From contig JAAOMT010000074.1 of assembly GCA_016748015.1 (NCBI GenBank), forward strand, positions 124,001-188,000: DNA of 64,000 bases, written 5' to 3'. The notes beneath the pieces were generated by a model. It made no database searches. It was not told the DNA's origin and saw only the letters and a list, made by a program, of their open reading frames with translations. The DNA comes from Geosiphon pyriformis uo1. Its lineage: Eukaryota; Fungi; Glomeromycota. Numbering within the stretch: the first letter of the stretch is position 1; every line of letters begins with the position of its first letter. This document shows positions 1-64,000 of the stretch, piece by piece. A program made the translations under genes and the position numbers.

Positions 1-147
1 GATTTTCAAGTATTTGTCAGATCTTTTAACAGAGGTTACACCTCATATTCTATCAAGATTTAATTTTCGCAATAACAAAATTTCAACGAATATAAAATCT
101 TGGCAAGATCTACATCTTCTTCTTAAGATTAAAATTATCTAGAAGGC

Positions 148-349
148 TCATTCAGTGGTTTCACTGTTCAACAAGCTGAGGTACATTGTCCAAAGGACTC
201 CAATAGAGCTAACAAAAGGAACGCGATATCGTAAAGGAAGAAATCTGAAATTAATGAGTTGTACGAGGGGCCATATCGCATAATTAGCCTTTAAAGCCGG
301 TATATATGCCTAAGATGCGAAAAATATATATTAGCCTTTTTATTTTTGC

Positions 350-419
<70 letters not shown>

Positions 420-1056
420 TATTTATTATTTATTATAATGGTTGGGAATGAGCTCTTTCAACAAAGTTTTGACTCTAAATTCTTACCTCACTAAATTTTT
501 CTTTGATCCCTTGTATTCCATTGCCTTCTAAGAGTCCGATCACACTAAAAAATACCGCTAATCCAATCGGAGCAAATGCTAATTGATCAACCACTGTTCT
601 TTTACATACAGTGCGCATCATTTGTACCCGGGACATTCCTCCAGCACTAATTCCACCTTTGACATCGATATTCATCGTTTCTTGCGGCATGGGAAATCTT
701 TTTTCCAGAAAGCTAAACCAATTATGAATAACCGGTGCAAACATAAATCCATAACCAGAAAATCTGGCAAGACGGGCGATATCGAATGCTATTGTAGTCG
801 TCGTTGTCCCCGCCTCACCACTCGGATTTGTCGAAATAAATGTTTCATGTGTTGGAGGAAGAAATAGATCCATTTCACGAGTCATTAATGGTCCCTGTTC
901 TTTGAAATTGTTTAATCTTAGGATGGTGATCGCTTGCGCAAGGATATCTGATAAAGCCGCGAGGCTTGCATTTGTTAAAGCCAACGTGATCAAGGGGTGG
1001 CTGTGATATTGAGTGCTGTAGAAACGGTTTGCAGCCACAAAGACATTAAGTGCCAT
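148..1056 (-). CDS. Mpv17/PMP22 family membrane protein (SYM1-like), 2 exons (1056-487, 309-148)
   Basis: Exon 1 has ARFSGYGF..PVIHNWFSFL and KRTVVDQLAFAP. A GT-AG intron (486-310) joins in frame to AYIPALKANYAIWPLVQLINFRFLPLRYRVPFVSSIGVLWTMYLSLLN, the typical Mpv17 C-terminus; stop TGA 150-148. Confidence 0.93.
349..434. repeat. (ATT)n microsatellite inside the Mpv17 intron
   Basis: Direct reading of a long ATT run. Confidence 0.97.
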
Positions 1057-1409
1057 TTTTGTTTAATATGAAAAAAGAAATTTGAATTCGTAATGGACAG
1101 CTCAAAAGAATCAACTTTTTTATAAAGATATTTTGTAGGGATGGCCAAATTATCGTATTGATCAATAAATATTCATCGTTATTATATCATCTTTTGATTT
1201 TAATATGCAAAATAAGCTCGCTCGATGACGTTAATATGACTTCCATGAAATGACTTATCTGATATTCGAAATTCAAAAAATTGTTACCACGTGTACTTTC
1301 GAACTCTTATGATCAGTGAAATCGATTTTTCATTAGATTACAGGATTCCCTACGATTTCTTTAACCTTTTTCTTCTAAAAGAATCTAACTCCTTTAGCTT
1401 GTTTACAAA

Positions 1410-2247
1410 ATGAGAAGAAAACAAACTTTTCGCACAACCGTTTGGGACCCTCTTCTAATCGTCGCACAGGTAAGTCATAAACATACTTTTTCTGATTTAT
1501 TACTACTTGCGACCAACCGTTTACTGAATGTTTCTCGCTTCGTACGTGTTAGATCGTTGCTTTACAAACTTTGTATTATAGTTCAATTTCTATTATCATA
1601 CTATTCACTTTATTAATAACTGGAAACGATATCTCACTAGATCACCTTCTAAATTATCGAGAATTTCGTGGAGATACGGTGTTTGGGTGGACTTTAGCAT
1701 TCGCTTGGATAGCCAACTCAGTTGTGGGGTGAGTTTTTGTATAAATAGTTTTATAGGAATAGTAAATACATGATGAAATTTTTCTTGATTTAGAAATTTT
1801 AATCTAACAAATAATTTTTTCTTCAATATTATTACCATTACCGCCCTTTCTACCTCTTCCAATTTCTTGAATGGTCATCCCATATTTAGGATATATCTTT
1901 TGTTACGTGTAGTTGAGCGCGCCAAGCAAGTCTTAGATTTTACGCTTACGCTGCATTTTTTCCATCTGCTTATTACGAGTTACTATTCCGGTCACATACC
2001 CACAACAATTATCTGGTGGGCAATAAATATTATTAATTGTTGTATAATGATTTTTGGTGGGGAGTTATATTGCATGCGAAAGGAGATGGAGCCAATCATG
2101 CTCACTAGTGATGGTAATGTCGAAAGTGGTAGTGTTGTGAGTGGTGGAGGCAGTGGTACGACTATTATAAAAAATAAAAAGAGTTTAGAAATCGATAGGG
2201 ATCGTTATGAGATGGTGGCGATGGACGAAATTGAAATAGGTGGATGA
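1410..2247 (+). CDS. SYS1: SYS1 Golgi integral membrane protein, 3 exons (1410-1469, 1553-1728, 1890-2247)
   Basis: FRTTVWDPLLIVAQ|IVALQTLYY...; VVERAKQVLDFTLTLHFFHL; GELYCMRKEMEPI match the SYS1 family; the GT-AG introns keep frame. Confidence 0.93.
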
Positions 2248-2999
2248 TGAATTAGAGAGATTCGATTGGTATTTTATGGAGTTATTTGAATATTTTTTCA
2301 ATTCGGACTATAGATTTTTGAGAGAAATGGACTCTTTACATTTTATAATTGATTTTCCAGTCAAAAACAAAACACATGGTGAATAAATTGAAATTTCAAA
2401 ATATAATTTTTGATTTACATGTTAAAACATTAGAAGATTAGAACAAACCTAAGTTGGATTATTATTAATTAGTATTTTTCGTTTTTTGTAAAAAAAGATG
2501 ACTTCAAAAATTAAATAACGGTATTTTAAATTATGGATAAGTTTTATTTAATCAAAAATTTATTTAACAAAACGGTTAAATTTTTCACATTTTTTGTGAA
2601 AACTTCTAAACAATCAAAATCATTGCAAGCTATTCGTGATAATAACTGAGAGAATGTGAAAATTTTTCTTTGAATCTATGTTTCCTATAATAAGAAAATC
2701 TATCTTTCCTATAATAAAAAAATCTAGAAAAATAAAATAAAATACTCATTCAGAATGAAACTTGATCAATGATGATTTTGAATTTGTTTAGGAAAGATCA
2801 TATCATACATTAAAAGAATGACTATAAGACAAAAGGATAGATTTTTGGGGATTTTTATCTACTCTTGTTACTTTAGTCTTTTTGCTTATGAGAAATTGAT
2901 TTGTAACTAGTTTCCCGTTTTGAGAAATAGCACAAATATGAGTTCTACCTTAAAATTAGAGGATTTAAAAAAAAATACTCTTTTTTAAAGTTCATTGTA

Positions 3000-3990
3000 T
3001 TAACATTGTCATAAATACTTATTCTGCGCGCACCATGGAAAACTTTGAAATTAAAAGAACTCGTCCAGAAGCTGATGATTGCAACAAGTGTCGAACGTGT
3101 TTAAGAGAGTATTGTCGAAGGTTGGAGGAATCGGTGCAGCGCATGTGTCTTCATATTTTTTTAAAAAACTTTATCGAGACTTTTCAAGCGGCAATAAAGA
3201 AGTTGATGAAATAATTAAGAATCGAATCTATATTCCTCATAAATGTATACGATTATATGGCAGAGTCAAATAATAAGATTGGATTCCATGGAAATTTTTA
3301 AAGAATATCAACAAAATTGATAAGGGAAGATTCGGTACAATTTATAAAGCAACAGTAATTGACGGAATTATTAATAAACATTGTATAAAACATCATGGTA
3401 AAATGGTGGTATAAAAGAAAAGGTGAGGAAGGGGGAAGAAGAAAGGTAGGAAGTAGCAATAAAATTTATAGATATCTGATGAAGGCCGGGAACTAGGAAT
3501 TACGCATACTCGATTACGGGATTGTAGATGAATTTCGCCGAACATGGATACATGCAGAAATATTTATTTTTCTAAAATAGGTATTGTATACCCCCTACAC
3601 TTGGGCAACATCTTACAATATGAAGCTTATCGGAGTCAAAACCTACAAACAATGAAACAAAAAAAGTAAAATTTGGTGTTTTCCGTACATATATTCTCAC
3701 CAGAAGTTTTAGAGAAGATACTTATAGTTTAAGATCATTATTATTATGGAAATTGGCAAATCCCTTTCAAGATTTTCCTTATAACGCCATGGTACTAGAC
3801 CTAAAATTATTTCACCCCTTTTTCTACCTTGTGTCGCCTACCGCTGAAGAAATCGGTGAGAAAAATTGGTAATAAGTTTATAAATGATAGAAGGGATCAG
3901 GGATCACAAAATTATATAAAGAAACAGCGGGAAGGCAACAAACCTTCAAAAACAAACGATAATAATTTATCCAGGAGCAGTCATGGTTGA
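3000..3990 (+). pseudogene. Decayed tyrosine-kinase-like protein kinase of the type expanded in Glomeromycotina
   Basis: Remnants FSSGNKEVDEIIK, DWIPWKFLKNINKIDKGRFGTIYKA (Gly-rich loop), GVFPYIFSPEV and C-terminal IYPGAV, broken by stops, frameshifts and deletions. Confidence 0.75.
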
Positions 3991-3999
3991 TTCATTTAA

Positions 4000-5600
4000 T
4001 TTATAAATGATTAATTTTTAATGATTAATTGATTAACTGATTAATTGGCTAACTGATTAATTGATTAATTGATTAACCGGTTAATTGATTGGTTAAATTA
4101 ATATTTTACATATTTTTATATTAAATCTTTTTTTATTATAATTTTTATTTGTATTGATTGATTGATTAATTAATTTTTTATAAAACAATAAATCTTATTT
4201 GAAATTTATTTATAATATTATAATAGTATTTATTTAATTTTTTAAATTATTCTATTGTTATTTTAAAATTAACTTAAAAGCAAATTGTGTATTAACAAAG
4301 TATGATCTTTTTATTTGATATTAAATAATTAATAAAATAAAAAAATCATATATTTTTATTTATATTAATTTTTTATTTATTAAAATACTATTTAATTAAT
4401 TAATTTATTATTATTTTAATTTTAATAAATTAAAATCATAATAAATATAATATAGATATTAAAATTTTATAAAACAATTAAATTTTAGATTTTAAAAAAC
4501 TTTGTTTAAATTTATATATATTTTTTTAATATTATAATAAAATATAATTTAATAAGTTTTACAATGTTTTTATTTTTAAAATTAAAATTATAAGTTTAAT
4601 TTACACATTTTTTTATATGTAATTAATTACTTAAATTAAAAATTAATAAATACTTATTTATTTTTCAAATTAAAAACTTTTAATATTTTAATTTTACTAA
4701 AATAATTATTAAATATTTGTTTATTTTTAATATATTTATGTAATTACTTTTTAATAATATTTTTATAATTTTTAATATTTATATTAAAATTTATTTTAAT
4801 AATTACAAAAAAAGTAATTAAATTTACTAAAAGTTTAATTTTTACTATAAATTTAACTAAAACAAATTATACAACTTAAATTTTTTTAAAAATTAAATAT
4901 ATTTTGTTAATAAAAAAAAACTGAATATTATTAAAAAACAGCAGTTTTAACATAAAATATTAAGTTAATAAATCAATTTAAAAAAACTTAAAAATTTTTT
5001 ATTAATAGTTAAAAACTGTTTTGTATTGTTTTTATCTTTTATAAAAACTTTTTAAGTATAAAAACTATTAAAAATAATAATAAAAATGTTGTTTTTTTTT
5101 TATTTTTTATTTTTTATTTTAATTATTATAAATATAAAAATAAATGTTTTATTTATTTATATTTTAAAAAAAATATATATATATAATTATATAATATTTA
5201 AACAATAATAAAATTTTTAATCAATATTATTTATTTAAAAAATCAAGTTTTATTGTTTTATTTTTAGTTTTTACTATAAATTAATATTTATATATAATTT
5301 ATATTTATATAAAATGTTAAATATGTATAAAAAACACATAATTTATATTTATGTTTAATATATAACTTATAAATAATAATTAAATTATATTTTAAACATT
5401 TTTATTATTATTAAATTTGATTATATATTAATGTAAAACTTAAATATTAATTAATTATGTAATTTTGTTAAATTTTTTAAAAATTAAAAAAAGTAATATA
5501 ATAAACAAAAAAACTATTATTTAATTTTCTTAAGTAATTTATAATAAATCATATTTATTAAATAATTTTACATATTTTTGTGAAGTATTTTATTTTATTT
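4000..5600. repeat. Extremely AT-rich eroded repeat block
   Basis: Nearly devoid of G/C; 4790-5000 aligns by eye to 14610-14830 and 43590-43780. Confidence 0.7.
4025..4096. repeat. Degenerate 8-bp tandem repeat TTAA(C/T)(C/T)G(G/A)
   Basis: Units ttaattga, ttaactga, ttaattgg and ttaaccgg read directly. Confidence 0.85.
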
Positions 5601-5674
5601 AGTAGCTTACAGCTAAAATCAAGTGTTGAATGATAAATATCCCATAATTTTACTTAGAGATTCGATCTTTTAGC

Positions 5675-6048
5675 AGGTTGATCCCGGTCCGGTCCTTTTA
5701 GCCATGTGACCAAGCATAGGACCCGGTCCTACCTAAGGATCATCCCATAAAAGAAAAATCGCAACATGACGATATCTTAAGTACCAGCTAATAGTAAACG
5801 CGAATTAAATAAGAATCAAGTTAATTACTTAATTTTATTTCATTATATGATTCATGAATCTGGCTTTTCAAATTTCCATTATCTTTTTCGTAGTTACGCT
5901 CATATTAAAACTGTTCCGATTACTATTCATCATCCTTTGGATCGGTCCCATTTTTAGGTCTCATGAACTAAGTCCTTGAATCTTGGTCCGGTCCGGTTCT
6001 GCCTAGGATGAGCGGTCTTTAGACTGGACGGACCGATTAACATCCCTA
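5675..6048. mobile_element. Possible hAT/MITE end remnant with GGTCC/GGACC subterminal repeats
   Basis: Ends in CATCCCTA (6041-6048), the reverse complement of the hAT-type terminus TAGGGATG; clustered CCGGTCCGGTCC motifs; no matching opposite end or TSD found. Confidence 0.4.
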
Positions 6049-6158
6049 GTTTTACTGATATGGCTATTTATTTATCATATTATACCATATTATATCATAT
6101 CATTTTTAACTCATTTGATTTGAAAATCATTGATCTTCAAAAAAAGTTGGAGTTGAGA

Positions 6159-6528
6159 ATGCCACTTTCTCCACTATCAAAATATCAAACCAAATGGTTT
6201 ACCTTCACCCCGGCCCTTCAACGAGCTCGAAAGCCATGGCGCACCACAAATGCCCTTGGTGGAATCATTTTATTTGGCTTCGCTGCCGCAGTCTGTATCC
6301 TTTTTATGATGAAGCCTTTTTTTAACTTGAAAGAAATTTAAGTTTAAACCAATCTGATTATTGGTAATCTTTAATTTGCCTCATCCCCTTTCTAATATAT
6401 GTTCAGACTCTTATTCAATTTTTGCAATCAAGCAAGATGATTTTAGCGATGTCCTTTTGCCACCACTACCCTCTACACCTTCATCAAACTCATCTTCCAC
6501 AGAGAATAATGACGTATCAGTGAAATGA
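6159..6528 (+). CDS. COA3: Cytochrome c oxidase assembly factor 3, 2 exons (6159-6294, 6407-6528)
   Basis: TPALQRARKPWRTTNALGGIILFGFAAAV|YSYSIFAIKQDDFSDV matches the fungal Coa3 pattern; phase-1 intron GTATCCTTT...CAG. Confidence 0.9.
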
Positions 6529-6935
6529 CTACAAATCTTGGCCAAAAAATTAATGAAATCAAGAAAATTGGAAAAGACTGGCGTATCATGAGAAAGTTGG
6601 CCAGGAATTTTCTTGGCAATCTGGGGGAATCCCAATGAAAGGGGATTCTATTTTATCTAGCTTTGAGGATCGGTTAATTATTACCAAATGCAGACCTCTT
6701 TTAAAAGAAAACAACCCAAAAATGACTAAAAAATAATATGGTGTGAGGGTCTGTGATTCTCAAGAGCCCCGCACAGATAGTTTATTTTTAGTGTACAAGT
6801 TTAATAAATAAAATCTGTATTATGTAAGGAGCGTAAATACACATTCTTAATCTATAAATTTATGAGAGCAGGGCATCTTTAATAAATCTCTTCTACATTC
6901 TACGTAATAGTCTGATTCAAAAAGCGGCCAAAAGT

Positions 6936-8993
6936 ATGAGCTGGTAAATATTTTGTTGTCTGTATCTTCACCTGAGGGAACTCTTGAACTGCCAAAAATT
7001 TAACACTACCGTTACCTTTACCAAGGAAAGGTATTGCCAAAGCCGTTGCACGTGTTCCACAACGGTTAAGAGGTGAAAGTAAGTAAAGTATTTAGGAAAC
7101 TAGTTGTCGAAAAAAGAGGTAGCCCAGTTGATATAGATATATTTTTTCCCTTTCGGTGACACCCGCCAACTTGTATGAGGGAGGACGATCGGTCGCTTAT
7201 GAGACATTTCAACATTCCCTTGTTTATAATGAAAATCAACAAGGATTCTCATTAGATTTTAGATTAAAGTAGAAATTTCAATTCATATTCATCAATTCTG
7301 TCTTTTCACCTGCGTTTAGCGACACATGATACTGAATTCGATGATATAAATGCAAGATTTGCTGAACTTGCAAAGAGGACTGAAAAATTACATACAGATG
7401 CAATCAAGTTTAGAGATGCGGTCTCGGGTACGTGAAATCAAAATTTATTCTTGATCGTTTCATTCTTTGTATAAATCTCTGATATATGCTTTGTTTTCTA
7501 GGAATGCTCAATCATCAAGCCAACTTTGCCGAAATTTTGGAAGATATTTATAACCCCGTAACTGGTGGCTTGGCTGCCGAAGTAGGGACAATACGTCGCA
7601 CGCAAACTCCTGCTCCATCGATGAAAACAGTTGGAGAGTTCTCGAAGGTTATGACAGATATTAGAGATACAATATTACCAGAATTGGTATGGAATTGCAA
7701 CACTTGTAATTTGAAATTTGGATTTTTTCAACTAGCCACTTTCTCTTATAATTCAGGAACTCATTGATCGTAAAGTAGTTCAACCAGCGAGTGATTTCTT
7801 TAACATTACTAAATTAATTACAAAGACAATTACAAAACGAGATCACAAGCGAATTGATTATGACAGACACAGGAATGCCTTAAAGAAATTAAAAGACAAA
7901 AAAGATAAATCTTTGAGTGACGAAAAGGCTCTTTATAAAGTAAGTATAATTTTCAACTTGTGAAACTTTAATTGCAAAATTTTTTAAATCATTTTTTTTT
8001 GGCTTTAAGCTCGAGGAACAAGTTGACCAATCGACTAAAGATTACGAGCATTATAATAGTTTACTTAAAAACGAGTTACCGATGTTTTTCGAGTATCGGA
8101 CACAATTTATCGAGCCCATATTTCAAGAATTTTATCATATGCAATTGAAAATTTACGGACTTTTATTAGACCGTATGGAGAAATTGGGAGCTTCTGGTTA
8201 CTTTGATATGGGCTCGGACATAATGGAGGGATTTGATACAAGGCGTGGTGATATACAAGAACAGATTGAAAGTTTAACGCTTATTGGGAGAAAAGCCAAA
8301 CTGGAACGACGCGATAGTGGTAAATTGATTATTCTCGGATTCTTTCAATGAATATCTCTTTAAAATATTCCTAATAATAGTGACTCTTCTATACAATAAT
8401 CAGATACATCATCAATCTCGGAAACAAATTCAGAAATTGCAAGAAGTCCAAGCTCCTTATCGACTACTGGGGCCTCTAGATCGCGCAGAGTTAATATCCC
8501 ACCGTTAGAAGAGAAAGATTATTACGATGAAGATGATAATCGTGATTATGAGGATGTCCCACCTGCATATACTCCCACATCCATTTCCACACCTAGTCTA
8601 CGAAATATCAATGCTGTTGGTACAAGTAGTAGCAGTAGTCGAAGCTCTCTAAACGCTATCCCTAAATTTTCAACAGCAGCAGCAGTAGCAGCTAACAAAG
8701 TACCTCCACCCCGTCCACCAACTCATACCAAACCAAGACCTTCCTTGAAATATGTAATTGCCTTGTATGATTATGAAGCTCAGGCAGACGGTGATTTGTC
8801 TTTTAAGAAGGATGATAAAATTCAAGTGGTCGAGCGGACCGAGGATGCAAATGATTGGTGGACGGGGAAATTGAATGGTGTGACTGGCGTGTTTCCAGGT
8901 TTGAACTTCACCAGAAAATATATTCATATTTGTCTATTCCATTTTCTTGCTCATTTCTTTTTTGAAACAGGAAATTACGTTGCTGAAATTTGA
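6936..8993 (+). CDS. Amphiphysin-like BAR + SH3 protein (Rvs167/Hob1-like), about 8 exons
   Basis: Micro-exon ATGAGCTG then [12 protein letters not shown]; BAR motifs [32 protein letters not shown]; C-terminal SH3 [30 protein letters not shown]|GNYV. Confidence 0.92.
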
Positions 8994-9366
8994 TCTATCT
9001 TTATCCGTTGATTTTCTTCATTAGATTGTAATTTATTTTTCGATTTTATCTTTTGATTTTGATAGACATTACTCTTTTCAAAAGAATATCAATTCACTCG
9101 AATTGTCCTTCCTTCCTTCCTTCCTTCCTTCCTTCCTTCCCCATAAGCCGGGTTCTTAAAATAGTTTTCATAAAGAAATTTCTATTAAAGATGAAGCTCC
9201 AGAAAACAGGGTATAATATTTTTAAAAAGAGCAAATTATTGGAATTACAAAGATAGATCTAGGAGAACAAGATTTTTTATGTTTATTCTAAATAGTCTAT
9301 GATTAAAAATTATAGGATATATGTAGTGATGAGTAAACTATAAATCAAGAGAAAAAAATTTCAAAT

Positions 9367-11178
9367 TCAAATTGCCATCTTATATTTTCCCTCTTCACCA
9401 TCTATTAAAGCTCGTTCTTCTTCCTCTAGCAAGAATTGATTACTATCTTCAGTTTCTTCTCCCATTGGAAAGTTATTCTCTCTAATTCCTTCGCTTTGGT
9501 CTATTATAAGATCACCTTCGGAAATTTCTTTTCGATAATGTATTCGATTATTATTAAGTGGGACATTGCTATTATTTAAAATGGCGTCGCCAGCAACACC
9601 TCCACCCGAATTTTCAACACTAATGCTTATTTTACGTGGCTCGTCTTGTGGTGAATTAGATTTATGGTAGCCATGTTCTCCATATGATGTGGAAGGACTG
9701 CTAAGCAACGGATTGGTAGCATCTTGAGCTCCCAATTCTTTTAACAAACTTGCCAATTCCATATTTGATTTCGTAACTTGACTCAAAGCTGATTTGAGTT
9801 CTTGTTTTCTTGGGAACCCGTGCATCTCATCTTTGACGAAACGTCCCAATTTGACAATAGTCTTAAAGATTGAATGAATTGAGTTAAACGTTTAGGAAAG
9901 ACTCCAAATAAGAAATGATTCGACCATCAAATGTACCTGAATAAAAGAGAACGTGTCACCCTGAAATCTAACTTGTACGCTATATTCAGCCTTAGGACTT
10001 GGTGTCCTTACTGACAGCAATGATCTTTTTAAATGTTTAGTTACATCTTTACTTGTCATTATGTTCGACATTAAATCTTTGATTTGATTTTGAGTGATTA
10101 ATCCTCTTTGTTGACTACCATCTATGGCAGAATGCTTTGATTGTTCTACAGTTTCTACCAATATTTGAAGGACATGTTCAAAAGAGGCGATGGCCACTTC
10201 TACTTTATTCATTAATTGTTCAAAAATCACTGATGGTGGCAGCGGATGAACAATATTTGTAGAAGATGGGATTGCTCCCAAATACGAAGGACTATTATTA
10301 TTTGAACGCGACAATGATCTGGCACGAAATGGTGCCGACATATTAGTGTATGGGGTGAACTCTTTTAAGAGTGGTGAGATGTTTTCCCATGCGAATTTGA
10401 TTTCCGCGATAGAGCCGTTCAGCATCAGGAGAAGGGTGCGTGAGTAACGTATATCATCAGGTGATTGAGTAAATGTTCTAAGTTGGTATTGAAGAGAAGA
10501 TATTAATGAACGAAATACCGAGATACATGATTGACAAGACTGAAGCACACATGCACATGTATCCCCATCAGGTCTTCGTGTTAACGAATCATTATCGAAT
10601 ATTTCCAAAGAATTGACCAATTCCTCAATGACCTTATTAGCGCTACGAAGTTCCTTTGCGAATATACGTTCATTTCCGGTGAAACTAGTGAACTGAGTAA
10701 CAGCTTTTAGTATTTGTGTAAGGGCATATAATATGCTCCTACTAGCTTCTCGCAGAGAAATATCGTTAGGCTGTAGATGGTCGGTAGTTGGGGACTTGAC
10801 GCGCAGAAAATAACCTTCACCACCTCGCTCAAATTCATTATTTGTACTTTGGCTACCAGAGGAATTTGAATCTTCCGAAAGATTCTTAGAATGTTTAACA
10901 AAAGGTGCTTGATAACTAATTACTGATTCATGACTTTCATTGCTGAGACTTCGATCACGTCGAGGAACCCCAAGCAAATTTGGATGACCACGTCTTTTTG
11001 CTTGCTTTAATTGTAGTTGCTCATTCTCAGTAATCGTGTTTAATGGAATTGAAGTATCTCCTGCCTGGCGACCTGTAGTGGTAGTCATAAATGTCAAATT
11101 ATCGGAGGATATTATCTTCAAAGATTTACTTGAAGGTCGATAATCTTGACTTGGAGCATCTTCGTTAGTTTCAGGCAT
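9367..11178 (-). CDS. SOG2 (RAM network) domain protein without a visible N-terminal LRR, 2 exons (11178-9937, 9861-9367)
   Basis: EASRSILYALTQI and DIRYSRTLLLMLNGSIAEIKFAW resemble the SOG2 domain; a GT-AG intron (9936-9862) joins the two ORFs in frame. Confidence 0.75.
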
Positions 11179-11600
11179 CAGTAAAGTCAGCGCAGAATCT
11201 TTTTTAGTTTAAACCCAGGTAGCGCGAATTTGTCGAGAAGTTGATCCACTAAAAATTCCCAAAAGAGGAATTGTGATCTGGGAAAGATTTTTTCCTTTCG
11301 CCGATCAGGATCCAAGTAACACCTTGGAAGTCTGCGAGTATTATCATTTATTCTGGCTGCTGCTTCTAATCAATCAACTCAAAAGTTAAATTTTTGCTCT
11401 TATTGTAACAAGAGTTTGTGAATTTCTTTGTATTTATATGTAGGCTTGATAATATTGTCTAAGAGTTGCACAAAATAAAAAAACGATAATAAAGGTTGGA
11501 TGTTTGTCGATTTATATGGCTAATGGTAACACATAATAATTAAATAATCTCTAAAAATGAATATAATAACTCCAATTCTAATGATGAATAAGTCGAATCT

Positions 11601-12924
11601 CTATGGCTGATCGGTAGTTTTCTTGACATAAATATTTCGTGCATTGTTTGGGCGACCATCTGCCAGCAACCCAGTACGCTCATTTGAAGAATCTGGTGAA
11701 ATAATAACCTCGGTATCGCCAACATAGAATGGCCCATACCCGAGACGCTTGGCCCGAAAGTGCCATGCAATACACATAATGAGGAGAATTCCTTGAAGAC
11801 ACCCCGTTACCAAAAATACGATCCAAGATGTCCAATTAGTTCCTGGCCGTATGGCTAAAGAGTATACAAACAAGAAAGATCCGGGGGTTTGCATAAGCAT
11901 CATTGGAATGCTGAGGGCACCGACAGCCTTTAACAAAAAGTAGATTTAAATTAATCCCATGTCAATATTAATATTTAATAAACAAAACAAGATTTTTGAT
12001 TATTCACCTTTCGTCGCCAAGTTCTCCATATCTGAGGTATATATTGAACCGAGGCCAACAGCATAGAAATGACCCCCAATAAATCTGCCCAATATATTGC
12101 CAATTCAGAAGTTGGCCTTGTGGCCAAGAAATACGCTGAGATTAGAGTGACCAATAGGAAATGAGTCAATACAGTAAACGTCACGCCCAAAGAAATACGC
12201 CACTCAAGGGAACGAGTTGATGGCGGATTTCCATAATGTATATGCGGTATGTATGTTGTAAGTTTACGATGCTCAGGGAAATAAAGAAGGAAAAGAATGA
12301 AACTAGAGAATTAATTGCTCTTGATCAAAGATAAATAAATTGCATTGAATTTTTAGAATTTTTAGAATTTAAATTATTTCAAAAGTTTAAATAGGATACA
12401 TTAACGTGAACATAGACCATTGCAAAGCGAGTTGAATTACCCCAAGGGTATTTTCAAAGCACTCGCCAGAGGCCTAGGAAAATCAATATAAAAGAGATTA
12501 AAAATGGGTACATCATAAAAACAAAAGTTCAACCCTTCAATCCTTTACACTTACCACATACGCACAGCATTGTATCATTTTATACTGTAAAATCACCATG
12601 TTATACAAACTTGAAGTACCTGACAGGGTGCCTAGCAACAGAAACCACGGGCTCAAGCCCTCACTACTTTTATTGCGGATAATTCTATAATGCTTTTATT
12701 GTTTTTTATTCAGAAAAAGAAATTTTCTTTAGAAGAAAATTCGTGATTCAATAGAATTCATATGGATCCGCTGTTCAGAATAACATAATAGAGAGGCACA
12801 CCTGAGGTAAGTAGCTGACCAAAAGTCCGCATGCAATAAAAATACTAATGGCGAGTTCAAGATTATTGTGACTAATATTACACTCCTTTTCAGGATCTTC
12901 GAGCTGTCGTATTGAAAATGCCAT
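11601..12924 (-). CDS. PQ-loop repeat membrane protein, 5 exons
   Basis: LVSYLPQ|HYRIIRNKSSEGLSPWFLLLG and VQYIPQIWRTWRRK|AVGALSIPMMLMQTPG give two PQ loops; the exons join in frame (12924-12802, 12692-12555, ~12473-12400, 12302-12008, 11927-11601). Confidence 0.93.
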
Positions 12925-13559
12925 GATTTCTATCTCGAATAGCTAAAGTATGTTTGAAATAGAAGTTCTATTGATAAAAAAAAGCAAATTCGTGAAATAT
13001 GAAGAGCTGTTGCTCTAATACTTAAAATCGGGGTTCCAGTCTTGGCATATGACGCGTAAGTATATTTAGGGGTTGTGATCAGATGTCAGTCAAACGCATT
13101 TAATAAAAGCGTTTCGATGCAACTATAGAAAAGAACAAGGAAGTCACTTATATTCGTTCAAAAAGGGAAGTACGTAAATAATTCATTGTTTCTGTAGGCT
13201 GTAGGCGTGCATTCTTAACATCTATTTTCTTGTGAAATATCTCGTGCCTCTTGAATGATCTTTGATACTTATCTCGATCAATATTGAAATTCAAAGTCCG
13301 AGTTTCCTTAAGGATGTTAGTTGACCGTTAAGCGGCGATATAGTGCGGAGAGATGTTCGAATTGGTCGTCATCAGTGCGACAAAGCTACCTGTGCGATAT
13401 TGCATATGTTCCCTAGATATCGGCACCTTGCAGAATGGCGTCGGGAAAAATCATGATGAATTGGCGCTACATACTTCTCGATTTAGGTGGTCATTAAAGA
13501 TTGTTAATCTAGTGGTGATGTTTTATAAAATCGCTTTTTTAATTTATTGAATATACAAT

Positions 13560-13571
13560 TATTATAATTAC

Positions 13572-13626
<55 letters not shown>

Positions 13627-16200
13627 TTTAATAAACGTGTTAATTATAGTTAAATTCAAATGGTTAATAATAATGATTTTTTATTCAAAATCAATTGCAC
13701 AATAATTTCAAAAAAAATGTTTTATTGACATATTTAACAATATTAATTAAAAAATATACTATTATTGTTTATTAAAGTTTTTATTATTATGGATTCTTAA
13801 ATAAAAAACACAATCATAACTTAAATAATTATTATTGAATTATTGATATAAAAAAAAATTAACAAGTTTAAAAAATAAAATAATTTTTTAGTTCATTAAA
13901 ATAGTTGGTTTTTTATTAAAGACTTTATCAGTAAAACAACAAAAATTATAAAACTTTTTTATTTTATATTTTTAATTGTATAGTATTTAAAATACTAATA
14001 AAAATTTTATTTTATTATATAATATTATATTAACCTTTTTTTACATTTGTTTATAATAAATTTTAATATAGATGATTTTTTAATAAAAAAACCAGTATTT
14101 CTAAAACACACAAAATAAAATTTATTATTATTATTATTTATTACACAAATTTTAAAATTTAAATATATAATAATTATTTAAAAAATACAGCTGGCTGATC
14201 ACATACAATTCACATTTAATGTAAAAATTCAAGAAAAAATAAATAAATAATTTTAAAATAAATATAAAATTTCATAATATTAAGAAATGTTTAAGAATTT
14301 CAAATTTTTACATAATTTTATTTTAAGTATAAAAATATTATTATAGTATATATTTTATACATAATTAATTATTTAAATTTAAATTAATAAATATTATTTA
14401 TTTAACAAATTAAATAAATTTATTGCTTTTATTTTACTTAAATATTTTTTAATATATTTTTAAAATTTATAAAAATTAATAACTAAAAATAAGTATTATG
14501 TTTATTTTTAAATTAATTAAAAGGTTTAAACAAGTTAATAATTATATTAAAAATACATTTAATCTAAGATTTTAAAAAAATAAAACAGATTTTATATCTA
14601 TATTAAAATTTATTTTAATAATTAAAAAAAAGTAATTGAATTTACTAAATTTGAATTTTTTAATTACAAATTTTATTATTTTAATTATTTTATATAATCT
14701 TAACTTTAGTATTTTTTATTTAAATTTATATGTATTATTAACAATAATATTAAAAAAATCAAAATTATATAATATTAAAAAGTTAACATAAAACATTAAG
14801 TTAATAAGTTTATTAAAAAATTTTTTGTAATATTAGAAAACTTAAAAAAAGATTTAAATAAACCAGAAAAACGGTTTTATAATTAATAACCAAATAATTT
14901 AAGCTTTAATATTTATATCAATATTAATATTAATATCTAAAAGCTTTTTATTAAATATAATTTTGTTTTAAAATATTGATTTTTATAATAACAATATTAA
15001 GATTTTTTTAAAATTAAAAGTAATAATAACATATTTTTATTAATAACTAAACTTAAAAAACAAAAAAAATAAAACAAGTTTAATTATGTATTTAAGCAAT
15101 TATATTATTAATTTCAAAAATTATATAGCAAATAAAAAATTAATTAATTTGGTTTTTAAATATAATATAAAAATTAATATGTTTTTTTTAATTAAGAACA
15201 GAAAAAAAATTTTTTACCAAAATTAATTAACAAACAAAAACAGTATTTAAAACTTTAGATAACTTGAAATAAATAATAAATACTGTTATAATTTAGCAAA
15301 TATTAATTTAATATTGTTTTTAAAAATCAGTTTTAAATCAATAAAATCATGTAAAAACTAAAACACAGTTTTAATATAAACTATTTTAATTTTTATAATA
15401 ATGTTAAATATTATTAAAACTAATTATTTAAAAAACAAAAAAAAGTTAAAATAATTTAATTAAATAATATAATACTATAATTAAAAAAAGTTATATATTA
15501 AAATATAACCTGTTTTATTTTTAATATTAATTTAAGTTAAATTTAACAAATATTTTGATATTATTATTATTAAATTAAAAAAAACTATTGTTTACAACCA
15601 AAATAAAATCAAATATTATAATTAATATTAATATTAAAAAAACCAATATCTTATTTTTACAAAAAAAAAACAGATTTTAAATTAAAAAATACTTAAAAAA
15701 TACAAAAAAATAATATTTTTTAATAATTAAATACATTATTTTTAAAAAAAATTGTTTTTAGTATGTTATTTTTGAAAAAATTTTAAATAAAAATAATATT
15801 TTTTTAGTAATTAAAAGCTGTTTAAGTTTTTTATAACTTAAAAAAAGCATTTTTGCAAAGTATTATTTAGTTGGTTTTAATGTTAAGAGTTTTTTAAATA
15901 ATTATATTATTAAATACAATAAAAAAAGTAGTGATTGGTTTTTTTATTTTTTGTTTTGATTGTAATAAAAATACAAAAAAAAAAAAATTTTTGATTTTTG
16001 GTTTTTGATTAATCTTTTTTTAACCACTTTTATTTTGTAATAATAATTAATTAAAATTTCAAAAAAGTTAATTGTTTACTTAAAATAATACTAAAATTTG
16101 TTTAAAATATTCTGCATTTTAATATGAAAAAATTATTATTATTATTATTAAACAAATTATAAAATAATAATTTTGGTAATCATTTCTAGATGTATATTAT
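13560..16200. repeat. (ATT)n followed by an extremely AT-rich eroded repeat block
   Basis: 14590-15240 aligns to 43560-44140; 15360-15640 aligns to 33315-33720. Confidence 0.75.
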
Positions 16201-16281
16201 CACTTTTCACATAATATAAAGTTGATGGCTTTCAAAAAATCAAAAAAAGAAATTTAGATTCAAATATTTCTTGACTATACA

Positions 16282-17827
16282 TTATGAAAAGGTTTCATAA
16301 GTGCTTAAAGATTGAAAGAGAACGTATGTACCATCAGCCCATAATAAAAATGTATAGCAATTTTCACCAGATGTGAAAAAGCCACGTTGATGGCCTCTCC
16401 ATGATACAACAGAATCCTCAATTCCCCCAACACTTATATTTCCCCATAATAGGTTATCTTTATCAATGAGGCTCCGACTAAATTCCAACGTAATTTGGGT
16501 AAGAATCATCAAAATCTCAGAAATCTTAGACAATGAAAATGATTACTTACTGAAGAAATTTAAGTAATTCAACAATCAACTCTGGAACGATCATGCCAGT
16601 CCATCTTAGTAATGTACCTGATGTAGGTGAAGAAGGATATGGTGGTCTATAAATTGAAATGTAAGAGTCGATGTTGTCCTGTGGTCGAATTCTGAAAGCA
16701 AAAAAAAGCATAGATTCCCTGATTAAAAGTGTAAACAATAAAAAAAACAAAAATAAGATGTCATAATTATCACCTTTGAGCTTTTTGATGGAGCATTCCA
16801 ATCCATTCGTAAATATCTAATGCTTTAGAGGTCCATTCTTCTTGATTCGAGATTTGCTTAATACTTGTGATGTCAGGAGTAAGAGGATTATCAGTATCCA
16901 AGATATCTGGCTCTATGACAATTTTTTGAACATTATATTCTGCAGGAAAGGATATCTCGCGAATTTCACCTGATGCTGAAAAAATTCAACTTTTTAGAAC
17001 TTATAGTAAAAAAAATTACGAAGTTATCTATGAAGTAAAAAGTTGAGCAGAGAAAACAATTACCAGAATCCACAAACGAAATCATGAAAGGATAGGTCCC
17101 AGATAAATTGTGTTCAAAACACCATTTTATTCGTTCATATCCTTTTTTGCCAGGAACCATCGAACTTGAACGTAAATCAATTTCGATGACTAAGTTGGAA
17201 ATTAATTTTGGCTTGGAAGGGTTGAAAATAATAGATTAAATAAAATGATACATACTGTATCTTTGTCGATGAGGACCAAATTTCGCAGGCTTCCCATCTA
17301 ATCCAAACGTCTCATAAGCGTCTTTGGTCAAATTCAAAACTAACTTTCCTAAGATAAATTAACAGTCAATTATATTAGCCAATGATCTGGAGAAACTCTA
17401 CTCAGAGGCATGTTTTCCATGCGTAATCTTCATCATAAGGTTAAAAGTTACCTGCCCCATCCAGAGCGAAAGTGTTCGAAATATCAATGCCTTCACTAAA
17501 GCTGTGAGCATAAACTTTTCCTTGTGTCAAGAAAGATGAATGAGAAAATTTGGTTTAAAAAAAAGAAATCAAAATAATGAGGTGCTAACCTGCTTTAACA
17601 TATTGTTGCAAAAAAGCCTTGTCAATAAAATGTGTTAGTGGCAATTCTGCTTGGTAATAAAAGGGTTTGAAGTTGCACCATTGTTCAACTTTTTTAGCTG
17701 TTAAATTCGGAAGAAAAACCCCCACATAGTGATTAAAAGGATGATCTAATATATCTTTTTCATGACGCGACTTTGGTGTGGTAACAGAAGAATGGGAAAG
17801 AAATAATTTTGCTTTGGCAGGTTCCAT
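16282..17827 (-). CDS. RPP40: Ribonuclease P/MRP 40 kDa subunit, about 7 exons
   Basis: HPFNHYV, LVLNLTKDAYETFGLDGK, IEIDLRSSSMVPGKKGYERIKWCF, IYEWIG, DSYISIY and WGNISVGGIEDSVVSW are characteristic of Rpp40. Confidence 0.88.
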
Positions 17828-18461
17828 CAGGAACCAAAAAAAATTTTGTGATGATGTACCTTTTTAATATAAAATTAATTAATATTAAACAATTTAATAA
17901 ATTATTTCTTAAAAATTTAATTTAATTATTTACAACTTAATTATTATATATTAAATATAGAATGTAGTATAAACATATAAATAATTATTTAAAATTAGAC
18001 AATAAAAACAAATTTATCTTATTAATACAACAAATTAAATAATTAATATTCTTAATAAATTTAGTTAATTAAATTTGTTTTTAATTTTAAAACTTTTTTT
18101 ATTTAGTTTAACAAGTAAAATTCAATTATTATTTAATACAATATAACAATTAAGTATTTTAAATTAAATATAACTTATGTTTTTTCTATATATAACCAGT
18201 TATTTAAACTAATTAAGACTATATTATACAATTATTTTAATTAAAATATTTTTAAATTAAAACTTATAATATAAATTTTTATAATATTAAGTATTTATGT
18301 ATTAATAATTTTGTGTTTATTAATTTATTTATTTTTTTATATTAATTAATGAGTGAGGTTCAAACATGACCTAATGCTATACATCATACCAATAATCTAA
18401 ACTAGGAGCAAATCATGCACTTTCTACACGTGACCAGCCACTCGAGCCAGTTAGGACAATA

Positions 18462-21400
18462 TTATACACCTATATGCACAGAGACTAAATCTCCAACATC
18501 TGAGAAAAATAAACAAAACTTACAAAATCCGAAACCAACCCCAAAAGCTTCAGCCACACCCAGCAACCTTACTATACCAGCCAAGAACACCATAGACAAA
18601 CCAGAAATTGATGTTAGAATAGAGCTGTCATAAGGGATCAAACCATGTTTTTCCATAAAAGCCTGGTGTTTGACATAAACCAACCAAATATCATCCTAAA
18701 ATGTGAAACAAAAGTTTTACACAAAGTCCACAATCTTTTTAGTCCCAACCTTAGAATCTTTAAAAACCAAGACAGATTTACAATACCAATTATTAAAAAC
18801 AAAGCTCTTATACAGAGCAACACCAATCCCAACCTCAGAAACACAAAAAACCAGCAACTGCAAAACACGTGAAGAGAATCAAAACAAACCAGAAAGAGCC
18901 TCCCAAGTTGAAGCATAAGTGTTCAACAACTGAACACAATCAGCAGTGTTATGAGGACAAGAAAAGATATGGTTTAAGACCTCAATATTACCACAGTACA
19001 AACACACCACACTGGGGTAACCCTTATCATACAAACGCTTACGAACAACAACTGGAAGCCAATGATAGAGGGCTTTCATGAAGTACATCTAACAACCAGC
19101 CATACGCATGCTAGTAAAACCAGCAACCAAGTAAAAATCAGGATGCCAAACCAGAGAGAACTTGAACCAATTAATATCAACACGCAAACTATTCACCACA
19201 ACCTGAGAACCAGATCCAATCTCCCATCGAGCATAATAAACAAAATGGAAAACATTATGTATAAAGTGTTTAGAGTTATCAGAAACCACTATATCACCAG
19301 TGCTCAGAAAATGTTCACTAACCAAGTAAGGCAAGTGCCAAACAGAAAGAACAGCATTCTTGGCAAGTGCATTAGCATGTTCATTGCCTGAGATGCCGGA
19401 ATGACTCTTAATCTTAATCCAAATTCTTATGACAAATGACATTAGCAATATGGTGACACTCAATCCAACAATGGTTTCTAAAATCTGGACAAACCAGCAG
19501 AGACTCTGACCTGCATGCATCCAAAGTGGCTTGACTGTCTGAAAACAAGTCAACCAAATGAAAAAGAGGCACACATTCAAAAGCCAAAGCAATGGCTTGC
19601 AATTCCATTAGAGTAGAAGAAACCAAACCAAATATCCCTACACTCAAACCTAAGTCAATGTCCTCAAAAAAGACCACAGCCCCAGCTTTCATGGCAACAG
19701 TTTTCAAACCACTCAGAGACCCATCCATGTACACAAAAAAACAGGCAGCGTTAGTAGCCGACAGATTGTTACAGATAACACCAAAATTATGAGATTGATG
19801 AACATCAGACAGAGTGGAATTTTTCACAAGAGAGGAGCACACAGAAGAAGAAGCAACACCACCAAAAAAACACACAGAAAGATCAAACCAGAAAAAAATC
19901 AGGCCATGGGAGTCCAACCTCTTCCAACACTTGAACATCTGCCAACTGAAAACAACATCATTTCAATCACGTAATTGTTCCACAAAAGTGATATCATATC
20001 GCTTGAGTAAAGAGACACATTTTAGAAAATTGATTTCACCAAGAACAAGAGACATAGGAGTACCACTCTGATAACAGAAAGCATAGGCCAGAGACCCACC
20101 CAGAAACAGATTACATCTGGAGAAAATATGAACCACACCTGTTAAGAAATTATTTGAAGAACTGATACTAACATGAACCAGAAACAGCAAGGGGTGACAA
20201 AGATGCCAGCTGAGAATCTAGAGATCATGAAACCTGTGAGAAAATAAGCAGCCCAAAATACCAACTGAATTTGCAAAAGCAATGACGGAAGCCAATTTGC
20301 TTTCTGCCTGAATTTGTTCAAAAGTTTTCAAATCATATAAAGAAGAATAATGAAGTGCATCATTGGGGAAATCAAGCAGCAGCCCAGACTTAGACTTCAA
20401 GACTTTGCAAATTAGAGTGTCCTATTTATTACACACACTAACAGAAAAAAAACTGAACCGAGTCTTATAGCTGATAATAGAGAACAGAACAACAGGAACC
20501 AAATAACTGAATTGTTTATCCAAGATGGCCTTTTTCAGAACAAGGTTGACAAAAAATTGGACATCCAAGTGAGTCTTGGCCAAGCTGGGCACTAAAAGAC
20601 CATTAGAAGACAAAAAAATACCAAGATAATAATAAGATTCATCTTTTTTGGCTATAGAAATAGGCAAGTCACTGACAGTTAGGTAAGAGGTCTCAACCCA
20701 GCAGTTGACAGAAATAGTCACAGTTTTGTTATTGTTAATCGAAATGTCATTAATCCTGAAGAACTCACTAGCAATATTCAAAATGTGTTGTGTAGTGGCC
20801 TGGCTGCTACCAACCCAGATGGTATCATCAACAAAAGCACTAGCAGCAAAAAACAATGTCAATCCAGCCTGAGATTCTACACAGCCAGTATTGAAAACAA
20901 AATGCGAATTCAACCTGTAATCATACATCTCCCCTTGCCTCTTGATCTCATATATAAGTGAATCATAAAATATGCACCAGAGAAGCAGCAAAAAAACTTC
21001 ACTCTAATTCAAACCATTATGCACCACATACCCACTAGTTAAGCCAAAATCTGTCATCACCCTGTTCCTGCAATTATTGTGGATGTTACCAAAAAATCTA
21101 ATGAACCTGTTACATATTTTAATCCTGATCAAACTCCTCTTGAGATGTTTTCAACCAACCAAATCATATGCTTTGCGCATGTCCTGTAAAACCAGCCACA
21201 GCTCTCTGTTTTTCTCCAAGGCATCTTCAACCATAGAACCAATGGCAAAAATAGGCGACTGCATTGTCGTACCCTTTAAAACAGAAAAATTGTCCCTTCA
21301 TAAAATGTCAAACTCACTGTAAACCAAAGATATTCTGTCAGATAAAATTTTAGAAAAGATCTTGTGGGCTGTTTCAATCAAAGCAATAGGATAGGTGTTC

Positions 21401-23128
21401 GTGAGAACACCCTCCCATTCATAGGGTTTAGGAATCATCGAAACCCAGGCTTCCTTCCAAGGTCCAGGCACCAACTCACAAACCAGGCAGAGATTCAAAA
21501 GCACCAAAAGCATATCCAAAACCACTCTGTTGTAATGCTTCCATAATTTATTAGAGATATTAGAAAGACCAGCTGCTTTTCCATCAGGCAAGCTCGAAAT
21601 GACACTACACATCTCATCATAACTAATCAATTTTATGACACCAGAGAAAACACCATTAAAAACGTAATCCAAAGACTGAAATTGGCATTTCCAATCATCA
21701 GAGAAATTTGAAACCACCAATCGTCTCCTAGTCTATCCCTCCATAATCCTGTCTACTTTAGATTTAACCAGCTCAGATTTCAAAACCAACTCATCATCCA
21801 CTACCAAATGATCTAACACTACCTTGTGAAATGGATGCTCTAAAACACTTTTGATAGTACAACTTTTATCCAACTCAAAACTCTCTATCCTACTCTCAAT
21901 GGCCTGTCTTATACAGCACACTTAGATTTCAGCATCTTGGAAGAGCAGTAAAACTTCCTTGCCTTAGCCAGCTCAGAGCAAATACCATTAAAACCAGACT
22001 CTGAAAGGAAAAGAGACTTCACCAATGAAGTGCCAACAGAGTCAAGTCTGTTTCATGTATCCAACAACAGAACAAAATCACTCCTAGAAGTCAAACAGAA
22101 AGCCTTTACCAGCTTAGAAACCAGCAACTCCAGCTTATGAAACCTAGAAGACACCTTATTGAAAACACTGTCAAAACCTTTGAACCACTTTTTCTTGAAA
22201 GTTTTACCTGCTGAAAGAATCATAATTTTGCGAATAATGTCCCATATTACATCCAAATCCGAAAGTTTCCCAGCCACAACAAATACATCTAAGAACATAG
22301 AAGCATTGGCAGCCATACCATCCCTGAACTCAGCCCACTTCAACTCATTTGCATCCTTGACATCAAACTTCCAGTGATCTTTATTGACTTGCTTATGTAT
22401 CGAAGAAAGACTTGTGTCTAACAAATCATTCAGACCCATAGAAACAAAAACAGCCTTATGATTAGTGTCAAAAAAATCATCAACATTTAACATGCCACAA
22501 TCCACAATTGCATTAATCAAGTTAGAAGAAAGAAACACATAATCAATTGTCTTAGCAACACCACAAGAATTGCACCAAGTTGGTAACTTAGCAAAAAAGC
22601 TCCCACCTAAAAAGTTGACCAAATCCAAATCAAAGCACTTCTTGAAACTGGTGCACTTGTGAGATCTGTCTTCATTGAAGTCACCACCAAGAATAACAAA
22701 GGAGAATTCATTTACAGCTTAGTATTGAGAGAATTAATTTCATTAGTCTAAGAAAAATGAATTGTCAAAGAGGCACCAGTATACAGCCCCAAAATGGAAA
22801 CAGAGAGTCTGTTCCTGAAAAGCAATTTTACCAACAGGAGCTAACTGGACACCTCTAGAACCTTGCACACATGTTTTGCCAGAGATGAGTTCATAATAAT
22901 TGCAACACCAGATCCCATGTGACCAGAATTCAGACCTAAAGTAAAAACACGAACACCAGCAAACCTATCCACAATCCAGGGGTGGATTTTTCCCTTCAAC
23001 TTTGTTTCAGTAACAACAGAAATTAGATTGTTCATATTATTATGCCAACATATGATGTCCATCTGTTTTGCACAACTGTTCATTCTTTTAACATTGCACG
23101 TAGCAATCTTCCAAGTAAACTCACTCAT
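18462..23128 (-). pseudogene. LINE copy 1 ORF2 (APE endonuclease, RT, RNase H, C-terminal CCHC), disrupted
   Basis: IATCNV, VTETKL, GGDFNE, TIDYVF, DTNHKAV; PIALIET, QDMRKAYD, AFVDDTIW; VYMDGS, ELQAIALA, FSDSQA, KSHSGISGNEHANALA; CLYCGNIEVLNHIFSC. Confidence 0.93.
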
Positions 23129-25036
23129 TAAGAAAGGGGTTGTGGAAGTGTACCAGCAGCCAGAGCCAAACTGTCAAAATGAGCAGACAAACTCAGCACT
23201 GAAGCAGCAAGGCCTTCTAACATATTTTCCAACTTAACAACATGGGGGAACACAGAAGAGTTCTTCACAATATAAGTAGCAATAGCAGTTTCATTACAAG
23301 TGAACTCACCCAAATCTACTCCCATCACTATATCCTCCTCTTGATTCTATGATGGGGGGGGAGTTACCAGCAGCTAACATCCAGGGCTAGACTGAGGAAC
23401 TGCTGGCATGAGTGACTCCAATCTCTTAGCCAACTCACCAATTTGTCTCACAAGGCTAATAAGACTGCTTTCAATGCTAACCAACTGTTTTTTCAAATCA
23501 TTTACAACAGGAGAAAGAGGTTTACCATTATTAATGAAACCAGAAGAAGGAACCTGTCGACAAAAAGAAACACCAGAAGAAGCACCAATTACTGACACCC
23601 AAGTTCTTCCATCAAACAAAGCCAGGCGAGAGACAAAAGCTGATTTTTTTTTTATAAATTACAGCCAGACAAACACGATCCTGATCAGAAACCACTCATC
23701 TCCTACGAACTCCAGAACTCCCACCCACAGAGCAGTTGGCAGTGATATGACCAAATTGTGTATACTGTGTGCAATATGCCAAGCAAAGACCAGTCCAGCA
23801 CAAATTCACACTCTTAAAAACTGGAATTAAACCAACAACAGCCAACTTGGACGCCTCATTCTCAAAACAAATCACAGCACACTGATTACGAACATATAAA
23901 AAAGGATTACGGCCAATAAAACAAGTCTTCCCATCATATGATTCAAGTAAACCAGAGAGATCATAAGCTGTAGTGCCAACAGGTAAGGTATACAACAATG
24001 CCTGATGTTGATCCCTTAATACCCATGTTTGTTTATTCTCTATAGCCAAAGCCACATGCACAGAATCTTTCTCTACCAGAACAGACCACTTGGAAGCAAT
24101 CTGGTTGGCAACTTCAGCTGACTTAAACTCTACTAGGGCCTTTTGTCAAAGACCAATTAACTGCATCCTGACTGATTTGATTGCACCAAACTTGGAAAAC
24201 ACTGCCACAATTGCCAATTTGGGAAGATTTACTGAAATCTCCTTGATGATCACCTCCTGATTTGTACGAATGTTTGCTTTTTTCAAATTATCATTAACCA
24301 AAATCTTCTCATTAATTGCCATCTTCCTAGCTTTATTTAAACTAAACTCTAATGTAAAAAATGATCTGATAATCTCTGGGAATTTTGAGGGAGCAGAAGT
24401 CTCACCAAAGCCATCCACTCAATAAAAAATTTTTTTAACTGAAATCAATTTGTCACTAACAGACTTCCCAGACACAGCTGATAAATCCACATCCAAAGTA
24501 AACAATTTTATAGGCTCGAAATGATGACTTCCCAGAGCACATGACTTGGGTGGCGACAATTGATTGGATCCACTAAACGTGCGAGAAGGGAGCTTTAGAG
24601 TACTATTGTCATCATTCATGTGTCCAAAAGAAGGCTGCTTTGGTGGACTGCCTAGTACGTATGTGCAAGTACAAGTCTTCTTCAGCATAGCGTCATCCAT
24701 ATTGTCATCCTTGCCCGATTCTACAAAGCTGGTCTCTTTGGCAACCATATTCACCATGTTTTCGACATCCAAGAGATTGCCCACACTGCTGACAACACTG
24801 CTTACATTGCTTTCCCAAGAAACCAGAGGCTTGTCACTGGCATCTCCAATATCTTCCAAGCTTAAAAGACCAGCAGACGAATTCAACACCACACCGACGA
24901 CAGGTATTTTCGGCTTCTTATAGGATGCACCACAAAAGTAGACAGTATTCACACACTTATTTTTGGTGGCCAAACAGGTCCCCAAACCCACCAAACCAGA
25001 ATTTGGACCACCAGCAGAAGAGCCTATTGGTTCCAT
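23125..25036 (-). pseudogene. LINE copy 1 ORF1 (two RRM-like domains + CCHC knuckle), disrupted
   Basis: IIKEISVNLPKLAIVAVFSKFGAIKSVRMQL, ALLYTLPVGTTAYDL and CTQYTQFGHITANC; internal stops. Confidence 0.85.
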
Positions 25037-25390
25037 CGTAACAAACAGGGGTGTATTAAAAGAAATAACTTAAGATAAAAAGGGAAAAAGAAAAAGGAAA
25101 AGCTATACTGTTAATATAATCTTCACTCTCGTTGTGGTCAGGGGATTGACGAGAGAAAGATTTTTAAAAATATTTTTTTAACTCATAAAAATTTTCATAT
25201 TAAAATAAGTTTTTTTTTAAATTAAATTTGGTTAAATTTTTTATTAATAAAAATATGTTTAAATAATAATAATAAGATTTAAAAGCTTTATAATTAAAAC
25301 AAAAAAACAATTTATATTTAAAACAGTATTTTTAATATTAAAATTAATTAAATAATTATTTAATTTTTTTTTATATTAATAAAAATTTTA

Positions 25391-26093
25391 AATGACAAGA
25401 ATTATCCAAGTGTTTTGTGCCTAATGTGTGGTGAGATTGAATTCTCTGATCATGTTTTTACGTGCTCAGCAGATGTGATTGTGCATTCTGAAGTTGTCTT
25501 CAGTCATATTAATTTATGGAAATCTCTGATGGGTGATCATTTCTCAGTGTCTTCTTCAGTGTTCCATACATTCACAAATGCATCTGATAATGGTATATAT
25601 GCTATATTGTGCAAAGAGTTTGTCCTTATGGATTGGGTTAAGAAAGCTGTTTCTATTTTTGGTGACAAAAAAAAAGCCATGTCAATTGTTGTTGAGTTTG
25701 TCCACTATTTGGCTGATGATCATTGTGGTAAAGCTTGGGTGCTAAGGTCTAAATTTTGAGCTAATATGGAAAAGTGTGGTTTGGTTTGCAACACAAGTGA
25801 GGTATTTGCTTCTCTCCATGGCTTGTCTGACTTGCTGTCTGTAGGTGTAATTCATATGCTTGGGGTTTTGGAGTCTTTTGCTGTTAGCTTTGGATCTAGA
25901 AAGCAGTACTCATTTTTTTCAGGCTTAGATAATAGTAGGGAGGTTTTTGTAAATATGTAGTGCTGCCTTGATGGGCTTGAGTGGCTCATCACATATAAGA
26001 AGCGCATGAGCCATCTCTAGTTTGATTCATTTTGCTTTGTTTTTGTATACTAAATAGTAGTTAGGCTGCATTCATTAAATAATAAAAAAAAAA
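25391..26093 (+). mobile_element. 5'-truncated LINE (copy 3): ORF2 C-terminus, 3'UTR and poly(A)
   Basis: DKNYPSVLCLMCGEIEFSDHVFTC is homologous to the CCHC region of copies 1 and 2; similar 3'UTR ending CATTAAATAATAAAAAAAAAA. Confidence 0.9.
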
Positions 26094-26333
26094 TTTATTA
26101 AAATAAAGATATTTAAAAAAATATATTACCAAAAACTATAATATTAAAAAATAAAAATTACAATATTTTTTTTTTTTAATTGTTAAAAAATTCAAAACAA
26201 TTATAAAATCTTTCTCTTGTTAATCCCCTAGCCACTATGAGAGTGAAAAATTTTTGGAGGAAATTACTTTACTTTATTCCTTTTTTCTTTGTTCATTTAA
26301 GTCATTTCTTTTAATATACCCCCTTTTGTTACA

Positions 26334-28277
26334 ATAGAACCAGTAGGCTCTTCTGCTGAAGTTTCTGGCTCAGTTTCAACTGGTTTGGAGACCCACCTGA
26401 ATGTTAAGAAAAATCATTTGGATACCATTTACTCCTGTAGTGCATCCTATAAAAAAACAAAAAAGCATGTGATTGGCATCATGGTTGATTCATTTGCAGG
26501 TCTTCTGAGCTTAAAAAAGGTTGGTGATGTTGGCATTAAACCTGTGGTGTTTTGGGGCAGCAAAGTTGGTAGCATAACCAGTAGTGTAAATGATTTATCA
26601 GATGTTGAAAACATGGCAAACACAGTAGCCAAAGAGACCAGTTATACAGAATCGGGTGAGGATGATGGTATGGACAAAACTACACCAAAATAAACACACA
26701 CTTAGACATATGTACTTGGAAATTCATCAAAGCAACCTTCTTTCAATTGTATAAGTAATGATAATAGTGAGCTAGTACTTCCTCTTCAGATAGTTTTGGG
26801 ATCCAATGGGCTGCCACTGAGAGGATCACATACCATGGAAATGTGGAGCTTCAATTTGTCGAAGTCTTTCACACTTGATATTGAACTTTCAGCTGTGCTT
26901 GATAAGAATGTTGGTGATAAGTTGATCTGTGTAAAAAAAAATTTCTATTGAGTAGATGGTTTTGGAGGAGCTTCTACTTCCTTAAAATTCTCAAAGATTA
27001 TCAAATCCTTATTTACTTCTGAATCTAGCATGAATAGGGCAAGAAAATTGGCAATTTATGAGAAAATTGTGGTAAATAATGATCTCAAAAAGGTTAGCAG
27101 CCATTCAGATAAGGAAATTATTGTCAAGGAGATTCTGGTCGATCTTCCCAAATCAGCTGTAGAATCTGTTTTTTCTAAGTTTGAGAAGATTATTTCAATT
27201 AAAATACAATTGATTGGTCTGTGGCAAAAAGCATTAGTGGAGTTTGAATCATCTGAAGTAGCTGATTTGGTTGCAGCTAAATGATCTGTTTTCATGAGAA
27301 AAGATTCTGTTCATGTAGCAAAAGCTGTTGATAATAAACTATCATGGGTTTCCAGGAATCTATATCAAGCATTGCTTTATACTCTTCCAGTTGGTACAAT
27401 GGCTCATAATCTCTCTGATTTGTTGGATTCATATGGTGAGAAAACTTGTTTCATTGGCCATAATCCTAGTTTATATGTGTGTAATAGATGTATAATTGTG
27501 TGTTTTGTCGATGAGGCATCCAAATTGGCTGCTATTGGTTCTATTCTAGTGTTTAAGGGTGTAAATTTGTGCTGGGCTGGTCTTTTTTTGGCCTGTTGCA
27601 CTTAATACAAACAGTTTGGTCATATATCTACAAGATGTTTATTGGGTAAGAATTCTGGTGTTCATGGCAGATGAGTGGTAACTCTTCAGGATCAGGTTCG
27701 TTTGGCAAACATATATAAGAAGAAGCAAATGTTTATTGCTCATCCAGTTTTGTTCAGTAGGAAAACTTGAGCCCAGATGGCTAGTGTTTCTTCTTCTCAT
27801 GTGGTTTTGTCGGGTTTTTTTGGTGCTGGTCTGTCTTCAGGTGCTAAACCTGTCCTATTAGTGTCTAATTCTCTTGATAATTCCTGTTTGATTGATCATT
27901 TGGCTTCTTTGAAATGCTTTTTGGAGCTTTTAGTGGATCAGGTTTCAGATATTTTGAAAAAATTAAGTTTTGTGGAATTGGTGCCTTTGATGTCCAGTCC
28001 TCATGTGTCTCCTCTGGTTATTATTGCATCTGTTGCAGCTAATGTAAACTCGGATATGGTTCTAGATATTACACTGGAGTCTCCTCCTCCCCCTTTTTTA
28101 GTTGTTGTAGATTCAGTTGCTAATCTTAGTTCAAGTAATTCTAGAGTTTTGACCACCAAGATGGGTGGATTGGAATCTAAGATGATGGCTTTAGAGGTGT
28201 CAGTTAAATCTGTTTTGGATAGATTGGATCATTTGTGCTCTGGTTTGGAATTATCAACTCCTCTTACTCCTCAATGA
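26334..28277 (+). pseudogene. LINE copy 2 ORF1, disrupted
   Basis: Colinear with copy 1 ORF1 (IIVKEILVDLPKSAVESVFSKF, ALLYTLPVGT); many stops. Confidence 0.85.
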
Positions 28278-31200
28278 GTGACTTAGTGTGAAAACTTGCA
28301 ATTTGTAACATTCACAGTATTAATGTTTTTGCCAAGCAGGAAGATATTATCCGCTAGCATAGAGATTCTGGAAATTTGGTTTCAATAATTACTGAGACAA
28401 AGCTAAGGTCTAATAGTAGGCTTTGGATTAGGGATAAGTTTGATAGAATTAGAGTTTTTTCATCTGGATTGGACAAGAGGTTTCTTAGTGCTGGAATTGC
28501 AATCATTATTAACACTTCTCTAGCTTATTATGTTTGTAAGATTTCTGAAGTGCTTAGAAATGGAATGAGTTCAATGAGTAATCTTTGGTTGGCTCCTTTC
28601 AATCAGATTGTTGTTCAGAAATAAATGTTCTGTGTCTATTTTGGGGCTATATGTTGGCACTTCATTGGTAATTTGGTTCTTTCAGGCTAATAAAGTCAAC
28701 TCTCTCATTGCAAAGACAGTGAATAAGCTTTCCTTCATTGTATTGGGTGGTGATTTCAATGAAGACAGTGCCTGAAAGTGTGCTAGCTTCAAGAAGTGCT
28801 TTGAATTGGGTTTAGTTGATTCTCTAAGAGGAAATTCATTTGTTAAGATGCTTACATAAACCAATTCTTATGGTGTTGCTAAAGCTTTCGATTATATTCT
28901 TGCTTTTTTAAGTTTGGTCAATGCTGTAATAAATGATAGTGTGGCCAGTGTTGAGGAATATTTTAATACCAATCACAAAGCTGTTTCTACTTCTGTGAGT
29001 TTGAGTGGTTTGCTCGATATCCAGTTGAGTTCAATGTGCAAACAGGCAAATAAAAATCATTGGAAGTTTGATATTAGAAGTGTGGATAAAACAAAATAGT
29101 ATAAGTTTAAGGATGCAACTGCAGCCAATGTTGCCATGTTCTTAGATGAGTTTGGGCTGGCCAGAAGATTGTCTGATCTGGATGTTATATGGAACATTGT
29201 TCCCAAAGTGATAATTTTTTTGGCTAATAGAATGTTCAAAAAGAAATGGTTTAAGGATTATGATGAGATGTTTACCAAAGAGTCTTTCAAGTTGCATAAC
29301 TTGGAGATTTTGGTTTCAAAAATTGTTAAGGCTTCTTGCAAGGTGAACTCAGGCCAGTTTGAGTCTTTTTTAAAATGCTGGGTTTCTCTGAATAGTGTCA
29401 AAGCTTCTGTTGTTCAGAATCTTGTGAGCTCTGGAGCAAGTTTGAATCATGTCTGTTCTGCTTTCTGTGGTGTGAGAAGGTCTTATCATGCCTCTAAACT
29501 AAGTCTCTGCAAGCTGAGGAGTCGGGCATAAGATCAACTATTAAAAGAAAAATGGAGAATTTTATGGTCAACAAAGGCCACATAATTCGTAGTGTTTTGG
29601 AATATTCATTCCACAAAGTTGTGTTGGATCATTTGGTTTCTGATGGCAGTTTGATTTTGGACCCAGTAGAAGTTAAGAGTAAAGTGGATAGTATAATAGA
29701 GAGCTGGACAAGAAAGAAAGTCATGCTAATAAGTGTTTCCAATTTGTGGCAATGTCAATATCTGCTGTTAGATTATGTCAATGATAATGCTTTTTCTGGT
29801 GTGATAAATGTTATCAGTTTGGATGAATTGACGCATGTGATTAAAGATTTACTGGATAGTAAAACTGCTGGTTTGTCTGGCATTTCAAATAAACTTTGGA
29901 AATATTGCGATGGTTCTGTGCTGGACTTGCTTCTGGATCTTTTGAACATTTGTTTGGTATGTGAGTCAGTTTCTTGTTATTGGAAAGAAGCTTGGGTGTC
30001 AATAATTCCTAAGCTCTATGAGTGGAAGGGTGTCTTAACAAATATTAGACTGATTGCTTTAATTGAGACTGCTCGTAAAATTCTTTTTAAGTTGCTGTTT
30101 GACAGGATTTCATCAACATGTAGTTTATTCAACATTCTGTGTGGGAACAATTTTTCTGTGCTCAAAAGTACTACTACTCAGTCTCCTATTTTTGCCATTG
30201 ATTTAGTTGTTGAAAATGCTTTGAAGAAAGATTGTGAACTTTGGCTTGTGTTTTAAGATATGTGTAAAGCCTATAACTCTGTGGATTGGCATTACTTGTA
30301 TAATAGTTTGGTTCAGATCAAAATGTGTAGGTGTTTTATTAGATTTTTTGGTTCTGTTCACAATGACCGTGTTAATTGAGTTATGACTGATTTTGGTCTA
30401 ACTTATGAATATTGAGTACATGATAGTCTTGACTAGGGTAAGGTTTTCTCTTCTTTGTTGTGGAGGATTTTTTATGACTCTCTTTTGTGTAAGATCAAGA
30501 GACAGAAGAGTTTGTGTGGATATCATATCAATACTAAATTTGTAGCTAGAACAGGTAGGATAGAAAACCAAAGCAGTTTAATTTCATTTCTGGCTGCTGG
30601 TGCATTTGTAGATAATACTATTTGGATGAGTAGCAGTCAAGCTGCCACTTAGTATATTTTGGACACTGCAAGTGAATTTTTTAGGGTGAATGACATTTCT
30701 ATCAATAACAAAAAAACTGTGGCCATTCCTATCAATCAAAGAGTTAGTGATGCATCATTGTTAATTAGTGGTCTACTGATTTTAGTTGCTTGCAAAAAGA
30801 AGTCTTATTGGTATCTTGGCATTTATTTATCATCTAAAGATTTATCCAAACCCAGTTTAGCTAAGACATATGTAAACATCAGATTTTTTGTTAATTTGGT
30901 TCTAAAGAAGGCTATTTTGGACAAGCAGTTTTTTTATCTGGTATCAGCTATATTGCAAACCATTGTCAATTATAGGATTCAGTTCAGCTTCATTTCTAAG
31001 AATATGTGTACAAGGTGGGATACATTAATTAGAAGGGAGTTAAGACTTAAAGCTAAACTTCCAAAAAACTTTTCCAATGAGACTCTTCACTATTTGTCTT
31101 TGTATAGTTTGAAATCTTTTGAGCAGTTGCAGATTAAGTACAAGGTAGCTTCTATGTTGTGTTTTTTAAATGCTGGTGGTATTTTTGGTCATTTGTTCAA

Positions 31201-32983
31201 TCATAAGTCTCTGAATCTTTAAGTTCTGGGTTGATCACTTATTCACCCTTTATGTTGTCTGATTAAGTTGTGTGTCAGTCCAGTCAATAATTTTTTGGCA
31301 GGTGTTGTCAAGATTTTTTTGGACTGTGACATGTCTCTTAACAATCTTTCTGTTTCTGCATTCTGCTTTTCTAGTGGAACACTAATATCTACAGTTTTGG
31401 AAGCTTCTTTGTTTCATGATGTTTCTTTTTCTTTTAAGAGGTTTGGAGTTACTTTTGCTGAGCAGTTGTATACCAAAAATGGTTTGGTTTTCGATTGGAA
31501 TAGCTTTTAATATTGGAAGAAACTTAATCCAAGAGGCTCTGTCCCTTATTGGTTCACTTTGGTTCGTGATTTTTTGGTTTGATCTTTTATTTCTGATAAT
31601 TTGCATGTTGAAGATTTGCAGACTATGAATGTTTACAGCTCGGGTGTAGTCTCCAGATTGGGCCAGTGCTTCTCTTCTGCAAATATGAGAGTTGTTAGTG
31701 TTTACACTGATGGGTTGTTAAAAGATTTAGGTTTATGTGAGATGAAGTGTAATGCTGCTGCTTACTTCTCTGATCTGGGTTTAGATATTGGTGCTAAGAT
31801 TAGTGAAATGATGTCTTTGACTATGGCAGAACTGCAGGCAATTGCTTTGGCTTTGAAGTGTGTTCCCCTTAACAGTTTAGTAGTGGTTTATTCAGACAGT
31901 CAGGCCATCTTGGATGCATATGTGGCTGAATCTGCTCTGGTGTCTCCAGACTTCTGCAATCACTACTAAATAGAATAGTGTGGCATTGTTAATTTAATTA
32001 AGGGAAAGCGGCTTGATGTTTCTTAGTACAAGGTTAAAGGACATTCAGGTGTTGTGGATAATAAGCATACTGATGAGTTGGCCAATCTGGTTGCAAGTTC
32101 TTTTTTGGCACTTTCTGTGTTAGTTAAGAAAAAATTTGTTAGAGCTGGTAAGATAGTGATGTCTGGAAACATTTATTATTTTGCTTGTGAGATTTTTAGG
32201 TCCATTAATCGTGCTTATTGAAAGATTGGTCTTGGTTTTAATGTTATTAATAATGGTTTACTTGGTAATGTGGATTGGTCCTGTGCTGCCTCGGTGTAGT
32301 ACCCTGACTCTCATATAGTGACTGGCTTTACCAGTAAATCTATGGCTAATTTGCACTCTTATTTTTTGAAGGCTCTCCACCGCTATTTACTGGTTGCTGT
32401 ACAGAAGCATTTGTATAGTAAGATTTACCTAAGTGTTTCATGTCTGCACTGTGGTGAAATGAAAAGTTTCAACCACTCTTTTGTTTGTGCATTTGACTCT
32501 GGAGCTCGTAAGAACATTCTTGAGTCTTATCTGGCCAAGTGGTATTATGTGTCTGCATTGGGCTTGCCATCATTTCATATCTTATAGATGCTTTCTTTGT
32601 GTGTCTCCAATGATATGTTGTATACCACCATGAGCAAAGGCTTTGTGTTCAAAGATTGGGTTTGGGAAGCTACATACATTCTGAGTAATACCAAGGTCAT
32701 AAGAAAATTTATTGTTGGTTTTGTTTAAAAATTGGGTGCTGCTCACCACATAGATATTTGGTTGGTTAGAGCTAAATATAGAGTATTGATAGAAAAAAGC
32801 AATTTAATTCCACTTAATGGTTCTGTGTATTTTGTGACTCATGGTTTGTCTTGTTTGTTTTTAGCTGGGGTGGTTAGATTGCTTGGGATTGCTGAGGCAC
32901 TTGGTATTTGCTTTGGTTTTCATAAACATTGCTGTTTTTTTTCTGGTATAGATAGTGTGGTTTTTGTTCTGATAAACTTGTAG
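28274..32983 (+). pseudogene. LINE copy 2 ORF2 (APE-RT-RNase H-CCHC), disrupted
   Basis: ITETKL, GGDFNE, LIALIETARK, AFVDNTIW, VYTDGLL, ELQAIALAL, YSDSQA, KVKGHSG, CLHCGE; many W/Q/R-to-stop changes. Confidence 0.93.
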
Positions 32984-33119
32984 TATTGCTCTGACTGGTC
33001 CGAATGGTTGGTCACATGTAGAAAGTGCATAATTAGTGCCTAGTTTAGATCACTTAGTTTAATGTATTGTATTAGGTGGTTTTTGGGCCTTATTCATTAA
33101 ATGTTAATAAAAAAAAAAA

Positions 33120-34300
33120 TTACAATATTAAAAATAAAAATAGAATTAAAAATCACAATAAAATTTTTTGATTTTAAAAATAACCAAAAAAAAATTAATA
33201 AACTTAATTTTAACAATAATAATATTTAAAAAACTTAAAAATACAAATTTTATATAAATAAATTCAATATTATTTTTAATAAATCAATTTTATTTTAATA
33301 AAATTATGCAATAATTAAAACACAGTTTTAATATAAGTTATTTTAATTTTTATAATAATATTAAAAATAAAAATAAAAATTTTTTACTTTAAAATTTTTT
33401 TAATAATTAGTAATTATTTTTTTAAAATATTATTAAAACTAATATTATTATTAAAAAACAAAGAAAAAAAAAAGAGTTTTAGTTTTTATTTTATTAATTT
33501 AATTTTTGTAATTAGATTATTTAATAATATAATTAGTTAAAATTAAATGTAAAAACATAAATTGTTTTGTATTTATAATTTATTATATTAGACAATATAA
33601 TTAAATATTAATTTAATAAAGTTTTAATTAACATATTATTGCTATTATTTGTTAAAAAAAAACTTTTGTTTATAACCAAAATATAATAAAATATAATAAT
33701 TAATATTATCATAATAAAATTAATAAAATATTAAAAATTGTTTTGAAAAAAAATTGAATTGTTTTGATTTTTTTATTCAAGTAAAAAAGTTTAAAACTTT
33801 AAACTTGAACAATATAAAAAAAAAACTGAATAAACAAATTTAATTTTTAAATATAGTTTAAATTTCATTTTAAAACCATTTTATTATATATTTTGAAATA
33901 ATTTATAATAAATAATTTTATTTATTACATTTAGTTAAATCTTTAATGGAATTCAGATTTTGAATTTACTTTATTCATATTCCAATTAAATATGTAATAT
34001 TTTTAATGAAAGCAAGTTTGAAAATAAATATACTCTTTTTAACAAAATATATATAAAAATTCTTATATATTTTTCCAACATAATTAAGCATTTTTTATTT
34101 ATTTTTTAAATAAATAAATATGAAAAAGAATTTTTTTTTAAAAACGTTATACTTTTATTTTATACAAACACAATTAGTTATAAAAAAAAAATGCAAGCAT
34201 CTTGAAATCAACTCATTATTTGATTTTTTGAACAAAAAGTTATGTCCAGTTCTTACATAAAAATACTTATCCTTAAAATTGATAATTTTAATTTCACTAT
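33120..34300. repeat. Extremely AT-rich eroded repeat block
   Basis: Shares CACAGTTTTAATATAA..TATTTTAATTTTTATAATAAT and TTGTTTA(C/T)AACCAAAATA with 15360-15640. Confidence 0.7.
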
Positions 34301-34949
34301 TATATAATCAGAGGAATATTTAAATTTTATTAGAGATTTTAAAGTGGTCCAATACATTTACGAACCATTATATGATCTGTTGAAATATTTGAAAAAGTGG
34401 TAAAAAATACACGAAACATATATTGAAGATTTTGGAATTGAAGAAGATTAGATAAATGAAAAAGTAAAAAGTGATGAAAAGTATAAAGATTAAAACTCAT
34501 TTTCAAGAAGTAAATGGACCTTCGTTGCATTCAAAACCTTCAAGACTCGTTATTGAAGTAAAAATTTTTATAGACATTATTTCATCATACTGGACTAAAG
34601 AAAAAATGCCAAAATATGCCTTAGAAATCTAAATATGTGGATTAATAATAGAATTTGAGAAAAAACAATATTAAATACTCGAATAGTTTGCAGACCAAAA
34701 AGATCGATCAGAGTACAAATATGTCTAGAAATTCAGTTTTTTTTTTTTTTTGTCATTTAAAAAGTCCACACTCAATTCTTTTGTGATAGGCCACTATTTT
34801 AAAATTGGCAAGACAATCATTTTTGAAATTATTAAAAGGCTATCGAAGGATAAAATAATTAAAGTCCAGAATGAAAAGGAAACATTCTTTAGCAGCTTTA
34901 AAAAATTTATATTTTTATGAGCATAGTGTAAGAAACCATTAGAGATAAA

Positions 34950-36890
34950 TTAATATCGGGGATTTTTAAATCCTTTATGGTTTAATTGAAAATATACTAT
35001 GATAATCACTATTATTCTCCTATTATCATCACCAATTTGGGACCTCACAAAATCAGTCCAAAACTCATCTTTCCAATTATCACCATCCTTTTTGACCCTT
35101 CTCATTCTACCGAGAGTACATCGCAACTGACTTTGATAATCATCCCAATTCAAATACGCACCACATAACCGTCGATACCCTGTAAATCCCGTTCGACCAT
35201 GTAACACACGCCAATTATCAAACACCACCACCCTACCAGGCACCAACTGTGTCCAAAACTCGTTTGCCGAATCTTCCACAATCTCATTCCATATGCGTAA
35301 CGCCGCATAAAATGCATCCAATTCCGAGGGGGTGAGATGATTCAGGGTGGATCGATCTTCTTTATTATATCGAATTTGATACAACATACCCCGTTATGGG
35401 ATCATGATTCAAGATTGGGAAAGCGCGAGGGGTCGGATGGATACAGATATTTGGATCACCTGCACTATGGGTTGGGATGAGAGTTGTGGATAAAATTAGA
35501 TAGGCTCCTGGGTGAGAGGTTTTTAGAAGTTGGCCGAGATAGAAACCGTCTAGGAAGAGTGAGGCACCCACCTTTACCCTGGAAATCAAGTAAATGAAAC
35601 ATTTGCAGACTGAAATTATGTTTTAGACGAGAATTAAGTTTTTTTTTTTTTTAATTAATTTCTTTGTATTATTCAATTTTGGTCGATATTAACCCTGATG
35701 AATCGGTGAAATATATGTTGTCCGTATGTGCTCTAAATGATAAATTTGAATAAGTTAGATCACCATGTTCCATATTAGGAGCAACATCGTAGAATCCACC
35801 TGAAATGGTATATCATTTTGAAATCGAAAAAATACCTTGTTCATTCACTTGAATCCCATCAACAATTAAATATCAAAGTTACCATAATGTGTCTCACGTA
35901 AGAAACAAATTCTTCTTGCCAATTGCTCTTTATCTTTTGGGTAGGGGGGTACTCCATCAACAAATGAGATCCCGTATCTATCCTTTAGAATTTTCAAGTT
36001 TGCCATGAGATTCCAAGAGATGTAAGATTCAAATGTAATAAAAGAATTCAAAAGAAACAACAAAAACAACAACAACAACAACAACAACAACAATCGAAAC
36101 TTGAGCACTAAACTAATTAATTTTTGATTCCTTACAATGGTATCAAGCCATTCGGATAAACCTTCCTTACTTCGCATTACCTGGTTAAGTAAAATATTAA
36201 AAGACCCCGTGAATATCAAATCAAAGGCATGAGATTTCCAAAAAAATCACCGATATTCTCTCATAATAGTACATGATCGTATTGAACATCTATTAACGAA
36301 ATTTTTTAAGATTTTCAGCGTTCCACAATATCTTTTGGCTAATAAAAACAATTGGTTATAATAGTAATTTGTGAATTTTTTGATTCTTTGGTCAAAATTG
36401 ATTTTCTATTCTAAGCCATGAAAATTTTGAAAAAATACTTGGTTTTCTAAGAATCTAAAAGTAGTGGTGGATCGTGAGAGTGAAACCGTAACCATCCCCA
36501 TTCAAAGAAACTTGAGTGCTCATCATGGGACCCTTTTGAGAAGAATGATGAATAAATGATCATCTCAGAATCTATTCAAATAATAAATTCAAATTCACGG
36601 GATTTCCATAAAATCAGAGAATAACGCCTAAATTCTATATTCAAACCATCTACGGTCAGAGTTACAAATGAATGGTCGAATATCTGAGGGAATCTACTGA
36701 AGGTTTTAGAAAGCTATTATTTTTATACCTTATAGATCCTTGACTTCCTTGTCATGGTCAAGTAAGCAGTAAAAAAAACTATAGACAAATTAAAAATCAA
36801 TACCTGAAACGTATTAACTAATCTCTGTTTAGTGACAGGATGATAACAATTAGAGCATCGACAATGATCTCGTAACCACAATGGGTTACT
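34950..36890 (-). pseudogene. Trimethyllysine dioxygenase (TauD/BBOX family), multi-exon, frameshifted; 5' end not located
   Basis: WLRDHCRCSNCYHPVTKQRL, YGISFVDGVP, RETHYG, HTDNIYF, QIRYN, FDNWRVLHGR and RRLCGAY; frameshifts near 35390, 35568, 36300 and 36670, plus an in-frame TAG at 36449-36447. Confidence 0.85.
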
Positions 36891-38014
36891 AATTAAATAT
36901 TTCCTTTAATATTAGAGACTCTTATTTTTCTTCCAAAGAAGAAAGTGCGATGAAATTTAAAGGATCACTCGCGCGCGCACAATCGGCTTGTAATATTTTC
37001 GTCATAAATCCACTGAATCAATAGTTTATTCTCATGTTCGTTGATTAACACATTAGGAATCTTGTAGTTTGTTTCATTCGGATTTAGAATCTATAAATAG
37101 GGATATTCGGCAAAAAAGTATTAATCAAAACGATGAATATATATATATATATAATCGAACAAGAAAATTTGGATTGTGGCTTCTAAATAATTATCGAAAA
37201 TTTTATAAGATGAAGAAAGTGATTTTACCCACCTTGATGAGGTGAAAATTGAATACCCCAAAGGTTTTATTTTTATTAAATAAAACATTTTCATAAAGAT
37301 TTTTTTTTTTTGAGAGATGGTTTCCTTATCTCTGCTGATGTGTGTTACTTTGGTTAGAAGTCAAAAATATGAATCAAAAGTACCAAATAGTTTTTTTTTT
37401 TAGATTTAGGTAGATTTTCAAATAATCAAAAGAATGGAAATTTTTTTATTCTTTCGAGATCAACCCAAAAATTCCAGAAATTTCGATGAATCTTGTTCAA
37501 CCCAAAAATTTCCAGAATAATAATTCATTATGATTATTATCATAATTGTCATCAAGTTAGGCTTGCTAAAATTACGGATAATTCTTCCCACCGTATAATT
37601 TATTAATTCGAGAATGATTCATAATCATTTTTAAATGTATTACAAAATAGAAAGATAAGGATAATTTCAATTTATTAGTCATATTTCCCGTGCATGTGCA
37701 TATGGTTTAATGAATAACCCGAACCTTCACGTTTAATCAACATTTGAGATTTACCTGTTATGGACATTAATTAAGAATAATGGTTACTAATTATTGTTCA
37801 AGAACTTTCCAATTAATAAGCTTTTTAATGTACGAGTTGAAAAATGATTTTTTGAAGGTCTGCTCTCTTTGAAATGATGATAAAATTTTTATATAAATAT
37901 ATGGGTTGATTCGAACATTTTATTAAAAAAAGAAAAGAAAAGAAAAGAAAAGAAAAGAAACATCTCTTACATTTATTACACATTACTAAATCTTAAATAA
38001 AAAAATCATTAAGC

Positions 38015-38771
38015 ATGACTATCAAGGTTACCGGTTCCGCGGGTTCGACATGCACTCTTCGCGTTATTACCGTATTGTACGAATTAAATCTTCCTTATGA
38101 ATTGGAGGTTCCTAATTGGGCTGATTTAAAATCGGAAGAGTATTTGAAAACTAAGCAACCTTTGTAAGTTTGTTTTTCTTTAAATAATTTTTTATTTGAC
38201 TTTAGATAATTTATCATTTCGATAATTGTCAATTAATATATATATCACCTGATCTCTCACCTCATCTCTCTCTCATAATAATAGTGGAAGAATCCCAGTT
38301 CTTAACGATGATGGTTTCCAAATCTTTGAATCCCGAGCTATTGTTCGCTACCTAGCTCAAAAGTATCAATCTGCAGCTGGAATCACCTTAGTTCCAACAG
38401 ATTTTCACAAGCTCGGTCTCTTGGAGCAATTCCTTTCCATTGAACATAGTTATTTTGACACCGTATTTTCACCATACGTTTATGAAACCACCTTTAAAAA
38501 ATTTAAAGGGCTGGGTGAACCTGATCCAGCGAAAGTAGCCGAGTTTCAAAAAAAAGGAGATGAGGTCTTAGATGTATATGAAAAATTGTTGGAAGGAAAA
38601 GATTATTTGATTGGAGAGTATACTATTGCCGATTTAATTCATTTACCATATTTCCAGTTTGCTTTAAATAGTGGTTACAAAATTGGCGATAGGCCTAATG
38701 TTCAAAGATGGTGGAAAAATATTTCGGAAAGACCTACTTGGAAGAAAGCTTTGGCTCAAATCAAGCATTAA
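38015..38771 (+). CDS. Glutathione S-transferase (Phi-like), 2 exons (38015-38163, 38285-38771)
   Basis: STCTLRV, KQPF|GRIPVLNDDGFQIFESRAIVRYLA and YLIGEYTIADLIHLP. Confidence 0.95.
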
Positions 38772-38834
38772 TTTCAAAGATACATCAGAGAATTTTACTT
38801 TATTCAAATTTTCTTGACTTAAATTTTTGTAACA

Positions 38835-38880
<46 letters not shown>

Positions 38881-39152
38881 TATTTTGTTGTAAAAATAAA
38901 TTTTTTGTGTATTTGAATTGAAATTAAAATCGTTAGGATCAATTTTTGAATTAATATCTCATAATATGGTTTATATCAGTTAATAAAGTGATTAATTAAT
39001 TAATGAAAACATTATCGTAAAAGACTTTCGTGATTGGAAATTGTTAAGATGAATGACGTAAAAATCTCGAAAAAAAGATTTTTAAACTATAATTATTTTT
39101 AAAAATTCATCGTACAAAAATCAATAATTAAATAATTAAATAATCAAAAATC

Positions 39153-39183
<31 letters not shown>

Positions 39184-39441
39184 ATTCCAGCTTTTCAACT
39201 TTCCCACAGATATAATTAGTATAATTATTTTTATTTTTAACTTATTGATATTATTCGTTTTAATTAAACAAACCCTTTTATTTTTATTTTTTTTAAAAAA
39301 AAAAAAAAGATAAAATAGATAAAAATATTTGATTTATTACTTTAAACATGATATCAACAATTCAAATAATTTATCTTAAATTTTAATTTTAAGGCTCGTC
39401 AAATTTCTTATTCCATAATTATTTATATTGATATTATATAA

Positions 39442-39472
<31 letters not shown>

Positions 39473-39759
39473 CTTTATAGCTTATTTATACGTATTTTTA
39501 TATACAATTATTTTCCTTTTTTTTTTTAACAAAACCTTTGAGTTTATATTTAAAACCAAAAAAAAAAAAATTTTTTTTTAATTTCTTATTATTTAAATCA
39601 AATTTTCATTATTTTAAATAAATTTTAAATTTTAAATTTAATTAATAAAAAATAAAGCTTGATTAATATTTTCGAATATTTAAAATTTAATTTAATAATT
39701 TAAAAATAATAAATTAGATAAATTGGATTTTATTCATTAAACATAATAAAAAAATACTA

Positions 39760-40300
39760 AAACAATAAGTTTTAATTACAGTTATTAATATTAAAATAAT
39801 AAAATATTTAATCAAAAATTGTATAATTATTTTTTTAATTATATTTTGGACTTCAATATTTATAATAAAATTGGACTAAAATAACACAAAAACACAATTA
39901 AATTTATTAAAAAACCAATCTTAATAACAATAAATCCAACTAAATTTAACGATTTCTGAAACTAAAATTTAAAAAAATCATTTTTTAATAACAAAAATTA
40001 ATATTAATCAAGTTATTAATAAAAATAATAATATGTAATTTAAAAAAAAAAACAACAGTTTTAATATGTAATATATCAAATTAATAAACCAATTAACAAA
40101 AATTTTAAATATAATAAAAAACTTAAAATTTAGTATAAAAAAAAGTAACAAAAAACGACTTTACAAGCAAAAAACAAAATAATTAAAACTTTAATATTTG
40201 TAAAAATACCAATATTCAAAAATAATTTGTCAAATACGATTTTTATACAAAAGTATTAGTTTTAACAATTACTTTATTAAAAGCTTTTTTAAATTTAATA
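39760..40300 (-). mobile_element. Probable hyper-eroded antisense LINE fragment (endonuclease C-terminus/linker)
   Basis: Minus strand reads KK*F..ILVSEIVK (about 40000-39945) versus KKWF...ILVSKIVK in copy 2; other matches are weaker. Confidence 0.45.
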
Positions 40301-40877
40301 ATATTAAAAAAATATATATTATTAAATTTGTATTTTAATTATTATATAATTTTATTGTTGTTTTTTTTATTATGTTTTAATAAAGTCTAATATAATTATT
40401 AATTATAACATAAAATTTCAAAATCTTATAAATTACTGTAATTTATGAATTTTTTACATATAATTGATTATTTACAAAAAAGTCTAAATAATTATTAAAT
40501 ATATTATTTTTATGCAAAAAATTTAAATTATATTTTATTTTAAGATTTACATAAATTATTAATTATATAGTTAAAAATACCAATATTTTTTTTAATTATA
40601 AAAATTTTTATTTTATTTTAATATTTAAAAAAAACATCAATTAACTTTGTAATTAAAAAAACAAAAATATTAAAAGATTTAACAATAAATTTAACCAATA
40701 AAACTAATTTAATTATTTTAAATTCCAAAAAAGCAAATTTAAAATTGATTACAAAATTTACAATTTTTAATAGTCTTAATATAATAATTTGTATTTTAAG
40801 ATTAATTACAAACTTAAATAAAGATTTTTTAAAAAAAACAAAAGTATTATATAATTAAACAGTATAGAAAATAAAAT

Positions 40878-42308
40878 ATGTTTAATTATTAATAAAAAGA
40901 TTTAATATTAATTTTGCTAATTAGTTTTTAAATTATTGTAATTTGTTTTTTATTTGGAAATATTTCTAATATTATAAGAAATTAAATTTTAAAAATTTAG
41001 TTTTTGTGTAATTTAGTTATATTATTGTATTTATTAAAAATAAAAGTTTTATAAACTAATATGTTTTAAATGTTTTTAATAGTTTTTATTTATATTAATT
41101 TTAATTAAATTGTTTTAAGATAACTAAAAAGTATTTATTAATACTAGTATAAATATTAATGCTGTTTTCTATTTTTTATATCCGAATTTTAAATAAAAAT
41201 TAGTGTTTATAATATGTTTTTATCTATTATAATTAAAGCAGTTGTTTTAATATGATTAATAATAATTGTATTGATTTTTTTGTTAATATTTATATAAATT
41301 TACTTTTTATTTTATATTTTAATATTTATAAATATTATTTGGTTGTTAAAAACTAATTTATTTTAAAAAATATGTAATATTTTATTGGAAAATTGTTTAA
41401 TATTATTTTTATTAGTTAAAAATTAAAATATATTAAAAAATTTATAAACAAATTATTAATCTGTAATTTTTATTTAATATGTATTTTAATATTTAGATAA
41501 ACATATATATTTTACGTTAATAAGATTAATAATTACTAATTTTTGTTTTTATTTTATTAAAACTTTATATAAATATCTGTTAGTTGTTTTAAAAAAAAAT
41601 TGTATATTTTATTATATTTAAATGTTATTTGTTTATATTGTAAATTGATAAAAAATTCAAATTATATTTTTTTGTATAATGTTAATTTTCTTATTAAAAA
41701 AATATTGTTTCAAGTACTATTGTAAAGTAAGTATATATTTTTGGTTATTTAATTGCAAATTTACTAATTATTTAATTTTTACACAATTTATTTGCTAAAA
41801 ATCGTCTTTATATGACTGTAATTAAGAATTTGGTTTTAAAAATTTGGTTTTTTAAAACTATAAAAGTGTTTAATAATACCAAAAAAATTATTGTATATAT
41901 CATTTTATTTGTATATAATATAATAATTTATTATAAAACAAATATTTGATTGTTCAATACTAAATTGCAAATGTTTTATAAGTTTTAAAATTTGTTAATT
42001 AGTAATAATTTGGTATTATCAATAATTAAAAATTTGTTTTATAATAGCTTTAGTGTAAATATTTACAAAATTAGTTTTAATTTAAATATTTAGATTATAT
42101 TTAATCTTATTAACTTTTTAGCTTTAATGTTTTTTAAGTTTTATAATAATATTTATACTTCTTATAATATAGATTTATAATATTATTTTAATAGTATAAA
42201 TAACTAATTATATATAAAAAAATCATGAATTATATTTATTTTAAAATTTTATTTAATTATATATTAATAAATAATAATTAAATTGTATTTATTAAATAAA
42301 TAAATAAA
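40878..42308 (+). mobile_element. Hyper-eroded LINE (copy 4): post-RT region, CCHC region, C-terminus, 3'UTR and tail
   Basis: KRFNINFAN*..IWKYF*YYKKLNFKN (from 40895), KKLY..NVICLYC (CLYC 41630-41641), LYMTVIKNLVLKIW (from 41806) and NIDL* (stop 42178-42180), then a 3'UTR matching a C>T/G>A-converted version of copies 1-3. Confidence 0.85.
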
Positions 42309-42412
42309 TTAATTATCAACATAAAAAATCAGAAAACTAGTTTTAAAAGTTATATAACCCAAAAAAATTTGATTAATTTGGTTTTAAATATATTATATAA
42401 AATAATATATTT

Positions 42413-43385
42413 TGTTACCAGTAGAATTTTAGCTATCAATTAGCATGAAATTACTCTTATAATTTCTATAAATTAATTAGTATATTAATATCATTTCAAA
42501 TTATCACTTATTATTTAATTAATTATCACATATCACAATTCAATTAAATAATCCAATTAGTATGACAGAAAGTAGGATGATCAAATTATACAATACCCTG
42601 AACTTTGTAACATTCTAAAATTCGCTGAAATTTATAAAAATTCACCGAAATTATGAATAGTTCACCCAAATTAATCAATAGTTCAGCAAAATAACTTGTA
42701 GTTTATCAAAATGTATCTTTAGTTTGCTGAAATTTGAGCAAAGAGAAAAAGTGCAAGTCCATAGACTAGTACTACAACAAGTTGTATAAAAGAAGAGCTT
42801 TTCTCTTCAAGAAAATGTATCTTACTTTAGATTTATCACTTAGAACTATTCCTATACACAAAAAAAAGAAATAAATATCAAATAATTTGAAAAACCAAAT
42901 TCTTTAATATTGCACTTGGAACATCCCCAAAATCCAACTAGCATTTTGAAATTGATTAACTACCAATTTCAGTAAACTGTTAGTAACTCCAGGCCTGGAT
43001 AGAAAACGTTTCTCTTGACAGAATTCTATTTCTTTTACATTTTTTTTACATTTCTTTTATTTTCTTATTATAATTATCAGGGTAGCCTACAGACAAGATT
43101 CCTGTAGAAGAGTTAACTTTTACAGCAAAGTAACTACACATTTTTAGTGAGCTTCCAGATGAGCAATTTCTGGGAAAGAGTTGACGTTTACTACAATGTA
43201 ACTACATAAAGTAATTGGCAAGGAATTGGCCATTCCACTTATAAGCCCAGCAAGTTCAAATTATAAAAGATAATTTGAAAATAAATTCAGTTACTGGAGG
43301 TTCAACTACTTCCTGAAAACGTGAATTCACAGCAAATCAACATTAACAACATTCAAGAAAAGAGACCAAAAAACCTCCAGTAACA
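42413..43385. mobile_element. Solo-LTR-like insertion (973 bp)
   Basis: Termini TGTTAC...GTAACA; ATTT on both sides (42409-42412, 43386-43389); internal TATAAAAG at about 42785; much higher GC than the flanks, which rejoin as a homolog of 15110-15250. Confidence 0.75.
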
Positions 43386-44330
43386 ATTTTTTTAATTAAA
43401 CAAAAAAATTTTAATATTGTTTTTTTTTTATTAAAATTAATTAATAAATAAAAGTAGTTATAATAATATTATAAAACTTAAATTAAATATAATATATTAT
43501 TAAATACCAATAGATTTTAATTTAATATTAAAAATTTCATTACTATTTTAAAAAATAAACTAAATCTTAATATTATAATAAAATTTATATTAATAATTAA
43601 AAAAAATAAGTTTATTAAAAAATTAATTTTTTTAATTACATATTTTATTATACAAAAATAAATCTTATAATTTAAATTTTAATAAACACAATTTGTATTT
43701 AAAAACTTTATTTATTATTTAATAATTAAAAATAATAGCAAAAATTATAGTTTTAATATAAAATATTAAATTAAAAAATTAATTAACAGAAATTTTAAAC
43801 TTAATAAATAGGTTTAAAAATGTTTTAACAAATTAAAAATAGTATTTTTATAATTAAAAACTATGTAATTTAAACTTTAATACTTATAATAATACTAATA
43901 TTTAAAAGTTTTTTATTAAATACAACTTTTTTTTAAGATATTAATTTTAATAATAACAAATTAAAAAAGTATTTTTTAAAATTAAAAATAATAATAATTT
44001 TTTTTAACAATAGTTAAATTTAAAAAACCAAGAAATAAAACAAGTTTAATTATAAATTTGAGAATTAAATTATTAATTTCAAAAAAAATAGTTAAAAAAA
44101 ATCAATTAACTTGAATTTAAATATATTATAAAAAAATTTCTTCAATATTTTTGGTTATTATAATAAATTACAAATAAAAACAGCTTTAAATATATTAAAA
44201 ATTTTAAATTAAACAATAATATATTATTATAAATTATTAAACTTTAAAATTTTATTAAAATATTAAGTATTTTTAATATTATTAATAAATATATTTTTTT
44301 TTATTAATATTTAACAAATAAAGTCCAACT
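43386..44330. repeat. Extremely AT-rich eroded repeat block (continues 42310-42412)
   Basis: Aligns to 14590-15320, e.g. AAATAAAACAAGTTTAATTAT in both. Confidence 0.75.
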
Positions 44331-44977
44331 GTTATTTAATATATAAAATCAAACTAAATAGCTTAATCTAAATACAATTTATGCTCTTATTACATGTGGT
44401 CAACTACTTGGATCAGACAAAACAATAATAAACATCTATACTAACACATATATTTTCACCTAAACCTAATACTAAACTATTATCTTTGATTAATCCAGCT
44501 TTTTTTATATTCATTCTATGCTTGAACTTTACAAATCATACTTTAATACAATGCAATTCTATCAGATGTCTTACATATTTAACAACAATAGAAGCAGTTT
44601 TTTCTTTTCTATTAAAAACCATAACAGTTACCATATATCAGTCTCTTAGCACAAATCTTTTGTAAATTGCTGTATATAAACTCACATATAAATATATTTT
44701 TCAAGTGTCCTGGATGATCATGATTGAGTGTTAAAATATAAAATACAGCATCAAATAGTTCTTCGCCATTCGCGTCAACATTTACAATGGTTCCTGGGAA
44801 AAATAAATCGGGACTAAAAAATACCTGGATACTTATCTACAATCACGTGAAATATCGATATATGATGCGCACGTTCCTAGATGGTGTTTGATTTGGTAAA
44901 TCGCGGCGCGTCAAATTTATCAAAATTTCGTTTATTATTCTTGACAACCTTTGCGCTATTATTGACGGACATCAAAA

Positions 44978-46822
44978 ATGCCTGGCGGAAAATCCAAAAA
45001 AATAAAAGTAGATTGGCTAGCTATTGAGCCTCCAAAACTGAGGGTTTTTATTTCTTATTTTCTTGCTTCGGAGCTGTATTGGTGGTCAAAGAACGCTCTG
45101 GCTTGGGAACCCAAAAAACATATGATATTTTACAGTGTTTTCTCCTCTTCTCACCGTAATAAATAAGTCTGCGACCAACAGAAATGGTGCTTCCCAGAAA
45201 AAACGTATAGACTCTCAAATCTTTTACTGAAAGAATCACCTATCAATTCCGCATTGAAAATATAATATGAAAGCTTTTGTGCCTCTTTGTAGCCTTAGGT
45301 CCACATGAAGAAGATGATTGTGGCTTTGTCTTTGTCAGGAAACGTAACTTAACGACAGATTTTTCAGCATCGATGGGCTACATAGAAAATCCGCAATCAT
45401 CGAACACACAGGCATCCCAAACCTGGGCCGAGAAATCACAAACACCTGAAAAACCCTTAAAACGCTCTAGTCCTGTTTTATCACATTCCAAACTCACACC
45501 AGAAGCTAAAACTCCTTCAAGAACATTGGAATCAATAGTTGCCATACCTCTTGCAGAGACACCCATGATAAGAAAAAATCAAGAAATTCGAAAAGGCAGA
45601 AGAAGATCAAGTTTGGAGATGAGAGGAAAAAGAACCTCCACCATTGGAATGGGGATCATGCGTATGGAAAAATCCGAGTCATTTTTTTATTAGATCTATT
45701 TATTTCATCATTTATTTTCTCTTTTAGTCAAACCACATGCAAGTCTCGATCCCAAAGAATTCTATCGCCACATTAAGGTAGAGCTGCCTGGCCCTCACAA
45801 AATGAAACAGTTGTTAGTATGGTGCGGTCAGCGTGCCATTGAGAAACAAAAAGCAAAAGATGAGAATATTCTTAAAATAGGTAAAAGTTCAAAGTTGGGG
45901 TATTAGTAATTTTTGAGGCTGGCCATTGATCTTTATTTTGTTTACTTTTCCGGAATCTTCTTTTTCTCATACAGCCAAGATAGTAGAAGAAGAAATTCTC
46001 AATAAAATGATGAACAATCAAATAAATACTTCGTGGTATAACCGGAAGGTTTTTACATTCAAATCTTGACATGATTTACTCAAAATAATTAATATTGCAC
46101 GCGTTAATACTTTTTTTTTACGAAATTTAGATTATCCATGACCTAAATCAAGACTCACCTCAAAAAAAGCAGCATCCTCAAAATATTGAAAATGAAAAAA
46201 AATTAAGAGAATACGAAGATACACTTTCAAGGTCAGATAACTCAAACAATGGAAAAACTTCACGTTTCTTTATTCTCGCTTCGGATTTATTTTGAATCTT
46301 GCCAATTCTTTATCTTTCATGAAAGGCTAAAAGCTGAAGATCAAGAATGGACCGATCTTATAAGAAATGTAAATTCGTATCATGCCTCTATTTTGGATGA
46401 TTGTGCGAATTTGCCGCCAAACAAATTAATGACATCCAATCCACTGGATACGACAGATATCTCACTATTAACCGAAGAAGAAAGGCAGTATTTGGAAAAT
46501 TATTGCTCAAAAGATAAAAATCTTGCTGAAGATCAGTTCGCCGAAGAGACTATGACAACGATTGAATGCGAGGTAATTAAAAAACATAATTAGGATCTTC
46601 TATTAATATTTAATTTTAATTCTGTTCTTGATATGATTATTTTAGATTGATCAATTTTACCAAAGGTTGTACAATGCATACGTATTTGAGGAGGCAGCAC
46701 AAATATATTGCGATAGCATGCTTGAAAAACTTCGTGATGCTTTAAGAAAACGACAGCAAGGCAATATTGAGTCCAGTCTAGAAATCAAAGAAGTGTTGAG
46801 AGCATTGACGGGTAAGTCTTAA
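44978..46822 (+). CDS. DSN1: Kinetochore Mis12-complex subunit Dsn1/Mis13, multi-exon (5' exons tentative)
   Basis: EEDDCGFVFVR, ETPMIRKNQEIRK, RRRSSLEMRGKRTS, PHASLDPKEFYRHI, MKQLLVWCGQRA, TSWYNR, HPQNIEN; stop TAA 46820-46822. Confidence 0.88.
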
Positions 46823-48648
46823 TTGAATTGAATTTATAATTCATTGTTTTAGGTTATTAATAATAATTTAAATACCTTTTTAATAAAGTAAAATCTTGTG
46901 AGGTTGCCCAAGTCTAGATTTTGTTTCACAACCGCTTTTGAGACAACCTTCTCAGGTATCGGAATTGATAACAGATAATTTCTGATCTGAGATTCTGATG
47001 GAGATAGCATATCGTCGATTCTACGGGTGGCATGTAGTATGCCTTACTACCCTCTGGATTTGTCCCGTGCAAGCGCTGCAGAAATCGGTTGACTTCCCGA
47101 CTTACTATTGTATATAGGTTCCAGATTCATGTCGATTCAGGAATCCCGTTTCAAAAAACATGTAATTTTCAGAACACGATTGTATCGATCAACGAGACCA
47201 ACCTACTGATATTTGGTAAATGAGGACTGTGATTTCTATTTTGTATGATATGACAATTTTTAACATTTAATACTTCTTGGTTAGTTGGCTTTTTTTCTTG
47301 AAGTAAATATACCAAAAAGATTTTGGCTTCACTCAATTGCAGAAAGAGAGAAAAGGTTATCTTGAACATGCAATTCTCGTTATGTTAAAATTTTGCAATA
47401 AGAACTGGGAGGATTTGAAGACGTGCACTTTTTTTATAGTAAATTATATAAACACGAAACTAATTTCAAAGAGGATTTTAATAGTTTTGTTCCATTTTAA
47501 GTTTTGAAATTTCGTCAATTATTCAATTTCTTGGTTATTTTTTACCACCAAATTGCCTTCGAATTGTGAGAAAAGTAAATGGCCCTTGAGCATAATTTTC
47601 AAGAATTTTTTTTTTTTTTTAACAGTTAGTTAGGCTTGGCTAATGAAATTTAAACCCATGAAAATTCGGATCAGAAGTGGTAGTCGGCACCAACTTTTAC
47701 TATCCGATCGTCAAACCATTATTTCCTCGAGATCGGGAACAGTTCTAAATTGAATCGAGATTTTTTACCTTGATAAAATTAAAGTAAAACTACGATCTCA
47801 AAATCCTGAGGCCGAAAAGCATCTTGATCGATCCTTTTTTGAATGATATGATCACTCGGAGCAAAAAAGGGATTGCAAAAAGGAGATCACCAAAAAAAAA
47901 ACAATTTCATCATCAATCATGATAACAATTAAAATTACGAAATTTCTTAATCAAATGGATAAAAGAGGGAGAGGGCAGTGTTAAAAGTTTTGCCATTATG
48001 GTTCTTTTTTAATTTTTAATCGAGATATTTAGTTCCCGAGTTTTGACCAGTATATTATCGAGAAATTGAGAATTTAAAGTTTTTTCTTTGAGAAATCGGA
48101 CATTTTTTTTTTCCAGAATCTTAATGGAAGAGCATGATGTCAGATGTTTTGACAAAAAGTTTATATTATTAACTTAATACGACTAATTGTGTGGAACAGG
48201 TGTGTGAAAACGATGGTAAACAGACGGACGGACCTAGGAACAGAATGACGGACGACGACGAATCGAGATAATTTTGAAAAAGACGATTGACGAAATAATA
48301 TACACAAGTAAAGGCGGAAAAATTATTGAGTAGTGGTAAAAAAAAAAATTTTTTTTTTTTTCAAAAAAAGAAAGAACAAAAACAAGTTCATGATAGTGGT
48401 ATACTACAAAAGGGAAAACTGGGGAAAAATCAAGCACACAAAACACACGCACGTCTATATACTGTAAAGTTTATGTACATGTAGAACAAGGGCCAGAACG
48501 CGAAGCTAACTCACGTCAGGAGAAAGCAAAAATAGCGAACCCTGCCTCTAAAAGGATAATCAACATCATCTCTGCAGTTGATCTAAATTTACAAATATTG
48601 ACAAATACCATAATTGATTATAGTAATAAAGTTATTAATGAAGTCATT

Positions 48649-50389
48649 TCATCGTCTGTCGCGATCCTCCTCGCTTTTCATCGGATGAATATGATCATCT
48701 CTTGATTCGGTTCTTAATCTTTTACTAGAAATTTCTCTTTCATCGATGGATGATCCACGTGATTTTGATATTCCAATTGCTTCTGTAGTAGAGGAAGGTG
48801 AATTAGAAGTCAATGGATTGTTATTGTTGTTTTCAGAAGATTGTGATTGTGATTGTGGTGGTGGTTGTTGCTGTTGCATAGCCGAGAGTGCACGTTTTCT
48901 AGTTAACTTTGCAAAGTCTAAGAAAGCCAATAATGATAAAAGAAATTGGGATTATTTATTTTGGAGATAATTCGATCTAATTGATAAATTCAATTAGTCC
49001 AAATTAGAAAAAAAAACGGATAATTACGTAGACCACAAGCGTTGCAAAGGGTCCTTGCACCATCTGGACCGCGACGCCATTCTGGTGTTTCTGAAATATT
49101 ACAAGAATGACATCTTCCGGGAGGTGCAGCACGCTTCTATGAGAATAAATAGTGAAAAGTGAGCACGCGATATTCTAATTATAGTTTAATTAAAAATATC
49201 AATGTCGGAAAATTTAAATGAAAAATTTACGCTTCGTTTTCGATATTTTGTTCGTGTAGGCGTAACGCCTATGGGAGATCTCTTACTCCTAAGGATCTCC
49301 ATTCCATCATCTCCATTCTATCCAGGAAAACAAAAGAAAAGAAAAGAAAAGAAAAGATTTGTATTTGTTATTTTATAAATAAATTGAATTTCTTCATCTC
49401 AGAATCATGAAAGTCTTCTCCTCAGTTACCGAATCACCTGATCGACTACCAATCTCTTGCCTAATGGAAGATAAAACATTAAGGACCTCAGATGCTCTGG
49501 TGATCATCTCGGTGACCAACTTTTCTGTTGAAGTGGTGATGGTGGTAGTGGTAGTAGTCGATAGTGAAACACCCCCAGAATAAGATGTGGTTGAACCGGT
49601 CCAGTTGCTAGAGGTTTGATGATGAAATATGCCAAATTTATTATTCGCATTCCGAGAATCACCGTAATTAGCGACAAATTGAGTAATCGCATTACAATGT
49701 TCTAGAATCTATAAGAGATCGCAAACAATAGATGGATTGAGGTTGATCGAAATTAATTTTCTGATAATTAATATTTTGGCGTAAACATTTGTAATGGAGG
49801 TTCTTTGGTTTCAAAAACAATTAGAAACGAAAAAAAAAATTGATTTTTATACCTTTTCCAAATCCGATGTCCTCTTTTCACCACTCCAAATAAGAGTAGG
49901 CTGATCCTTGTTGAATTGAGGATTGGAATGATATTCCGGAACCATATTGTTAGTTACAAAACATAATTGTTGTTCTTGTTGTTGTTGTTGTTGCTGTTGT
50001 TGTTGCTGTTGTTGTTGCTGTTGTTGTTGCTGTTGTTGTTGTTGTTGTTGTTGGTGGTGTTGTTGTTGTTGGGTTGAAATATTTTTTATATCATTTCGAT
50101 GAGTTGTAATTTGAATATGTTGTGATGGAGGTGGCTGTGAATAGAATTGGTTTAAAGAATTTGATGAAGGAGCAGGTCTAGTCCAAACATTAGGATTTTG
50201 AGGTGGTTGAGAATGAAGATTTGAATGAATAAATTGACTATTATGAAAATCAGATTTTGAAGATGACAATGAATGTTGTTGCTGTGATTGATGAATTGAA
50301 GTAATGTCTCTGGTGTTATTATTATTGCTGTGATGATTATTATTATTATTATTGCTATTATTATTGTTGTTGTTTTTATTATAATTATA

Positions 50390-50461
<72 letters not shown>

Positions 50462-51618
50462 GCTATTACTATTACTATTATTGTCATGGACTCGAGGAAT
50501 GATGGACATCTCGATCGAATCGTTTGTAGATGAGACCGGTTTTGGTGGTGAGAAAGGTTGAGAAATTTGTGGAAAAGTATCATTGTATACTTTTAAAGAT
50601 GATTGGTGTAGACCAACGTTATTATTCGAGGAAATATTTTCGACTTGATTAACGGAAGGTAAATGAACATCTGGAGAATTTGTTAATGTAGAATATTGTG
50701 ATCGAGGATGTTGGTTTTGTTGTTGTTGTTGTTGTTTTAGAGGCTGGTTTTGTTGGTTAGATGATATTTTTGTTGGTATTGGTATTGGTAGTGGTGGTGT
50801 TGATGGGGGTGGTGTTAAGGTCGTTTTTGTTGTTGTTGTTGTTGTTATTATTGATTTTGATTTTGATGTTGACTGAAAAGAATTCTCTGGAATATTCATA
50901 TTCATGTGGTGATGATGATGTTGATGATGATGATGTGACAGAGAGTTTTCATTGAGATCACATTGGGAAAAAAGTGGTGATTGAGGTATCAGGGATGAGG
51001 AGGCGGAGGAGGAGGAGGCGGAGGAGGAGGAGGAGGAGGAGGAGGAGGAGGAGGAATGTGATTGATGTTTAGATTCTTCAGTTCTTTGTAAAAAAGGTTT
51101 AGCGTGTAATGAATTGGTGGAATCTGTGGAATTCAATGATTGGATATGACAAGGAAGCAGCGGTAAGGACGATGGTGGTGGTGGTGGAGGAGTAGAAGGA
51201 GGAAATGATGAAGGATTGGAAGATATTGAAGGGGATGAAGATGTAGAATTGATTGATGATCTATGATTATTTCCAGACGGTGAGGGTTGAACGCCTTTTA
51301 ATGGTGGAAAAGAGTTGGAAGGTGGTAAGAATAGCGAAGTTGCAGGAGGTAAAGAAGAAATTGCCGGGGAATGATTAACTCTATTTTGAGATATATCAAT
51401 TTCACCGCTAAATCAAATTAAAGAAAAGCTTTAAATTTAATAATTACTTTTTTGATTGCAAGAAAAATTCTTGTAACAAGTTAGAAATTTGAGACAACTT
51501 ACCAAGGCTGGTGATTCCTTGGCGGGTATAAAGTCTTTAAAGTATTGGAGGAAAATTTTGGAGATTTGTGAATTGAATGAACTATTGGAGGTAAAGAACA
51601 CATTGAAGCAACGTCCAT
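48649..51618 (-). CDS. GATA zinc-finger transcription factor (CX2CX18CX2C, NsdD/SUB-1-like), 6 exons
   Basis: KYRKRS|[36 protein letters not shown]|HFAKLTRKR; exon 1 51618-51503 ([11 protein letters not shown]), exon 2 51407-49853 with poly-S/H/T/N/Q tracts. Confidence 0.92.
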
Positions 51619-51929
51619 TTTTCTTTAATTTTCCGAAAACAAGATTTGAAATATTTTTTCTAGTAGAATTTGTGTGTTTAAAGAGAAAGGTAAATTTAAC
51701 CGAGATTTTTGTAGTAAAGTAAAGAAAAAGAAAAAGTAAACAGAATTGTTGGGGTAGAAGAATGATAAGTGAGAGGTAAAGTGAGATTTTTTTATGATAG
51801 AGAAATAAATGGAAAGGTGAAAAATTTGTATAAATGAACAGAGTATTATTCATATAAATTCTAAAAGCCAGGTCAAAATAGACGGGATGGGGTAAAAGTT
51901 GAAAAAAGAGAAATAGAAACGGAAACAAA

Positions 51930-52206
51930 AATGGAAATGGAAATAGAAATAGAAATAGAAATAGAAATAGAAATAGAAATAGAATAGAAAATAGAAATAG
52001 AAATGGAATAGAAATAGAAATAAAAAAAAGAATTCAAATAAAAGGATTCAGTAAAGATGGTATATACATGGGTAAAATAATAGGGTTAGAAACATGAGGG
52101 ATAGAGGGGAAATTATTAGGATCTATATTAAAAAAGCGTGGATTTAATAAATTATTAAAAAAGATGCGTGTGGACAAGTTAAAAATTATATAGAGTAATT
52201 CACGTT

Positions 52207-52241
<35 letters not shown>

Positions 52242-52514
52242 AAAATTAAGATAGAGATGATCATGCGCCCGATGTTGCCCGCCTCTCGCCTCTCGCCTCC
52301 TTTTAGCCACGGGTTTATTAAAACAGTTTTTTTTTTTTTCAAACCATTTTGATTGGATTAATAAGTTTATTTTTTTAATTTTTAATTTTTAATTTGTTTT
52401 AAATCTGGGAAAAGGTTTGTTTCGTCCTAAAAAAATTCTACACTTGCATCAGCAACAGCAGCAGTAGCAAGAACAACAACAACAACAACAAAAAACAACA
52501 ACAACAACAACAAA

Positions 52515-52548
<34 letters not shown>

Positions 52549-52954
52549 ACAACAACAACAACATCATGAGCATTAACATCATAATTGTACGCCTATGTCA
52601 TGTGTGAAACTATTTTTTTTATTCGGAATTTTAAAGTAATATTGTGTGAAATACGGTTTTGAAAAAAAAAAAAAAAAAAAAAGAAAAGAAAAAAAGAAAA
52701 GAAAAGTTTAATCTACACAAGAAAAAAGAAAAAAAGGTCTAGAAGAAGAGAAATATTGGCCTAGAACTTTTGAAATTTTTGGTTCACAATGCTGCAATGA
52801 AGAGCTTGTGTGCGTATGTAGAATATTTGAGAGGTTAAAAAAAAAATTCATGTGATCATATTAACTAGTTTTAAATTTTGATTTATAGTTATTTTAGTGG
52901 GGTAACCAAAAGATTTTTTTATTGTAATTTAATTACCAATTCTAGTTTGTGATT

Positions 52955-52985
<31 letters not shown>

Positions 52986-53318
52986 TTATTTTTATTATTT
53001 TTATAATTTTTATTATTTTTATTTTTGATATATAAAAAAAAATTGAAACAGGTTATTAATAAATTTAGGCTTCAAAAAACTTTTTTTTTTTATCGGACGG
53101 CCAATCTATTGATTTTTTAAATACACATGTGCTCTCAGATCTTGTTATAATCTAAAATAGGAAAAAAACAATGATGAGTACGACTATTAAGAAAAAAAAA
53201 CGGAATTTCTTTTAATTTTAAGTATTATTAATATTCTCGGGTGAAATTGAAAAATTTTTGGCGGTGAAAAAAGAAAAAAAAACTTTATCAAAAATCTAAT
53301 ATTTGGGTATTAAATAGT

Positions 53319-53354
<36 letters not shown>

Positions 53355-53419
53355 TAAGAATATAACAATAATAATAATAATAATAATAACTGAAATAATA
53401 ATAATAATACTAATAACTA

Positions 53420-53515
<96 letters not shown>

Positions 53516-54194
53516 AATAACTGAAATAATAATAACAATAATTGTAAAGTGGCATCATCGGTCACCACCATGATCGTGATCATCATTGACCTTTTTAGTG
53601 GGGTCCCTCCATGCGTGGTTTTTCGGGGATAGAATTAGAGACGAAGAAGAAGTTTGGCGTAAAAACAAAAAAAGATTCAGGTTTAGGAAGTTCTGCAACG
53701 AAAATCTCTCTTGCATCAATTAGATAACTTTGTATTACACACACACAAATATAAGATTTTTGATTTATTGGTAGAAACTTCTTTTTGAATTATTTTAATA
53801 TTTCCCTTTTTTTCATAGTAAGATAAATCTGGTTTAGATTTAATTTTGTAGATTCCTGGTTTCGATACCTTTTTTGCTTTAGTAGGTAAACCTTATCATT
53901 CACTTATTTCCCTAAGAGAAAGTGTGCACCCTAAAATTATCATTATAGCCATATTATATATATATAAAAGATAGAGTATATATTACGCAATATTACCTCG
54001 AAAAAAATTTTTTTTTGATGCTACAAAAAAAAAAAATAATCCATCTTCTCTCAACTTGAATTATGGGGATTTTCCCAAAGTACAAGAAAAAAAGGAAAAA
54101 CTAGTATCAAACAGGGTTTTTACAAAAACATCATGTCAAAATAAAATTCAGCCGCCAGCCGCCCAGCCGTGTATCATCGTCGTCGTCATGTTGC

Positions 54195-54244
<50 letters not shown>

Positions 54245-54263
54245 TTGTTTTTGTTGTTGTTGT

Positions 54264-54310
<47 letters not shown>

Positions 54311-54841
54311 ATTGTTATTGTTATTGTTATTGTTATTGTTATTGTGTTGTTTGATGCATGTTCTCCCTTTCATACTATTGCCACAAGCCGTGCTACCCTA
54401 ATCAGTTATTTCATTCATTCATTCACAACTTAAAAAAAAAAAATTCAAAATTTAAAATTTCCGAATGCAAATCCCACTTAATCATACAAGTCCAAATTTG
54501 GTAATTACCGCAAATCAATTTACCAAATATGGTTTTTAAAAACTAGAAATCCGACGATTATGGCATCATCAAAAACTTTTATGCAGGTCGAAACGAAGTC
54601 TGGAATAAAGCGGTGACGAAAACAACGATGATGATGATGATAACCATGATGATGATAATGTTGATGAAAAAGAAGTAATAGTAATGATGGTGATCATGAT
54701 GACGACAATGAGCATTTAGAACGTCTAAAAAGAGATGCTTTTTTAAACTCATTCATTCAAAATTTTTTACCAGATTCTGGGCCCTTGCCTAATATGTATG
54801 AGCACGATATACGATATGATAACCTGGGTAACACATTAACA

Positions 54842-54884
<43 letters not shown>

Positions 54885-55087
54885 TACACCTATAAAGAAT
54901 CGAGAAATTAAAAAACAGGGTAACAGTGATCCGAATTGAAAATGTCTCTCTCTGCTGTTTGAAATTAAACGCCCACTTAATTATTAAATCGAACGACCCG
55001 ATTTTATTTGTTGTTTGTCTCATCATTACAAAGATGAGAAAAATGACTGGATATACGCGCGAATGAGTGATGATTGATTGGTGGTGG

Positions 55088-55126
<39 letters not shown>

Positions 55127-55288
55127 GTGAGTGAGTGAGTGAGTGAGTGAGTGGGTGAGTGAGTATGGTGAGCGAACGAGTGAGTGAATGAATAAGTAAG
55201 CAACTAAAATAATTGAATAGAGTACATTGTTAATTAAATGTAATTCCTATCAGTTTGTAAATATTATTGTTACTATTACTATTACTAT

Positions 55289-55320
<32 letters not shown>

Positions 55321-56381
55321 ACCAAAACATTAGCTCCTGCTCCTGCTGTGGTTGTTGCTGCTGCTGCTGTAAGACTTTCAATACATATGAAATAATCAGA
55401 TTCAAAATCTTAGATAACGAGCTGATTTTCACAAAAAATTTTTGTTCACCAAAAAAATTGTTTTTCCTATAATAGATAAAATCTTGCTTCATGCTGTTTA
55501 CCCAAAAAATAATAATAATAATAATAATAATCTTCGAAAATTCTTAAAACCAAAACTTTAAAAAAATAATGATTTCCTTTTAAATCACATGATAAAACAA
55601 TAATTATAAACGACCAATTAAAATTTAATAAAAATTTAATAAAAATATTGAAAAAACATTTACAAAACTTTAAAAAAAAAAAAAAAAAAAATATTATTTT
55701 TATGAAATTTGATGAGTTTAGATTCGGAAAATACTGATTTCATATTGAAATAACTAAATGAATAAATACATGTGAATTTAAATATATTTGTAAATGTAAA
55801 TGTAAATTTATTTTATACGTATTTTTTTATATATGTGTATCTATATGTGTATCTGTATCTGTATCTGTATCTGTATCTGTATCTGTATCTGTATCTGTAT
55901 CTGTATCTGTATCTGTATCTGTATCTGTATCTGTATCTGTATCTGCATCTGTATCTGTATCTGTATCTATGTATTTGTATAAACATGTTAAAAAAATATT
56001 CGTGAAATTGAATAATAATAATAATAGATTAAAAGATTTTTTGACTCGAATGAAAAGTTGAAATATGATTTTTTTTTTAAAAAAATAATCGATATTTGAA
56101 TTTATAGATATAGATATAGATATGGATATGAATATGAATATGGATATGGATATGGATATTTTATTATTATTATTATTATTAATTTTATTATTAATTTTAT
56201 TTAAAAAAATTATTCAAAAAAATAAATTTTTTAAAAATCTTTTTTTTTTTTAAAAATTTTCTTAAATAATAAACTCGAATGAATTATAATATTCAAAAAG
56301 GCAAAAGACAAAAAAAAAATTTAATGTAAAATATACAATATATTTATAAATTACGATTTATGATATATTAATATAATAAGA

Positions 56382-56412
<31 letters not shown>

Positions 56413-56890
56413 AATAATAATAATAATAATAAAATAAGAATATAATAATAAAAATATAAAATAAGAATAATAAAATAAAATAAAATAAGAATATAATTAG
56501 AATAATAAAAATATAAAATAAGAAGAATAATAATAAAATAAAATAAGAATATAATAATAAAAATATAAAATAAGAATAATAATAATAAAATAAAATAAGA
56601 ATATAATAATAATAAAATAATAATAAAAATAAAAATAAAAATTATTTTTTAAATATAATAAATCTTTAAATTTAAAATAAAAACTATAAAATAAATTATA
56701 ATATAAACAATAATACAATAATACAATAATTATACATAATCAATTACAAATTTAATTAATAATTGAATTATATAATTTATGAAAAAAAAAATTTTTTTTT
56801 TTTAATTCGTAAAAAAAAGACTTTTACAGTGTGTAAAAATACAAAAAAAATGCAAATAAAAATAACAACGACAACAACAACAACAACAAC

Positions 56891-56957
<67 letters not shown>

Positions 56958-57100
56958 TATATTATAACTTATTAAATTTTTTTAAAAAAATTTCTTGTTT
57001 AAACTTGTATTCTCAATTTATTAAAAAAATTTGATTTAAAATTATATATATATATATATATTAAATCAAACTTTTTTTTATACATTATAAAATTAATTAA
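51930..57100. repeat. Microsatellite-dense intergenic region: (ATAGAA)n, (TAG)n, (AAC)n, (AAT)n, (GTT)n, (TTATTG)n, (TGAT)n, (GAGT)n, (TATCTG)n, (ATATGG)n and a compound AT minisatellite
   Basis: Arrays read directly at about 51930-52022, 52206-52240, 52471-52562, 53321-53540, 54196-54343, 54843-54883, 55069-55200, 55262-55320, 55836-55970, 56100-56160, 56370-56640 and 56860-56965. Confidence 0.95.
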
Positions 57101-57390
57101 TTAAAAATTTTTTACTTACAAAGAGCTATTTTATTGTGTAAAAATTCTATTATTAATTGCATATTTATTATCTTTTATATCCAATCATCAAATTTTCTTT
57201 CCTTTTCCTTTTCACAACTTACTGAAATAATTGGTTTTTTTTTTTTTTTTTCCTACCATTTTTTATTTGGTCTAATTTGAAACGTAAGAAATCTGTTTGC
57301 TGAAAAAAATAATAATTACAACTCATTCCCTTTAAAAGTCAAATTGTCTTGGCATCTGAAAATGGTTGAAATTAAAAATATGTTCCAACA

Positions 57391-57490
57391 CGCGAAAATT
57401 TCATTTAAAAAAAAAAATACCGAATTTTAACTACCACCTGCGAAAATTTTATTTAAAAAAAAGAATGCTCCAATTTTAACCCCCTGTGAA
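57391..57490. repeat. Imperfect ~49-bp tandem duplication
   Basis: GCGAAAATTT(C/T)ATTTAAAAAAAA...AATTTTAAC...CCTG occurs twice. Confidence 0.7.
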
Positions 57491-58067
57491 TTAGAAATAG
57501 TCGGCGTTTTGTGCTTACCTTTAAAGATTCTACATGACTCGGGGTCCGAATATTATCAAACGGCTAACTTTTCCTTTCCCATTTATATAATTATACTTGA
57601 ATCTCTAAAGTCAGGAGTAATGTTGTGCTTAACACCTGTTTTGGGATAACCAATCATCAGATTTTATCAAACATGAAGATTCAATCAAGATATTTTCCAA
57701 GATAATTCCCTTCCTGGGATATCGAGATTTCTTCGAAATTCACCTTAAAAAAAGCCTAAAGCTTTTTATTTCAAACTTATTAAAAAACTATTAAAATTAT
57801 CATAATATCTTTATAATATATATATATATATATACAGGAATACAATAAATAAAACAATTGTTCAGCAAAAAAAACCAGCTATAATTGGTATTTAGCCAAA
57901 AAGCCTATTGTTTTATAAATAATACCAAGAATGTGAGGTTGTAATAAAAAAAAGTGTGTTAAAAATCAATTGGTAAACTTCAAGAACCCGAGGTCACGGA
58001 TTGAAAGTCCTTGATTCCAGGATTTTCGCTTCATTTAATTGATCACGTGATATATATATACAATCTT

Positions 58068-61014
58068 TTAAATGTTCCTAAATAATGTTTGCCTCTTTTC
58101 TGCTCGTATCTTACGGCGTTGTTGCATCTCCATTATATGGGTTTCACAATATTGTTTGTTCTCAAAACTGTAGTATATATCGGTAAGCGGATTTCTACAG
58201 GCCTGTTGAAATGAAAAAATAATAATTGGAGGTGATTACTTTATCAACTTTTTCAATATCCATCTCTATAGAATCTCAATTTGTTTATTTTTTATTTAAA
58301 AAAAAATTTTTTTTACTCACGAAACAAACAAAACAACTGGGATGATAACGCCAAGTCTCCACGGTCTGAGCACAAGGGCCTTCAATAGGCTCATCGCAAT
58401 TTTTACAAAGAGAGTTGTTGAGCTTGTGGTAATGACGTATACAATAGGGCGCATTGTCGAAAACGTAGAAAGATTTATCAGGGAAAGCTTTGTGACACGT
58501 CTACCAAGAAAGGTTTAAAATTAGTAAATAGGAATGAGATTGAAAAAAAGTCGCGAAATATGATATAAATCTTTTAATTACATGACAACCGAAACATTTC
58601 ACATGCCATTTTCCTTCTAATTTCCCATCACTGGCGCTAACAGCCTCTCTCTCAACCGGTAAGCCACAGCTTCGACATTTGGGTAAAAACAAATCAGCAA
58701 AATCAGTTGGACAATAAACTTTTTCATTACGCTCAACATGACCAATATTCGGATCGATTGGTTTTTCACATTGTGCACACAAAAGATGTTCAGGATGCCA
58801 TGATCTTCCCAAGGCCCACATTGGGGTGGAACTAATTTCGTGATTACTTAAAAATGCCAAGAAATTTGAGATTTTATAGATTACCATGATTTTGGATATA
58901 TCATTATCACAAATAGACTTTTTGTTTGTTTCCAAACTTACCAATAAGCGCAGATATCCTGTTTCTGAGAGGAAGAACTTTTATTCTTTACGTGAGAGGA
59001 GTTCTCAGGAATCCGGTCATTTATAGGTTTTGAATTTGATGATTTAGTATCCATGTTATCCATTTCTCTTAACAAGTCATCAATCAAGTTGTCGAATCCT
59101 CCGTTATATTGCTCTCCCGAACCAGTTTTGGACGTATGTGTCTGACCATTGCCTATCTTATTATTACCTTTGATGATAAGAAGTTCTGGTTAATTGAAGA
59201 GAATAAAGAAGGTCTAATGTGTTTGTAAAATTGAACTCTGAACTCTCTTACCATGCTGAGAAGAATTTGAGTTTTGAGAGGAAAATGAGCCATTTCGACT
59301 ACTAATATGAGAATTCTTGTTTGCCTCTAAAGTATTAAGTGGCAAAAGAGGATTTGGTGAAATAGCACGGGGTAGAGGAAGATTATTTTGTTCATAAGAA
59401 GGATTTCTAGCAGTGTGTGATCTGGAGCTATCATAGCTGTACGGCGGTTGTTGATTATCGTTGCGATCATTAGAAAATTTTCGGGATGCCTCATCATCAC
59501 CGCGATTACCGTAGCCTTGATTAGATGATGGAACAGGTGGAGGGTATCTAGGATTATTATATTCAGAACGTTCGTTACGAAGTTCGTAGGGTGCTGGAGA
59601 TCTAGCTAGATTACGATCTTCTTCTCGTCGTATATTATTATAATTTTGTTGTTCATTTTTAAGAACCCCATTTTGATTTGGAGAAAGGTTGAATCGATCT
59701 TCACCACGATTAGGTAAAATATTATGTTTATTAGAAGTACTAGAGTTTGAATATTTATCATATTGCCCATATTTTTCGATCGGTTGCTGTGGCCTTATTT
59801 TCGTTAATGAGTAAGGATCATCAGAATTAAATCTATTATGGTTGTCAAATGAAGCAGATTGGCCATATTCACGGTCATAAGGTCGATCTAAGTTAGAACC
59901 TGTAATCTGTCTTTGATTTTGCAGAGCCCGTACTCGTTCTCGTTCAGAATCATTTCCACGTACGAGTTCACGTTGTTTATCCGGACTTGAGTGCCCTCGA
60001 ACGTTTTCTTGAAAAACTTGTGTCCGAGGTTTATCCACACTATAAGGATCTCGTGTTTTATTGTTATAATTGATAGGTCGATTGACAAATTGTTCTGGAT
60101 TTGTTGAATAATTATTTTCAAGATGTTGATTGTTATTATTTAAATTTTGATTGCTAGGATAACGCTTAAGGGGATCATTGTAGCTATTGTTAAAATATTC
60201 TTTCCGATTACCATTGTCGTCAGAAGAGGAATTGGCAAGACGACTAGGAAATAATTGACCAGATGAAGGGTCATTTTGTTTCGAATTACTTTTACTATAA
60301 TTATACTTTTGCATGAATCGATTTGGGTCAGTTGTGCCGGGAACTACATTTCCATATTTATTCGTCTGGGCGCTTGAATACCCAGAGTCTGTCGGTGATG
60401 GAGCACTTTCATATGGGGAATGGGGTGGGCGTGGAATATATTGATGGGCATTATTGTAAGAATTTCCGACTAAAGATTGATTAACGGTGTTAAAATTGAG
60501 ATTTTTAGTTAAAGATGATTTTCACTATATTTTCTCCAAATTTTGGAAATAAAAAACTTCGCCTACCACCCACAGATAAAGGGACAAGATTTGGTCTAGA
60601 GTCACCAGAATTTTGTTTGATACTTTTTGCGTTATTGACTGAATTTATAGGTGGTTTGTTTTATAGTTCCCAGATTGTAAAAAAGGGTGAGAATTTGAAA
60701 AGGTTTAAATTGTTAAAAAATCTTGATCTCGAGTTGCATTCACGCGTAGTCAAGAACTTTCTTGATAAGATGATATTAATATGGTGCAAAGGTGAATAAG
60801 CCGATAATTCAAACTAACCTGAATTCAGATTCAAATTTTTATTACTCAAGATCTTATTACTATTTTGATACATAGCGGGTAGAGTTGGCACTGCTGGAGC
60901 TGCTTGACAAATATGTTCCCCCAGCATCTGAAAGTCAATTGTTTGCCCACAATCAGAACACTTAATTACTTGCAGCAGTTGGCTAATTCGAGGTTCAGCC
61001 TGTTGCACGTCCAT
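58068..61014 (-). CDS. Paxillin-like protein with N-terminal CxxC..H.C finger and three C-terminal LIM domains
   Basis: IKCSDCGQTIDFQMLGEHIC; CAYC..ALGRSWHPEHLLCAQC; CRSC..KWHVKCFGC; CKNCDEPIEGPCAQTVETWRYHPSCFVCF; stop TAA 58070-58068. Confidence 0.9.
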
Positions 61015-61611
61015 TTTAATTGAATTAAAAGTTAAATCTATTAAGATTAAGATAATAAGTTAAGTAAAAAAAGGGTATTCAAAGTCTAGAGAAATTTTAA
61101 GAATTGCAAGAAGGAGGAAACCGAGAAAGCGGAACTTTAAAAATTAAGGAGGAAACACAGAAGCCGGCTGCACCATAAGTGGAGGTCAAAGTAACATCTT
61201 CAAACGTGACACGGTATAACACTCGAATTAGGACAATTGAATGATCTGGAATATCTCCGTGTTCGGAATATTTTACTCTACAAAATAGATAACACTCGGC
61301 TATTATCTGTCAAAGTTTTCAAAAAATTATCTCGGATCACCGATAGTCTTCAAGTTTAAAAACTCCTGTTTCTAAAATTCGTCTACATTAGATTGTTGGG
61401 AATTTAGTTATTCCTTGTTTACTTTTTTGCTTGGAGAATTTTGGATCTTTTGGATCTTTTGTGCCTAAACAGTTCGCATGTCATAACAGGCCAAAAAAGA
61501 CCTGATCTTTGGGATCAGAATTCTTAAAAAAACACAAAGTTAAACAGTTTACATACTTCAACTATATTATTCAGTTTATAAAGAGTGCTTTATTAATCTT
61601 GATTCTTGGAA

Positions 61612-61612
<1 letters not shown>

Positions 61613-61708
<96 letters not shown>

Positions 61709-61730
61709 TCATTTTTTTATATTATTATTA

Positions 61731-61826
<96 letters not shown>
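61613..61826. repeat. Two long (ATT)n microsatellites
   Basis: Direct reading. Confidence 0.97.
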
Positions 61827-61827
<1 letters not shown>

Positions 61828-62226
61828 TGCATTTTTTTTAATAAGTGTAGCCCAATTATTATTTGCATTCATTTTTTTGACAAAAGATATTGTTTTTTAA
61901 AATAAATAATAAAAATAATAATAATTTTTTTAAATATATTATTGAAATTTTGATTTTTATTAAAATTAATATATTAAATAAAAAAAATATTTAAATAAAT
62001 TTATAATAATATTTTTTTAACTTTTATTTAAAATAATTATTTTCACTTTTGTTAATAACATAAATTTTTGGCAGTATTTTAAATAAAATGAGTTTGTCAT
62101 TGAAAAATTGTTTTTATTATAAGAATAATTTGGGCTTTGGATAAATAATAAACACACTTCATATATTACAAATATAAACATTTTAAATTTAAAGTTGAAA
62201 CTGTACAGGGCTAGATTTGAAAAAAA

Positions 62227-64000
62227 CTATTCTTGAGGTATGGCTCGGCCAACATGAGATCCAACACGAACCTAATTGAAAAAAAAATTAATTAACTATT
62301 TGAGTTTAACATATTTACTGATTTATGAACTAATACAAACCAATGTTTCTAATGCTTGTTCAGCATTTGCCAAAAGATCTTCATCCCATTCCATTCTGTT
62401 CTCTTGAAAACAAAGAATTATAGTGCTACCACCTATTTTATCAAGGAAAGATTAGTATGAGAGTAAAACCTAATTTTTAATGGCCATTTTTAATGAAGAG
62501 TATAATTACCAAAAGCAAAGTACCCGTGCTCCTCAAATCGTTTTACATTAGTAAGTGGCGTGCTTTATTATAGTTTGGAATTCGTATAAAAGACTTGAAT
62601 TCAGTAACGTTACGCGATATGAAACAAAATTTATTTCATTTTGATGATATTTCCTACCTTGTAAATAGTATAGATCCAACCATCATTGCTCCAATAGCCA
62701 CAAGGGCAACTTTTCCAAACTGTGGGGAATCAATATAAGAAACTGCTCGCTTGTTTTCCCCATAGACATCAAGCCTGATTGGAAAAGAAATAATAAACAA
62801 TTAAGAATAAAATACATAAAAGTATAAGAGGAAAACAAAGCACTGAAAAATTATTTACTCTGATCGAATAGCCATAGGGTTAACAGTGTAATAGGCACCT
62901 GGGATTGGATGCGGTTCACTCAAAAAGCCGTCAACAGGTATATGAAAACTGAATTAAAAAATAATCTTAGGCTTGTTTCATATTCAAAGATTGAATGATA
63001 AATGCATTTGATAGAAAAAAAAAAAGACCATTATTTACCGATGATAGTCCTGCGGTGCCAATCGAAAAATACCTAAGCTACCACCAATGAACTCATTGGC
63101 TTTGTTAACATCCCCAAACAAACGCTCAAGCGAGAAATTTTGTCCTTTGATCCAAATTTTAGTCGCTTCATCGACAGTTGGAAATGCCATCATCCTACAA
63201 TCAGCTGGGCTTACTAATACCGTCGGGTCATCAGGTGAATCTAAAGTCCTAGCAGTAGGCTTCAATTTACGATAAAAGAATTCATTGAAATTCTTGAAAG
63301 AATCCAAAGGATTGAGAATTTCTTCAATGCTCAATTGATGGAACTCAATAAAGGGAGCTATGTCAGCGATAGATTGTGGAGCGTCAAATTTCTTTCCTTG
63401 TTTTATCGATAAATTTTCGAGTAAACGGCGAGCTAAGAAAATAATAAATTCTTTAAATTTTAACCTCATTTTGTAAAGGGAGTTCGATAATCAGTTAAAA
63501 TTTTAAAGATGAATGTTTTGCCTCACTTGTTTTTGTTTCTACTTGACTTGGACGGACACCCTTGTACAAAAGACGAATGGCTAATCGAATATAAGTTGGC
63601 ATTTTCTCCTCTACAAGTTGTCCAGTTCGACGATCTTGCACTATAATGTTGGCATTGTTCTTTAAAAAAGAATAAAAATCCCAGGTTTCTTGAGGTCTTG
63701 TATTGAAATCAAGAAAATCTGAAGTTCTAATAAAATGATCAAATTTATATGCTTACAGCGCCAATTTTGAAACTACCATATCCGACTTTTGAAATGACTT
63801 TTGAGACCCATTTACGTTGTGCCTCAGATTCCGTCACAAAATCACCAACAACAAATTTATCGACATTGGCCCAATCAGTGCTAGCACATATAGCGATATG
63901 AGTAATTATATCTGTTTCTGTTTGATTTGCGAGGTCCGGTTTATGACAAATAGGGCAATTGGTGATATAGACCAAATGCTCGTTTTCAGCTTCACCACCG
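62227..64000 (-). CDS. PSD2: Phosphatidylserine decarboxylase 2, 3' part (5' end outside window)
   Basis: FVTESEAQRKW, FNEFFYRKLKP, VSPADCR, FRLAPQDYHR|FHIPV, YYTVNPMAIR, GAMMVGSI, GYFAFG|GST self-cleavage motif; stop TAG 62229-62227. Confidence 0.95.

Follow-up and report, generated by a model that had tools for sequence, protein, structure and literature searches.

The window analysed here, a stretch of 64,000 nucleotides of the genome of Geosiphon pyriformis (Glomeromycotina), is AT rich (29% GC). Within 18335-33110 it carries two dead full-length LINEs and one 3' fragment, with eroded ghosts close by. The features used in the analysis were as follows.

6900-12850: control host genes, expressed and single copy, including SOG2 and PQ-loop family genes, with 12 read-supported introns
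18094-18247, minus strand: copy 5, ghost of a LINE 3' UTR, ungapped, 11% GC, 24% of UTR C/G kept, z 48 versus shuffles
18335-25165, minus strand: full-length LINE copy 1; RRM-like and Cys/His knuckle region in ORF1, endonuclease-RT-RNase H in ORF2
25217-25348, minus strand: short ghost of the LINE RT region, within the AT block separating copies 1 and 3, z 11
25360-26093, plus strand: LINE copy 3, 3' fragment with a poly(A) end, 49% of 3' UTR C/G kept
26205-33110, plus strand: LINE copy 2, full length with a poly(A) end, of a subfamily other than that of copy 1
40899-42304, plus strand: copy 4, ghost LINE, 3' part of ORF2 plus 3' UTR, ~11% GC
44294-44679, minus strand: copy 6, LINE 3' fragment, an erosion intermediate, 40% of UTR C/G kept

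The copy 5 ghost sits immediately past the 3' end of copy 1. The elements have the two ORFs, EN-RT(-RNase H) content, poly(A) 3' ends and 5'-truncated copies of non-LTR retrotransposons, with family frames of ~677 and ~1548 codons. Domain searches on family copies matched RNase_H (E 4e-5) and, weakly, Exo_endo_phos, RVT_1 and RRM, and family members carry precomputed PF00078/PF00075 assignments. We looked for relatives in other Glomeromycotina, and the LINE matches listed were all from Geosiphon. The AT deserts at 4000-5550, 13900-15900, 33110-33950 and 43400-44300 gave no convincing match to the LINE; these deserts share a TpC-depleted signature and match one another in part.

Both full-length copies keep long frames that were killed mainly by transitions, as the earlier note on this DNA had proposed; their frameshifts are few. 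Copy 1 has 19 premature stops and ~4 frameshifts, and 16 of these stops can be derived from Trp, Gln or Arg codons of other copies by C>T or G>A alone. Copy 2 has ~27 premature stops (26, of which 21 are traceable in the same way, plus one at 28289), a lost start codon, an FVDN catalytic motif and two frameshifts, which are a 31-bp insertion near 28554 and a 4-bp deletion near 29501. The seven codon changes that had been listed for copy 2 were all found at their positions, where other family copies read ATG, TGG, CAR or GAT. Their assignment to CpA, CpC and CpT contexts held for CpA and CpC, but CpT is possible solely at 28857, and the FVDD>FVDN site may be a former CpG because a sister copy, L001, has GAC-GAT there. 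An Illumina-type DNA run, which may derive from the source sample, contains 0.86 of the copy-2 words, so these changes are not assembly errors. No copy-2 words were found in the run that behaved as RNA, which is no proof of silence.

Over the shared 3' UTR, the six window copies retain 75, 67, 49, 40, 24 and 9% of ancestral C/G and 75 to 93% of A/T. Copy 4 is the most eroded, with 9% of UTR C/G and 85% of A/T kept; a ghost from a different contig matches it at 75% identity. Transition loss at family-constrained C/G columns was 22% in copy 1, 26% in copy 2 and 70% in copy 4. The proposed series of copy 1 < copy 2 << copy 4 is therefore seen both in constrained columns and in the shared 3' UTR, but the values of 22 and 26% differ little, the distance between subfamilies is a partial confounder of this difference, and copy 4 lies outside the interval to which the series had been assigned. 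The gradient is most likely an age series rather than one of graded intensity; transversions also increase somewhat in the older ghosts. The strong CpG depletion beside CpG-keeping genes was confirmed, with a CpG observed/expected ratio (o/e) of 0.16 in copies 1 to 3 and 0.92 in host coding regions. The deserts have 8 to 11% GC and a TpC o/e of ~0.5, compared to 27.5% GC and a TpC o/e of 1.33 in the host introns.

Direct comparison of copies 1 and 2 (60% identity, transition/transversion ratio [ts/tv] of 1.3) was uninformative about hypermutation. Since these copies belong to different subfamilies, the decisive test was made on sister copies from other contigs. Over 6.7 kb, the sister LINEs L001 and L003 differ by 567 transitions, 11 transversions and 2 indels. 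About 96% of the changes polarize as C:G>T:A, with both strands hit about equally, and 333 of the transitions (59%) lie outside CpG. This clean spectrum belongs to one LINE subfamily, other repeat pairs having ts/tv of 5 to 25. Outside CpG, synonymous, missense and nonsense changes had accumulated at equal rates (0.11, 0.13 and 0.14), which shows that the mutations arose after insertion and rejects selection or divergence of active lineages as their source. Three sisters on three contigs showed equal loss (8.3 to 9.2% at non-CpG sites, P = 0.60; 25 to 30% at CpG), with no spatial clustering and an even load along the copies, although many light rounds of mutation might average out to such evenness in three copies. 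There was no same-strand excess in the pair and a weak one in the trio (P = 0.03 to 0.07).

We compared these values with host sequence. The control genes have introns of 27.5% GC, fourfold sites of ~30% GC and the coding CpG o/e given above, and read contigs, all of one sample, showed no differences in this stretch. Linked host gene duplicates (8.2 kb, 89 to 95% identity, from a single gene cluster) differ by 341 transitions, 299 transversions and 46 indels (ts/tv 1.14), with a CpG o/e of ~0.6 to 0.9 and C>T just 1.6 times as frequent as transversions at C. The duplicated pieces, of 350 to 2000 bp and including noncoding and pseudogene sequence, are without hypermutation. They carry 0.020 to 0.036 transversions per site, compared to 0.0016 for the LINE pair, which makes them more than 10 times older, and they were therefore present throughout LINE erosion. 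Non-CpG changes in the transposons did not follow the neutral AT-biased spectrum, the outcome that the earlier note had named as fatal to its proposal: non-CpG ts/tv was 30 in the LINE pair versus 1.0 in the host duplicates (Fisher P of ~1e-59), and indels per substitution were 0.003 versus 0.07. These results show that a C>T process acting on both strands and beyond CpG is confined to transposons and is not a genome-wide AT drift, in agreement with the repeat-confined process originally proposed.

The description of this process as not restricted to CpG holds for the events, most of which lie elsewhere, but per site CpG is the strongest target. C>T rates were 0.28 at CpG, 0.10 at CpC, 0.09 at CpT and 0.07 at CpA, and the per-branch hazard was 0.42 at CpG and 0.07 at non-CpG sites, an ~6-fold difference. 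CHH sites (0.137) exceeded CHG sites (0.092). A 5' T raised the CpH rate (TpCH, 0.12; ApCH/GpCH, 0.064), with no 5' effect at CpG (TCG, 0.25; ACG, 0.32). The CpH rate also climbs 7-fold, from 0.028 to 0.199, with the pyrimidine content of the six flanking bases; we know of no such preference of DIM-2. Neither CpG-only methylation decay nor a TpCpG-type process fits a majority of non-CpG events and a CpG rate free of 5' effects. Changes were not enriched beside mutated CpGs, and we rejected collateral mutation around repaired CpGs on that ground. RIP indices of copies 1 to 3 were negative (TpA/ApT, 0.76; substrate, 1.46).

Based on these results, we consider it probable that Geosiphon transposons undergo chromatin-directed cytosine methylation in all contexts, dense at CpG and sparser at CpH, and that the marked cytosines are steadily converted to T after insertion. 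Transposon DNA would be recognized as transposon or heterochromatin, not merely as duplicated sequence, with CpG methylated by a putative DNMT1/DNMT5-type enzyme and CpH by a putative DIM-2-type enzyme. Conversion on both strands, by mostly independent events, would run at perhaps ~200 times (CpG) and ~30 times (CpH) the host rate, through either spontaneous deamination with poor T:G repair or an enzyme-driven reaction, and would probably take place in vegetative rather than premeiotic nuclei. Young copies would be killed by nonsense codons, and old ones would end as deserts of 8 to 11% GC. The earlier note had offered broad-context methylation plus deamination or a RIP analogue; the former fits better because the linked duplicates of host genes escaped and the changes are spread evenly, without clusters.

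RIP is triggered by duplication itself, of at least ~400 bp and at least 80% identity, and is strongest for linked repeats. A homology-sensing, premeiotic process of the RID/Masc1 type with relaxed context, which the host duplicates escaped through euchromatin, selection or rare sex, seems unlikely to us. The near-pure, both-strand C>T spectrum and the final AT deserts do resemble RIP relics, the trio had its weak same-strand excess, and AM fungi are reported to have RID, along with DNMT1, DNMT2, DNMT5, DIM-2 and very high 5mC (PMC8298701). However, the linked duplicates of 350 to 2000 bp and 89 to 95% identity keep their CpG, in the one cluster available, and mutations are spread evenly along the copies and among the three sisters. 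CpA ranks last or nearly last as a target, which together with the negative indices rejects canonical RIP, and ghost erosion appears to have continued far below 80% mutual identity.

We are equally doubtful that a transposon-directed cytosine deaminase or oxidation system (AID/APOBEC-like or TET/JBP-linked) makes the non-CpG part atop ordinary CpG decay. The TpC and pyrimidine-tract preference in CpH, absent at CpG, suggests two processes and so speaks for this reading, but the changes show no clustering, no clear processivity and no enrichment by mutated CpGs, and ACA and GCA are still heavily mutated.

Editing or errors during retrotransposition, or unrepaired UV damage in heterochromatin, are very improbable even though the elements are retrotransposons and the pyrimidine-tract bias is like that of UV hot spots. 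Both strands are affected about equally, which rejects cDNA editing, and loss proceeds with age to near completion; for UV, tandem CC>TT changes were not in excess (6 observed versus ~11 expected), and the non-dipyrimidine contexts ACG, GCG, ACA and GCA are heavily mutated. An AT bias of mutation across the whole genome, combined with CpG decay in proportion to age, which the AT-rich window and the rising transversions of older ghosts might recall, is contradicted by the ts/tv and indel contrasts at matched divergence and by the 27 to 30% GC of neutral-like host sites, and we give it almost no weight.

The ts/tv of ~50 in the LINE pair is far above the values known for repeats of plants or mammals that decay passively, and simple spontaneous decay of methylated cytosines may therefore be insufficient for the excess. 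A bolder reading, which we hold tentatively, is a dedicated, undescribed transposon-directed mutator (a methyltransferase or a catalytic deaminase) acting at CpG and pyrimidine-tract CpH in vegetative coenocytic nuclei. Such a mutator would distinguish transposons from host duplicates and would stand as an independent analogue of RIP outside Dikarya, invisible to the standard indices.

Methylation-linked killing would extend the irreversible control of transposons by mutation to Glomeromycotina, a group reported to lack RIP signatures, with a signature that escapes CpA-based indices. Separating mutational killing from homology sensing could let a genome erase transposons and retain gene-family expansions. 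Many AT-rich intergenic deserts would then be old transposons, and divergence-based ages of LINE repeats would be greatly inflated. Well over 100 annotated Geosiphon "hypothetical proteins" are dead LINE pieces.

The LINE loss looks like an unpublished, methylation-linked form of transposon killing and not like classical RIP. Our literature search found no published description of C>T hypermutation in Geosiphon transposons, and Geosiphon is absent from the portion of the supplementary tables of a 1,239-genome RIP survey that was available to us. The premise that RID and DIM-2 are confined to Dikarya was not supported by the literature (PMC8298701, PMC11258239, PMC11105155). RID-dependent RIP of Neurospora and other ascomycetes shares with Geosiphon both-strand C:G>T:A change, few transversions or indels, stops and AT-rich relics, but Geosiphon lacks the CpA preference and positive indices, spares linked host duplicates and has an even load among the three sisters compared. 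The TpCpG RIP-like hypermutation of Pucciniomycotina (PMC3318451) and the Masc2-like DNMT1 CpG signature (PMC4352252) also have CpG as the main transposon target, whereas Geosiphon has no TpCpG preference and 59% of events outside CpG. An earlier RIP-like claim outside Dikarya, in Entomophthorales (PMC11105155), used composition indices alone; the Geosiphon spectrum was measured by aligning copies and setting them against host duplicates, its indices being negative. RIP signatures were reported as undetected in Gigaspora margarita and Mucoromycotina (10.1101/2021.03.30.436303). Transposons are methylated in the related lineages Rhizophagus irregularis (10.1101/2021.03.30.436303, PMC8298701) and Phycomyces, the latter with DIM2 and both CG and CHH methylation (PMC11258239), but hypermutation is not reported there; the CHH > CHG order in Geosiphon is that of Phycomyces transposon 5mC. 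The Dim2 mutator of Zymoseptoria tritici drives mitotic, repeat-confined C>T change (>95% C>T) in methylated transposon regions with no cross needed (PMC8016269). The process proposed for Geosiphon is like this mutator in its confinement of C>T change to transposon regions. More than 98% of the Z. tritici changes fall on CpA, with CpG left intact, whereas in the glomeromycotinan Geosiphon CpG is the top target, CpH change follows TpC and pyrimidine tracts, and a Dim2 role and mitotic timing are suggested by analogy.

We searched protein databases with a 234-amino-acid piece of LINE copy 2, and the matches listed were all Geosiphon pyriformis proteins; the loci of these LINE relatives were drawn from assembly GCA_016748015.1. 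Aligning 11 copies yielded a pair of frames for the family, about 677 and 1548 codons long, with domain matches to RNase H and weak ones to endonuclease, RT and RRM. In one relative (L008:1-4145), the 5' segment is inverted, with 3708-4145 in the orientation opposite to that of 14-3692, an arrangement resembling a twin-priming inversion. Self-comparison of the window delimited copies 1 to 3, and eroded ghosts belong to the same family:

18335-25165, minus strand: LINE copy 1, full length
25360-26093: LINE copy 3, 3' fragment
26205-33110, plus strand: LINE copy 2, full length
18094-18247: ghost, copy 5
25217-25348: ghost
40899-42304: ghost, copy 4
44294-44679: ghost, copy 6

The seven codon changes that the earlier note had listed in copy 2 are present. 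This copy has about 27 premature stops and 2 frameshifts, and copy 1 has 19 stops and ~4 frameshifts; C>T or G>A alone traces 21 of the 26 scored stops in copy 2, and 16/19 in copy 1, to Trp, Gln or Arg codons. CpG depletion was likewise borne out (observed/expected [o/e] 0.16 in copies 1-3 versus 0.92 in host regions), and the o/e switches between LINE and host DNA within a few hundred bases of gene edges. Erosion is graded, as claimed. In the 3' UTR, used because it is common to all LINE subfamilies, ancestral C/G is retained at 52/69 sites in copy 1, 46/69 in copy 2, 32/65 in copy 3, 26/65 in copy 6, 16/68 in copy 5 and 6/66 in copy 4, values that form a series and not exact rates because the way the consensus was built favors C/G and the distance between subfamilies brings in transversions. 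Ancestral A/T retention there is 75-93% across the six copies. If steady C-to-T conversion holds, this order would be an age series; consistent with this, younger copies adjoin ghosts and transversions are somewhat higher in ghosts. Copies 1 and 2 alone are insufficient to prove hypermutation, since they share 60% identity with a transition/transversion ratio (ts/tv) of 1.3.

Two sister copies on other contigs, L001 and L003, differ over 6.7 kb by 567 transitions, 11 transversions and 2 indels, and outgroup copies polarize ~96% of the changes as GC>AT. Rates at synonymous, missense and nonsense sites are equal, and therefore the changes post-date insertion. The transitions extend beyond CpG, as had been proposed, with 333 of the 567 at non-CpG sites (per-branch hazard, 0.42 at CpG and 0.07 elsewhere). 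A third sister, L012, has a like load, and non-CpG change is 8.3-9.2% across the trio (homogeneity test, p 0.60). Context rates in the trio are 0.28 for CpG, 0.10 for CpC, 0.09 for CpT and 0.07 for CpA. A 5' T doubles the rate at CpH (C before non-G) and leaves the CpG rate unaffected, and the CpH rate climbs sevenfold as the six bases around the site become richer in pyrimidines. Changes in the sister copies were not spatially clustered, CC>TT was not in excess, and a same-strand excess was weak at most.

Linked host duplicates served as the matched control:

contig JAAOMT010000664.1, ~984-1060 kb (L009, L010, L011): BTB-BACK-TLD tandem cluster with lipase neighbors

Nine pairs from this one cluster (8.2 kb, 89-95% identity, coding and non-coding) differ by 341 transitions, 299 transversions and 46 indels, with CpG mostly kept; the cluster is untouched by hypermutation. 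Non-CpG ts/tv is 1.0 in these duplicates versus 30 in the LINE pair (p about 1e-59), which rejects genome-wide drift, the AT-biased spectrum that the earlier note had set against its own reading. In host paralogs, C>T exceeds transversions at C by a factor of 1.6; scaled to the few LINE-pair transversions, the LINE excess comes to some 30-fold at CpH and 200-fold at CpG, approximate values since about ten events underlie them. By transversions, the duplicates are >10 times older than the L001/L003 pair and were therefore present, similar and linked throughout LINE erosion. Their sparing, in one cluster, argues against duplication as the trigger. The cluster includes a gene call that fuses lipase and TLD, along with fragments that are broken and inverted, and its mosaic identities suggest gene conversion.

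Within the window, 12 GT-AG introns at 6900-12850, from a run behaving as RNA, have 27.5% GC and TpC o/e 1.33, and host fourfold sites have about 30% GC; AT deserts have 8-11% GC and TpC o/e ~0.5. Other repeats and AT-rich blocks are as follows:

42383-43394: unclassified repeat, about 1 kb, 28% GC, CpG-poor
4000-5550: AT desert, 7-10% GC, TpC-depleted
13900-15900: AT desert, same features
33110-33950: AT desert, same features
43400-44300: AT desert, same features

The unclassified repeat has further copies at L001, L004, L005, L007 (two, inverted) and L008, and its closest pairs (91% identity) have ts/tv 6-10, below the LINE pair. Its copy in L001 interrupts a dUTPase-bearing element. CpG-depleted LTR-type elements (gag-like, aspartic protease and dUTPase calls) adjoin LINEs in L001, L004, L007, L008 and L012 and appear eroded too. 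None of the four deserts maps to the window's LINE family. Desert piece 14875-15173 matches 43846-44134 at 80%, with shorter matches at 33261-33365 and 4611-4712, and this cross-matching suggests a second eroded repeat. AT-rich DNA is not always ghost transposon, since 38800-39800, downstream of a glutathione S-transferase gene, has 8-17% GC with CpG and TpC kept. Many long microsatellites, AAT/TTA-type and other trinucleotide, lie at 50300-57100 and 61600-62050, around a gene-rich stretch.

The C>T process is confined to transposons, acts on both strands, is neutral and evenly loaded among the sister copies, and affects all contexts with CpG first. To this extent the repeat-targeted system of the earlier note stands; of the two options it offered, broad-context methylation plus deamination fits better than a RIP analogue. 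We favor, as the probable explanation, a chromatin state that would mark DNA as transposon, methylation of the recognized elements by two putative enzymes, one acting at CpG and one of DIM-2 type acting at CpH, and steady turning of methylated bases to T, either spontaneously with poor repair or by catalysis. A deaminase or oxidation route behind the CpH part is unlikely. Homology-sensing RIP is equally unlikely: the process has a RIP-like outcome but departs from RIP in two features that define it, target context and duplication trigger, and is therefore not to be classed as RIP.

Arbuscular mycorrhizal fungi are stated to have DNMT1, DNMT2, DNMT5, DIM-2 and RID with very high 5mC (PMC8298701), and Phycomyces transposons are methylated at CG and CHH (PMC11258239). 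RIP signatures are reported absent from Gigaspora margarita and Mucoromycotina (10.1101/2021.03.30.436303) and have been suggested from indices in Entomophthorales (PMC11105155). Transposon hypermutation in Geosiphon is real and apparently unpublished, no report having been found in the literature searched, with most subscription papers outside its reach. The present analysis contributes a matched control from host duplicates, a test of homogeneity across three copies, and the pyrimidine-tract context. The known basidiomycete CpG/TpCpG signatures (PMC4352252, PMC3318451) are without the CpH part found in G. pyriformis. We infer methyltransferase-linked repeat mutagenesis by a putative enzyme. 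Among known mechanisms the Dim2-dependent mitotic mutator of Z. tritici comes nearest, but it is CpA-specific (PMC8016269), unlike the process in G. pyriformis.

Follow-up and report, generated by a model that had tools for sequence, protein, structure and literature searches.

An eroded LINE end in an AT desert

The 64,000-nt stretch of Geosiphon pyriformis (Glomeromycotina) DNA analysed here, hereafter the window, alternates between host genes and young LINEs of 33-40% GC and deserts of 8-12% GC, and about 18% of it lies under 15% GC. What are these deserts, and by what process could they have arisen? For one of them, at 40878-42308, an earlier note had proposed a LINE whose protein and 3' UTR could still be read after near-total C>T and G>A erosion. 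Our analysis supports this identity: the readable part, window 40,893-42,308 (+), is confirmed on sequence comparison as the 3' end of a LINE, 5'-truncated and internally deleted (Table 1). This ghost, as we call it, is now near-pure A/T, some 85-90% of its C and G having gone, and in itself is an ordinary dead LINE.

The peptides quoted in the earlier note were recovered where it had read them: the KRF...F block at 40895-41017 (counterpart in copy 2 at 31436), KKLY...CLYC at ~41594-41644 (copy 1 at 19040) and LYMT... in frame +1 from ~41806 (copy 2 at 32618), followed in the expected place by the terminal NIDL* and the eroded 3' UTR. Ghosts of the RNase H motif GHSG (~41235-41255) and of a CxxC..H..C zinc knuckle (~41630-41680) are also present, in an ORF2 C-terminus that contains numerous stops and is shifted in frame at a few places by 1 nt. 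Under a profile scan the element falls into three blocks, 40899-41050, 41240-41386 and 41532-42308, colinear with copy 2; comparison with copy 2 (31585-32039) shows that about 260 nt, carrying the N-terminal half of RNase H, are absent or cannot be aligned at ~41070-41199. The 5' truncation falls near 40893, at an end not sharply delimited within 10%-GC DNA.

Table 1. Features of the window and related loci (window positions unless a locus is named)
Feature	Position	Strand	Basis or remark
Ghost, 5'-most readable block	40893..41069	+	ORF2 between RT and RNase H, KRF...WF motif; 52 bits vs null max 24
Ghost, unaligned stretch	41070..41198	+	Profile scan and RY alignment
Ghost, ORF2 C-terminus	41199..42180	+	RNase H C-terminal half, zinc knuckle, terminal NIDL*
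Ghost, 3' UTR core	42168..42290	+	A/T vs C/G site retention against UTR consensus
Ghost, (TAAA)n tail	42291..42308	+	As in GC-rich copies
Copy 1, full-length degenerate LINE	18300..25247	-	38% GC, CpG o/e 0.21
Copy 2, full-length degenerate LINE	26113..33170	+	35% GC, CpG o/e 0.12
Copy 3, 5'-truncated LINE 3' end	25392..26093	+	Match reaches about 25142-26143
Second ghost 3' UTR	18093..18247	-	12% GC; 13/57 C/G kept, 44 transitions, 1 transversion in all
Partly eroded 3' end, intermediate stage	44294..44488	-	About 21% GC
Second-element ghosts	14846-15314, 15785-16000, 33171-33638, 39906-40269, 43402-43542, 43614-44296	-	RY alignment
Second element, other loci	L008 15782-13482; L010 about 22200-24500		
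Host exon, SYS1	1867-2247		
Host exon, SOG2	9892-11178		
Host exon, TauD	34950-35387		
Host exon, MIS13	45277-45693		
Host exon, LIM	58501-58944		
Host exon, phosphatidylserine decarboxylase	63035-63469		

Nine further loci yielded about 30 more LINE ends; these copies were fetched via protein models, and the sample is thus biased to GC-rich, coding-competent copies. LINE subfamilies differ by 10-27% in purine/pyrimidine (RY) space, and the ghost is of a subfamily different from copies 1-3. Since it is only 78-82% RY-identical to its best matches among every copy sampled (0.82-0.85 for the 5' block against copies at L009 and L010), its subfamily lies outside the sample, and the 15-20% transversion differences in its coding part mostly reflect subfamily divergence. 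Because no same-subfamily partner was found among about 30 copies, the age estimate of the ghost rests on the 106-site UTR.

The family itself has the make-up of a LINE, with an ORF2 carrying endonuclease, RT and RNase H (the ghost retains the C-terminal part only), a 3' UTR ending in an A-rich tail, 5' truncation and no LTRs. Domain searches gave a strong RNase_H match (E 6e-13, P0053) and weak, below cut-off matches to RVT_1 (E 6e-4) and Exo_endo_phos (E 0.011); APE-like motifs were read in copy 1 and the C-terminal CCHC motif by eye. Two ORFs, an APE-like N-terminus, RT, RNase H, C-terminal CCHC, a conserved 3' UTR, an A-rich tail and frequent 5' truncation are all shared with fungal APE-type non-LTR retrotransposons that carry RNase H. 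Unlike usual fungal LINEs, the ten protein models checked, all from G. pyriformis, are each singletons at 90% identity. Homologue searches returned G. pyriformis models only, where names were available, and 591 representatives remained at 50% clustering; hundreds of relatives standing apart even at this level are what copy-by-copy mutation would be expected to leave. A search with the ORF at 19089-19592 returned nothing because that ORF spans a frameshift. A public gene model for RNase P Rpp40 (window 16282-19728; L001 1451-4897) seems to enter the 3' end of copy 1 and is likely a fused annotation.

Controls on the homology

Plain blastn and tblastn were swamped by AT-rich and low-complexity matches, among which the true match was not distinguishable, and long low-penalty alignments over AT DNA, which drifted into noise beyond the 5' end of the ghost (upstream of 40.9 kb), were set aside. 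Ordinary nucleotide scoring of the ghost against the copies gave 41-45, the level of shuffles. In RY space, the comparison that the earlier note had proposed, scores were 358 for copy 1 and 420 for copy 2, against a shuffle mean of about 94 and a maximum of 174 (25 window shuffles and 25 dinucleotide shuffles per copy); the reverse complement gave 84-98. Of seven other deserts put through the RY control, six were at background and the seventh contains another LINE end, at 44.3-44.5 kb.

The proposed table of substitution directions fared less well. Dominance of C>T and G>A is indeed seen, but it is not diagnostic by itself: RY alignment of a shuffled ghost yields the same table, and such an excess is bound to appear in any alignment to 10%-GC DNA. 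What discriminates is whether A/T sites and purine/pyrimidine class are retained, and in the ghost they are. When alignments were anchored on A/T alone, scoring consensus A/T columns and ignoring C/G columns, the ghost reached 201 against 80+/-8 for shuffles. This test is not circular because the C/G columns are unscored; in these columns, C was replaced by T at 0.56 and by A at 0.28, and G by A at 0.57 and by T at 0.27, compared with 0.47/0.47 and 0.36/0.54 in one shuffled control. In each trinucleotide context with data, 81-100% of C has been lost relative to the closest copy.

The failure of standard scoring to find any link is what one would expect of low-complexity AT DNA that resembles a LINE by chance, or of an assembly artefact. 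Against such an explanation, which we regard as exceedingly improbable, the scores lie far beyond all shuffles under four scoring schemes, the colinear blocks end in a UTR and tail with 49/49 consensus A/T sites of the UTR kept, and further ghosts are present on other contigs. Chance similarity as the source of the match is refuted.

A continuum of erosion

The LINE 3' UTR is conserved across subfamilies and provides the cleanest test of erosion. Beside its intact A/T sites, the ghost UTR keeps 5 of 57 C/G sites, the others having undergone 47 C>T or G>A changes and five transversions. The GC content of about 30 UTR copies (34 matches) grades continuously from 41% down to 5%; along this series retained C/G sites fall from 44/58 to 5/57 and the transversion load increases with erosion (rho 0.65, p 7e-5). 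Erosion is equal at codon positions 1, 2 and 3, which indicates that it postdates insertion; together with the stops, this equality excludes an AT-rich active subfamily as the source.

A clock-like mutation pattern on both strands

The rates of the process rest on two young pairs of copies. Transitions outnumber transversions by 489:20 over 5,947 sites in the L005/L006 pair and by 311:14 over 3,999 sites in an inverted pair within L006; counted over the last 1.6 kb of these pairs, the ratios are 141:2 and 131:2. Simple outgroup polarisation was misleading because the outgroups have mutated too; a mixture estimate on outgroup states, used instead, assigns essentially all (about 100%) of the non-CpG transitions to the strong-to-weak direction, C>T/G>A. 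Measured against transversions (34 in 9,946 sites), non-CpG C>T is elevated about 40-fold and CpG about 200-fold per site.

Partners carry equal loads (256/233 for L005/L006, 155/156 for the L006 pair), and C>T and G>A are about equal in each copy, so that both strands are struck. The young pairs have no strand runs (runs tests p 0.29-0.52) and no neighbour clustering or co-mutation, even at 8-10% divergence. Nor is there any excess of CC>TT in them, doubles numbering 16 in the same copy vs 21 in opposite copies, and UV mutagenesis was rejected for want of such tandem changes. Of the adjacent changes, 81 affect opposite copies and 28 the same copy, as expected if the first hit destroys a CpG. 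APOBEC-type editing of retroelement cDNA was also rejected, the one-strand, clustered G>A that it leaves being absent and C>T approximating G>A per copy. The process behaves as a steady clock, unclustered and symmetric between partners, with transversions increasing with erosion. The earlier note had read the desert as the end state of a repeat-directed cytosine mutation process acting in essentially all dinucleotide contexts. Restriction to repeats and reach into every context both held; the contexts are, however, unequal, and the tempo is that of a clock rather than of a RIP burst.

It would be tempting to attribute such a pattern to true RIP, in which homology pairing in a sexual or parasexual stage would lead to RID-dependent bursts of C>T, many rounds of which could blur the strand bias, under a new context preference. 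Changes that are transition-only, repeat-restricted and on both strands would fit, RID is reported in the AM clade (PMC8298701), and AT-converging copies stay similar, so that pairing could persist. We nevertheless consider RIP in this sense unlikely. CpA is not preferred, and bursts have left neither clusters nor strand runs, although many rounds could hide them. The linked inverted L006 pair is no more mutated than the unlinked pair (one pair of each kind, which may differ in age), composite and RIP indices are negative for copies 1-3, and erosion also affects copies for which the sampled loci, covering little of the genome, contain no close partner.

Sequence context

In the young pairs the loss per C is 0.53 at CpG and 0.14 elsewhere, and non-CpG sites account for about two thirds of C>T (523/776 scored sites). 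Non-CpG loss depends on the 5' base (T 0.21, C 0.13, A 0.10, G 0.09) and on the 3' base (C 0.19, A 0.12, T 0.115), with no preference for CpA, and T at +/-2 doubles the rate of C loss relative to G. CpG hazards are 0.72-0.82 whatever the 5' base. The same 5'-T bias recurs in a mid-stage pair (37% vs 21% GC; loss 0.74 vs 0.48) and among survivors in 281 desert tiles (0.05 vs 0.15).

A bias of this kind raises the question of whether a TpC-preferring cytidine deaminase, APOBEC- or DddA-like, acts on double-stranded repeat DNA and adds non-CpG mutations to ordinary CpG decay. DddA-type enzymes favour TC in dsDNA, bacterial endosymbionts occur in AM fungi, and the 2-3-fold increase of non-CpG loss by 5'-T in young pairs, with its recurrence at later stages, speaks for this possibility. 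The bias is mild, however, and CpG dominates regardless of the 5' base; there are neither kataegis-like clusters nor the strand asymmetry that editing of retrotransposon cDNA leaves. We therefore think a deaminase of this type quite improbable.

Eroded repeats and spared host DNA

Erosion by C>T and G>A is restricted to repeats, and host genes and short intergenic DNA are spared. Among these genes, the SOG2 exon matches G9A89_021167 of G. pyriformis (contig JAAOMT010000074.1, GCA_016748015.1) at 98% identity. Four-fold sites of host genes have 35% GC and short intergenics 27-32%, and CpG o/e is 0.8-1.1 in genes vs 0.1-0.2 in LINEs (0.12-0.21 in copies 1 and 2). This bears on ordinary neutral decay, in which a strong genomic AT bias would let repeats drift to about 10% GC while selection or biased gene conversion keeps genes GC-richer. 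Clock-like behaviour and transversions that increase with erosion would accord with neutral decay; moreover, AM fungal genomes are AT-rich in general and a locus of Ambispora also has an AT-rich, CpG-poor stretch. Usual spontaneous spectra have a transition:transversion ratio of about 1-4:1, far below the 22-24:1 (65-70:1 at the 3' end) observed here, and the composition of four-fold sites and the CpG contrast between genes and LINEs likewise argue against neutral decay, to which we give little credence. That CpG dominance is confined to repeats points to methylation. The Ambispora gerdemannii stretch (L011 6000-8500, between the SOG2 and BAR genes) has 8-20% GC; in this very small sample we found no 5'-T depletion of survivors and no clear match to the Geosiphon LINE.

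Most other deserts in the window are ghosts of a second element (6-13% GC, RY identity 0.81-0.89, scores 150-396 vs null max 96). In its GC-rich copy the LINE 3' UTR that both elements share comes immediately after an ORF1-like gene, with no ORF2, and the element is likely a non-autonomous, ORF1-only LINE derivative, HAL1-like in kind. Just upstream of the ghost, 40380-40507 (-) is a marginal candidate for a further ghost 3' UTR (96 vs null max 90, 60 shuffles). An eroded repeat of ~100 nt is common to three deserts (window 40661-40764, L002 3024-3121, L005 5708-5790), each time adjoining a LINE 3' end. Young LINEs are almost always flanked by sharp-bordered deserts (L002, L003, L005, L006, L008, L010; window 18.1-18.3 kb and 33.2 kb); insertion of young LINEs into old deserts would account for the sharp 40%/10% GC borders and for layered nests of different ages. 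Between two ghosts, window 42500-43380 is an island of 28-30% GC, CpG-poor and lacking a long ORF, perhaps a partly eroded repeat. Trinucleotide (AAT/GAT-type) tracts and low-complexity ORFs with strong GC skew and no Pfam match occupy 49847-51928, 53300-53600, 54056-55400 and 61600-61830, and many pure (AAT)n arrays have an RY pattern in common with GC-richer triplet repeats.

The ghost as an end point

GC-rich copies evolved in simulation at young-pair rates reached 10.6% GC after about ten pair-divergence units. The simulation predicts 3.5-4% transversions, against 4.7% observed in the ghost UTR, and reproduces survivors in the four commonest contexts (ACA 0.18/0.17, ACT 0.16/0.13, TCA 0.048/0.044, TCT 0.050/0.055), which a context-free model does not. 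Over 12 testable contexts the context model was not better by rank correlation (0.66 vs 0.75 for the flat model), and ACC/CCA survivors (TTGG/CCAA words, pooled deserts) were commoner than predicted (0.2-0.3 vs 0.06-0.16). As young-pair rates yield the main survivor pattern and the transversion load of the ghost, it is most plausibly an old copy that has been exposed to a steady, clock-like mutator.

Discussion

We suggest, as the more probable explanation of the pattern, that methylation-coupled deamination targeted to heterochromatin steadily erodes repeats, and that the ghost is an old LINE insertion so eroded. What the sequences show directly is how the copies have mutated and that the changes are confined to repeats; which enzyme acts, when, and on what signal is inferred from this. 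Once inserted, LINE copies lose C on both strands, base by base and with almost no back-mutation, and after ~10 times the young-pair divergence time a copy stands at about 10% GC, invisible to ordinary alignment. Under the proposed model, repeats would be marked by dense 5-methylcytosine, at CpG via DNMT1/DNMT5 and at non-CpG sites via a heterochromatin-recruited enzyme of DIM-2 type, and the C so marked would turn into T by enzyme-promoted or unrepaired deamination in ordinary nuclear divisions. AM fungi are reported to keep DNMT1, DNMT2, DNMT5, DIM-2 and RID (PMC8298701) and to carry CG methylation on TEs (10.1101/2021.03.30.436303), and in Zymoseptoria tritici Dim2 has been demonstrated to drive C>T in repeats during mitosis (PMC8016269). 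Since AT-rich flanks raise the rate, erosion can feed itself. Against methylation, neither the CpA preference of Zymoseptoria Dim2 nor the CpT preference of Neurospora DIM-2 matches the 5'-T bias.

It is conceivable, though we would put this at slightly under even chances, that a cytosine mutator other than RIP, enzyme-driven and directed at repeats, operates in Geosiphon (clock-like, CpG >> TpC > others, boosted where flanks are AT-rich) and has converted a large part of the genome to unrecognisable 10%-GC transposon ghosts. If so, the copies would provide alignment-level evidence for mutagenic genome defence in Glomeromycotina, and the mutator would have escaped notice until now because neither CpA-based indices nor ordinary repeat masking can detect it. 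Repeat-restricted C>T in Glomeromycotina could mean that mutagenic repeat defence lies deeper in the fungal tree, or that it had an independent origin; it gives a testable function for the DIM-2 and RID genes retained in the AM clade and bears on the question of whether repeat mutagenesis needs sex. More practically, the AT deserts are uncounted transposons, TE ages based on divergence are inflated, and many 'hypothetical proteins' of the Geosiphon genome are pieces of mutated LINEs.

Comparison with known systems

A 2025 kingdom-wide screen found RIP-like signatures confined to ascomycetes, with CpA preference common to them (PMC12543289), and Geosiphon was not found in the text and supplement searched. 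For Gigaspora margarita and Mucoromycotina, RIP signatures are said to be lacking, AM fungi being described as without RIP (10.1101/2021.03.30.436303), and a TE survey that includes Geosiphon does not mention RIP (PMC11952901). Outside the two papers that described the genome of Geosiphon (Curr Biol 2021, Environ Microbiol 2024), in which an earlier mention is possible, the literature searched has no report of repeat mutagenesis in this lineage, and Zoophthora radicans (Zoopagomycota) is the one hint outside Dikarya. The index-based RIP signal in Zoophthora (PMC10515909) is, like ours, an indication of repeat mutagenesis outside Dikarya; it consists of dinucleotide indices, whereas Geosiphon, of a different phylum, offers aligned pairs, direction, context and a graded series.

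RIP of Neurospora crassa, which depends on RID, shares with Geosiphon the repeat-restricted C:G>T:A change on both strands, gene-poor AT-rich blocks and bimodal GC (PMC4943192). As in Neurospora-type RIP, changes in repeats are almost exclusively C:G>T:A and unique DNA is spared, but two defining features of RIP, CpA preference and dense strand-biased bursts, are lacking: in Geosiphon, whose lineage lies outside Dikarya, CpG is the strongest target, a 5'-T bias is present and changes accumulate like a clock and without clustering. By standard RIP indices, young copies score negative and the ghost only weakly positive, which would explain why screens miss the process. At about 8-12% GC, the end state equals or falls below the lowest value that the OcculterCut survey gives for AT-rich regions, 12.3% (PMC4943192).

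The process would be a variant of methylation-linked repeat mutagenesis, new for a lineage that has no such record in the literature searched. The mitotic Dim2 mutator of Z. tritici resembles it in producing C>T in repeats without need for a cross, there in methylated repeats and with >95% transitions; unlike in Geosiphon, where CpG is struck at the highest rate and CpA has no preference, >98% of its changes are at CpA and CpG is spared (PMC8016269). The CpG/TpCpG methylation-deamination signature of basidiomycetes and Tuber (PMC4352252) likewise has CpG lost fastest and is confined to repeats. Geosiphon differs from it in that C>T is mostly non-CpG and erosion goes on to near-total loss of C.
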